Position numbers and translations under genes: made by a program. Positions 1 through 64,000 of a stretch of DNA of 64,000 nucleotides are shown here, in pieces. Each line of letters starts with the position of its first letter. The stretch's first letter is position 1. The notes below the pieces were generated by a model, which made no database searches, had not been told where the DNA came from, and saw nothing but the letters and a program-made list of their open reading frames with translations. The stretch covers positions 12,338,001-12,402,000 of the forward strand of contig OZ176051.1 of assembly GCA_964247055.1 (NCBI GenBank). The letters run 5' to 3'. The DNA comes from Paragordius varius (taxonomy: Eukaryota; Animalia; Nematomorpha).

Positions 1-3000
1 GGGAAATAAATGTATAAGGTTTAATCATAAGTTGCAGGTTTTTGGGTAAAAAGCATTTTGAAAGAAAATTAATAATTTATTTCATTAAAATATTTTCCAC
101 AGTCACTCTCCAAACTCTCAGATATGCCAGCAAAACTGATTGTCTTTGGCGACAAACTATTCGTCAAGCTATTATAAAAAGGTCTTATTGAAGTGCTGCT
201 CTGCGTATGCCCATTGATACAACTCCGAAATTATGTTAACAATGCAATGTCTATATCAGTACTAATATAAAGAAAATCACCAGCTTTTAAAGAACAAAAT
301 ATAGGATATACGTTGCTCATAAAAAAATCTACCCAAACTGATTAAGGATTAACTGCTTTTAGATTTTGAATAATTGTTTGAATTAGGAATCAAAATGGCG
401 TGGAAATCCTTCTGTGTTAAGCAAATGTTCAAAATAATATCCAAATTTATAGGAGTTTGTTGATTTAATTTTATAAAATTTTAAATTTTAAACACCGGCT
501 CCTAATATTTTTGAAATAATATACGATTAGTTCGGTCGGTACCTGAAATAAAGAGAAGTATTTAACTTTATTGAAAATAATCCAAAACATATTTTAAATT
601 AATTAAAAACAGGGTGTTAACGCAAACCACATGGAGCCGGTACAGGTTCCTAAAATTTTAGCAAAACAAACCCGGAACCACCGTTCAGAGAACCATTTTG
701 GTTCCGGTTCCACACCCAAAATAAGTGTTCTAATATGTTTTTAATTTTAAAAAATAAAATTATTGTATTAAATCATATTGGTGCCCATCAAAATAGAACA
801 ACCATCCTAATTTTACAATTTGTTGTTTTAAATATTGTTTTTAAATCACATTTTAATAGGACACCATAATTATCATATAATTTTTTAATTTATTGATAAA
901 GAATCACCTTATTTTAATGAAAAAAACTTTTGGTAAAGCAAACTATATTAAGAATCTCAGAGCCTAGGTAAAGAGAAAACACGATAAATTGATCCTGGTT
1001 ATGCCTTCAAACGAAAAATCAAGAACCCAAATGGAATTGTTTTTATTTGCAAAGAACGTTCCGGTTGCGGATTCGATATATAAAGAAGCCAACACAGTTA
1101 CGACTTCAGTAACTCGGGAGGGTTTAACATTTTTCGACCCAGTTCAAAGACTATTAAACTTTACATTTTCAGAATAAGTGTTTTAGTATTTGGCTATGAA
1201 ATATACCTAAAAAAGCCCATTAGTTCCATCTCAGGTACCAAAGGCATATTTAAGATTAGTATGGGTTAACAAAAGGATTTATATTAATATACGTATTATT
1301 AAACGTTTCATAACTATATAATTATTCAGATGGCTAAATATTTACCACATATAATTGAGCTTTAAATCAATGTTTGAGAGCGCAAAATTAGTGGGCTGAA
1401 ACGTTCACTATTAATGGCAAACATATGCAGAGTAGATTTGCCTAAGTTTAATGGAAAACAATCAAAAGGGAAATTTTCTTAAAAACAGTTTATGCAAAAA
1501 TGAATTAATAAAAGCAATAGGGATCACCTCATACCAGAATTATTTACATTGAAAGTCTAATTACTAAAATCTTAATTTGCTGCATAATTTTGGATGTAAC
1601 CAATAAAAGATGTAAGTTTGTAATAACTATTGTTCGAAGAGCAAACTTGATTAAGAAAAATTACAAAATGCTATGGTAAAATAAACGAAACTGGGGATAC
1701 ATTTGTGTTATTTATCCAGACAACTAAATGAAAATCACAAATCCCGACGACAGTCATTTAATAATAAATATATCAAGAATAAATATAATATGTTAACAAA
1801 AATGGAGAAGCTCTGAATCGGATATTATAAAGAGCAAAACCAGTTGAAAATAAAATAGTATTATATTCAGCTGTTTGTTTATATGCTTTGAAGCTATCCC
1901 TCGGAACTCTATAATTTAGAAAATACAAGTAAATGTTTGATAATAAAATTTTAACCCAAAATTTACAAATATAAGCCCTGGAACAGAAAATTCAAAAATG
2001 TTATCGTCTACAAAAAAATGCACAGGCAACAAGTGTTAAATAACACTTATTGAATTGTAATCGATATAAGAAATCAGAAATGCCAAAATTGCGAAAATTA
2101 TTAAACATTTATTTTTAAAATAAATAAGCTTTCCTATTCTTTTTGGGTGGCATATTTTGACATCCATTTTTCACAAAAAATAATAATTCTGAATCATAAT
2201 TATAGTATTAGCAGTGTGGTTGCTTGGAATCGATTCGAAAAGTAATAATAAATTTCTTCGATTTAACCCCCCTTAAATTATGGCTTCTAAGGCATGACAC
2301 CCCTCCATATATTAGCCAACTTAAGATAATAAATATTATATAAAAAAAGGATTTCGTACCAACGAATCCAGTTGCAAAATTTTCATTAATTAATAAGGGT
2401 TAGAATTGATTATATTATAATGGTTGTATACCTTCTTTAGCCCTTATTTTTATATACTTTTGTTGTAAATAATCTAATTTTCGTCAGTTCGAATCGGGCA
2501 TCAAAAAATGATACATTCAAGAAGAGGCTTGAAACAGAGTGTTTCTTTATCATCCATCAATCTTTAGTTAGAACATTTTTTGTATATGCTACAGGCTTGC
2601 AAAAGTCACTGCCAACTATCTAAAATTTGAAAGTATAAATAGCGTATAAATTTATTAGTTATATCATTTTCAGCTAAAAGCAACACTTTTTCTGCCAACA
2701 ACATTTTTGCAACCAAAACATTTTACATTCACAACTAAAAATATTGCGCTTGCTTGAAAAAAGTTGCGTTTGGTTGAAAGATGTTGCTTTTGAGTAATAA
2801 ATGGTATACAAATTTAACAATATGTTTTACATATGCGTTCTATCTTATATACATTAAAAAAATTAAATTTATTCGGATTCAAAACATCTAACTACTAAGA
2901 AATAATGATATAAATAATAATAATCTAAGATGCAATTATCTTATATCATGTCCATATTTTGGGCAAATAATGCGGTATATATCTCTTGATAGCGAGGTAG

Positions 3001-3559
3001 CAAAATTAAAACAAAAGTGTCAAATAAATTTATCATGTAAAATAATAGGAATAAATAAAATTAAACGGTTATCCAATGCCATAATTAAATATATAAACAT
3101 GTCAGAGGCGGATAAAATAATAAAAATTTGATTAGATTGCAAGCCCGCAAATAGTTATTTAATCTGGCAATAGTGGCAGAGGTAATTGTTTGTCTTGATC
3201 GGGCTTACAGAAACATTTTGAGCGAAAAGGCGGAGAGCATTTTTCAAAAATCCTCCATTCGCGTGCTGTATGCGCCGTGAATCGATTCGTTTGATTGATA
3301 AAAACCAAACGGCCCCACAAAAAAATGTAAGCGTCTGTGCCAAACTCTCATATCGAATATATTGTGTACCCGATTTTGCGGAGTATATATAATAGAAATG
3401 GGATAATAACGGGGATACTTGGCAGATGATAACAAACAATAAGTTGTATTTTTAATAAAGGTGTGCTATTAACTGAAATACCGACATATGTATTATTAAT
3501 ATCATTTCTATCAATTGTGATTAAAGACTTTAAATATATATATTGTAATTTTGACACAA

Positions 3560-4260
3560 AAGAATAAGGTAAAATAATAAAAATATTGAATTTTCAATCA
3601 TTATAAATCCTCTTAAATATGTGTTTTGTGTCCGATGTTACATATTAGAATCATCATAATTTGCAAATGCATTAAAAGAGTTGTAACGTTGCGAAGCCGG
3701 CATCATAAATTAATATAGTGATACATTTGGTACAGAACAAAAATATTTGCCAGGATATTAAAGGATGCCATGAAAAAATCAGAGTAACATATATCACAAT
3801 AGTTATCATTCGCAACTTTTTTAAAACTTTAGTTCCACTAAGTCATAAAACTAATAAGAGAAAAACAGTTATGATTGTCACAAAACAGTTACCCAACTCT
3901 GAATAGATTTTGGCATACAATTAAAAATATATGAGATAATTATTTTTTACTTTGTAATCAAATGGGTAAATGATCTTTACGTAACATGATCAGCTCATAT
4001 ATATCAATGATTAAAAACATATTTTTTAGAATAAACATTAGCAACATACTCCAACATATAATATATATCGGATGATTGAAATTGCATGAGAGAATAGGTA
4101 AAACATGAGCGTACGATTGGTCGTTAAGTATTTTGGGGATGACTTGGTGACTAAGTATAATTATAATAAAATAAGGAATAGTTAATATATATTTTAAGAG
4201 AGAGGTTATATAGCCATGCCTACTGATAGCAGATTGAATCAAACCAAACCCCATTTCGTT
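3560..4260 (-). pseudogene. Possible decayed class A GPCR-like membrane protein gene (approximate bounds)
   Basis: Minus-strand ORF 3958..4254 is hydrophobic (…CWSMLLMFILKNMFLIIDIYELI…, DRY-like position). Downstream minus-strand frames, broken by stops, give …KKLRMITIVIYVTLIFSWHPLISW…, which resembles TM6 with a CWxP-like motif. No intact ORF. Confidence 0.3.
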
Positions 4261-4469
4261 TATCTATTAAACAACGAACACGCAATTTTAGTTTGTTAAC
4301 ACTCCAATCCCTTTGGGGTAATTTTATATCCTAAAGAGATTAATTTCGATATCTTAAAGAGTAATCAAGGTATTAAGCCAAATTTAAAATATGCTTTCTT
4401 TAGTCCTTTAGGCGCTTTATACAAAAAAATTCTTTTCTAAAAACGTAAAATATCCTCATTTTAAACATT

Positions 4470-5180
4470 TTTGGCGTCATAGTGAAAATGGGCGCTCTGG
4501 TAGACCAGATATGTTCCATAGCCTCTTAGATGATCAAGTACAAGAGTTATTGAATTATAGCCCAACTCACATTCAACAGCATTGGGATTTATGCATGCAA
4601 AAAACAATAAAGACGTTGCAATGGAGTCCAATACAATCTGAATAAAGGTTAAATCGAAAGTTGCAAGGTGGTTTGTACCTGCTTCAGAAATCTTTGCAAC
4701 GTGGTGATGGGATAAAAAGTAGCTTTATTTTAAAAGTTTAAAGCGTAAAAATCGTGGCTATTTTCTTGCCAATCCGGTTCATCTACCAAAATCAAATTGG
4801 CAGAAAACAATGATCTGTGTCTGGTGAGACCAACGGAGTACATTTGAAATTTTGAAACCTGGTAAACGGTTAATACACAACGCCATCGTCACCAAATAAT
4901 TAAAACTTTGCATGAATAAAAAACGACCGGAATGAGCCATAAGTGATTTTGCTACATGCCGATGATCCGTCTCTCAGCAAAACTAGTGAAAGACACCTTG
5001 AAATCTTTTCAATAGAAAATTCTTTTTCATCCGTTTCCTGACCTGGGGCCATTTAATATTACCGCTTCGGATCAATGGAATATACACTCACTGGGCAGCA
5101 CTCTAATAATTTGGAAGACGTTGGAAGATGGCATAAATGCCGTAAAATTTTGATAGAATTTATATATTAACTAAAAGATG
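4470..5180 (+). mobile_element. Degraded mariner (Tc1/mariner, Mos1-like) transposase relic
   Basis: Frameshifted translation gives RSGRP…, KTMICVW*DQRS…EILKPG…KKRPE, …LVKDTLKS, PDLGP…MEYTLTGQHSNNLEDVGRW. These are collinear with the mariner motifs VMLCVWWD, ELLKPGE, EKRPE, KPVKDTL and YSPDLAPSDY. TIRs not identified. Confidence 0.75.
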
Positions 5181-5709
5181 GGCGAAATGTGTAGCTGATG
5201 GACAATTGATAAATAATATATTTTCCTTAGGGAGATTATAAAACAAATTTTTTGATTTTTGTGGTTCAACCGTTATATTTAAAAGCCTTGTATACAGGGT
5301 TGAAGAAAATCTCTGTGAATATCACTGCACTAAAATTCATATAAAAGATCTGTTTTTTCTTAAAAATTAAATAAATATAAATAGCACAAACACTCATAGC
5401 CAATTAAAGCCTTTTTAGGCAGCGATATCTGAATTGTACTTATTAATATAGTAAACAATGCAAACCGGGTAAAAAGGATAAAGGTTGACAGACAGTTTGA
5501 TTGCATATTATATATTGTTCTCGATATACATTAGGACTTTATCACTCGTCATTAGATCCCTAGTCATTAATATTATATAAATATTTGTGCATTTTGAAAA
5601 ATGGCATTAGATGTTTTTTCAATTTTTTAAAATAATTTGTGCATCGGTAATTTAATTTTAATTTACCAAAGCAAATAACATCCTATAGATAGTATTGTAA
5701 AGTATCTCA

Positions 5710-6590
5710 AGTGCCTTTTACTGCCGAAATTAATCTTTTCGTGGTTGCATCAATAACACAATCACAATGTTAACTCCGTTTAATATTGGAAACAAACAAT
5801 CAACAATAAAGCCAAAATTTATTAAATACTACAGACTTGTAATAAAATATATGTTAAACTTAAAATTACGCATACTTTAACTTTACATGCATTTATTCTA
5901 TTTTTCGTCATTAATATACTAAAATGCTTTTATTCTTTAATCCATTAGCTGCTAGAAGGTTGAAAGGAAGCTTTGTTAACAAAACTATTTACAACTAGAT
6001 TATTACCAATTTTGGTTAGAGTTTACATTTCATAAACCATTATTGCCACCGCAAGTATTGATACAACAACTGAGATAAGAACAGATAATGTGATTGGTAA
6101 TTAGAAGAATAGATAATTCGAACATATTTTAAATGGACTACCAACTTAATTATATGAAATTTTCGATATTTTTATGGAGTAACGGTACTATTGCTATCAT
6201 TAATATGGAAAACATTATACACAAATAAAACTGAACGACATAAGTAAATAAATGACCATTTTTAGTAAATACGGGTTCAATTGTTATACATTTTAACATA
6301 ATATCATTAATAATTACACATTTAGACAAAAACATCATCTAAAAACTTAATCATAATTAATATCAAACGACATTTATATTCATATTTTTGGTGGTATATC
6401 TAGCAATCTAGAATGCTAGAAGGAAAACGTGAAAAATAATAAATGTTACATAGATAATAAATAATTTTAAAACCCAAAACAATGAGTGCCCTGTTGTAGG
6501 TATCCATTATAACTAATAAGGATATTAAAGATAACATGATGATAATATCGTGAATATGTAACATAAAATCATATTTATTGTGTCAGATTT
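5710..6590 (-). pseudogene. Decayed paralog of the 7TM receptor-like gene at 62982-63863
   Basis: Minus-strand fragments are collinear with the intact 293-aa ORF: SYNG vs HYNG; FIIYVTFIIFHVFLL vs FVCYIIFITLHVIIL; MMFLSKCVIINDIMLKCI vs LMAIPKFVIVNDVMLKCI; LMTKNR vs AMTKNR; LLMQPRKD vs LLYPQKD. Multiple in-frame stops and frameshifts. Confidence 0.75.
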
Positions 6591-7156
6591 GGGATTATAA
6601 AATAATTGTAAATAACTTTAGCTTTGTAAGTAAGATATAAATTTATTTTAAAGGGTTAACCAAACTTAATTTGCTATGCCACCCTTGTTTCTTATTCATC
6701 CTAAAATTTAAATAGCTTTTATGTATAAAAATCAACGTTTATATATTTAAAATGTGATGATATTAGACGTTTTCCCATTTAATTTAATTTTGGTCTTCAA
6801 AATAAAAATTTATTGTGTTATCAAATAAAAATAACACCCATGGGATGGTTAAAAAAATAAAATGAATTTAATTTATTTGTCATAACATATATACTTATAT
6901 TTAGTTAAAATTCTAAAAAATTGGCGGCTATCTAATGCGATATACATTGAGCAAAACACTATAATATATCTAAAAAACGATAAATAATTTTTTAACCCAA
7001 TTTTTTTAAGATTTTACGTTTAGACACCTGCACTAAGCAACAAATTTTTTTGCCACTTTGCATTCACTGGTATATCCTAACAGTACTAATTAAAACTATG
7101 ATATTTACCTAAGATTACAATTTAATTTTTTACTCTTTATCAAAATCTTATTAAAT

Positions 7157-7282
7157 AACAAATACCCATTTGTAATATATCATTGGAAAATATTATGACT
7201 CTATGCACATTAATATGTTTTATATCGATACTAATATTGGAGATGGGAAGAGACAAACAGCTAAGCTGGAGCGTTTTTGTCA
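7157..7282 (+). repeat. Dispersed ~125-bp repeat, copy 1 (copy 2 at ~18336-18460)
   Basis: Both loci begin aacaaatacccatttgtaat, share taatatgttttat and end in …agcgttttt. Diverged; probably a TE end. Confidence 0.6.
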
Positions 7283-8479
7283 ATAAAAATATTTGTTAGC
7301 TCTACTTTGTGATGGCAATCATAAAAAGATAACAATTCGATTAAAATCAACTGCGCTCATGAAAAACAGCCATTTTTAATTTTAGTTTTTTTAATATTTC
7401 CATCATAATTAATTATTTTCTTTAAAAGACTTATAATATTAAAATTTCAAGACAACTGAAAAATAATGGTACGTTTGGCCGTTTGACTGAAAAATGGTAT
7501 ATCAGGCTCCAGAGATGCGATAGTCAATACTACTAAACTTAACCTTATCTCTATAATTGGCTATTTAATTTTTCTAATAATTATGCTTTGATTTACGATT
7601 GCTATTATTTCGGTTTATATTATTTAATAAAAATGTTGTATTAACCATTTAATAAAAAGACAGAATAAAAATTGAACCGGTTCCATGTATAAAGTACTGG
7701 TTACGGATTTGTTAAATTTTAAGGAATCAACCCTGTTAAAATTTAACTTGCTCACGAACCATTCCAGTAGGTCAAAAATCTTAGAAAATACTCGGGTTTT
7801 ATTTAAAGCTAAAGATCGGTCCCACTTTTTGTGTTGTTTAAAGCCTGGGCCAAGAGAGTTTTAGATCCCACTAAATTAATGTATATATAAAATGTGCGCA
7901 TGTTTTACAATAATCTATCAGAATTTAAATATTTCATACATGTTTAACCGCTAATGTGGTGCATTGAGATATTAACAAAATATTTTAATAAATTTTCAGT
8001 TTTTACCCAAAATATATTCAATGTAATGCTGGTTTATTTTATTGGAATCATTCCTTAAATTACCCATAATCAAAACAAAAGCCTTAGATGATTCTGATGC
8101 TTTTCCATCATCTATAAATTTATCAAATTATATTTGTTCCAGATTTTGCGTAATTTATATTATTGTTATTCTTAAAATTACTTTTTACTAAGGTGTTTAA
8201 ATAAAATGTCCAAAAATTATTATTGAATTATCTCCTATATATAACAATATTTAACAGGCAAAGCAATATTTATGTTAGTTATTGTGACGTAGGCTCCGAA
8301 AGTCTTCAAATTTTTGAACCCCTTTAAAATATGGTAAATTTCTTACCTATGCCGAGTTTGTTGTCCCATTTGAAAAGCAAATTTTTGCCTTTGTTTGGGC
8401 AAAAACTGCCCTTAGGTAAATTTGCTTCAAAGCTCATTTTTTATATGGTTGCCTAGTTTATTATGAACAAAAGTAAAAA

Positions 8480-9200
8480 CAGTGTTCAACCAAACTATTT
8501 GTCTTTTTATATAGGATCAAAAATTTGAGTTCACATGGCCCATTGGTATTTATTCTACCTTAAAACCACGTAATTTTTACATGGTGTGTAACTCTACCCA
8601 ACGGCTTATAAAGCGCAACACCGAAAATTATAAATGATTTTATATAGTATCATTGCATGGGCAAAAATTTAATTTCAAATCAATGTATGGTGTGATTTGC
8701 AGAGGGTTAAACCTACCCAGCCGCTAATCATAAAGCGCTCCCCATATGTAGATATATAAAACCATAATTGATCCCATATGGTATCATGAGTTTTTTGCAT
8801 GTCATGGCCAAATATATTATGGGTGGCGGATTGTATAAAAAAACTGGGTCGGTTACCCAGCGGCTATTTGAAACAAGTCGACAATTATATTTGTCATTTA
8901 TGGAAAACTACTAAAACTACTACTGATTCTTTATCCGCTCAGTTATTCGAAAACATGTTTTAAAGTCCAATTATTTTACATTAGGGCGTATTAGCAGCCA
9001 TGAGAAACATTTACCTAAAATTTTATCTTTATATAGGCAATACCGCCATAATTGGTTCCATTCAAAACATGCCTCTAAGTTATATTATTTTTTACATGGT
9101 GCATTTAACAGGATGTGAGGCCCTACCCAGCAGCTGTATAAAAAGCACTCAACAAAAATTTTTGTCTTTAAATGGAGATTTAAAACTAATAATTTTTCAT
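8480..9200. repeat. Degenerate tandem array, probably TE-internal
   Basis: The motif ctaccca(a/g)c(g/c/a)gct…aaagcgc/aaaagcac recurs at ~8594, ~8713, ~8853 and ~9123. Two of these are preceded by tttttacatggtg (~8575, ~9089). Confidence 0.45.
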
Positions 9201-10469
9201 GCTCTCATTGAATTGAAAAATACCCTCAAAATTAGATGTCTATGGTAGAGGATTTAACGCATGGGCTCGTCCCAGAAAATAATTACAAAAGCATCTGACA
9301 TAATTTTTTCCTTAAAACATTTTAAACCCTTAATGAATCCATACAGTCTCATAGATTTTAAAAACTATTTATTTATGGTGGCGCATTCAAGCAGAGTCCT
9401 ATATAACTGCAGATATGTAAAGCGTTTGACTAAAATTATTACATTTATACGGGAATACCTCAAACCATTATTATTTTTATATAGTCTATAACTTCGGAAG
9501 AACATTGTTTTGTAAATTTAGTTTTGGAGACTCACACAGGAGGAGCGTTAAAAAGAGGGACAAATTTAAAAAAGTGGGGCCGCCCATGGGAAGTAAAAAA
9601 TGAATAAATGGGTCAGCCCGGAAATTTTCTAAGGCGCGATTCTTTTTAAAATTATCTCATAATTAATTTTGGTCATGATTTATTTATTTATGTGCAAAAT
9701 TGGTTAACAGCTGATCACCTTCTAAATTATATGATATTATTGGGTATTTCTCTGATAGCGGTTAAAACCTATTGTTCTTTACAGTTTTACTCTTAAATGA
9801 TTGAAGGCATTTTAGTAATTAATGTCTTTATGCATTATACATTATCCAGTTCATTACCTAATCAACAAAAATGCAAAAAGTGATAAAAGTTTTTGAGATT
9901 TTTTATGATGCGCTTAAAATAACTAAGAATGAATTATTTTGAATGGTCCAATTTCATAAATTATTTTAGTTATTTAGATTTAAAATCTCTAAGGTTTAAA
10001 GGTAATTTTACAGTGAAAGTCATGGAAAAATTTATAAGGCCAAATCGATTAAGTTTTTAATTTAAGTTAAGGTCACGCCCATTAATTTTTAATGCGTACC
10101 TGTAAAAAATATTAATGATTACTACTAGTTACTTCCTCCAATTTACAATTTGGTATTCTTCTATAAAACAATTATATATCCAATCAATCATTTTTTAAAG
10201 AAATAGTAAATTTCTAAACTATAGCATACATCTGAATCTTTCCCTATTAACGAAAAAAATCCATTACGCCAATTATATGGCTGTATATAGAATCAATTTT
10301 ATATTTTAATCTATAATGACGTAAAACAAGCTCCATAAAAGCTAAGTTTATATGTTAATATAATGTGTCAATTGATCTTAAATTTTGAGCTAGTGAATTT
10401 GGTTATTTATATAAAATATATAATATTTCATCTAATTTACTGATTTTATATACCAAAATATTAGGAAAT

Positions 10470-10509
10470 TATATATATATATATTTATATATATATATAT
10501 ATATATATA
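10470..10509. repeat. (TA)n microsatellite
   Basis: ~40-bp AT dinucleotide run with one interruption. Similar runs occur at ~16076-16113, ~31545-31565 and ~57552-57571. Confidence 0.9.
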
Positions 10510-11397
10510 ATTCGCCAAAAGTTTCCTTCAACACTTCAATTCTTAAAACATTTCAAGTTGGCCTTGACTTACATTGGTCCTTGAATCAGTAACCTCAGGC
10601 TGGTCCTTAATATTTGAAGGCTATAACCATAATTTTTGCATGTATTCATATATTAATTTATTTTCTAACCTAATATCTTTATTTATTAATATTTTTTCAT
10701 TCAAAATTAAAAACGTTATTCCAATTTAACAATATTTTAAAATTACAAAACAATAATAAATTGCTTATATGGATATATAAATATGTATACGATTATGATC
10801 TTGAATATTAAAAAGACAAAACGCCCTATCAACACAATAAAACGAGATAATTTAGTACCTCACACGTAGTATTTATAACTATGAATAAATTTAACTAAGA
10901 CAAATTTGCTTAAAACAAAAAAATGAGTAGAGTCATCTATCAAGTTTTTTGAAAGAATAAATCTAATAACTTCTCTTTTTCCATTTTGATTGCATTATAT
11001 GTGATCCCCATGTTCAAGGACGAAACGCGCCCTACTTTAAAATTTGATTCGATCGTTATATACTGATTATCGATATAAATTCGTATTATTATTGTGTCCA
11101 ATGTATTTTGTGATAGGCTGTTTCTTTACAATTATAACTATTCATCCTTTAATATTTTTATGGGGTAAATTCTTTTATAATGGCATCATTTATTTTACAA
11201 ATATTTTTGTCCTGTGCCATGTATCAAATTTTTATTAATTTATGGTGCATATTACACGTTACAAATATTTAATGCATAAACAAATTACTCAGAAAGATTT
11301 TTTAATTAACAAAGTTTTTTTGGTTGTATGCTCATCGGACACAAAATATGGCAATATTGAATAGGGGATTAAAAATATTTGTATTCGTATATAAAAG

Positions 11398-12462
11398 AGC
11401 GAAGCTATTGTCGGGGCATTTATCAATGATTATATTTTTTCAATATTTGGATTTGAATAGGTCTACCGGTTTTCCGGTACCAGGTCACAAAGCCACATGA
11501 CGGATCAGTTTTTCGCGGGTAGCTCCTTACTCAGCAGCTATCTTTAAAGAAATGCTTGACTAAAATTTTTGCCTTTTAACAGAATACGTAGAATCGTTAT
11601 TGAATTTTTACGGTCTCATACCTTTGGCGAAAAATAGATTCAAAAAATTATTTTTGTGGACTTTGTTTTTTGAAAAAAATGGCATTTTACGGGGGGAGCG
11701 GGTAAAAAGAGGGCCTAAAAAATAGCGAGCCGACTATGTTCGGTGCGATCGTAAATAACTAAACAAAAATCATATTTGAAATTGAATGGTTCAACACGTT
11801 CTCTGGAAAATTGTCTCAAAGACACGATTTTTATCGACTGGTGTTAAAAAAACCCGTTTTTTAGACGGGGTGGGCCCAACTGGGGGCCTAATTTAAAAAA
11901 AGGGCGAATTGTCGGGGCATTCATTAATAATTTTATTTTTTTGATTTGAGATTTGAATGGGTCTACCGGTTTTCCGGTACCAGATCACAAAGCCACATGA
12001 CGGATCAGTTCCTTACTCAGCAGCTATCTTCAAAGAAATGCTTGACTAAAATTTTTGCCTTTTAACAGGGAATACGTAGAATCCTTATTAAATTTTTACG
12101 GTCTCATACCTTTGGTACTTTGTTTTTTGAAAAAAATGGCATTTTACGGGGGGAGCGGGTAAAAAGAGGGCCTAAATTAAAAAAGCGAGACGACTATGTT
12201 CGGTGCGATCGTAAATAACTAAACAAAAATCATATTTGAAATTGAATGGTTCAACACGTTCTCTGGAAAATTGTCTCAAAGACACAATTTTTGTGGACTT
12301 GTGTTTTCAAAAAAAAACATTTTTTACACGGGGTGGGCCCAACTGGGGGCCTAATCAAAAAAAGGGCGAAGCTATTGTCAGGGCATTCATTAATGATTAT
12401 ATTTTTTCGATATTAGGCTTTGAATGGGTCTACCGGTTTTCCGGAAACAGATCACAAAGCCA
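11398..12462. repeat. Tandem duplication of a ~460-510 bp unit (2 full copies plus a partial third)
   Basis: The unit start gcgaa(gcta)ttgtc(g/a)gggcatt occurs at ~11398, ~11904 and ~12366. Shared blocks include gtctaccggttttccgg…cacaaagcc, gggggagcgggtaaaaagagggcct and gggtgggcccaactgggggcct. Confidence 0.9.
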
Positions 12463-13995
12463 GCATTTTCCATTTTTATAAATATATAGATTAGGGATAA
12501 AAAATTAATAGTAGAAATACTTATAATATATCACGACGTTTGAGTAATTAATTATACGCATTTAATAAAAAATGCATCTTATATTCAGAGCTTCCCCGTA
12601 AATTCCCAATTTTCAATTAAGTCTCATTCGCAAAATTGAGTAATTTTGTAAGAATGATGCAATCAGTTGGGACTTATATATTTTGTGGTGCCGTTTAGGT
12701 TTTTCATTTGATGGAGGCGATCTACGGCACATACAACAATAGAGGATTTTCGAAAATGCTTTCTCCCTCATCTCAAATATTGCTGTAAGCCCGATTGGTA
12801 CAAACAATAATGTCACTTTTGCGAGATTAAATAGACAGATATTGCTGGTTGTCATTTTATCAATGTTTGTTCATTTTACGCTTATGACATGTTTATTTTA
12901 ATTATGGATAATGCTTAATTTCTATTTTTTTAACACTGTCTGCAATAAAAGGGTCAATTTTAGCAAAAAATATTTTTTTATTATAAATAGCGAATTCATT
13001 TGCCTGAATGAGAGAAATCTTAATTAAAATATCAGAGATACAATAATAGAAAAAATCATATATTTAAGGTTTTTATTAAGTTAGATTAAAAATCGTGTCC
13101 CTTTAACATATTTAATACACAAAAATTTTTAATGATACTCTATATAATTTTTAATTATTTTCCAACAATCACCATAAAATATTAACAATCATAGTTTATA
13201 CATTTAAAATAACATATATCAAAATTAATAATATAAAGTTTATTATTTTTTTTATATTTTATGAGTGTATAAAAAATTGTTAACTTTGTTCACATGAGCT
13301 AGAATTTAAAGTATAGAAATTATTATTGGATTAACAAGTTTTAACATCAGTAATAATTCCAATAACAAGTTAATCTTATAATAAATTAATATTTTTACTG
13401 AGATTTGTATGGATTGTTGGTTGCAAATTAAAGGAAGATTTTAAAATAAAACATTAGACACTCAAACCAGATGAGCAAAAATGAATATGTAAAATTTAAT
13501 TAATTTCATTTTGATATATAAGTTTTTAATACATAAAATATGGCTAAGATATTTATGGTGAGTTACAAATTACTAAAAAAATTTTGTAATATAGTTTCAT
13601 ACTATTCATAAATTTTAATGTTTGATAAAATGATATTAAATTTTTATATCTAAAGTTTTATCATTATTTTTTTAATTATCCTTAATAATCACTTATTGCC
13701 CGATATCGATGTTCTCTCAATGTTTGAAAAGTCGTTAATAAATTTTTGCAATGAATTTTGTAAATTACCTCATAAAAAAATTTTGTCCACAAATTTTGAT
13801 ATTCTTGATATCTTATTAATATTATCAAGAGACAAAACATTATATAACGATAATCCGAATCATGATATTTATATATCCTAGCGTTCAGCAAAATTGGATG
13901 TTATTTGTTCAAAACAAAAAAACAAATTATTTTAAAAGAGATTAAATAACTTGTGAGTGCAGTCAGGAATTTTAAATTAGATAATATGCACTTAA

Positions 13996-14571
13996 CACTT
14001 CGATTCAAATTGAGGTATCTAAATACCCCAGACTAAATTTAAATTAATAATTTTAAAAAACCACTGAAGGAAACGGTCCCAATTTAAATTTATGCCTCTA
14101 ACCTAATAAAAATTATATAAATATGCAAAAAAATTTATATAAAATTTTGTTTTGAAAAAAAAGTTCCATGTCAAACTACTTCGACGCCATTTTTATTTTG
14201 CAAAGTTTTTGCAAAATATCGTCATTTAGTTTTAATGGTAAAATTAAAGCTAATTTTTTATTAAAATTATATCTAACATTGATAGAAATAGAAAAAGCGG
14301 TTTATTTTGTAATATATTTTAATTTTCCTATTTCACATATGTCACGTTGACGAAATTTTTACCTTTCGGTTTTCGCTTAAAATAAGTAATAAGTATTTTT
14401 GAATAAAATTTTTTATATTTTACAATTTATTAATGTTATATAAATGCAAAATTTTGTCATGGTTTCGATCTCTTCCATACTTTTTAAAGTATTTGATTTT
14501 AAACAGGCCTGGGGTATCCAACTACCCCAATTTGAATCGAATGACTAAAATGAGTGTCTTGTATCCAAGTG
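13996..14571 (+). mobile_element. piggyBac-type non-autonomous element (MITE), copy 1
   Basis: TTAA on both sides (13992-95, 14572-75). Termini CACTTCGATTCAA…/…TTGTATCCAAGTG. A subterminal inverted repeat (ttcgattcaaattggggta…atacccca) lies at different distances from the two ends. Homologous copies at 40360 and 55189. Confidence 0.85.
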
Positions 14572-14779
14572 TTAATAATCTACTAGGTGTTGTCATAATT
14601 ACTTATCTTTTTTAGTGAAAAAATAAGTAATTTTATAATAAAATTATCGATTTGATTCATTTGTCGCCGAAGACGTGATGGTATTGTAGATGGGCCGGAC
14701 TATTACATTTTGTAAAGGGACCAGAGTTTGATCCCGAAACTGTGCATTTTAAAATGTCTCTTCAGCCCTAATCAGGCTA

Positions 14780-15420
14780 GTGTTAAAGCTTTCATAAATC
14801 CTGATACAATTAAAGTCCTATATTTACAAAATATTGTCGCCATCTATCAGGTATATTAATGCTACAGAAAAACTCAATATTTTATCGAAAAATTCAGCGC
14901 GATTATTTGTTTTTCACTGGTTTTACTGTTTAAAACGGAATGCCATGCACAAGTAATCTATGCTGTGTCTTCAATTTCGGTCGTTTCTCAATTAATACTT
15001 GTAAACAAATCATTTGTTAGCGATAGTGTTGTGTCACTATTCTTAAAGAATTAATAATGTGTAATACCGCTCTGTTTCTCTAAACAAAGTGAATCGTGTT
15101 GTCTAAATTGGTGTTGGGTCTTAAAAGTCACGATATGGATTTACAAAATAAAGCCACCTTTTATAACCGGTCATACTTAAATTTAAAAAAAAATTCATTT
15201 TGTTTAAATTGATGCAGGATTCAAACTCAGATTGTAGATTTCGATCTATATTACATTAATTATGTGAAACGCATTTATCGAGTTTATTACTTTCTTCACT
15301 GTTCGTAGGGTCTATTTATTGTTTTTTGTGATATATTAATCCTTATGTCGATTGTTAATGTCGAATGAAAACATGGCGTTTCATCGTGGTAATTATCGCT
15401 GATGACTTTTTTTAATCTTA
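14780..15420 (-). mobile_element. Degraded mariner transposase relic
   Basis: Minus-strand fragments MTGYKRWLYFVNPYR (cf. VTGDEKWIYFENPKR), IEKRPKL (cf. EKRPE) and …VKPVKN (cf. AKPVK) occur in mariner order. Many stops. Confidence 0.6.
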
Positions 15421-16073
15421 AGTTGGGGTTTGTTTGGTCAAAAAAGTGCAAAAAATATTAAAACAATAAAAATTGGATAATAATTAAAAGCTTACGATTT
15501 AAAAGAATATCTTCCAAATTGTGCTTGAAATGAATAAAAAAAGGAAAAACTGTCGCCTGCGATGATATCTATTTTGGATACCCCTGATTAAAAGGTGATG
15601 TATTACTGCACCTGGTATAAAAAATACTCTACTAGGGCCTTTGGCTTATGAAAAAAGCATTTTTTAACAATGAAATTTTATACGAATATTATTTGGATAA
15701 ATTACACAAAAAATTATAAAAGATGTATTTTATACACATTAAACTCGGAATAAAATAATTTTTGGGATGTTATGATAAAAACTATTACCAAAAGACTAAA
15801 AATAACATGCATGGTAAAGAAAGATTAAATTAATTTGAAAAATAAAATAATAAGGATAATTACGCTTCTGTTTTATAACCAGTTAATAAATAAATGTTGA
15901 ATTTGTTTAGAAAAGTGCTGAATTTAATCGAATATTAAGCTTGGGTGAAAAGTGTTTGGTATAAAAGAAAATGAGTTTCTCGATAAATAGACCCTCCATT
16001 CTTTATGAACCACCTGTAAAATAAATATTCTGATAATCATTATTTAATTATTAAATAAGCCTGTGCTCTGGTT

Positions 16074-16113
<40 letters not shown>

Positions 16114-17292
16114 TAAATAAAGTCAACTAATAATATACACTTGGGTATCAAAAAATATGTTTAAAATGTTTTTTTAAGGAGGAATCATTTTTAATACAAA
16201 TTATGGTATTAAATTTGGGTATAGATTAGCTGCTAATGTAATAATACCTGAAATAGATATATGATGGAATAATGACAAAATTAAATAATTGTGGATATAA
16301 TATAAAATATATATATTGTCTTAACGTTTTAAATGACGATAATTCTAAAATATCAAGTGTTTTAATGGTTATAACATTTTTATGCTATGTAGTTTAAAAA
16401 TGTTTGGAATTCCCTCCAAGGTTTGATTAAATATACATTTTTTTACCTCTAAAGCATTAAATATAAATAATTAAAAAATCTAAAATATTGGGCCAATTTA
16501 TATGGAATTAGGGACTATACTCAAATAATGAAAGTATAATTAATCCTAATTCATAATTCTAACTTGGGCCATAAAAAGCACTTTTACGACCGCGTTTGGG
16601 GCATCAATCTATTATATAAAAAGATTCTTATAAAACATTTCGTCTTTTGCATAGATTTTGAGGACACCCCATTCTAGCTACAATGTGTCAGTGCTTTAAT
16701 TTATTGATATTTATATATATAATTATTATCTATTGATTATTATTAATCATTTTTGTTTAAATGTAAATAATGTGATTAAATGTTTTCGATGGCTGTAGTA
16801 TTTCAGGAAATAAATTATACGGGGAAATGTCTTTTTATTAATTAATTAAAAAATGGACTTTTGTGGCAGTACATTGATCGAAATTAGAAACAGGCACCTT
16901 ATGATGAATAAAATATGAAAGCTAGATGTTTCATTTAATTAAAACTACAAACAATTATATTAAATTTAAGAGGTGGCCGAAACTATCAAATCTTTGCCAA
17001 GCGGGCTCTTTAAAGACATCCATGAAAATCAAGTTATGTTTCGATTTTAATTAACTTACGGTCCCAACTTTTTAAATAAAATATTTTATATAATATATAA
17101 TGTATTTTGATCATGTTGGCGGCTGAATATCGAAATTTGTCATTAAACCTTTTACTTGGTTAATGTATCAAAGTTATAAACAAAGGATTGCTTTTATGGC
17201 TGCAACAATTTTTTAAATATCGTTTATTAAATCAATCGTCTTGTTAATTATGTTTGCCAAAGAAAAAGGTGACTGTCGACAAAAAACATATA

Positions 17293-17887
17293 CCATTGCG
17301 CTTCAAGAGTGTCCTTGAACATTTCAGGTTGTTCCTTGGACACATCAAGTTGGTCCTTAAACACTTTAAGTTGGTCCTTAAAAATTTTTAGTTTTAGTTT
17401 AACCAAAAATTTTACATTTAGTTTTTTATAACAACCCAATTTTCTTTATTTATTAAATATTTATTCATTTAAAATAAAATTTATTCAAAAACCACTTTTC
17501 TGTTTCAAACTAATTTTCTCCAATTTAACAAAATTATTAACTTTAGAATGTTTTCAATGAAAAATTGCAAATAATAAACAAGAATTATATATTTTTTAAT
17601 TATGTGTTAAAATCTTATAAACAACTTAAATAATTTTAATTAAAGATATACGGTTTCTGAATGATTAAAAGTCGATATTAAATTATAATTTATATTTAAT
17701 AATAGAAAATAGGTTAAAAATAAAATAGATGAATCATATACGATTTGATTGATAAAAATTAAAAACAAAACAAAGTCAAAGGACCAACTTGAAGTGTTCA
17801 AAGACCAACCAAAAGTGTTTAAGGACCAACTCCAAATGTTCAATGACATTCTTGAAGTGTTCAAGGAGTCTCTTGAAGTGCAAACAG
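17293..17887. mobile_element. ~600-bp MITE with TA flanks and inverted arms built of ~21-bp subrepeats (Tc1/mariner-like)
   Basis: The left arm (…gcgcttcaagagtgtccttgaac…agttggtcctt…) is the reverse complement of the right arm (aaggaccaacttgaagtgttc…ctcttgaagtgc). TA on both sides. Related subrepeats at ~10520-10615. Confidence 0.7.
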
Positions 17888-18335
17888 TATATTAAGAGTT
17901 AGATATATTAACATCATATGAAAAATTATGTCACCAATGTATTCACAACTCTAAATAGATAATAAATATTTCTAAGGATATTAATTTTATCTTATAACCA
18001 TTTTTCACATTAAATCGCTTAAAAAATAAAAAACAAAATTATGTTTTAGGTTTATGGTTGCTATAAAATTGAAAAGTTTTGAAAAACAAGCTAGAGTTTT
18101 TACCTATGTCGCATTTAAAATTTATTGTTAACAAGATTAACATGTTAATTGTATCCATTATTACACTAGTCAATTTTTCTGCCACTATTTTGCATTTTCT
18201 AATATACTATCATTTTAACAGTAAATCTAAACGAAATTTTAATTCCACCTAAGAATTTTGTATAATTTAATTTTTTTAATTAGACGCCCCTCTTTATCAA
18301 ATTTTATTAAAAAACTATTTTCTTTGTAAATATAC

Positions 18336-18460
18336 AACAAATACCCATTTGTAATTATCATTCGAAAGAGTATTAAAAACTCTATAAAATCATACTAATA
18401 TGTTTTATGATAGTTATTGGACATAGGAAGCAACTAACGCGCGAAGCGAGAGCGTTTTTC
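18336..18460 (+). repeat. Dispersed ~125-bp repeat, copy 2
   Basis: Homologous to 7157-7282; ends in the GC-rich hairpin-like aacgcgcgaagcgagagcgtt. Confidence 0.55.
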
Positions 18461-20068
18461 TTTATAATGGATGAAAATAGGTCAATAATTTCAAAATTTT
18501 AAAGACTAAAAACAAATGTTAAGGTATTTTTGTTTAGTACACTTGAAATAATTTTGATATCAATAATTTTTATTAAATAGGGAAAACAAAAAGCTTTTCA
18601 AAGATTTTTTTAAATTTTATTCTAATGTAACCCTAATAATTATAAAATAATTGTATAATTTATAAATTGGTTTGTCGAAAATTTTTCACTTATTTGTGGG
18701 TTGAAAATTTTGACCATAACATAAATAACTTTAACTTCAGATTGATTTAAATGACTAACTACATTTGATACAGATTTTGCGCCGATGTTTTAAAATACAT
18801 TGCTTTATAACAACTTTAAATTTAAAAATTTCGAGTTTGATATTAAATCGGGGCCAAAAATTATCGATGAACTCTAATAAAAAAATTTAGGTGTCAGACC
18901 AATTTTTTTCAGATATACTATTTATGTACTTTAATCAAATGAATTTTACAAGAATGGCAATTAAAAATATCAAAATTTGTTGTCTAGTTTTATTAAGAAA
19001 TTTCCCTATTAGAAAAGATCACAAAGTAGGTTTAATTTATAATTATAGTCAAAATAATTTATTTTGGTTATTGTTTTGTACATTATAATTTTATATGTAA
19101 TATATAATTATCAATAAATATAAACATATTAATATAAGGTATTTTTTCATAAAAATAAGAGCCAATATATAGCCCATGCATAAAATCGATAAATAGATCA
19201 CCTACATATAATAATGGTATATAGTTAGCAGCATGGTTTTATTTGGACACAAAGTGTGCAAACCGTTTAATTAAAGATATTTTAAAACTTTGTAAATAAA
19301 AGAAATTATATAAATTCATAATAATATTTTTAATTTTTATTATTTTTCGTTAAATTTTCAAGTATTGTATTGTATTCAATTTAATTCAAACAATATATTT
19401 AATAGTTTTTATAATTAAATTTAATATTTATTTTGCACCACTTACCACAGACATGGTGTTATCTCCAAAAACAGCGTAAGTTGTTCAAAATATTTGTTAA
19501 ATTTATTTTTTCATAAAATTTTGGATATATCAATAATGTATAACCACACATACCAAACATAAAATACGCTACCACAGCCTAAAGCTGTTTTAAATTTTCC
19601 GGTAAATGGCGAATACCGAACTACGCATTTTAGACCTTTCGATAAACTTTTGAGATATTATAAAAAATAATTTTATCATTTTATAATTATCATACCTATC
19701 CATGGTTTTTATATAATTATAATATCGCCTATTATTATACAACAGTTGACATTGCCGGACATCACCTATTTTATCGCATAATGTAACTCATATTAACAAT
19801 TACGATAACAATAACAATGATAATATGTTTACAAGATTTCGTTCGTTTTAGTTAACTATGTAAACTTTTTACCTCAAAACGTCTCTGTAACTTAACACTC
19901 AATATATATATATATATATTTGTAAATTTAAACAATTCAATATTAATTCAATTTGATTCACCGCTTATTCATATGGAGGCTTCGATCATTCATATTAATT
20001 TGTCATAGGGCAATGTGAAAATAATTTAAATATTTTTCTTAACCAAAATAAATATCATATATATTCCA

Positions 20069-23000
20069 ATGAAAATAAAAAATTCGTCGCCAAAGTTAAA
20101 GCAACAACAGAACTATGGGCTGGACCAATCAATATCGCCTTCAAAAAAATATTTGACGCCAGGGAGTCAAACGGCTAATTACAACAGAAATAATATTAGA
20201 CCAGGTCCTACGATTGATTTATACATATTTTAATTAAAATTAAATTATTGGTTAAACATAAAATTAACGCATAAAAAATTTATTTGTATGTAAGTAAAAA
20301 GTTTTTTTCTGGCTTAAAATTTGCGTATTTGTGTTATATATAAACTGAAAAACAAAAAAAATTTTAACTACGTATATGAACAAACAAATTTTTTCACCTT
20401 ATATCCATCCAATCCTATTATTTAATATATTTATAATTCATTTTTAAAATTTAATATTTTATAATTAATGAATGGTTAGGAAAACGAAGTAACTACAGCT
20501 CAACAGATGAAATACCGAACGAAAACATGAGTTTTGATAATAAAGGGTACACTGAAATTACCATTCCTACGCCTTATTCAGATTCTGAGGAGGCTAGAGA
20601 ACATTCAAAGCATGAAAAATCGCTTGTAAATGGATTTAATGTGAATTCTGCCTCCAAAAAAATTAAATCACCATTTGATTCGGTAAAATCCACGATTAAA
20701 AAAGCTGGCTCTTACACATCCCTAGTCATGCATAGTAGTAAATCATATTAATATTAGATCATTGCTTAAAGTAATAATTTATTTGATTTTAAGTAAAATA
20801 GATTTTATAAAGGGTAAATATTTCATAATATTTAACATTATGAGAAACGGGTAAGAATTTTCACTTTTTCCACGTTTATTTTTAATTAACAATAAACTAT
20901 TGATGGAAAAGGCAAATTTAATTTTTAGTATATTTGTTGCAAATATATAGATAAAAATGGAGATTCAAAGCTATCACCCACAATTACGACTAGTAGTCCA
21001 AATGGGACCGCTACCCATCATATGTCAAGCTCGCCTGATACAGTTTTTTTGAAACAATCTCCAAAGCTTCCAGATACGAATTTGAATTATCAATTTGAAA
21101 CAATAAAGTCATCATCTTCGAATCCAACCAAAACTAGCGGAAATTTTAACATTCCAGACACATCTAACATGACTTCCAATGTGAGAAAATCTAGGGCATT
21201 GGAAAACACACAAAAAGAAGTCGATCAGGTGGTAGACATTATGAGAGGTATTTTTGATTTAAATGTATTCGATCATGGTTACCACCAACATTACTTTATT
21301 TAAAATTAAAAATAATTCCAAAATTATTTTATTGAACCCTTTAATGCGGCCAAAATCAGTTTTGACATTATTTTTACAGGGGAAAAGTCACATTAATTAC
21401 CAGGATATATTGGCTTAATTATTGTCATAACTTATTTTAGTGTTGTTTTTTACTTCTACTAAATTAATTAAATATATGACCCAGCTAATGGGCTGATTTA
21501 ATATATATATATATATGGCTTAAAATTTAAATTTATAAAAAAGTCAACCCAAATTTCGTTATAAAATATACAATGGTATAATAAATGAAAAAAAATTGGT
21601 GTTGGCAGTAGACTTTCGTCAATTTGGGATTTCAAACCGAGTCCAACACAAATGGCTTCGCAGGCCGCATTTAAGATATATTTAGGCATTAATAGAATTA
21701 AACATAAAACTGAATTCAAACACAATAGAATATTTCTAGTTTTTGCAATTAAATAAACTTATTTATAAACTTTAAAAATATTAATTTTATTTTTAAATTC
21801 TGTTCCAAATATTTCTTGGGACACATAGGCCGCGTGTTGGACCCTGATCTGAACAGTAAAATAAAACTATTCGTTTAATGCGTGTACTTGTAAAAATACA
21901 GATTTTCAGACAAAAAAATATACCAAAATTAGAAAGTGTATCCATTTCGAATTCGATTATATTATTTATTGCGCCAAATATATTTGTTCCGCTTTTATGG
22001 ATTAGTACCTGTATTTAACCATTTCTCCCGTTAAATGACTTATTTTACGAAAACACAAGTCCCCAATTATAATTTATAGCAATCATACGTCAAATTTTTG
22101 TACAATTCTGTTTTTAGGTATTTCCATTATTTTTATCACATTCTTTATTTAATTAGCCGACATGTAAGGCGTTCATCTCTGTAAAATGTGCAATCTTATA
22201 AAAAATTGAAAATAATTTTCAAATATTCATAAGATAGTATAAACTATTTTTAAAGGAATATTTTAGTTGACAGCGTTTTTATGTTAACCCCTGAAGTGCC
22301 TTACACTCTGTAAATGCGCCACCGTGTAAACACAAGTGTCTAGTTTACAATCAGTTCTTTAAAGGATAGTGCTTTTTATCGATTCAGAGCCATATTTTAA
22401 GTAGAATATATCCAACCTAATAAGCTTTTTTATAGTGCTCCTTCATTCAAATTCAATTATCGTTTCATATCCTATTGATTGGATCGTGTTAGAAGCATTT
22501 TATATAAATAAGCTTTATAATTTAGCCACTCTCATACAAGAGATTTTGCATCCCTCAATCGTTTGTATATCCGGAAAACTTATGAAAGCATAATAATAAA
22601 TTTACCCTCCGTATTTGGCCTATGAAAAAGACCGATTATTAGCCCCTGGGTCCCATTATATCAAAATACGCCACTACATATTCGTGATTCAGAGACCTGT
22701 GTGATTTAAATTAGGCCTCATATCCCTTAATTTATCGATAGTGATCGCAGTTTTATAAAATAAGGTAGCTAAGTAGGTAAATTTATTAGTCGACTTCGAT
22801 TCCTTGGAAAAATGACTAGTTTGGTCTACTCGTCTCTTTCCCATACCATTTCCTTTAGTTCACTTATTCCAGTTTCATTTTTTACAGTGTCGAGCCATTT
22901 TAACATCGATCTCCTTTTTTTCCTTTTCCCTCCAACTTTCAAAATAAAATTTTTCTCTAGGTGTATAGTTCTTAAAATGTGCCCTATGTGCGTAAACTTT

Positions 23001-25464
23001 CTATTTATTATAGCTCTGTTATATTAAGTTAGATCATGATAGTATGAGAAAATATCAAATTTTATATACAATTCTCTATAAAGGTAATATACATGATATC
23101 AACAATTATAAATTAAGCATAAACCATGATGTTATTTGCATGATGCATACAAAGATATACGTGTATATAATTTTTCTCGTACTGTTTCATTTCTCACAGT
23201 GTCAAGCTTATATTCGATATTCTCCTCCAACACCACATTTTAAATGCTGCAATCCTTTTTATCATTCAGCTTATTGTCCAGCTTTCTGCATCAAAAGTCG
23301 CTAGAAGGAAAACCCTTCATATCATTACTCTCACTTTACTTTTCCATGATTTAGTCAACTTGTTGGCAGCTACTTTTCCTAATGCTATGCGATGTTTAAT
23401 ATCTGGTGTGGAGGAGTCGTTAATATCTTTATAGCTTAAGAATAGATACAATTACAACTTCGACTGGCGTGTGGTCTATGATTATATCAGGTTTGTTTTT
23501 TGATGAACTTATAATTTTGGTTTCATAGGATTGTGGTAAATTCATCTATATCTCTTACCCTTTTCTCTTAATAACCTTATCATATATAAACCTTCTGAAT
23601 TATCTGCTATCAGTGTCGTGTCATCTGCGAATCTTAGATTAATAATCCGTTTCCCACCTATAATTAGGCTGTCAGTACCTTCCTCTACTTTTCTCCTGAT
23701 GATTTTTGTACAAATGTTAAACATGTATGGTGAGGGCAACATATCTGTCTAATACCTTTCTGTGTTAAAAATTTATTGGTCCTGCCCACCAAGGTTTGTA
23801 TTGCTTTTTGGTTTTGAACGTATATATTTAAGCGAGGTTCTGACTCTTGCTGTAACTTCATGCTTCCAAACTTTGCCATGAATGTGGATGGTTAATCGAG
23901 TTAAACGCCTGTGTATTATCTATACAACATACATAAAAATCTACGTAATATTCTTTACACGCTAGTTTGCTTACATTAGAGATGTGTTCTCTTGTGTTAC
24001 GTCCTTTCATTAATCATGCTTGAACATCTGGAATCTCTCTGGTTATCACTTAATATAATCTGTTGTGGATTAATTTTCAGTAAAATTTTGCTTGCATTGA
24101 CTAATGGGAGCTATGTTCGTATAGTTCTCGCAATTTGATTTATCTCCCATTTTAATAACTGGGATAAACAGTGAAGTTTGCCAGTCTTTCGGGCAAATAC
24201 GACTCTTATACTTTTTGACACAATCCATGTGTAACATCGGTATACTTTTTATTGATTCCAAGGGAAAATTATCAATTCGAGAGGCTTTCCTTATTGGTAT
24301 CGATTTTAAAACTTCTACCACACCTCTGCTTCCAATATACATAACTCATCATCCACATTCCCATGTATTTGTCTATCCGAGTTTGCTGGGTGCGCACTAT
24401 ATAGCTGTTTAGTGTAACTTTCTTATCCTTCTTTAATTTCTATCTCCGTCGTCAAGATCCTTCCTTGATCATGCTTCATTTTCATGTTGGGGTCTTGGTT
24501 TTGATTTTAACCGTAAAATCAGGTTTTGCCAAAATAATTATAGCTTCGTTAAACAATAAAAATCTTTTGACATTAGTCTAAAAGCGTGAAAAATGGATAT
24601 TTTAAAATATTGTCGGTCTCTAAATAATTTTTTTTCAAAACGCTTACGTTCCTAAAATTATCTTTGGATAGTAACTTTCAAGCCTTTATCCGGAAAAATT
24701 TACTGCTGGTTTAGCCTTTTTATTATTGGTTAAGTGCTGGATACTTTCAATTTATTATATATTTTTGTCAAATCTGGTTTTGTATAAGAAATGAAGTATA
24801 CGCATATTTGCATAAGAGCCTTAGTTTAATTGCACGATTGAACTATCCACCGGAAAAAATATATTTTTAAACCAAATCTTTTATTTACGCCACATTTTAT
24901 CGTAAAATATTAAATTCGATAAAGTCACGACGATGCGTATCAGGCCACATCTGATAGAAATAATTGGTTACCTAAGAAAATAACGATTGATGTTCAATTA
25001 AACAAAAGCAATTATGGATATGTGACACTATTCGTCCGTTATTTATTTAATTTTGTATTATGTAAAATTTGTATATTTTTTATCATATTCGTTTTTAATC
25101 TATATATATATATATTGCCCATGATATAATTAATATAATGTAGATTGAGATATTTGAAAGCGGTTTCAGAAAGAACCTAATTAATTTGACTGTTTAGAAA
25201 ATTTGTCTACTTGTTTAAATATATTTGAATAATTATTTTACAGGTAACATTGAAAAGATTTTGGATCGCGAAAGTAAGTTGGATGAATTAGATAGTCGAT
25301 GTGAACATTTGAAAGACTCTTCGTCGGCTTTTCAATCAACAACTCAAAAAGTTAAACATAAATATTGGTGGAAAGATAAATTATATCTTATCATTATAAT
25401 TTCTATCATACTAATTATACTTATTGCCATCATAATATCCTTAATTGTACATTTTTCAAAATAA
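20069..25464 (+). CDS. VAMP: Synaptobrevin/VAMP-family R-SNARE, ~303 aa; exons 20069-20204, 20480-20737, 20951-21247, 25244-25464
   Basis: Joining exons 3 and 4 across GT..AG (phase 1) gives RALENTQKEVDQVVDIMRGNIEKILDRESKLDELDSRCEHLKDSSSAFQSTTQKVKHKYWWKD plus a C-terminal TM helix. This is a synaptobrevin coiled coil with the zero-layer Arg and the KYWW motif. Exons 1 and 2 are open and phase-compatible, but the exon 1 donor (gtccta) is weak, so the 5' part is less certain. Confidence 0.85.
21637..21846. mobile_element. 210-bp hAT MITE inside VAMP intron 3
   Basis: Ends ccgagtccaacac… and …gtgttggaccctg. The left end shares tccaacacaaatggctt with the hAT at 43692. TSD is degenerate (atttcaaa/atctgaac). 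Confidence 0.6.
22790..24480 (-). mobile_element. RTE-clade non-LTR retrotransposon relic in VAMP intron 3
   Basis: Fragments: KASRIDNFP…PKDWQTSLFIPVIKMGDKSNCENY (RT N-terminal part); KGIRQ…PYMFNI…RIINLRFADDTTLIA (RT catalytic F/YADD); AESWT…AFKMWCWRR; KWLDTVK…SRL (RTE C-terminus). Frameshifted. Confidence 0.85.
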
Positions 25465-27379
25465 TTATATACACATTTTATTTTGAATATTAGTTCGATT
25501 TGGTTAACTTTAAGAAGTTCCTTATGATGATTTTAAATATTTTGTATTCATTTAGCTATCATTTGGTTTTGGATTATTTTTGAATCAAATAATCCATTGC
25601 AATAATATATTTAAATTCTCCTTTAATGTATTATTTATTTTGTTATGATTACTCAATTTTTCAATATATTGTTTATTCATAAAGATGCAAAAATTATATT
25701 TTTTGTTGTATGTAATGAAGTCTAAGTGATAGAGTGGTTCGGGCGTTAAATTAAACATTAAGCCTGCTTGAGTTTTAATCTTATAAGAACAACTATCTGA
25801 TCAACCGTCAAGTTTTTATAGTCCATAATGAAAATAAGTTTTGTGCATGCAAGTTTATTTGAATATTATTTTAATTTCCAGATTGATCTAATAAAAAGCA
25901 TATTTTTTAACCTAATAATCGAACCGTGATCACTCGTATTAAATAAGTTTGGAACCAAAAAATGCTCTCAAGTATCCGGTTATCAGCAACCACAGCAATT
26001 ATTCTAATTTATGTATGCTTCAACTTAGTTCGGATCTATCTGAATTATTACATTTTATATATTACATTTATGAACCGGTTTAACTATATAAATTCCAAAA
26101 ATAAAATATGCGCGTAACCACCTTTTATAGTAGTATATACCCCAGGGCCATTATAAATTTTAATATCTTAAAAAATTTAGCATTTGCCCAAATTTAAAAT
26201 AGCTTTCTTTGGCCTTTTAACATCAGCTGTATGTTTTACTCGTGTTTTGGAATTATATAAATTTAAGGCTGTAGAAGTTTAAAAACAAAATTCTAAGTTT
26301 TTTTATTTAATACACTAGAAGATGGTTCGATAATAAAATTACTTTCAAAACAGCAGTTTTACTACTTAAGCTCTAAATCGAAAACTATCCCAAAATTTTG
26401 TCGAGTAAGAGTACAAAAGAATAAAATTAATGTGTTAAAAATAAAACCAGATGCTTTTCATAATTTATACAGGCGTATTATGCAATCAAATGGTTAGTTT
26501 CTTTAGTTAAATTATAATTTTTTTCACACTTATTACATTGATATATATCAGAAAATGCGAAGACCTCGAGTGGAAGGAAAATTTGTTGTTTATTATTAAA
26601 TAAGTATATTTAATAACAAAATATATTAGAAAAAATATAATTATAAACACCCTTTTTTAGAGTCAAAATAGTCATTCTAACCGAGGACTAATATAATTCT
26701 ATTGACAAAACATAACAACATTTTGCAAACAAATTGTGCTCTACCTCTACAAATAGAGGTTGGACAATAATAGAATGAATTATTATAAGGATTGTAAAAT
26801 GTTTTGTCCTTATTTTTTCGGTCATGTTTTCTTTTTTAATTACGATTGAATTATCAAAGCAAAAAAATATTAAATACTAATAGATAATCCATATGGACCA
26901 AAATATCAACTTTATTTGATATATTAAAAAATATTTTTTTTGGCAAATCCAACAACCAATTTTGGCTGTGTTTTATCAGAATTGCCATTATTATTTTATG
27001 AAAAAACTTGATTCCACATTTTTTTCATTAGTTTGTTTCAATACTTTGATATACACCGTAAATGATAATTATTTGGGTTCATAAACTTTAAAATATATTG
27101 GGCTTTCCAGTTTTTCTTTCAGGGTTTGATGCGTTTGGAACGTTTTATATGTTAAATTGTCGTTAATGTTAAAACGCACCAAACCGTAGGTTAGCTAACT
27201 TTAACATATTAGTTATAAAAGGCCCTCTCCGCCAATATCCTTATAACTATGTAAACTACAAATTATGATTGATAAAAACTGGATTTTTTCATAATTTTTG
27301 CATTATTTAAAGTTGGGACAACACGATCATAATAAATATATAAAATAAATTGCTTTATGTTATGAATTTGATCAATTAA

Positions 27380-27780
27380 CGACCGTTAGCGATTTTCTAC
27401 GATTCCTCCATCCGGTTCTGCCATGAGTTTTTAAGGATTGTTTATGTAAGGATGTTTAATATTTTGTCCAGCCAACGAATACGTCTGCGGCCTTTTCCTC
27501 TCTTACCCTTTTACTAGCATCATTTTCCAAAGAATTTCTTCGTAAGTATCCAAAATAGCTGAATTTTTGCTTAGTTACTTTACAGTAGTCTTGCTTGTCT
27601 ATTTATTTTGTTTGCGATATCATTCATTCTTTCTTGTCATACGAAGTGATTTCCACAACAAAATACTTAAAACAATTATTCTTTTCATGTGAGCTTTTTT
27701 AATGTGCCAACTTTACAGCCGTATATCATGATATGGAATATCAGGGCGTTTATTAATTAAAATTTTATTTTTAATTGTAT
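27380..27780 (-). mobile_element. RTE LINE 3' fragment
   Basis: Minus strand reads SYFGYLRRNSLE…RGKGRRRIRWLD, typical of the RTE ORF C-terminus. Confidence 0.65.
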
Positions 27781-28188
27781 GTCATGTGAGTTTCATAAAT
27801 TATGTGAATCTTTAATAAACCGAACTTAATAAATGTAGCTAAACACAATACAAAAACGTTTACAAAATTCATTAACGTTGATTTCTTAATGACACATGCA
27901 GGGATAAAGAGGATACAGTGGCATTATCTTTAACATTAAATAAATATTGGAAAAGAAGATTTTAAAACAAAACACCTATGCTTTGCTGATTTCTCTAAAA
28001 GACAGTTTCTGGGTAGCTCGGTAATATAGCTTTCCAATCACCTAATAAAACTAACCATATATGCCGCCAATTTATTCCTATCATATTATCCTACATAGCC
28101 AATGTAAGTGGCGAGAGCACATGAGCCCAATGAACATAGGTTAACGTCAAAAGTGCATATATTCTTCTTTTTTAAAATATATCTGGAA

Positions 28189-29400
28189 TGTTGTTGTTGT
28201 TGCTATTGTCGATACCGACTAACCGCAACATTGAAAATATTACTTCTCCATTCATTGCGAATACAAGATCTGGCGTTTAGTTCGGATAATTGTTTGGTTT
28301 CTTTGAGGATGTTATCCATCCAATATGTTCTTCGTCTTCCCCTTTAACGAGCACCACTCACTTTTCCCAGCATCAGTGACTTTTGAAGATATCATAATGT
28401 GGCCAAAAAGGACAGTTTTTGCCCTATTAGGCTGCCCAGGTGACATTTCCGGATTAATTTATTTTAACATAGTGGCCCTAAGAATTTTGTCTGTCCATTT
28501 TATTTGGAGTTTCCTCCAAACCCATAATTCAAAAGAATTTATTAGTCGTTCGTCATACTTAATCTAATATTGATTTTTAGTTTAATTTCAATGTGACATC
28601 CAAATCTTGTTGAATTTGAAGCTTTTGCAATGGCAATTCTTCGTTTTATTTCTGGAGTAAAATTGTTGTCATTGTGTATAATGCTGCCGAAATACGTGTA
28701 ACTGTTTACCGTTTCTATCTGATTACCGTTGAGGATTATTGCGTATGTTGTTTGAGCCGGGTTTCGTATTACTTTTGTTTTTAAGTTTTTAATCCGTATT
28801 TATCGCATTCAGTTGTAAACTATTGCAGAGCTTGCGACAATGTGTTTACACTGTCCGCGAATATAACTGTGTCATCCGCGTAATAAACGGAAGTGAGTAA
28901 GTTTTCTGGCATGTTTCTTAGAATGGTTTCGAGATATGGGTTAAAAAGAATTGGAGATAAAACGCATCTTGGCGTAAGCCGCTTGCACCTTACATGAATC
29001 AGTTTTACCGTGAAGTATAGGCACTACAGCCGTGGATATTAAGTAAATTGAGAATGACGCTAATTAGACGGGTGATACTCCGAGTTGTTTTAGAGATGTT
29101 CGTAATTTAGTGTGTTGGTTAGAATCAAATGCTTTGGAAACATCGACAAAGCACATGTGCAGTTTTGTGTGGAATTCGATATGCTAGTATCCTCCTCATA
29201 TTGCCATATCATATCGCGATATCCTCTTCCTTTACAAAAACCAGCCTGAATCGTGGATATCTTGGAAGAATGGTATTTGGTCGAACCTGTATTATTTTTA
29301 GGAAAACTTTGGACACTTGGTTAATGAGCGCTATGGTGCGATATTGTCGCTCAGTTCTGGATTACCCTTTTTAAATAGGAATCATAATTGATTTACACCA
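28189..29400 (-). mobile_element. 5'-truncated RTE LINE with (CAA)n tail
   Basis: Minus strand gives FVDVSKAFD, SGLRQ…VLSPILFNPYLE, YYADDTVIFAD, NSFELWVWR and RRRTYWMDNI. It ends in caacaacaacaaca (plus strand tgttgttgttgttg at ~28189-28202). Confidence 0.85.
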
Positions 29401-30616
29401 ATGTGATGACTCGAGAAACCGTAAAATAATATATTTTGAGATAAAAACCAAACTATATGAAATATGCGATGTTTATATACTTTTTTTAAATATAATATTT
29501 ACATGTTAAACCAAGGTAAAATAACGTGTCCAGGTTAAATACAAAATTGATACAATAGTTTAATTCAAATACTAAAAGGTCATCAAAAATGTATTTAAAT
29601 CTAATATATAAATTTGTCTAGTCTAAGGTTAGCTAACTGATGTATTCAAATCGATCAACCAATCATCAGGAATAATTTCCATATCAAATATATTTTGGAA
29701 TAATTTGGTGGGTATATCGATCGGGCGCAAAAAATTCTCAAAACATATTTATAAATTAAAAGAGAAAATGTACCACAATTCTAATCATAAAATCGTGGAA
29801 TTATTATGAAAATAAGAAAATTCCGTAACTGATTAAACAGCCGTCAACGGTTTCAAAAAAATAATTATATATTTTTTTAAATACATTGTTAACCTTTTTT
29901 ATAATGTTCGAGAATTGTCCTTAAAATTTATTTAACAATTTATCATTTTCAATACTAAGAAAATGTAACACAATACTAAAATAACTAGAATTATTTTGTA
30001 CAAAACCGTTTTTCGTAACAATGACTTTTATTTTTACATAAATAAATTATATATATTATGTACATGTTAGTGGTCACAAAGATAACCTAAATAATAGATT
30101 TTGAGGTTGCAAATTAATTTATTATCATTAGATTAACGCCTATGTAATATTAAGATAACCTTTGCGTTAATTTCGCTATTATACGATTATAAATATTATA
30201 AACTAAAAATTTTAACACCCCCTAATTCAATGGTATTCAAGGTGCTTTTGATGACCTTGATTTTATTTAATATTTTGATGTGCTTACAGTAATAATTGAT
30301 ATACAGACAAAATGTAAAAATATAAAGACAAAATTTTTTTTACAAAAGACAATCATACTTTAACTTATCCGAAAAGATTTAATTACAATCGTAAAATACA
30401 CAATTAATTGTGTTACCAATTGACATTTCTATATTATACTTTGTAGTTTAAACAATAAATTATATTCAAAAATATCAAAATTAAAAAAGTCGAGTTGTCT
30501 TTTTGAAAAATATTCTTTATATTTTCAAGTTTTGTCCGTATAATTTCAATTTTTACTGTAAATAAATATATGTATGTTAAAAAGCTGCCTAATATTTATC
30601 AGTATTATATGATGGA

Positions 30617-30675
30617 CGGCCCTTGAAAAAAAATATTTTATAAGTCTCTCCAAACATTTTCGGTGAATACCACTG
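30617..30675 (+). mobile_element. Isolated hAT right-end fragment
   Basis: ggcccttgaaaaaaaatat…ggtgaataccactg matches the right end of the hAT at 52364-54710. No left end found. Confidence 0.5.
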
Positions 30676-31783
30676 TCCTAATTGGTTTAAGTATATTATT
30701 CTTCCTGTCCACGATAGCCTATATAACAAATATGATACATATTTCATTTTTAGTTTAGACAACACTTAGGTATTTACATATTTGCGCTCTCTATATGGAT
30801 TTTATATTTTTTAAAACATTAACAGGTAAATGAATTACATTAGTTAAATAAATATTACAAAATAGAAAATAAATTAAATTATTTAAAAGCATAGAGAAAT
30901 ATGTAATGTCCAAAGTTTTGTTATATTAAATCAAATTAAAATTGTTATTATATCACGTATGTATGCTATTGTAAAGAATTTTATTAAAAATATTGTACAG
31001 ATTTTCTTTTCTAACCTTTTCAAAAATTATTCTTTACTCTATATATTTATTAATTTATTAAATAATACATACTTACACATTAAGCAAAATTTTGAATCAA
31101 AATTCCTTAATCCTATACATTGGAAAATGCGGGTCGGCACATATCATCAAAGAATTGATTTTCTTATGGAAACCGAAAATTTGTATTTCATATGTTGAAC
31201 CCAATAATTGATCTTATTTTATTAATTTTTATATTATAGTTTTTATTGTAATCCTTATAAAAACATAAATAAATTAAAGATAATAATTTTTTAACCCTAT
31301 AAAGAACATTTATAGGGACTTAGCTATTACACACAGTTATAAATGAATAAATCTTGCAAACAATTATAAAAAATTATATACTAAACTAAACTATTAAACA
31401 TCGAAAGATATGGTACGAAAAATGTAATATATGACATTGTTTGATGTCGTTTGTCGTTCAATGTTGTCTATCAATAACTAAATTAAATTCTTTTCACTAA
31501 TTGGTATTTGTGTTCATACAAATATATAATTTCGTAATTTATATACATATATATATATATATATAAATATATTTCTGAGCGCAAAAATATAATTAATTTT
31601 TCCATTAACCCAGCACAATTATCGAAACAATGTTATAATATTTTTCCCTATACATTTTAATTAATTTTTCTAAAATCATTATTAACATAAATTTTGGAAT
31701 CTCTCATAAATATACTACACGATCTAAATTACATTAAATAATTGGTTTAGATCCGTAAAATCAAACAATAAATCGCAATTATT

Positions 31784-34700
31784 ATGCACAATAATTATAC
31801 CATTAACAAAAATCGACGAGCTGAAAATCCTTATTATGATATTAATAATAGCATAAATCATCACATGGTGAATACAACATTTTCCGATGGTGGCGAAAAC
31901 TCCAATTTGAATCTACATTATCATTTTCATCACATAAATTATTGTAACAATAAGGATAAGGACAAAATATTGAATCCTTGCATTAAACCGATCACACCAT
32001 TACCTGTTATACCATCTATTAGAGCAGAAAATCACTGTTTATTTCAGAGTGGGCAAATTGAATTCTGCAGGCCAAATCCAAATTATACCCCTAAACATGT
32101 GCCACAAAATACGAATGGTGTAAGCTCAACTCCTCAATATCAGGAGGAAAGGTTATTGTTTAAAAGTAGGAATGCCGATTTTTCAAATCCCAAAGATTAC
32201 CATAATAATAAGAATAATAATATTTGTATAAATACGGTAAATTGTTCCACATTCAATAATTATTTCTATAATAATTGGGAAGATCATCAAAAATTAAGTG
32301 CCACCACTATGTATCCATCCTCAACCGCAATCGATCGAATCAATTATTTAGTAACAAATTCGTCACACTCAAAGGCGTCAACTTATTCAAATAATTTTCA
32401 AATCCAAGAATTTGACAGATGTAATGAATCATTGTCGTTTGAACATATTTCTGCTCCATATATAAATAATAATAACAATAATTTTAGTTGCCAAAACGGT
32501 GAATACGAAAAAGTTAACAATTCGCCGTTTTGTGTTACGCAATATAAGCCTCTGGAATCGAATATGTTATCGTGTCAGTCACAAACGAATTCGATATCCA
32601 AAACGAAAGCCTTGACTGAAATTATAAAGGAAAATTCGGTAGCAGATTATCAAACTAAAAATTATAGAAACTATGATGAATCCTTGAACTCTTCTCCCAT
32701 GGTAAATTCTTATATAACATACTAACGATTCACTACAACCCTGATGAATAATTGTTAAACTGTTAATATCAAATTTTTGTGGAATCTTTTTATCTAAATT
32801 ATTAAGCAATTTATTTTGGATAACGTATAAATAGTCCGTATAAATTTGAACTATTGTAAAACAACACTTTAAATGCTTAATAATTATTATCCCCAGTAGA
32901 TTTTGATTTACGGACTAATATTTAAGTTTAAATGCCGCGTAATCAAGATTTAGGTTGAAAATTAACGTAACACTTCCATATAATTTTCATAACAATTATT
33001 AAAATATTTTAGATCCATGGCCCCTGCTAGAAAGATATGGTCATTCTTTCATAACTAGGCATTGAAAATTATATTAATTGGAATAATATAAATTCAATAA
33101 TCAAATTATACCATGATGTGTCAATTAATATGTGTATTCATTTTTAGTTATTTTAACTTTTTACAAAACAAATAGGGCTTGGTTGATAAAATTAGTGTTC
33201 GTTATAAGGATTGGATATGAAATTTGATATTATGCACACAAATATTTATTATAATCTAAAATTATTTTCGACCTGATTAATGAGAAACGGGATTAGCCAA
33301 TTATCAAATATTTGCAGAACTTTCAAGTGCTAACGTATGATATATATGAAGAGGCATATACGATAAGGAGTTACAGATTAAGATGCAATTAGGATTCTGA
33401 AATCAAACGGACGCAATGTATCTAAGAACAATAGACAAAATAGGAATAGTTATAATTTAGATTATTTATTAAAGTGTAATATGCATTTTTGTTATAAAAT
33501 TATCTAAATTATAGTGAATATTTCAAATAAAATCTAACGTTAATAAACTATCTTTGTATTCGGGAATGTCAAGTTTTTTTTTAGAAATGCCACAAATGTG
33601 GGGATTAGCAATTATTACCCAAATAGGGGTTTAATACAAGCCAATAAATGTATCTTTTAAACATTTTTTCAGAAAACGGGGATACCCCATTCAAAAGAAT
33701 TTATAATTAATTTATGAATGAGCCGAACATTGTCGAAGCATTTTTTTGAAGTCCCTGTGTTTAGCCGCTTCCTCAGTAAACTTCCAAAATCGATTTCCAA
33801 ACTATATCGTAACTACTGTTCGGATAATGTTTTTATTATAAAATGAGATTCAATTTTTTTTAAATTACACTAGTCGACAAATTTGGACATTTTTAAGCAC
33901 CACCACTCAAACTTTAAAATTATGACTAATTTCAGTGTTTTAAAACCGAATGTGAAATAATTTTTGATCCCGCCAATCAGAATATATTATAGGTTTTTCA
34001 ATTTTTCGAAAACAAGAGAAAATCGAGAGAAAATCAAATATAACTTTATAATAAAATGTTATTATATTATAAACTTAATATCATTTATTAAAGCGTTTTA
34101 AACTCTATCTTTTGAATATAAATATGTCATTTAAATATCAGAGAGAAAAAAATAGTACGGACTTAAACGTCAAAATTTAGTCTTTTTCTTTCAAGTGAAT
34201 TTTTAATACGTATAAAAAAATTTTAAAAAAATACTAAAAAAGGCATTCTATGGTTTTAACCTTCGGCTTTCAGATAGGCTATATTTTTTTGTTAGTTTTC
34301 GTTCTTTCGAGTTCTTATTAGGCTTTTTTTCTTGAGTTGGTTCTTACAAAAAATCCTTTATTTATACCTAGTGGATATACTTTATTTTTTAAAATTATTG
34401 GTTGTTTTGTATTTTTAATTTCAGATGGATGTTGTGTAGCCACTTTTAGTAGAATTTGCTATTATGGGATTGGACTATTTGTATTCTAATCTTTTTATTC
34501 AATTTAATTGTAGAATTTATCTAACTTTATTCTGTGAATTGGTTAATTTGACATGTCAATTTGCCTGGATATTGCTTGCAAGTTTTTCTTATCGGGCTTT
34601 ACGATTACTTATTGTTATCTTTGCCATATCTGGCATAATTGGATCGCTTGGGGGATATGAAGAGCTTGTGCAGCCGCCCGGATCTATCACATACATGCCC

Positions 34701-36118
34701 CTTTTAGATTTTTCTTTGGCCCTTAGCTTGTTTAGTATCTTATTTAATGCCTAGAATTTTGTTATTCATGCATGGAATATTACTTGTATCGACTTGTTCA
34801 TTTGAATATTTAAACATATGTACACGTGGAATGATTGTTATTTTTAAATTAAATACAAATTTAAAAATTAAATTTCGGAAAAATCCTATTAATAGCCTCA
34901 ATTTTCTTTTTTGTTTTGGCCTTTCCATGCCATTAGGTATCAGAAAATGCAAAAATAATGGGGTGGCGCAAAACCTTGTTGAGCAGTGTTATTTTAATAA
35001 TCATCTATTTAGATATCATAATCTAGAATATATAATATAAAACTACATGCAACCCGTCTTTTTTGCATCAAAAAACTAGTTTTTTTAGCGGGGTTCATAA
35101 TGTCAGTCAAGACGTATAAAAATATGTTAATATATTGTTTTGTTTAATTATATTATAAAATTTATTAATATATTCGGTTATAAACCGTTTAGGTTTCCCA
35201 AAAAATTTAATATAACATGATCTGATTTAATTTTGTGATTTAACGATACGGATCACCATAAAACTGGAACTAATTTTTTAAATGAAGTGGAAATCCAAAA
35301 GCGATGCAAATCCAGATAAAGAGAGTATTTAATTGAAAATGTTGTTATCCTTATATGCAGTGATAGTATAAATTGGCCTATGTTGTGATAATTATTAAAT
35401 ACATTGTCGAAAATATTTAATCATAATAATCATACAATCAATTTATTCAATAAGTTGCTGATATCTTATTTATTGTTTATATTTATATCACTTGTTTTTG
35501 ATTTCAACAAAAAAAATTTTGATGTATGTAACCTAATATTTATATCCATTTTGTTAAACAATTATTAGCATAAACCACCGTACAGTTATATAGCATTGAT
35601 TGCCTTAGCGATACAAGCTTCACCCATAAAAATGGTAACACTCAATCAAATCTACACTTTTATTATGGATAATTTTGCGTTTTATCGTTGTTCCGTGGAT
35701 ACCCAAGGTTGGCAAAACAGTATAAGACACAATTTATCGCTGAATGAATGTTTTGTCAAAATTGACCCTACGACAGTACTTCAACAACCCTCAACCTTTC
35801 AATCTGACATAAATGCCGATTATGAAGGCGGTATATTGAACACGTTAATTACTATGTTATGAATTTTATTTTCCAACTTAAAAGATAATCAATCTACTTT
35901 ATGCAGGCAAAAAACGCAAGTATGAAACCAATGATGGGATCAATAGCTATGGCCTCACATGCCCAATAAATGATAACAATGTAAATAGTACAAAAGGATG
36001 TTTTTGGACTTTGCACCCAGAAAGTTGGAATATGTTTGAAAATGGCAGTTTTTTAAGACGACGCAAAAGATTCAAAAAACCTCTTAATAATTATAATAAC
36101 GATAAGACTTTAACATAA
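31784..36118 (+). CDS. FoxC: Forkhead transcription factor, FoxC-like, ~463 aa; exons 31784-32701, 35569-35830, 35907-36118
   Basis: [40 protein letters not shown]…[20 protein letters not shown] and [29 protein letters not shown]. The [18 protein letters not shown] and [12 protein letters not shown] motifs best fit FoxC. GT-AG junctions are phase-compatible (0 and 1). Linking the Asn-rich 306-codon exon 1 is inferred from an in-frame ATG|gtaaat donor. Confidence 0.85.
33868..34988. mobile_element. 1121-bp non-autonomous DNA transposon with CACT..AGTG ends and TTA duplication, in Fox intron 1
   Basis: TTA|CACTAGTCGACAA…TTGTTGAGCAGTG|TTA; imperfect TIRs; second copy at 50610-51735. Confidence 0.85.
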
Positions 36119-36655
36119 TAAACAATTATAATTATAAATTAACCACAAAAATTATATTATGATTTATTGTTTAATAGCTGCATAAAGAAAATTTTATTTT
36201 TAAGTTGATAATTTTCACTTTTTAATTGGTGTTTAATTTTTGATTTATTATATAAAATTAATACACAACGATAATGGTAAAAAATTTCTTCAGAATTTAA
36301 AACAACGTTATTAAAATAGAACAATCATATTATAATTAATTTAGTTGATAGTTCTTTAAAGGTTAATTATATTAATATGTCAGTTTAGCGTTTTCGCGCA
36401 CATCCTAAATGAAATAAAAAAACAATCAAATTAAGTATGTGCATACATTTTCGATAATATTTACTTTACCAATCTAACTCAATTTTTCCATGTTTTAAAA
36501 AATATTTTTCAGCATTTTAAACAAGTATATTGCCTACTTTTATGTATTTTAGTTAACTTAGTATTGATTTAGCCAATATTGGAATTTGATTTAGGGACGA
36601 AATTTTATCATGTTTTAAACCGCTAGAACATTTAACTAATCCAATCAATAAAAAC

Positions 36656-37366
36656 CAGGGCTTCAAATCGAAACCACCTAGAACCGGACTGGTTCTTAAG
36701 ACTTTAGGAAGACGGGTTCTGTGTTTTTCAGAAACCACCCCGGTTGTATTTTCAAATTTTTAGGTAGAGGCCGTTTCCTGTCCATCTCCAAAATAAGTGC
36801 TCCCATATGTTTTTGTAAAATAAAATTTATTGTTTGTATTATAATTTGTATAAAAACTTTTTTCCAGTTTCCCTAGTGTGTTGTTTAAATATTATTGTTT
36901 ATATTATTTAAAAAACTTTTTTCTTGAATCCGATAGAAATGAACTAGGTCTCTACGCTGAATTTTATATTCTCGAATCTAAGTAGTGACGATCCTTGGTT
37001 CATCATTTTATAAGTTAATTTTTGTCCATAGATGCGATCGTTAATGCAAATACTTATTACTTACCTTTGTACTTGGAAAAATTGGCTGTTTCCCAATTCA
37101 TGTCGATTTGACCTACTGTTGTTGATATTTTTATTATTACAATAAATATGTTGTATGAAAATCATTTAATGTAAAAGGAACCAAAATGGAACCTAATCCA
37201 AATTGTAAACAACCTGTTACGAAACGGATTTTTATGTGATTGACGCGGTTTGAATTATTTAGAAATCACCCTAATAGTTAAATAATTATTTAAACTCATA
37301 GAATACAGGCCGATTCTCATCCCCCAGAAAGCACCCTGGTTCTGTTTCCACCGGTTCAAATCCCTG
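36656..37366. mobile_element. 711-bp hAT MITE
   Basis: TIR cagggcttcaaatcga vs reverse complement cagggatttgaaccgg; 8-bp TSD ataaaaac/agaaaaac; internal gaacc/ggttc motifs. Confidence 0.7.
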
Positions 37367-38488
37367 AGAAAAACCCTAAAGTTTCCTATTCACTAATGCT
37401 TATTAAACATTTTTAGGATGACTACACATATAGCTTAACAGGTCGCTATTTAGATATTTTAAAAATTCCACTGACGCATTTAAAAAATATAAATGAGCGC
37501 TTATAAATATTTATTAGATTTTAAAAAGACTATAAAAAATTTACGAAAGCATCATATCTACCACCAATTTTTGCTAGTAAATATAAAAAATTCTTCAAAA
37601 AATTGGTTTAAGTATTGGTTTTAAAATTTATATATAGCATATAGTACGGAAGTGGTATTTATCTATATACTACCCAACATGAGCCGAACATAATGCCTTT
37701 GAGGGTCACATGCAGCCAGTTGGTTGGATATCCCTGATTTGAATGCTTAAATATATTTTTTATTATGGCTTTAATTTATCGATTAAAAACGTATTAATGA
37801 ATATGTCATGTTTGATTGGGAAAGTTTTGAGTTTAATTGAAAAAAATAAGAGTGTGAAAAAAGTTAAACATCCTATTGTGTGTTCATCTTTACTAAATAA
37901 ATGACTTGGCTGCTCCCTGGTAAGGATATCACTTAATTCAAACGCGTGTTTTTGTTTTTAAGCTCGTATCGGGAAATCGGTGTGCAGAAAAAGAGTAATT
38001 AACCGTATTAAAATTTATTATCATGATGTAGTGTAAATAAATGTAACGTCTTTACAATTCTATTTTTTCTTTTAGTAAACAATTATTATTCTTACCAAAA
38101 TACGAATGTATGAGCAAGTATTTATGATACTTATGGCAGAAATTGGAGATTATATTTGGATAAGTTATGGAAATCAAAATATTCTATATTTTCGATCCTT
38201 ATATGTTAAAACATATGAATCATAAAAATTTAGATAAAAAATTTAAGTACGACTGCTGATGGAATAAAAAAACAAAAGATAGACAGCTAGGTTACATTTA
38301 CCCGTTTATTAGAGTGTTTGAAATTTCCGCCCAGGATTGTAGCTCATGAATATGTATTAAATTTTAAAAAATACCGGGATATACAGAAGGGAAAATATTA
38401 ATTTAATAAATCATTATTCAGTTAAAAACCACTTTTTCAAGCAAATACAATTAACAAAAGCACCATTATGGATTAGGCTGAATCAGTA

Positions 38489-38872
38489 TGTTTTAGAATA
38501 ATATGATGTAATATCAGCAAAATTAATAATAAATTTATTAATGAATTTTCGTTAGATTCCTCTAACTTCCTCGGAAACACAAAAATAAAATTAAAATAAA
38601 GATACAAATTAAAATTATGAAATATTTACTATATAAATAATGTAGATAAATTAATAAACCGACAAAAAGAAATCAATCATATCAACCCAATAACGCAATT
38701 TTTTATGAATAAATATACATCTTTATTTTTATAAAATATTTCATAATTTTAATTTGTATTATTTTAATTTTATTTTTGTGTTGATCCGAAGAAGTTAGAG
38801 GAATCTAACGAATATTCATTAATAAATTTATTATTAATTTTGCTGATATTACATCATATCATTCTAAAAGCA
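38489..38872. repeat. ~385-bp hairpin (arms ~150 bp, loop ~85 bp), probable foldback MITE
   Basis: ttttagaataatatgatgtaatatcagcaaaattaataataaatttattaatgaa…ttagattcctctaacttc is mirrored by gaagttagaggaatctaa…ttcattaataaatttattattaattttgctgatattacatcatatcattctaaaa. Confidence 0.85.
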
Positions 38873-39541
38873 ACATTTTTTCAAGCAAACGCTAAATTAT
38901 AATTAAGAATGTTGATTTTTAGCGCTCAATTATTAAAAATTTAGTATATAATTTTGATTGTTTTATATCAATAATTAATGGTTTGGTTATATAGTAGTAT
39001 AATCGCTGGTGTGAATATGAAATCAGGTTTCACTTTTTCTATATATATTGATAAATTTAATTGAAATATAAAATAGATTAAGTAAAATTGCTAAAACGTT
39101 TGAAGCTTATCTCATGTTTTTCGTCAATGATAAAATTTAATGGATAAGATACAAGTTTCATATTTTTACATAAAATCAATAATTAGCCTGTTTTAATTGT
39201 TTACACATTGATGCACGAGATAATTTAATTGTATTAAAAACGAATATGCAGCATATTTTGTTTAAAATTATTTTAACTTCAATACAAAAAAGCTTTTGAG
39301 GACCCTGACTTATATCAATAATAATGTTTTTGTTGTACTAATTTAATTAAACGACTAGTGTTTTATTTTTAATTATAAATTAATAAGGATCAAAAACAAG
39401 ATATGATAATGAACTATTTAAATTAAAAGAATTTCAATTAACCACGCATTTTGAGATCTATAATTTCTTGCAATATTGCAATACTGATGTATTCGCTAGG
39501 CTCCAATACCGGTTTTTGTGTTTTTGTAATGCATCCTTCAA

Positions 39542-40277
39542 CTATTTAATTGGTTTAGCAACATCATCCAAACTTTTCTGAAAAATAGCAGGATTAACAA
39601 CTGAAGGATAATGTATGATTTGATGACAAAATTGGCTAACATTAAAAATAATTGTGGGGGGAGAATTCTTAGCTTTTTTTAAATCGTGTTCAGCCGCGAT
39701 TCTATATATTGGTTCCTCATTTTTATACCACGACTCTACATTGAAATCAGGAAACATGAAAGATATTTCACTCCTGGCTGATTCGGGGGAATCTGAACCA
39801 TGTACTGCGTTCCGTGTATCCGAGATACCAAAACGACCTCGTATACTATCAGGTGCCTCGTATAAAGCTCTAATATAATTGAGATTAAAAAATAATTATC
39901 AATATGAACCTTTTTTCATGCAAAAATACCAAGTACAATTTTTAAGGTGTAAATTAACTTATCATGTTTTGTGGGTCCAATCAATTCCCTCCATTTTTCA
40001 ATTGCGTTTTCACGAGCTAATATGTGAGCTGAGAATGGAGAGCTAGTCATATATGCTATCAAACGGTCATAAAACGGCTTGTCTATAAATTTTAAAATTT
40101 TTAACTTTTGTGAATTCCATAAAACCTTTCCATATCTCCATTTGAAAATTGGGATTCTCTAGACTTAATTATAAAAAATTTGTGAAGGAGTATTATATAT
40201 TTAATTTCTTCTTTTGCATAGGGTTTAGCTACTATATCAGGTTTTAAAAGAACTAATGTCAATTGCAATTTTTTCAT
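39542..40277 (-). CDS. NME6: Nucleoside diphosphate kinase 6, 207 aa; exons 40277-40106, 40082-39959, 39869-39542
   Basis: Spliced translation MKKLQLTLVLLKPDIVAKP…RFYGIHKNKPFYDRLIAYMTSSPFSAHILARENAIEKWRELIGPTKHDKALYEAPDSIRGRFGISDTRNAVHGSDSPESARSEISFMFPDFNVESWYKNEEP… It has the NDK KPD motif, the catalytic HGSD and the NME6-type LQLTL, APDSIRG.FG..DTRN and FPDF…W motifs. Total 624 nt with GT-AG introns of 23 and 89 nt. Confidence 0.92.
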
Positions 40278-40359
40278 TAACAGACGAATTAATGTCTATG
40301 TTATTTACATATGAAATTTTACTAAAAATACTTTTTATGCATATGACGAAGTTAATTAA

Positions 40360-40938
40360 CACTTGGATACAACGCACTTATTTTAGTCCTTCGATTCAAA
40401 TTGGGGTAGTTAGATACCCCAGGCCTGTTAAAAAATAAATTCTTTAAAAAATATAGAAGGAATCGAAACCATGGCAAAATTTTGCACTTATCTAACATTA
40501 ATAAACCGATATATATAAAAAATTTTATTTAAAAATACTTGATATTACTTGTTTTAAGCTAAAACCGAAAGGTAAAAATTTCGTCAACGTGACATGTGTT
40601 AAATGTAAAATTGAAAAATTATACAAACTAAACCGCTTTTTCTATTTCTATCAATGTTAGATGTAATTAATATAAAAAATTAGGTTTAGTTTACCCTTAA
40701 AATTAAATAAAGACGATATTTTGCAAAATTTTGTAAAATAAAAATGGCGTCGAAGTAGTTTGAGATGGACTTTTTTTTTCAAAACAAAATTTTATCAAGA
40801 TATTTTGGCATATTTATATAATATTTCTCAGGATAGAAGCATAAATTTAAATTGGGACCGTTTCCTTCAGTAGTTTTTTAAAAATATTAATTTAAATTTA
40901 GTCTGGGGTATTTAGATACCCCAATTTGAATCGAAGTG
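40360..40938 (-). mobile_element. piggyBac-type MITE, copy 2, ~80 bp upstream of the NME6 start codon
   Basis: TTAA|CACTTGGATACAA…TTGAATCGAAGTG|TTAA; reverse-complement homolog of 13996-14571. Confidence 0.85.
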
Positions 40939-41809
40939 TTAATGCCAATAGATCTCGAATAAACAAAATAAAATATTATTTTGAAACATTGAAAAATTAT
41001 TAAAGCTTGATAGTTTTGTATAGGATATTAGATTATGTTTAAATCCAATTGAACAAACATTAGATAATTAATCGAATATCCAATTTTATTTAAAACATTA
41101 TTATGCTTCAATATATACGCCTAATACGGTTATTGTTAATTCATTTATTATGCATATTTGTTAGTTATGCTCTTAAAATTCCCCATGATTTTTTTTAATT
41201 TGGCCCAATAAGATCCAACCATATTAAGCGCTGGTAGCTTAAAATATATTTAAGCATTGATTAAAATATTAATTTATATATATAGTGTAATGACAAATAA
41301 AAATTATCTCGAAATATATCACTAATAAAATCTTCTCATTATTTTTTTGTTTGTGCGAATCTTAACGAAAATATTGTTCATTTTGAACAATCGCTCCATA
41401 CACATGTACAAACGTAGGGTTAAATCTGATGTAAAAATATATTTTATATTAAAAATATATAAAGATTCTTACAGTGTTGGCAAATTACTTAAAAAGGCTA
41501 CCATTTTTAGTATATATATATCGGAAAATCGGAACACATAACACTGGTCCAAAAATCGGGGATAATGTTCCTGATATCTATATATTTTCTGATAGGAAAT
41601 ATATTATACTTAGCATGGTGGTTTTGTATTTTATGGTATAAAAATGTTTTAAAGAAGTAATTTACATTTTTATAGTTGTTATATGAGAAGATGATCAAAC
41701 TTTGGCACATAGATAAAAAATTTTGGTAAAGGCTAAATGTTTCATTTAAAAAACTAAAATTATTAATTATACCACATGTTTTTACTCGTGAAGCGTTCAT
41801 GTGAGACAA

Positions 41810-42070
41810 CTTGTCTTGCCATAAAAGTCTATCTATAGCGCCTTCTGCTTTTAGCTCATATTTCGTTATCTTTTTATTGTGTTATCTATCTCGTTCCCAC
41901 GTCCTTTTTTTCAATTATATGAACTTCTGTTTTTCCAACATAATTAGAATCTTTCCTTTCAATGTGCCCAAACCAACGTAGCTTTCCCTTTCCACTATTA
42001 GTTAACATATATATTCCCACGATTCTTAATTTGGTTGGGGTGATAAAGTCGCACTTGTCCTGTAAGCCAA
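41810..42070 (-). mobile_element. RTE LINE 3' fragment
   Basis: Minus strand gives GKLRWFGHIERKDSNYVGK, the LRWFGHV.R motif of RTE ORF C-termini. Confidence 0.65.
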
Positions 42071-43691
42071 GCGTGGTAAGTTGAGCAAATACTTAAGCCA
42101 GCAAGTGTACACTTAAAGATCGGTGATAAAAAACACTTAAGTCAAGTCTTTGCTTATGAATGTAACATTATTTTACCACCCTATTCAAATTATGAGGAGA
42201 GTATTTTGAAATATTATAACGAATATTTATTAATAAAGGCAACAAAAAATTTAAAACCCAATACAATAGGCATTTATTGAAATAAACTCAAAGTCAAGTA
42301 TGTTAAAATTATAAATATTAGATTTTTTTAAATATTCAACCCGGTATCTATAGTTTTATAGATGATGCAATTATTCGCCCTTTAAACACTAGTATTATTT
42401 TACTACAAGTTTAACACAATACAGTTATAATACATACATAATTTATCATATATCTTATTTATTTATTTTAAGAAATAGCAAACTCACGAAATATTGTGCT
42501 TAAAAAATCTAACCAAAAGTTTAGGATATTTGAGAGGAGATATATAATATTGGATTTAACTCAGTAATCACGGAATAACTGGTGATATCTATATGAAAAC
42601 AATTTACGTAATTCAAGTAAAAATATTTCTAAAAACATATAGATTGTTGCACGTTAAAACCTATCTACTTTAATAGGACGCACCCTGAACAATTTTTAAG
42701 TTATTAATCCTATATATCCATATAAGGTTAATTTATTTTTAAACATATATAACCTTTTAGATTATAAATTAAAAAAATATCCTTTCATTATCAAAATTTA
42801 TATTATGTTTGTTACTGATTACAGTGAACAAATGTACATGAACAATTTTAGAAACAAATCGGAGCGCAAAAAATAGAGTTGCAACATATGCAACGTTTGT
42901 TAAGAATGATGAAAGCATCGATTTTATAACATCCCAAATTTTCCCTAATGATATAAATGAAAAAAGTGGGGGCGCAGTTTCACCCAGATTATGTGGGGAA
43001 ATTTTCCCCCGTTACATTAGCGACCCCGGGTTTCAGACTTGGGTAGCAAATGATTTTGGTGTAGAACAATCCACCGTAACTATAACAGTATCTAAAGTGG
43101 TGGAAAAAATCTATGACATGGCTCATAAATGGATCCGATTTCCATGTGACCAGTTCCAACTAGAAGACGCTAAACAACGTTGCCAGAAGAATCATAAGAT
43201 GCCAACAGTCATAGGTGCCATCGAATGTCACATTGACATCATGCGGCTTTAGCAATTTGGAGACGAATAAATAACCAGAAAAAGTCGATGCAGCTCAATT
43301 GTTAATTTACCTGTGACGGTGATGAATTCATAACGATTTCAAATGCCGGGAAGCATTCACGATAGCAGGATTTTCCGCAAAAGTATAATACGTTTATTAA
43401 CCAATACCAATGCCGCACTATTGGGTGACAGTGGGTATGGAATTAGGCGTTATTAAATAACACCATTTTAAAACCCTAACAACCTTAAACTAAATTCAAT
43501 ACATTCCGCGCCAAAGAGAGAGTAGTCATTGAAAGACTATTAGGTCAACTCAAACGCCGGTTTCCAATATAGCATAATAAATGCGAGTCCGTTTAAATAC
43601 CGTAATAATATAATTGTAAGCTCCGCCGTTTTATATAACATGGGTAATTTTCAAAGGATGATTAGATGATGTGATATCGATTGATCTAAAT

Positions 43692-46600
43692 CAGGAGTGT
43701 CCAACACAAATGGCTTGAAGAGCCACCTTTTCGACCTCAAAATTCCAAAGAGCCACTTTTTATTTATATAAATCAAGACATTGGTAACAAATAAATTTAT
43801 TATATTATTTGCTAATTAAATTATATCAATGCGTAAAAAAAGATAAAAATACATGGGTATGGTAAACTCATTGCAATTCGATAGTATGACTAGAGTAGAC
43901 CGTGGCGAATTTTATCACCAAAATGTAACCTCATTTATTCACACTGCGAGTTTATCATGAGGTGCGTACATGAAATTTTAAAATGTGTTTTAAGTATTTC
44001 GCGCGATACAAGATCACGATGAATCAAGCAATGGACCTGACTTAAAAGAAAATACATAAAAGCACATATATTAGCATCCTCAATTGATAGTCTCTGCAAA
44101 AGAATTTTACCATCTTAAAGGGAGATGATAATCATGCAATTTAAAATGTATTGAGTTAAATATGAGCGTGTCTTGTTTGATAACGATTGGTGCCCATCCA
44201 CGATGGGAAAAAACAAGGGTAAGATGGAAACCGATGCCATAAATATGATCAAATATATATAATGCATTGACACCGTAAAAATCTCTGTGCACATGATTGT
44301 TGTCGAGGAAAATGTCTAATAAAGTTTTTTTATCTAATAAAAATAAAAAAAATATTTTTCATTGCATAATTAAATTTTTAATGGGATATTTGTTTTGTAT
44401 ATTTTTGCTTAATTTATTCAGAGCTATATTAATATTTGATACAGCACATCTCAATTCATTCTCCAAGTTTTCATCAGTTAATAAAGAACGTGAAAGAGAA
44501 TTTGTGTATTTCATTTTAGAAAAAAAACTTTCACAAAGATAAGTGGACCCAAAAGCACAAATTAATCTTTGTGCAAAAATTCTTAAATTAGGAAATTTAT
44601 CAAACGTTATATATTTTTTATAAAATTCAATTTTATTTGTTTGCCCAAATAATAATTTTAATTCATTATTGGATTGAAAATCTAGTAATTCCATTTGTAA
44701 ATTAATAGGATCGTTGATAGCTTCAACGTAGAATGGACAACAAAATAAATCAAATATTTTTTCATATTTTGTCATATCCAGTATCGATTATTAAAAGCTT
44801 TTGATAATATGTTAATTTGATCTGCATATTTTAAAATCGTTAGTTTTACCAGCTTTATATCTATTCAATTCTGGAAAATGTTCAGCATTATTTTTTTAAA
44901 TGGCATTTAAATAACGTCAATTTTTTACAAAACGCTTTAATATGGTTTTTCGCATCAACAATTAAATTATCTTGCTTTTGCAAGGATTCATTTTTTTGAT
45001 TTAGTTTTTCGGTAATATCTACGGATAAGCATAAATCTGACAACCAATCTTCAATGGTTAATTCTACAAATAATTATTCTGCAATAGAAAAATATTTATT
45101 TCTTTTAATAAATAATAAAACCTTTTTAGACATTTCCCCCAACCAAGCCACCTTACATTTGAAAAAATATAAGATCTCCATATTGTGAATGAATTTCTTT
45201 TAATAACTCCTTAAACTGCCTATGCTTCAAAGCATGAGATTTTATAAAATTGACTTCTTTAATAACAACGGTCATAACATTGTCCATTTTCAGAGCATGT
45301 GCGCAGAGATTTTCACGGTGAATCATGCAATGCATTATACATATATGGTCAATATTAATACCATCGGATTCCATCTTATTTAACAATAATTTCACGGTTC
45401 CCTTGTTTTTTCTCATCATAGCTGGGGCACCATCTGTTGTCAAACAAGATAGCGCCCATATTTAATTTATTTTCCTCAATACAATTTAAAGCTTGAAACA
45501 TATCATCTCCCTTAGTTGGTTTTTCATCGGAAGTAAGCCTAACATATCTTCTGTTATATTAAAAAATTCATCTATCCCTCGAATAAAGACTACCAATTGT
45601 GATATGTTGCTTATATCTGTGCTTTCATCAAATGACAAGGAAAACGCCACAAAATTTCGAATTCTTTCTTTTAGGGAAAGTTGAATTTCTTCTGCGATGT
45701 CGGTAATTCGTCGACACATAGTATTGTGCGAAAGACTTCTACTGGATATTAATCAACTTTATTAGGCAAAACACATTTTATAATTTCCAGTACGCATTCC
45801 TTTACAAACTCACCATCAGAATAAGGCTTCATTTTTTTGGCGAGTAAATTGGCAACAATATAACTTGACTTTACTATCGGATAAGGTTGAGTGAATGAAA
45901 TTGTTGGTTGGAGATTATTAATATTTTTTAAAGATTTTAATTTTATTATTTTCATTTCTGTAGTTATATTAATAAAAATGCATGGTATTGGCATGTCTTT
46001 TTTAATCATACTCGCGAAACCCGTTTGTTGTAAATTTGCAAAGATAAGGCACTCCGCTTTGTTGTTGAGTAAACCCATATTTTAATTCCCAGTCGGGATT
46101 GTATTTTCTAGTTACTTTTTTAGATTTATGCATATTGAAAGCTAAATAAATTATTTTAAATACCTATTTTTTTGCAAGTAATTTGTTTCAATGGACCCAA
46201 ATTATAATTCCCAGTATTGGTATGAAAGTTAAATAAATTATTTTAAATACCTATTTTGCAAGTAATTTAATGTTTAAATGGACCTTAATTATAATTCCCA
46301 GTATTGGTATGAAAGCTAAATAAATTACACCTATTTTTTAGCATGTATTTCAATGTTTCAATGGACCCAAATTATAATTCCCAGTATTGGTATGAAAGCT
46401 AAATAAATTATTTTAGATACCTATGTTTTCCAAGTATTTCAATGTTTCAATGGACTCAAATTATAATTCTCAGTATTGGTATGAAGGCTAAATAAATTAT
46501 TTTAAATACCTATTTTTTGCAAGTAATTTAATGTTTTAATTTAATGTGAAAGTTATCATCTTGAAGTTGGAAATAACATGCAGGAAAAAATGTGTTTTAT

Positions 46601-46828
46601 AAATGATTAAATCAATTTGATGATAGATATTTATAGTAAAGAATTTTATTAAAAGTTTATAAAAATAATTTGAATGTCAAAATGATGCATAATTTAAATA
46701 TAAAATTTTTTTAAAAAAAATAGAAATTTTTTTTTTAAAAAAAAAATTTTTTTCAAAATTTTTAAAGAGCCACTCAAAATTTTCGATGAGCCACTAGGGG
46801 CTCGCGAGTATTCTGTTGAACACCCCTG
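43692..46828 (-). mobile_element. hAT (Charlie/Buster, GTF2IRD2-like transposase) element, 3137 bp, frameshifted
   Basis: Perfect 8-bp TSD ATCTAAAT; TIR caggagtgtccaac / caggggtgttcaac. Minus-strand ORFs carry KPYSDGEFVKEC, FSLSFDESTDISNISQLVVFIRG, TTDGAPAM, HCMIHRENLCA and FGSTYLCESFFSKMK…RSLLTDENLE. Confidence 0.95.
46130..46540. repeat. Tandem array of ~4 units of 85-110 bp in the hAT subterminal region
   Basis: The unit gaaagctaaataaattattttaaatacctatt…caatggacccaaattataattcccagtattggtat repeats. Confidence 0.85.
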
Positions 46829-47046
46829 ATCTAAATAATATTAATGATGATTATGATGATGAAGACAATGCGGATAGTGATAGTGCTCTGAGAGAAAGAA
46901 TCTCAGGGCGACAAAAACGAGATAATATAGTAATTATATTAAACGCATATAATTTATTATAAATTCTCACTAGAATATAAATATAAAATAAATTGATACT
47001 ATAATTATTGAAGTTTGTGTTTTTCTGAAAGTAAAATTTCTTTTTA

Positions 47047-50000
47047 CAGTATGCATTTTAATGTATGTTAAGTAATTTTATTGCCAGTCAAATAACATAA
47101 ATGGTTTATCAAATGCGTAAAATACTGACCCACAAAATTATATCGTAGTACACATATGAAAGAGGATTGACATGAGAATTAACATAGGCTAAATTTGATG
47201 GATATTATGTAATGTTAAATTTTGATAATATTATAGCAAAATTTATGTTAACATTTGAAATATTGTTGTTACGTATTTAGATGCGGAATTTTGTGGGTGT
47301 TTTTTTCTTTGATAAATTAATAAATAGTAAAATAGGTATTTTAAGATTATTTATGTTAATTATTCCTATGATAATATTTTACAACATGATAATTACCTGT
47401 ATTAATCAAAATTGGTATTATTATTTTATATAGTTGTTATTACAAAAAAACACAGGTAAATATATATTTGTCATATTAAATAGAATTATATTGTTTTTGT
47501 TTTTTATGTTTTGCATTGTTAATTATTAATAATTTTAAGTATTTCAGACATTTTAATCAGGTAAAAAATGTGGTTTTTAATAAATTTAGTCAAATTTAAT
47601 TTTTTTTGTTTTTTTATTTAACATTGTTAATTGTAATTAATTACTACATAATTTGGACATTTTAATGAATACAGGTAAAAATTGCTGTTTTTAGGGAAAA
47701 TTTATTTTTTTGTTTTTTAGGTTTTGCATTGTTAATTGTAATTAATTACTACATATTTTGGACATTTTTATAAATACCGGTAAAAATTACAATTTTTAAA
47801 TAATTTAGTAAAAATTTAATTTTTTTTGTTTTGTAGGTTTTGCATTGTTAATTATAATAATTACTACATATTTTGGACATTTTAATAATTACAGGTAAAA
47901 ATTTAATTTTTTTTGTTTTTTTATTTAACATTGTTAATTGTATTACTACATATATGGAAATTTTAATAATACAGGTGAAAATGGCGGTTTTTAACGAATT
48001 TCAAATTTAATTTTTTTTCTATCATTGTTATTTGTTATTAATTATTAAATATACATTTAAAAAACAGGTGAAAATTGCGGTTTTTATAAATTATAATTTT
48101 TAATTTTTTGTTCAACCTTTCAAATTTATTAATTACTATATATTTTTGATACATTGATATATACAGGTAAAAATTACTATCACTTGCGGTTTTTTAAATG
48201 TCTAGGAAAATTATTTTTTTTTGTTTTACATTGATAACTAATATATAATATAGATATCTGAGCATACAGGTAAAAATGTATGTTGTGGTTTTAGGTTTGA
48301 CATTTTATTTTCCAAATCCAACTATGTATAATTTTACAAACACCTTATGTCACCAAAGATTGAAAATAAGATCAAAATATATAAAACATCTTTTAAAGTA
48401 TCTGTATATCGCCAAATATAAATAATTTATTTATATAAATGCATAATTATACAAAATATTCATATTATTATGTTTAAAATTGGCATTTTTCTTGATATTA
48501 ATACAGGTAATTTGTTTCTACTCGATATAAGATGCGGTGTGCGTTCATGATGATCATATCTTAGATTGAAGAATATCATGAGATGCCAAAAAATAATTAA
48601 ATGCAGATAATCCTGAAATTTCAATCACCATTATTTTCTGGGTAAATTCTATCAACTAAAATATAAGATAGAAAGGTATTTATTAATATATTAGAAAATT
48701 GATACCTGGATTCTAGAATTATTTTCAACATAATTTTAAATATTGGGGGCTAAAACAATCAAAGTTTGAAAGTGGGTTGACATGGCTTTTTAACTCAATT
48801 TGCAAAAAAAATTTCTTCATGATGAAAATTCAAAAAGGATACTTTATGTTTTCGCGTTTTCGTTCTCCCATCCTAAACTATAAATATGAAAAGGCTTATA
48901 CGATTTCACCAATGACGTAGAAAATAGAAACAATTTTTTTTCAAAAGCTTTGAATGCAACAGCACTCCGAAAACTAAACAGGCAACACTAACATTGTTTG
49001 CTTTGGTGAAGAATAGATATTTATAGTTAATTTAGTAGAACGAAAACACAAAAACATAAAGTATGATTTTTGAATTTTTTATCATGAAGAATTTTTTTTG
49101 CAAATTTAGTTGTTAAAAAGCCAAGTCAACCTTATTGAGTTCCCTTTCAAACTTTAATTGTTTTAGCCCCCAATATTTAAAATTATGTTGAAAATAATTT
49201 TAGAATCCAGGTATCAATTTTCTAATATATTAATAAACCTTTCTATCTTATATTTTAGTTGATAGAATTTACCCAGAAAACAATGGTGATTGTTTCAGGA
49301 TTATCTGCATTTAATTATTTTTTGGCATCTCATGATATTCTTCAATCTAAGATATGATAATCATGAACGCACACCGCATCTTATATCGAGTAGAAACAAA
49401 TTACCTGTATTAATATCAATAAGAAAAATGCCAATTTTAAACATAATTATATGAATATTTTGTATAATTATGCATTTATATAAATAAATTATTTATATTT
49501 GGCGATATACAGATACTTTAAAAGATGTTTTACATATCTTGATCTTATTTTCAATCTTTGGTGACATAAGGTGTTTGTTAAATTATACATGGTTGGATTT
49601 GTAAAATAAAATGCCAAACCTAAAACCGTAACATGTATTTTTACCTGTATGCTCAGATATGTTAACTATATTTAATATATTAGTTATCACTGTATAACAA
49701 AAAAAATAATTTTCCTAAATATTTAAAAAACCGCAAGTGATAGTAATTTTTACCTGTATATATCAATGTATCAAAAATATATAGTAATTAATAAATTAGG
49801 AAGGTTGAACAAAAAATTAAAAATTTTACTAATTTAATAAAAACCACAATTTTCACCTGTTTTTTAAATGTATATTTAATAATTAATAACAAATAACAAT
49901 GATATAAAAAATATTAAATTTGAAATTTGTTAAAAACCGCCATTTTCACCTGTTTTATTAAAATTTCCAAATATGTAGTAATACAATTAACAATGTTAAA

Positions 50001-52228
50001 TAAAAAAACAAAAAAAATTAAATTTTTACCTGTAATTATTAAAATGTCCAAAATATGTAGTAATTATTACAATTAACAATGCAAAACCTAAAAAACAAAA
50101 AAAATTAAATTTTTACTAAATTATTTAAAAATTGTATTTTTTACCGGTATTTATAAAAATGTCCAAAATATGTAGTAATTAATTACAATTAACAATGCAA
50201 AACCTAAAAAACCAAAAAAATAAATTTTTACCTAAAAACCGCAATTTTTACCTGTATTTATTAAAATGTCCAAAATGTAGTAATTATCACAATTAACAAT
50301 GCAAAACCTAAAAAAACAAAAAAAATTAAATTTTTACTAAAATATTTAAAAATTTTAATTTTTACCGGTATTTATAAAAATGTCCAAAATATGTAGTAAT
50401 TAATTACAATAACAATGCAAAACCTAAAAAACAAAAAAATAATACCTAAAAACCGCAATTTTTACCTGTATTATTAAAATGTCCAAAATATGTACTAATT
50501 AATTACAATTAACAATGTTAAATAAAAAAACAAAAAAAATTAAATTTGACTAAATTTATTAAAAACCGCAATTTTTACCTGATTAAAATGTCTGAAATAC
50601 TTAAAATTACACTAGTCGACAAATTTGGACATTTTTAAGCACCACCACTCAAACTTTTTAAATTATGACTAATTTCAGTGTTTTAAAATCGAATTTGAAA
50701 AAAAATTTGATCCCGCTATCAGAATTTTTAAATTTTATAGGTTTTTCAATTTTTCAAAAACAAGAGAAAATCGAGAGAAAATTAAATATAACTTTATAAT
50801 AAAATGATATTATATTATAAACTTAATATCATTTAATAAAGCGTTTTAAACTCTATCTTTTGAATATAAATATGTCATTTAAATATCAGAGAGAAAAAAA
50901 TAGTACGGACTTAAACGTCAAAATTTAGTCTTTTTTTTCATTTAACACATATAAAAATTTTTTAAAAAAATACTAAAAAAGGCATTCTATGGTTTAAACC
51001 TTCGGCTTTCAGATAGGCTATATTTTTTGTTAGATTTCGTTCTTTCGAGTACTTATTAGGCTTTTTCTCTTGAGTTGGTTCTTATAAAAAATCCTTTATT
51101 TATCCCTAGTGGATATACCTTATTTTTTTAAAATTATTGGTTGTTTTGTATTTTGAATTTCAGATGGATGTTGTGTAGCCACTTTTAGTAGAATGTTATG
51201 GGGTTGGACCATTTGTATTTACCTAATTTATATTCAATTTAATTGTAGAATTTATCTAACTTTATTCTGTAAATTGGTTAATTTGACATGTCAATTTGCC
51301 ACGATTTTGCTTGCAAGTCTCTCTTATCGGACTTTACGATTACTTATTGTTATCTTTGCCATATCTGGCATAATTATTGGATCGCTTGGGGGATATGCAG
51401 AGCTTGTGCTGCCGCCCATATCTATCACACTATACATAAGCCCCTTTAAGATTTTTAATACTTTGGCTCTTAGCTTGTTTAGTATCTTATTTAATGCCTA
51501 GAATTTGTTATCCATGCATGGAATATTAGTTGTATCGACTTGCTTGTTTGAATATTTAAACATATGTACACGAGGAATGATTGTTATTTTCGAATTAAAT
51601 ACAAATTTAAAAATTAAATTTTGGAAAAATCCTATTGGTGGCCTCAATTTTCTTTTTTTGTTTTGGCCTTTCCATGCAATTAGGTATCAGAAAATGCAAA
51701 AATAATGGGTTGGTGCAAAACCTTGTTAAGCAGTGTTATTAATAATTAACAATGCACAACATAAAAAACAAAAACAATCTAAAATCTATTTAATATGACA
51801 AATATATATTTACCTGCGTTTTTTTAATTAGTAATAACAACTATATAAAATAATAATACCAATTTTGATTAATACAGGTAATTATCATGTTAAAAAATAT
51901 TATCAAATTTAGGAATAATTAACATAAATAATCTTAAAATACGTATTTTACTATTTATTAATTTATCAAAGATAAAACACCCACAAAATTCCGCATCTAA
52001 ATACGTAACAACAATATTTCAAATGTTAACATAAAAATTGCTATATATTCTCAAAATTTAACATTACATAATATCCATCAAATTTAGCCTATGTTAATTC
52101 TCACGTCAATCCTCTTTCATATGTGTACTACGAAATAATTTTGTGGGTCAGTATTTTACGCATTTGATAAACCATTATGTTATTTGACTGGCAATAAAAT
52201 TACTTAACATACATTAAAATGCATACTG
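47047..52228. mobile_element. Giant foldback (palindromic) DNA transposon, copy 1; ~4.05 kb without the nested insert
   Basis: TA|CAGTATGCATT…AATGCATACTG|TA. Left arm ~47047-48887, non-palindromic spacer ~130 bp, right arm ~49017-52228 (interrupted by 50610-51735). Each arm contains ~115-bp tandem units with caggtaaaaattgcggttttt. No coding capacity seen. Confidence 0.92.
50610..51735. mobile_element. 1126-bp CACT..AGTG element nested in the right arm of foldback copy 1
   Basis: The empty site is readable in the opposite arm (gaaatacttaaaattattaataattaacaatg) and shows a TTA duplication. Homologous to 33868-34988. Confidence 0.9.
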
Positions 52229-52363
52229 TAAAGCAGTAACACTTCATAATGTAATTCCAAAACTTGAAATTGCATGTTAGCTATCGCGTTTTGAGAAACC
52301 TTTTTTGCTTCTTTATATATTTTTTAATTGTAGGTGGTTGGGGCACGGATGTATTATATAAAT

Positions 52364-54710
52364 CAGTGATACTCAAACCGTGGCCCGCGGGCCGCATGCG
52401 GCCCTAAGAGTGCTTTAAAATTGCCCTATGACCATATTGATACAAAAATATTTTTTTATTGATGAAATTTTAAAATACACATAATCGGATTTTCGCTTAT
52501 TCCAATATTAATTTATTTTATTTAGATTTAATTTTGGTATTTTTCATTTTTACCCAATTTAAAATGTAGACAAATTTCCCTACGTTAAAATGATTACAGA
52601 ATTTTGGAACACGTTGTTTTTGTTTATGCATCTATTTTATTTTTTTATTTTGAAATTATTGCACTTTTTTGTATTTAAGCAATTTCATCCAAACTTGCAT
52701 ACACATATTCTTTTCATTGCTATCCTGCCTCATTTTTTACTCATTCCCATAAATATTTTCAAATCAACATCATTAAATTTCGACCTATTTTTTTTATAGC
52801 ATAATTGAATTATTTTCCTTTTTTTGAAATTTACATAATATTTGAACATAAATTCAAAGGATGACATCTAATGCTGAAAAACGTAAATTATCCGATGAAA
52901 ATCGCTCCTTTTAAAAAGAGAATGGGACAAATTCTATGTCGTTTTAAATAAAAATTTAACTAGCCTCATATGTAAGGACATTATAATTAAAATACAATAA
53001 TGAAAGACATTTTACAATCCATCATTCTCAAAACCAGAAAATCATGAGGAAAGAAACGAAAAATATTAAAAATTAAAGAATTATACCAGGAAGAAAAATC
53101 TACTATGTCCATAGCTTCTCCCAGGAAGGAACTCTAACATTAGCTTCGTATGTGGCTATATTTTAGGAAAAAATATAAAACCGTTTACTGATTGCCAACT
53201 AATCAAAAAAATGTACAATAAATGGTTGCACTTTTTTATTTGATAAATTCCATAGTAAAGATCAAATCATGAGGCGAATTAAAAATCTTCAACTTTCTGA
53301 TTCAACATGTGCTCGACGCATTATATATATTTATTGGCTCCGAAAAACTAAAAATATTTTAGTATTGCTATTGATTGAGCAATGACTCCTCAGTGTGCGC
53401 TCTTGTGAGATTTTGCAACGACAACATATCAACTGGGAATATTTGAAATTTTTACCAATATATAATACCACGAAAGAGAGTGATTTTCTCGAGTAATTAG
53501 CACTTTTTTCGATAATAATTGTATATATATGAAAAAATCGGTTTCGATCTGCACAGATGGCTGTCCCTCTATGATTGGAAACAAGGGATCTATTTCTCTT
53601 GAAATACAAATATAATTTGCAAAATATTTGATCATTTCACTGCTTTATCCATCAGCAAAACCTGGTTTCGTGTGTAAAAGATGAATACTCAATTCAGTAA
53701 TTTAAAACGGTTGTGGATATAGTAAACCACAGGGGCAGAGAATTCTACCGTCGTAAATTCAAAACCTTCTGAAAGATATCCACAGTGAATTTGATGATAT
53801 CCTTTTGTATACCACTGTGAGATGGTTAAACCTTAGCAAAGTATCATATAAATTTTTTGTTTTGAGACATGAAATATTATTTATAAATGATAACAGAAAG
53901 TTTGACGAAGAAATTAATAGTGACAAATGGTGGGTTTTATTAGCCTACCTTTGTGACATTACTTATAAATTTAGTATTTTAAATACAAGTCAAGGGACAA
54001 AAATAATAACCCAATTTGCTAATGGATAATTTAATATAGACAATTTATTTAATTTTATCTAATGAGATGAAATTCAGATTTCAGGAATTAAAAAATATTA
54101 AAAATTGCTTAAAACTTGAAAATCCCTGGCATATGGATATATCCAATATTAAGCAACTTAAGCATTTCGGTTTTGATCATGTGCTATCATTGAAAAATTC
54201 GTTTTTTAAAATGATTCCAATATGAAGGCTATATTCAAGGAGAATCGTAGAGTAGAAACATATGTAGAGTTTTTGCAAGATGTGCCAAATAAAAAGAAAA
54301 TATAAAAAATGTGCTCAAGTTATCCCAACTGTTTTTCCCTACCCTTACACGTTTGAGACGGCATATTCAAGGATGAAGTATGTCAAGATTACATACAGAA
54401 ATCGCTTAACCGATGATCATATGGACGACGTATTAAGATTGGCCTGTCATGAGGCGAAACCAAATTTGTCAAAAATTATTGGTTAATATCAAAATAAATG
54501 TTGTTATCAAAATATTTTAATTGTTTAAACTAAATGGTGCAAAACGAGTTTTTAGCTAAATTACATACGCAAAAAATTATTGTGCTGATTTAAAGTATAA
54601 TGTGCATATGTGTCAAATAGCTATAGGATATTTGCCATTATAATGTTCATGGCCCTCGAAAAAAAATATATTTAATTTGGCCCTTCAAATTTTTTTGGTG
54701 AGTACCACTG
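52364..54710 (+). mobile_element. hAT (Charlie/Buster) element, 2347 bp, degraded transposase
   Basis: Perfect 8-bp TSD ATATAAAT; TIR cagtgatactca / cagtggtactca; ggcccgcgggccgcatgcggccc subterminal motif. Fragments MTSNAEKRKLSDENRSF, CTDGCPSMIG, LLAYLCDIT and FETAYSRMKYVK…RNRLTDDHM. Confidence 0.9.
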
Positions 54711-55188
54711 ATATAAATTAAAGTTAACATTAGTTGTTACGTCTATACCTTTAATATCAAGTTTAAAATAAAAAATCGTAGTTACAATTATAGTTTAATA
54801 TAAACAAATGGATTTTGACTTATAAGGAATATATAATATGAAAAAATTTTAAGATGCGTATACCAAATCAGATTAGCAATTAATATAAATGCGGTATATC
54901 ATAGAGGCGAAATCACACGTGGCATTTATAGTTTAAAAGATATTAAATGTTAAACGAATGCGGCATATTGACTGGTTCTCGAAAGTTTAGAATATTTTTG
55001 AAAATTAAGTTTATTAAAAATATAAAATCGGTAGGGTTTCTAATCTCGGAAAAAATTGATTTAATTACTAAAAAATTTTAATCGATACCACCGTTAATTT
55101 ATAAACTCAAAAAACATAAAATAAATTTAAGACCATGTTAATAATACAAAAATACACTTATCGAACTTAAATTAAAACATCCTATTAA

Positions 55189-55698
55189 CACTTCGATTTA
55201 ATTTGGGCCATCTAAATACCTCAGTCCAAATTAAAGTTAAAATTCTAAAGGAAACAACCTATAAATAAACTAAAATATCTTAATGGAATTTTCTTTTGTA
55301 AAAAAAGTTCCTTGTCAAACTAATTCGACGCCATTTTTTTGCAAAATTTTGCAAAATATCGTGTTTAATTATTTTTCAAGGTATAATTAAAGATAATTTT
55401 TTATTAAAATCACATTTAACCTTGATATAAATAGAAAAAGTGGTTTATTTTGTTTTATTTTTTAATTTAGCCAATGCAAACATGTCACGTTGACTAAATT
55501 TTTACCTTTGGGTTTTACATAGGATGGTAATATATCAAGTATTTTTTAAAAAAGTTTTTTATATATTCCGGTTTATTAATGTTATATAAGTGCAAATTTT
55601 TGCGATGGTTTATATTGCTTGCATAATTTTTAAACAGGGCTGGGGTATCCAACTACCCCAATTCGAATCAAAGGACTAAAATGAAATGTACCCAAGTG
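55189..55698 (+). mobile_element. piggyBac-type MITE, copy 3 (more diverged)
   Basis: TTAA|CACTTCGATTTAA…GTACCCAAGTG|TTAA; collinear with 13996-14571. Confidence 0.8.
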
Positions 55699-55869
55699 TT
55701 AAACGAAAAAATTTTCTTATAACATATGTTGTGCTTTAAAGAATGTTATTATATACCATAAACGGAGCCATTCATATAAATATATAGCATATAGCTGAAA
55801 AACTTTATTTCCCTTTAATATTTAATTACACACAAGGATATTTACAAAATTATGCCTATAAGTCAACCC

Positions 55870-56840
55870 ATATCCGCAACAACAAAGGGCTGTCGTCGAT
55901 GCATTACACTGGTGTGAGACGTTTTGTGTAAACATTAGCCATGGTCTACTCCATCCTTTCTTGATACACTTTGATGAAACTCAATAACTTTACGTAGTGG
56001 GATCAGTTTCTATATAATAAATTAAAAATAAACCTGTAATTTTTCATATGTTTATTTTAAGAGTTCATGGAAATTATAATAGGATACTTTAATTTCTATT
56101 TAAACGCATTTTGTACAGTTTTTCCAAACATTTTATTCCTGTATCCAACCAGTTTGAATATGTAAAATTAACCAAAATTATCAAATAAACAGATCCAAGG
56201 TTTCAATTACATATAAAACCTAAATTATATACATAAAATACCAAAATATTTCTCCAAGTTTTTGTATGTCAAGTGTGCCCTATCCCACACTTGCACTATC
56301 TTCCAGTTTTTCTTAATCATATGATTTTTTATCACCTTCTGTTCAAGTTTTCTTGCTTGACTTAAGTGCCCTAATGTAAATTTTTTTATCATATGAAAGC
56401 AAGCTATGACTTGAAATGCTTGCAAGTCAAGTCAAAAAAATTTTTTTACCACCCCACCCTTTGTATTCTTGTTACCCGACACATCATTCTTAGCATTTTC
56501 ATTTCCGTAACGCTAAAATGTCTTTCTTCGTATTTTTGTTGCCCACTTGTAGGTCGAACAACTGAACTGCATATCTTACCTTTCACGCTAACAACAACAT
56601 TTCGATCACATAACACTCTGAAATTTTCTTCCAATTTACCCAACTGGTCTCAATTCTAAAATTATCGTCGTCATCTATGTATCTGAACTTAACATTGCTC
56701 CCAAATATTTGCACCTTTCTTTACCCTTTAAAACTCGATCCGCATCATTTCATGTTGTTGACCTCCAAAGGTAAATCTAGGTATTCTTTGTTTAATTTCA
56801 GACCGTATGTTTACCGTTTGCTTTAACTTGCAGTGAATCA
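55870..56840 (-). mobile_element. RTE LINE 3' relic (fragmented)
   Basis: Minus ORF …FRVLCDRNVVVSVKGKICSSVVRPT…VTEMKMLRMMCRVTR, typical of RTE C-termini. A probable 3' end with a (GTT)n-like tract lies near 55880. Confidence 0.7.
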
Positions 56841-58364
56841 GACAAATATTTGAAATACCAACCTGCTATAGATATAGAATTGTATATAAGCTTTTATAGC
56901 TACATAAGGTAAAAAAATTAAAAGATGTAAAATTAAAAATGATTTTTAAATCATAAGCCCCCAAAATGCTATAAATACAATCATATAAAAGCAAATAATG
57001 GTTAAAATTTTAAATTGAATAAGGAAAATTTAAATAAAATGTGTTTTTGATTGGATGGTTACTGTTACATTGATATTTTTTCCATAAATAATGCTTTATA
57101 TTATATTTTAGCCAATCACCTAATGAAAAAAACTTTAAAAATTCTTGATATTTAATTTTAAATTAATATTTATGATTTCTTACAACACAAATATTTTTTT
57201 TTTGAAAGCTAAATATGAAAAGCATTAATCTTTAATTGCTAAAATTAATGAGCTTATTAGTTAATGCGTCTGGCCTTTTGTAATATGCTCATCATAGGAT
57301 AGGTTTTTCATTTTAACATTTATTGATCTTCACAAATAACATTGATATGGGTTAAACAATTTAATACACATAATAATCTTTTTGCAATATAAAATATATA
57401 TTTGATAATTAATTTATATTGGGTTTCTAATAATAACTTACAAAAAAATCTAAATAATAATCACTAGGAACACTGATCTTTTCGAAAGAGTTTAGATATA
57501 TAATAATAAATTTTAAAATAATGCAATATCTCTATATATTTTATATTTAGATATATATATATATATATATACAAGACAAAAATCAATGTACAGATTGCGC
57601 GATAAAGTTTCAATTATGCTAGATCATAACATCTAGAAATATTTATGAAGAATGCGTATTTCGTTATAATTATATTTTTTAAAATTTTTGCTATTTTAGT
57701 GTACTTTAATCATAGTAATTCTTTTTCTATATAATTGGATGATGCCAATTCTTTCATTTTAGAATTTTGATCAAATTTGATAGTCCTGATATTAAAGCGG
57801 GAGTAAAATATCTTTTTTTCCAAAAAAATGCTTTAATGCTGAACATGAAAAGTCTTTTAATCACGTTGTCAGCCTCGAATTAGAAAGAATAAAAGTTCTA
57901 TGTTGCGAAATTCCATAAAATAGGATTAATCAAAATTTTGCTAAAAATTAAAATATTAAAAATATTTTTAGGTCATTATAGAGCATTTAATTAAAATTAA
58001 CATCTAGGCATTTTTACATTTTTATAGCCCATTTATGAGGAAGCCTATTTACTTGAGGGGGCCCATATCTAAAAGTTACTATATAAACAGTTGTTTTGCT
58101 TTTAAACATTGATTGGATATTTTGAAAATCGTGGTTCTTCCACAAAAGTGATAATAACTTTTTAAATGACTCACACGCACCGAAATCAACAGCACCATAA
58201 AAACTCTCATAGATTTTTTCAGCATACATATTTAATTAAAATATATTTTTGTACAAACTAGGGAAATTATCTTATTTGTTTATATTTATTAGGTTAATAT
58301 TTATTATAGAAATATTTATGGGCTGGAGTTTAGTGCATGTTTCTTTATATTTATTATCGTATTA

Positions 58365-61300
58365 CAGTATGCATTCTAATGTATTTTCAGTAATTTTATT
58401 GCCAGTCCAATAACATAAATAGTTTATCCAATGCGTAAAATACTGACCCCCGAAATTATTTCGTAGTACACATATGAAAGAGGGTGAGAATTAACATAGG
58501 CTTTAGTTTGATGGATATTTTGTAATCTTAAATTTTGAGAATATTATGGCAATTTATGTTAACATATGTAATATTGTTGTTACGTATTTAGATGCGGAAT
58601 TTTGTGGGTTTTTATCTTTGATAAATTAATAAATAGTAAAATACGTATTTTAAGATTTTTTATGTTAATTCCTAAATTTAATAATAAATATTTTCAACAT
58701 GCTAAATACCTGTATTAATCAATCTTGGTATTATAATTTTATATAGTTGTTATTATTAATTAAAAACCACAGGTAAATATATATTCGTGAAAATTTATGT
58801 AGTTTTTAGAATTTGTCTTTTATGTTTTGCATTGTTAATTATTAAAAATTTTTAAGTATTTCAAACATTTAATCAGGTAAAAATTGCGGTTTTTAACAAA
58901 TTTATTAAAAATTTAGTTTTTTTTGTTTTTTAGGCTTTGTATTGTCAATTGTAATTAATTACTACATATTTTGGACATTATAATAAATACAGGTAAAAAT
59001 TGCGGTTTTTAACAAATTTAGTAAAAATTTATTTTTTTTGTTTTTTAGGTTTTGCACTGTTAATTGTAATTAATTACTACATATTTTGGACATTATAATA
59101 AATACAGGTAAAAATTGCGGTTTTTAACAAATTTAGTAAAAATTTTGTTTTTTAGGTTTTGCATTTTTAATTGTAATTAATTACTACATATTATGGACAT
59201 TATAATAAAAATACAGGTAAAAATTGCGGTTTTTAATAAATTTAGTAAAAAATTAGTTTTTTTTGTTTTATAGGATATTCATTGTTCATTGTAATTAATT
59301 AATTTTGGACATTTAAATTAATAGAGGTAAGAAATGAGGTTGTTTTTATATTTAGTAATTTTCTTGTTTTTTTATTTAATATTGTTAATTGTAATTAATT
59401 ACTACATATTTGGCAATTTTAATAAATACAGGTGAAAATGGGGTTTTTAACAAATTTCAAATGTAACATTTTTTGATATTTTGGACATTTAAAAACTGGT
59501 GTAAATTGCGGTTTTTAATAGTCAAATTTTAAATTTTTTGTTTAACCTTGCTGATTTATTTATCACTATATATTTGTGATACATTGATATATACAGGTAA
59601 AAATTACTATGCGGTTTTTTAAATTTTTTAAAATATTATTTTTTTTGTTTTACATTGATTCTGAGCAGGTAAAAATGCATGTTACTGTTTTATGTTTGAC
59701 ATTTTATTTTCCAAATCAACTATTTATATTTTAACAAACACCACTAAAGATTGAAAATAAGATCAAGATATATAAAACATCTTTTCAAGTATCTGAATAT
59801 AGCCAAATATAAATAAATTTATTTAAATTATAAATGAAACAAAATATTTATAATATTATGTTTGAAATTAACAATATTCTTATTGAAATTAATACAGGTA
59901 ATTTGTTTCTAATTTTGATATACGATGCGGTGTGCGTTCATGATGATCATATCTTAGATTGAAGAATATCATGAGATGCCAAAAAATAATTAAATGCAGA
60001 TATTCCTGAAATTTCAATCACCATTATTTTCTGGGTAAATTATATCAAGTAAAATATAAGATAGAAAGGTAATTATTAATATATTAGAAAATTGATACCT
60101 GGATTCTAGAAGTATTTTCAACATAATTTTAAATATTGGGGGCTAAAACATTTAAAGTTTGAAAGGGAACTAAATAAGGTTGACTTGGCTTTTTAACAAC
60201 TAAATTTGCAAAAAAAATTTCTTCATGATAAAAAATTCAAAAATCATACTTTATGTTTTTGTGTTTTCGTTCTACTATCCTAAACTATAAAAATCTATTC
60301 TTCACTAAAGCAAACAATGTTAGTGTTGCTTGCTTAGTTTTCGGAGTGCTGTTGCATTCAAAGCTTTTGAAAAAAAATTGTTTCTATTTTCTACGTCATT
60401 GGTGAAATCGTATAAGCTTTTTTATATTTATAGTTTAGGATGGGAGAACGAAAACGCGAAAACATAAAGTATCATTTTTGAATTTTTATCATAAAGAAAT
60501 TTTTTTTGCAAATTGAGTTGTTAAAAAGCCATGTCAACCTTATTTAGTTCCTTTTCAAACTTTGAATGTTTTAGCCCCCAATATTTAAAATTATGTTAAA
60601 AATACTTCTAGAATCCAGGTATCAATTTTCTAATATATTAATAATTACCTTTCTATCTTATATTTTAGTTTATAGAATTTACCCAGAAAATAATGGTGAT
60701 TGAAATTTCAGGATAATCTGCATGTAATTATTTTTTGGTATCTCATGATATTCTTCAATCTAGGATATGATCATCATGAAAGCACACCGCATCGTATATC
60801 AATATTAGAAACAAATTACCTGTATCAATATCAATAAGAAAAATGCCAATTTCAAACATAATAATAAGAATAATATTTTGTATAATTATACATTTATAAT
60901 TTAAATAAATTTATTTATATTTGGCGATATACAGATACTTTAACAGATGTTTTACATATCTTGATCTTATTTTCAATCTTTGGTGACATAAGGTGTTTGT
61001 AAAATTATACATAGATGGATTTAGAAAATAAAATGCCAAACCTAAACCCGTTACATGTATTTTTACCTGTATGCTCAGATATGTTAACTATATTTAATAT
61101 AGTAGTTATCAATGTAAAACAAATAAATAATGTTCCTAAATATTTAAAAAACCGCAAGTGATAGTAATTTTTACCTGTATATATCAATGTATCAAAAATA
61201 TATAGTAATTAATTAATTAGGAGTTTGAACAAAAAATAAATTTAACTAATTTATTAAAAACCGCAATTATTACCTGTATTTATAATAATGTCCAAAATAT

Positions 61301-61878
61301 GTGGTAATTGATTACAATTAACAATATCACAAAAAAACAAAAAAAATTAAATTTGACTAAATTTAAAAACCGAATATTTACCTGATTAAAATGTTTGAAA
61401 TACTTAAAAATTTTCATAATTAACAATGCAAAACATAAAAGACAAAAATTTAAAATCTGCGTAAATTTTCACATATATATATTTACCTGTGTTTTTTTAA
61501 TTAGTAATAACAACTATATAAAATTATAATACCAAGATTGATTAATACAGGTATTTAGCATGTTGAAAATATTTATTATTAAATTTAGGAATTAACATAA
61601 AATATCTTAAAATATTTATTAATGTATCAAAGATAAAAACCCACAAAATTCCGCATCTAAATACGTAACAACAATATTACAAATGTTAACATAAATTGCT
61701 ATAATATTCTTAAAATTTAACATTACAAAATATCCATCAAATTAAAGCCTATGTTAATTCTCACGTCAATCCTCTTTCATGAAATAATTTCGTGGGTCAG
61801 TATTTTACGCATTGGATAAACTATTTATGTTATTCGACTGGCAATAAAATTACTGAACATACATTAAAATGCATACTG
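58365..61878. mobile_element. Giant foldback DNA transposon, copy 2 (3514 bp), spacer inverted relative to copy 1
   Basis: TA|CAGTATGCATT…AATGCATACTG|TA. Arms ~58365-60296 and ~60424-61878; the spacer is the reverse complement of that in copy 1. The left arm has more ~115-bp units than the right. Confidence 0.92.
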
Positions 61879-62981
61879 TATTAGTTGTTGCATCAAATAG
61901 AGGAATATTATATCTTTATGCGATAGGTAAGAAGAAAATACTATGGGATTTATTTTAAATGTTGTTCTATCACTAAAAGAGGGCTTCTATTTTATTATAA
62001 ATCATTTTGCAAAAAGTTATGCGTGCGCTATACTGACCATGCGATTCCATAAAACATTTGAAATAACGACAACCTAAAATTTTATGAAACTTTATAAATT
62101 AATTAATTACATAAGCGGGATAATGAATTATTGATTATATAATGCATTTTAAATGATTAATCAAAAAATGTGGTTCCATTATTTAGGATCCTTGCTCACT
62201 CAGATGAGAGGTGTTTATGCAATTTTCGACGAATATCTTTGTGATTATAAAAATATTTTTAATATAAGGTAAAAAATATAAAGCAAACGGTAATCATCGG
62301 CTTTCTAATGTATCGAGACCTAAAAATTGCCCAAAAAGGCACATAATCATTTTTCAAAAACCATGGAATTAAATATATTTTATCCAACAGTAAAATTTGC
62401 AATTAAATATCGTATAATTTAAAAGATTACTATGTTCATTATGACAACCATATTTTCTATCTTTTTCGTAGCTTGGTATAAAAAATAAGAAAAATTGGAA
62501 TTATATATTTCTAGTTGTAAATTATTTAGTTTATTTACCGTCAAAAACATTAGGTTGATTAGCAGGCTTTGGAGGATATTTTGTAGAAATAATTTTGAGA
62601 AAGTATGTGTTTAAGGATTTTTGATTGGGATAAAAAAATAATCATATTTATTTTTAATTATACAAAATGTATTAAATAGAGATATAGAAAATCATATTTT
62701 TTCCAATTAGAAAAAGCATTTAAGCCATAATAAGGGTCATTATTGTGTTAGGGTTTGGCTATAATTTTTTTATGAAATAGCAAAAACAACGCTGAATAAG
62801 GTGCTAATCAATAAATTTATTAAATTATCCAATTTACAAATCTTTCTTGACCTCTTCTTTTACGTCATTTTATATAATTTCAATCTATTTTTATCCATAT
62901 TTCACATAACATGCCTCCCAAATAATTTTAAATTAAATATGATTAAATTTATAAAAATATAACCAAAAAAAATTAGACACC

Positions 62982-63863
62982 ATGAAAATTTTTCAAATCA
63001 TATACAACAACATCTCAACTATAGGATTTATTATTTTGATCATATATCTTGGTTTTCATTATAATGGAAAACAATGGTGGACATCTAAACCATTTGTGTG
63101 CTACATAATTTTTATAACTTTGCATGTAATCATTTTGGTGACAAATATCTTTGCAAATGCTATCCCAGTTACCATGTTACCATTAATTCGACAGATAATT
63201 CTGGTCCTTATGGCTATACCCAAATTCGTCATAGTAAACGATGTTATGCTCAAATGTATTTCCTTCAAGTCGAAGACATTTAAACGTATGCTAGGTGCTA
63301 TGGCACTGATTCCATTTGCAATAGTTGTGGCCACAATGGCGGCCATATTTATACCAATCCCACATATATTAAATACTAAAAATAAAAGTCCCATTCTTTT
63401 AATACTTATTAGGACTCTATTTCTTACCCGTTTTATATTATGTATCATTTCCGTTATAACGATATTGATGGCAGTAATTCTTTTGTTTAAAAAAAACAAG
63501 GCCTTAAAAAGGGTAGAAAGCATGCCATTAGCTCAAAACATTGTGATGAGATTGGAATCCGTTCCACAAATATACACTAATAATGTTAATGTAGGTCACA
63601 ATCACAGAATCGATAATCGTATATCTGCAATGACGAAAAATAGAATGCAGAGATATCTCAATGCCAAAAGGAATACCACAATTTTGATAGTTTTATCTGT
63701 GGGCTACATAATTAATGCGGTTGTATATCTTTGGCTAATTTTTGCCACTTTCGAGCCTAAAAACATAATTTTATCATTTTTATATAATCTGGATATTTTG
63801 TTTGCTATATTATTGTATCCGCAAAAGGATATTTACGCTAGAAACTTTCAGCGCCAAAGGTGA
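62982..63863 (+). CDS. Intronless 293-aa multi-pass membrane protein, putative 7TM receptor/chemoreceptor
   Basis: Long ORF in AT-rich DNA with about seven hydrophobic segments by eye, almost no N-terminal domain and a ~60-aa polar loop between helices 5 and 6. No DRY or NPxxY motif. A decayed paralog lies at 5.7-6.6 kb. Confidence 0.75.
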   Translation: MKIFQIIYNNISTIGFIILIIYLGFHYNGKQWWTSKPFVCYIIFITLHVIILVTNIFANAIPVTMLPLIRQIILVLMAIPKFVIVNDVMLKCISFKSKTFKRMLGAMALIPFAIVVATMAAIFIPIPHILNTKNKSPILLILIRTLFLTRFILCIISVITILMAVILLFKKNKALKRVESMPLAQNIVMRLESVPQIYTNNVNVGHNHRIDNRISAMTKNRMQRYLNAKRNTTILIVLSVGYIINAVVYLWLIFATFEPKNIILSFLYNLDILFAILLYPQKDIYARNFQRQR

Positions 63864-64000
63864 CAAAAAATACAGAAATATCAACTTACTGTGTACAGAT
63901 ATTTGATTGATTCTTATATGTTCTTATAAAAGATATAGGAATGTTATAGTCAATTTATTATTTTAACCATTTTAATCCGTTTGAAGCATTTTACAGATCC

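Follow-up and report, generated by a model that had tools for sequence, protein, structure and literature searches.

Two foldback-type transposons in the genome of Paragordius varius (Nematomorpha) have each passed sequence between their own inverted arms, and the homogenised zones appear to be nested and anchored at the element tips. We analysed a window of 64,000 nucleotides (assembly GCA_964247055.1, contig OZ176051.1, positions 12,338,001 to 12,402,000 of the forward strand), in which homogenisation is seen in neither of the two copies near the loop (0/2 within 128 bp of the spacer), in one of them in the middle (1/2 at ~130-800 bp) and in both at the tips (2/2 in the terminal ~420 bp). 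To the explanation that a few old, large arm-to-arm replacements reached the tip and sorted pre-existing left/right differences, we give roughly even credence. Foldback transposons cause inversions and other rearrangements, and how arms of such length are kept usable is little understood. Rebuilding of one arm from the other as far as the tip, if it occurs, would explain the persistence of unstable structures and their matching ends, and repair events would become readable from sequence alone. With two copies, the case is a tidy small example of a known process, the concerted evolution of inverted repeats, and not a new principle.

A blastn and repeat search delimited two TA-flanked, CAGT-ended, non-coding elements, with tips that fall exactly on the end coordinates (47047 and 61878) of an earlier reading of this DNA, here called the original prediction. 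The inverted arms make up nearly the whole of each element, extending ~1.5-2 kb on either side of a 129-bp spacer in both copies (1.45-2.1 kb with the nested insert excluded). The features are listed below by position in the window; 1L and 1R are the left and right arms of copy 1, and 2L and 2R those of copy 2.

47047..52228, no strand: copy 1 foldback-type element, with TA at 47045-46 and 52229-30
47047..48887, + strand: 1L, 1841 bp
47047..47460, + strand: terminal unique zone of 1L; partners are 51817-52228 in 1R, 58365-58777 in 2L and 61482-61878 in 2R
47484..48090, + strand: tandem subrepeats of 1L, period ~105-116 bp, with ACAGGTAAAAATTGCGGTTTTTA in each unit
48760..49156, no strand: copy 1 core, comprising the spacer and inner arm segments of 128 bp (left) and 140 bp (right)
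48888..49016, no strand: copy 1 spacer, 129 bp, unique and non-palindromic
49017..52228, - strand: 1R, split by a nested insertion
49834-50609: mirrored subrepeat array of 1R
50610..51735, no strand: nested element of 1126 bp, ends CACTA.../...CAGTG, target duplication of 3 bp (TTA/TAA)
58365..61878, no strand: copy 2 foldback-type element, with TA at 58363-64 and 61879-80
58365..60294, + strand: 2L, orthologous to 1R
58874-59457: subrepeat units of 2L, ~5
59786..59890, + strand: patch of dense private substitutions in 2L (11/100 aligned sites vs 2 for 2R)
60153..60564, no strand: copy 2 core, comprising the spacer and inner arm segments with side-specific variants
60295..60423, no strand: copy 2 spacer, 129 bp, matching the reverse complement of copy 1's spacer at 124/129 positions
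60424..61878, - strand: 2R, orthologous to 1L, with ~1.3 subrepeat units

The end sequence 5'-CAGTATGCATT is present at all four tips, and no ORF of at least 80 aa was found within the arms proper, nested insert excluded. The DNA flanking copy 1 is unrelated to that flanking copy 2 and, judged by sequence, the two copies are independent insertions. Since the spacers are reverse complements, copy 2 is inverted relative to copy 1, and 1L therefore corresponds to 2R.

The four arms were aligned with MAFFT, and sites dividing them two against two were classed as by-copy (1L=1R, 2L=2R) or by-side (1L=2R, 1R=2L). The original prediction held that the arms carry copy-specific variants and that this pattern flips next to the spacer, and all of its quoted examples were found in the alignment. 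By-copy pairs include ttaagtaatttt/ttcagtaatttt, ttatcaaatgcg/ttatccaatgcg, ggc-taaatttg/ggctttaRtttg, catgataattacctg/catgctaaatacctg and gatataagatgcgg/gatatacgatgcgg; by-side variants are gacatggc and ttcgcg...ctccc in 1L and 2R, and gacttggc and tttgtg...ctact in 1R and 2L. The pattern is real: the terminal unique zone (~420 bp) holds 14 by-copy substitutions and no by-side ones, whereas the innermost 128 bp (48760-48887) hold none by-copy and eight by-side (outer vs inner, Fisher p = 6e-7, or 3e-6 without the subrepeats). Between these zones, 48091-48759 contains five by-copy sites, one by-side site and three of a third type grouping 1L with 2L (48278, 48300 and 48381), and the unreliably aligned subrepeat zone contains 11 and one of the first two types. 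Shared indels are by-copy in the terminal or outer part (four) and by-side in the inner part (one). The by-copy sites nearest the tip lie 24, 57, 65 and 88 nt from it, and the last by-copy site (48758) is 2 bp from the first by-side site (48760).

Parallel mutation, as estimated from singleton counts, would yield ~0.4 by-copy sites in unique sequence, where 19 are observed. Because no other route leads to 14 substitutions and four indels that are common to both arms of one copy only, sequence must have passed between the arms of an element, as had been proposed, and the loop-adjacent region escaped homogenisation in both copies. The flip itself calls for no special process: with spacers in opposite orientation, agreement between 1L and 2R is plain orthology.

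The depth of homogenisation differs between the copies. Arm mismatch in copy 1 steps from 11.1% within 128 bp of the spacer to 2.9% outside it (p = 5e-5) and is then uniform to the tip (dispersion test p = 0.29); the inner arm segments of its core appear at no time to have been homogenised. Copy 2 has no step at the same position (7.8% inside vs 6.3% outside, p = 0.47). Its arms are 8-13% apart over more than 1 kb beyond this point, and mismatch comes down to 2-4% only past ~1500 bp from the spacer; the homogenised zone begins ~1.5 kb out, and 128 bp marks no abrupt change in this copy. In the middle unique zone (48091-48759 and equivalents), the arms of copy 2 differ by 9.7% and those of copy 1 by 3.8% (p = 3e-5), whereas in the terminal zone the two copies are alike (3.6% and 4.1%, p = 0.7). 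Copy 2 thus seems to be homogenised in its terminal ~430 bp only, with a switch point known roughly, as alignment of the subrepeat zone is unreliable. The boundary near the loop that had been predicted is therefore visible in copy 1 only, and arms group within their own palindrome in the terminal zone of both copies and over 1.7 kb of copy 1, but not in the core. The word "gradient" remains apt for the progression from spacer to tip.

The exchange is old. The arms were predicted to be kept alike by arm-to-arm gene conversion or by regeneration of one arm from the other, a view at odds with outer arms diverged by 2.9% and 6.3%, with subrepeat lengths that differ between arms by 216 bp in copy 1 and about 440 bp in copy 2 (2R being the shorter), and with a nested transposon in 1R alone. 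Comparing arm divergence, subrepeats and nested insert across the two copies gave no sign of continuing homogenisation. The nested element, whose empty site is visible in 1L, dates the exchange as old because, complete with a target duplication of its own, it is confined to 1R; its insertion is younger than the arm replacement. A second copy of this nested element lies at 33868-34988.

Divergence between the copies bears on the origin of the copy-specific variants. Outer arms differ between copies by ~7.8%, which equals the 3.8% of the core plus 3.7% from the by-copy class, and the excess over the core is significant (p = 0.002-0.03). Most copy-specific variants are thus probably old left/right differences that were sorted oppositely, not new mutations that spread later. 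Singletons in the terminal zone amount to ~1.85% per arm, in line with the per-lineage figure for the core, where a pair differs at 15/397 = 3.8% of sites, and the surplus of singletons that 2L carries in the middle zone also favours sorting.

Under the replacement explanation, the element would be a non-autonomous, foldback-shaped cut-and-paste transposon inserted twice independently, and the common ancestor of both copies would already have had left and right arms ~4-6% different over their full length. In each lineage, the sequence of one arm would then have replaced that of its partner, non-reciprocally and as far as the tip, in a single large event or a small number of them. The copy 1 event would have begun 128 bp off the spacer and covered ~1.7 kb with a donor of left-arm type, and the copy 2 event would have covered the terminal ~430 bp only, with a donor of the opposite type. 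Old left/right differences would now look copy-specific where both copies were overwritten in opposite senses, would show as 2L-only variants where copy 1 alone was overwritten, and would still follow spacer orientation where neither was. Afterwards, all arms would have drifted at about the rate of the single-copy core.

The likeliest mechanism would be a single template switch from one arm to the other, with synthesis then continuing until the partner arm ends, through either fold-back (hairpin) priming or a copy resembling break-induced replication during repair of a broken or excised element. The chance of homogenisation would then grow with a site's distance from the loop. Fold-back priming at inverted repeats beside a break, with copying outward, is established in yeast (PMC10622511). 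In-place fold-back priming is expected to leave an inverted flank piece, and none was found at the flanks of the copies, so the event would have to predate the present insertions. We infer this mechanism from two copies, and no outside relatives were found in metagenome or prokaryotic genome collections.

Several observations sit uneasily with the replacement explanation. With two copies, ordinary long tracts would produce the nested 0/2, 1/2, 2/2 arrangement about 1 time in 5 on position alone. The middle-zone singletons (28 in 2L; 14, 5 and 7 in the other arms) are in excess in 2L mostly within one ~100-bp patch (11 vs 2), which would be a surviving stretch of the old right arm or else sequence acquired from a diverged relative; elsewhere the counts are 17 vs 12 (p = 0.46), and the argument for an unoverwritten middle in copy 2 therefore draws mainly on its high arm divergence. 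The five middle-zone by-copy sites, including 48719 and 48758 beside the first by-side site, need pre-event mutations in copy 1 or some conversion in copy 2, and the three sites that group 1L with 2L are not predicted.

The closeness of 48719 and 48758 to site 48760 counts in favour of the scheme originally proposed, in which patchy arm-to-arm gene conversion continues at each locus up to a fixed barrier ~120-130 bp from the spacer. Such a barrier could reflect too little homology before the heterologous spacer, or inner arms that were already too diverged. The sharp step in copy 1 (mismatches at 128 bp or less, then none before 172 bp) fits this scheme, as does the 130-500 bp stretch of that copy, its most similar arm part (3 mismatches vs 12 expected, p = 0.002, the stretch being chosen post hoc), and arm-to-arm conversion is well documented for sex-chromosome palindromes (PMC8600007, PMC3723533). 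We nonetheless regard this scheme as unlikely. Copy 2, with arms far apart for more than 1 kb beyond the barrier, lacks the step; any edge effect ought to be just as strong at the outer ends, yet by-copy sites come within 24-88 nt of the tip; converting new mutations cannot double the between-copy divergence of arms relative to core; and 3-6% divergence, unequal subrepeats and an uncorrected nested insert give no hint of activity past an early period.

The lower between-copy divergence of the core, half that of the outer arms (3.8% vs about 7-8%), could instead reflect exchange between elements, an account we find just as improbable as continuing conversion. Here, a modular family would have recently shared or converted a 385-bp core between copies whose arms come from different subfamilies; the core donor could be the neighbour 6 kb away, and left and right could have been mixed by ectopic exchange in either orientation. 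The two copies are near neighbours, with no further family fragment in the remaining 55 kb, and across 48091-48500 the distance of 2R from the copy 1 arms (5.4-7.3%) matches the distance between those two arms, with 2L 12-14% from all three. Galileo chimeras whose two TIRs belong to one subfamily and whose middle belongs to a different one offer a precedent (PMC3573991). Even so, left-right transfer of variants would still be required, so that the donor changes and the principle does not; the core donor would have to show much greater divergence in its inner arms than in its outer ones; and an equal singleton load in arms and core is simpler under sorting. The pattern might also come from chance or from misassembly in which the consensus of one arm was written into the other; long palindromes are difficult to assemble, and the analysis used the assembly alone. 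Arms that differ by 3-6% and by hundreds of bp of subrepeats, a nested element that is confined to one arm and has a clean target duplication, correct ends on both copies with flanks of unrelated sequence, and the Fisher and parallel-mutation estimates above make either highly improbable.

Comparable arm-to-arm transfer is known from other systems, though we found no literature report in which nested arm replacements are anchored at the tips and spare the core. Palindromes on sex chromosomes (human Y P1-P8; the X of primates and mouse) likewise have inverted arms in concerted evolution round a unique spacer that occurs in either orientation, and a centre that behaves unlike the arms (PMC8600007; PMC3723533; PMC8327919). 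Those palindromes are immobile, with arms of 10 kb to Mb, more than 99% identical and under ongoing conversion, whereas the present arms are <2 kb and 3-6% diverged, and their exchange looks old and episodic. Fold-back-primed palindromes (Tetrahymena rDNA, yeast inverted duplications) share an imperfect short inverted repeat with a spacer at the centre and an outside copied from one side (PMC10622511, citing Yasuda and Yao 1991). There, a chromosome arm is duplicated to give dicentric or linear palindromes, whereas we see clean mobile elements with normal flanks and a depth unequal between copies. In adenovirus panhandle repair, AAV ITR correction and Streptomyces arm replacement, the repeat at one terminus serves as template for the other, which is restored from a point of exchange as far as the tip. 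These are replicating linear genomes, whereas the present element is not known to have a replicative linear form. It is a doubtful but conceivable extension that such arm rebuilding, by one switch and synthesis as far as the tip, happens regularly in this foldback family. Copies that were damaged or reduced to one arm would in this way recover a matching pair of ends and with it their mobility, much as linear viruses correct their terminal repeats, and the family would carry a readable distribution of switch points, with homogenisation rising away from the loop.

Long inverted arms, a short non-coding centre, tandem subrepeats and dispersed TA-flanked copies place the element in the foldback-type structural class, dispersal being judged on two copies only. 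TA is present at all four junctions (...TTTTTA|CAGT and ACTG|TAAAGC in copy 1; ...CGTATTA|CAGT and ACTG|TATTAG in copy 2), though TA reads the same on both strands, the genome is rich in A and T and there is no empty site for comparison; neither copy has flanking direct repeats that extend beyond TA. Terminal 5'-CAGT is typical of Tc1 and pogo ends. The putative TA duplication and the CAGT ends point to a probable non-autonomous member of the Tc1/mariner/pogo group. The Drosophila FB/MuDR-related Foldback family makes a 9-bp target-site duplication, and the element does not fit this family, since no such duplication flanks either copy. Tc4 targets CTNAG with TNA duplicated (PMC11071193) and does not fit either, the flanks having no matching TNA bracketed by C and G. 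No transposase partner with matching ends was found in the 64-kb window. The sole transposase trace in the window is an unrelated hAT fragment.

In overall form, the element resembles the foldback transposons Drosophila FB, Galileo and Tetris and C. elegans Tc4, with very long subrepeat-bearing TIRs, a short non-coding middle and unequal subrepeat numbers in the two arms; its TA duplication differs from the 7-bp duplication of Galileo and the CTNAG/TNA target of Tc4. Chimeric copies and hints of within-element homogenisation have been described for Galileo (PMC3573991) and Tetris (PMC4079207). TRF detected arrays of period 105-116 bp in 1L, 1R and 2L and a single unit in 2R, and every subrepeat unit has a conserved 23-nt motif. 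The motif ACAGGTAAAAAT always points the same way along an arm, with 7-9 occurrences in each arm except the shortened 2R, which has four; 29 of its 32 matches in the window fall in the arms, against a chance expectation of 1.6. The ~110-bp subrepeats are probably transposase-binding sites, multiple examples of which are described for the long TIRs of Galileo (PMC3688188).

Self-comparison of the window and inspection of the ends delimited two hairpin-shaped foldback elements, with a third element nested in one of them:

47047-52228: copy 1 (left arm 1L, 47047-48887; spacer, 48888-49016; right arm 1R, 49017-52228)
50610-51735: nested element of 1126 bp in 1R, with CACTA-type ends and a 3-bp target duplication (TTA/TAA)
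58365-61878: copy 2 (left arm 2L, 58365-60294; spacer, 60295-60423; right arm 2R, 60424-61878)

All four tips carry CAGTATGCATT, preceded in each case by TA. The flanks of the two copies are unrelated and contain no direct repeat longer than TA. Copies 1 and 2 thus inserted independently; their CAGT ends, and the probable duplication of TA on insertion, are typical of Tc1/mariner/pogo elements. In structure they are foldback-type transposons like FB, Galileo, Tetris and Tc4, from which their TA/CAGT ends set them apart. The CTNAG/TNA target site of the foldback-shaped Tc4 (PMC11071193) was considered and does not match these insertions.

The arms contain no open reading frame (ORF) of at least 80 aa. 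From tip to spacer, each arm consists of a unique segment of ~420 bp, tandem subrepeats of 105-116 bp and ~800 bp of unique sequence. The motif ACAGGTAAAAAT(TGCGGTTTTTA) occurs 7-9 times per arm in three of the four arms and 4 times in 2R, which is shortened; its orientation with respect to the arm never varies. It has 32 matches in the window against 1.6 expected, and 29 of them lie inside arms. By analogy with Galileo (PMC3688188), this array, with its ACAGGTAAAAATTGCGG repeat, is a candidate set of transposase-binding sites. Subrepeat number is unequal between arms, which accounts for a length difference of 216 bp in copy 1 and of ~440 bp in copy 2. 1L retains an empty site matching the nested element of 1R. 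A second copy of this ~1.1-kb non-autonomous element, 91% identical, lies at 33868-34988; its ends (5'-CACTAG...GCAGTG-3') mark the element as CACTA-like or PIF-like.

Each 129-bp spacer is the reverse complement of the other (124/129 positions identical), and the best copy-to-copy alignment passes through the centre on opposite strands. Copy 2 is thus inverted, and 1L corresponds by descent to 2R. The original prediction had proposed that variant sharing flips near the spacer. Arm-specific variants are indeed seen there, but the flip is plain orthology: variants in the core (the spacer and the inner arm segments that were never homogenised; 48760-49156 in copy 1 and 60153-60564 in copy 2) follow descent. 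The part in need of explanation is the variants outside the core, which depart from it. To count site patterns, the four arms were all oriented from tip to centre and aligned, and each column free of gaps was assigned to a pattern.

Site patterns in the four-arm alignment, by zone in 1L coordinates (by-copy, 1L=1R versus 2L=2R; by-side, 1L=2R versus 1R=2L; third pattern, 1L=2L)
Terminal unique zone: by-copy 14, by-side 0, third pattern 0
Subrepeats (alignment unsafe): by-copy 11, by-side 1, third pattern 0
48091-48759: by-copy 5, by-side 1, third pattern 3
Last 128 bp before the spacer: by-copy 0, by-side 8, third pattern 0

The predicted copy-specific variants common to both arms are present, and every example quoted in their support was found in the alignment. 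The opposition between outer by-copy and core by-side sites (14:0 versus 0:8; Fisher p = 3e-6 for terminal zone versus core) far exceeds chance, as does the comparison of all outer with inner sites (p = 6e-7, or 3e-6 with subrepeats excluded). Shared indels comprise four by-copy cases in the outer part and one by-side case in the core. By-copy sites occur as close as 24, 57, 65 and 88 nt from the tip. An assembly artefact is excluded: arms with 3-6% mismatch, length differences of hundreds of bp and a nested insertion on one side were not copied from one consensus. At 48278, 48300 and 48381, 1L groups with 2L and 1R with 2R, a pattern outside every simple model; these sites might reflect a reciprocal exchange of arm sequence or, as the stretch is AT-rich, homoplasy.

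Homogenisation reaches different depths in the two copies. In copy 1, arm mismatch is 11.1% in the 128 bp beside the spacer and drops to 2.9% in the rest of the arm, where it is uniform out to the tip (step, p = 5e-5; outer dispersion, p = 0.29). The predicted boundary near the loop thus exists in copy 1, but copy 2 has no step at that position (7.8% versus 6.3%, p = 0.47) and reaches 2-4% mismatch only beyond ~1500 bp from the spacer. Arm mismatch in the unique middle zone is 9.7% in copy 2 versus 3.8% in copy 1 (p = 3e-5), and in the terminal zone it is alike in both (3.6% and 4.1%). The homogenised zones therefore form a nested series that extends to the tip in both copies, covering neither copy near the loop, one of the two in the middle and both at the ends; this and all other inferences rest on four arms, with the subrepeat zone poorly alignable.

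Divergence between the copies bears on the origin of the copy-specific variants. The orthologous cores differ at 15/397 positions (3.8%, or ~1.9% per lineage), and single-arm variants in the terminal zone accumulated at the same rate (~1.85% per arm). Outer arms compared between copies are ~7.8% divergent, significantly above the core (p = 0.002-0.03), a surplus equal to the by-copy class (14/378, 3.7%). Conversion acting on new mutations cannot produce such a surplus. These figures fit pre-existing left/right differences sorted in opposite senses: the common ancestor would have had arms ~4-6% apart over their full length, a difference still visible in the core (8/126), and each copy would then have fixed one arm's version, copies 1 and 2 fixing opposite ones. 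Perfect ancestral outer arms, with by-copy variants as new mutations, would imply arms evolving at twice the core rate, and we dropped this reading. In zones overwritten in copy 1 alone, old differences should appear as 2L-only variants. Middle-zone singletons do number 28 in 2L, against 14, 5 and 7 in the other arms; the excess is concentrated in a single ~100-bp patch at 59786-59890, and the remainder of the zone shows no significant excess. Because the arms have since diverged about as far as the cores have between copies, carry a nested transposon in one arm only and have drifted in subrepeat number, the exchange is early, near the birth of the copies, and the arms are not "kept alike" by a continuing process.

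Transfer between arms was non-reciprocal, extended to within 24 nt of the tip and stopped at different depths in the two copies. If lack of homology beside the spacer formed a barrier, the outer tips should show one as well, and they do not. Ordinary long-tract conversion in place remains a live rival, but we favour one switch between arms followed by synthesis to the end of the partner arm, perhaps through fold-back priming or an event like break-induced replication during repair; fold-back priming at inverted repeats close to a break is established in yeast (PMC10622511). The likelihood of being overwritten would then rise with distance from the loop, so the gradient sensed in the original prediction is expected under such switch-and-copy events. 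Transfer between arms also survives from that prediction, whereas a boundary common to both copies and continuing upkeep are not supported. Neither copy contains an inverted piece of flank, which suggests that arm replacement took place in the lineages before the present insertions.

Exchange between different copies is also a live rival. It fits the low core divergence and the odd 2L patch, and Galileo offers chimeras with both terminal inverted repeats from one subfamily and the middle from another (PMC3573991). Three further candidates were set aside. A short loop might sterically hinder duplex pairing beside it, but copy 2 has no step there. Gap repair from the sister chromatid with a template switch from one arm to the other, worked through on paper, inverts the centre and leaves the arms unhomogenised. 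Quasi-palindrome correction at replication forks would act preferentially close to the loop, the reverse of the observed trend. The five middle-zone by-copy sites, two of which adjoin the first by-side site, are poorly explained by any model.

Concerted evolution of inverted arms is of a known kind, well described for sex-chromosome palindromes (PMC8600007, PMC3723533, PMC8327919), although those arms are >99% identical through continuing conversion, whereas the arms here are 3-6% apart. Tetris shows hints of within-element homogenisation (PMC4079207). A literature search that covered the older foldback literature thinly turned up no transposon in which arm replacement is nested, anchored at the tips and spares the core. 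Exact-pattern scans with the conserved inner motif and tip sequence returned no match in metagenome contigs, nor did an exact-pattern scan of a genome contig collection, and nhmmer searches of the rest of the window, with one profile each for the terminal zone, the middle zone and the core, had no match at E <=10. The arm-replacement reading is directly testable on the full genome.

Within the core, four of the eight old left/right substitutions are C/T differences in one direction, so G-T (G-U) wobble pairs persist on one hairpin strand at positions that are C-A mismatches on the other; the bias is not significant (p about 0.13). Single-strand folds of the plus strand reach -158 kcal/mol for copy 2 and -115 kcal/mol for copy 1, a gap due in part to a 10-bp deletion in 1L. 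Rfam at gathering thresholds gave no match in the window, and no tRNA was found. When the core was scanned permissively, a single miRNA precursor matched (23.9 bits versus a cut-off of 195), which we take as a generic long hairpin.

The window is a transposon-rich stretch of a eukaryotic, probably animal, genome, AT-rich (G+C ~27%) and with only four ORFs of at least 120 aa across 64 kb. Its other features are:

31784-32725 (+): asparagine-rich 313-aa ORF without a family match, 3 kb upstream of the forkhead exon
35596-35862 (+): forkhead-domain exon (Pfam E = 3e-22), the strongest pointer to an animal or fungal source
44359-46078 (-): hAT transposase remnants; the ORF at 44359-44775 matches the hAT C-terminal dimerisation domain (E = 5e-5), and the neighbouring ORFs at 45153-45443 and 45749-46078 have no significant family match
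46136-46540: tandem array with an 89-bp unit repeated ~4.7 times (85% matches), 500 bp ahead of the left tip of copy 1
62982-63863 (+): 293-aa ORF resembling a multi-pass membrane protein, without a Pfam match; a search of 5.8 billion clustered proteins returned no homologue
14116-14553, 40380-40818 and 55260-55684: ~430-bp dispersed repeat (~80% identity, both orientations)

The hAT remnants lie directly upstream of copy 1 and are apparently unrelated to it. One member of the dispersed repeat sits between the two foldback elements.
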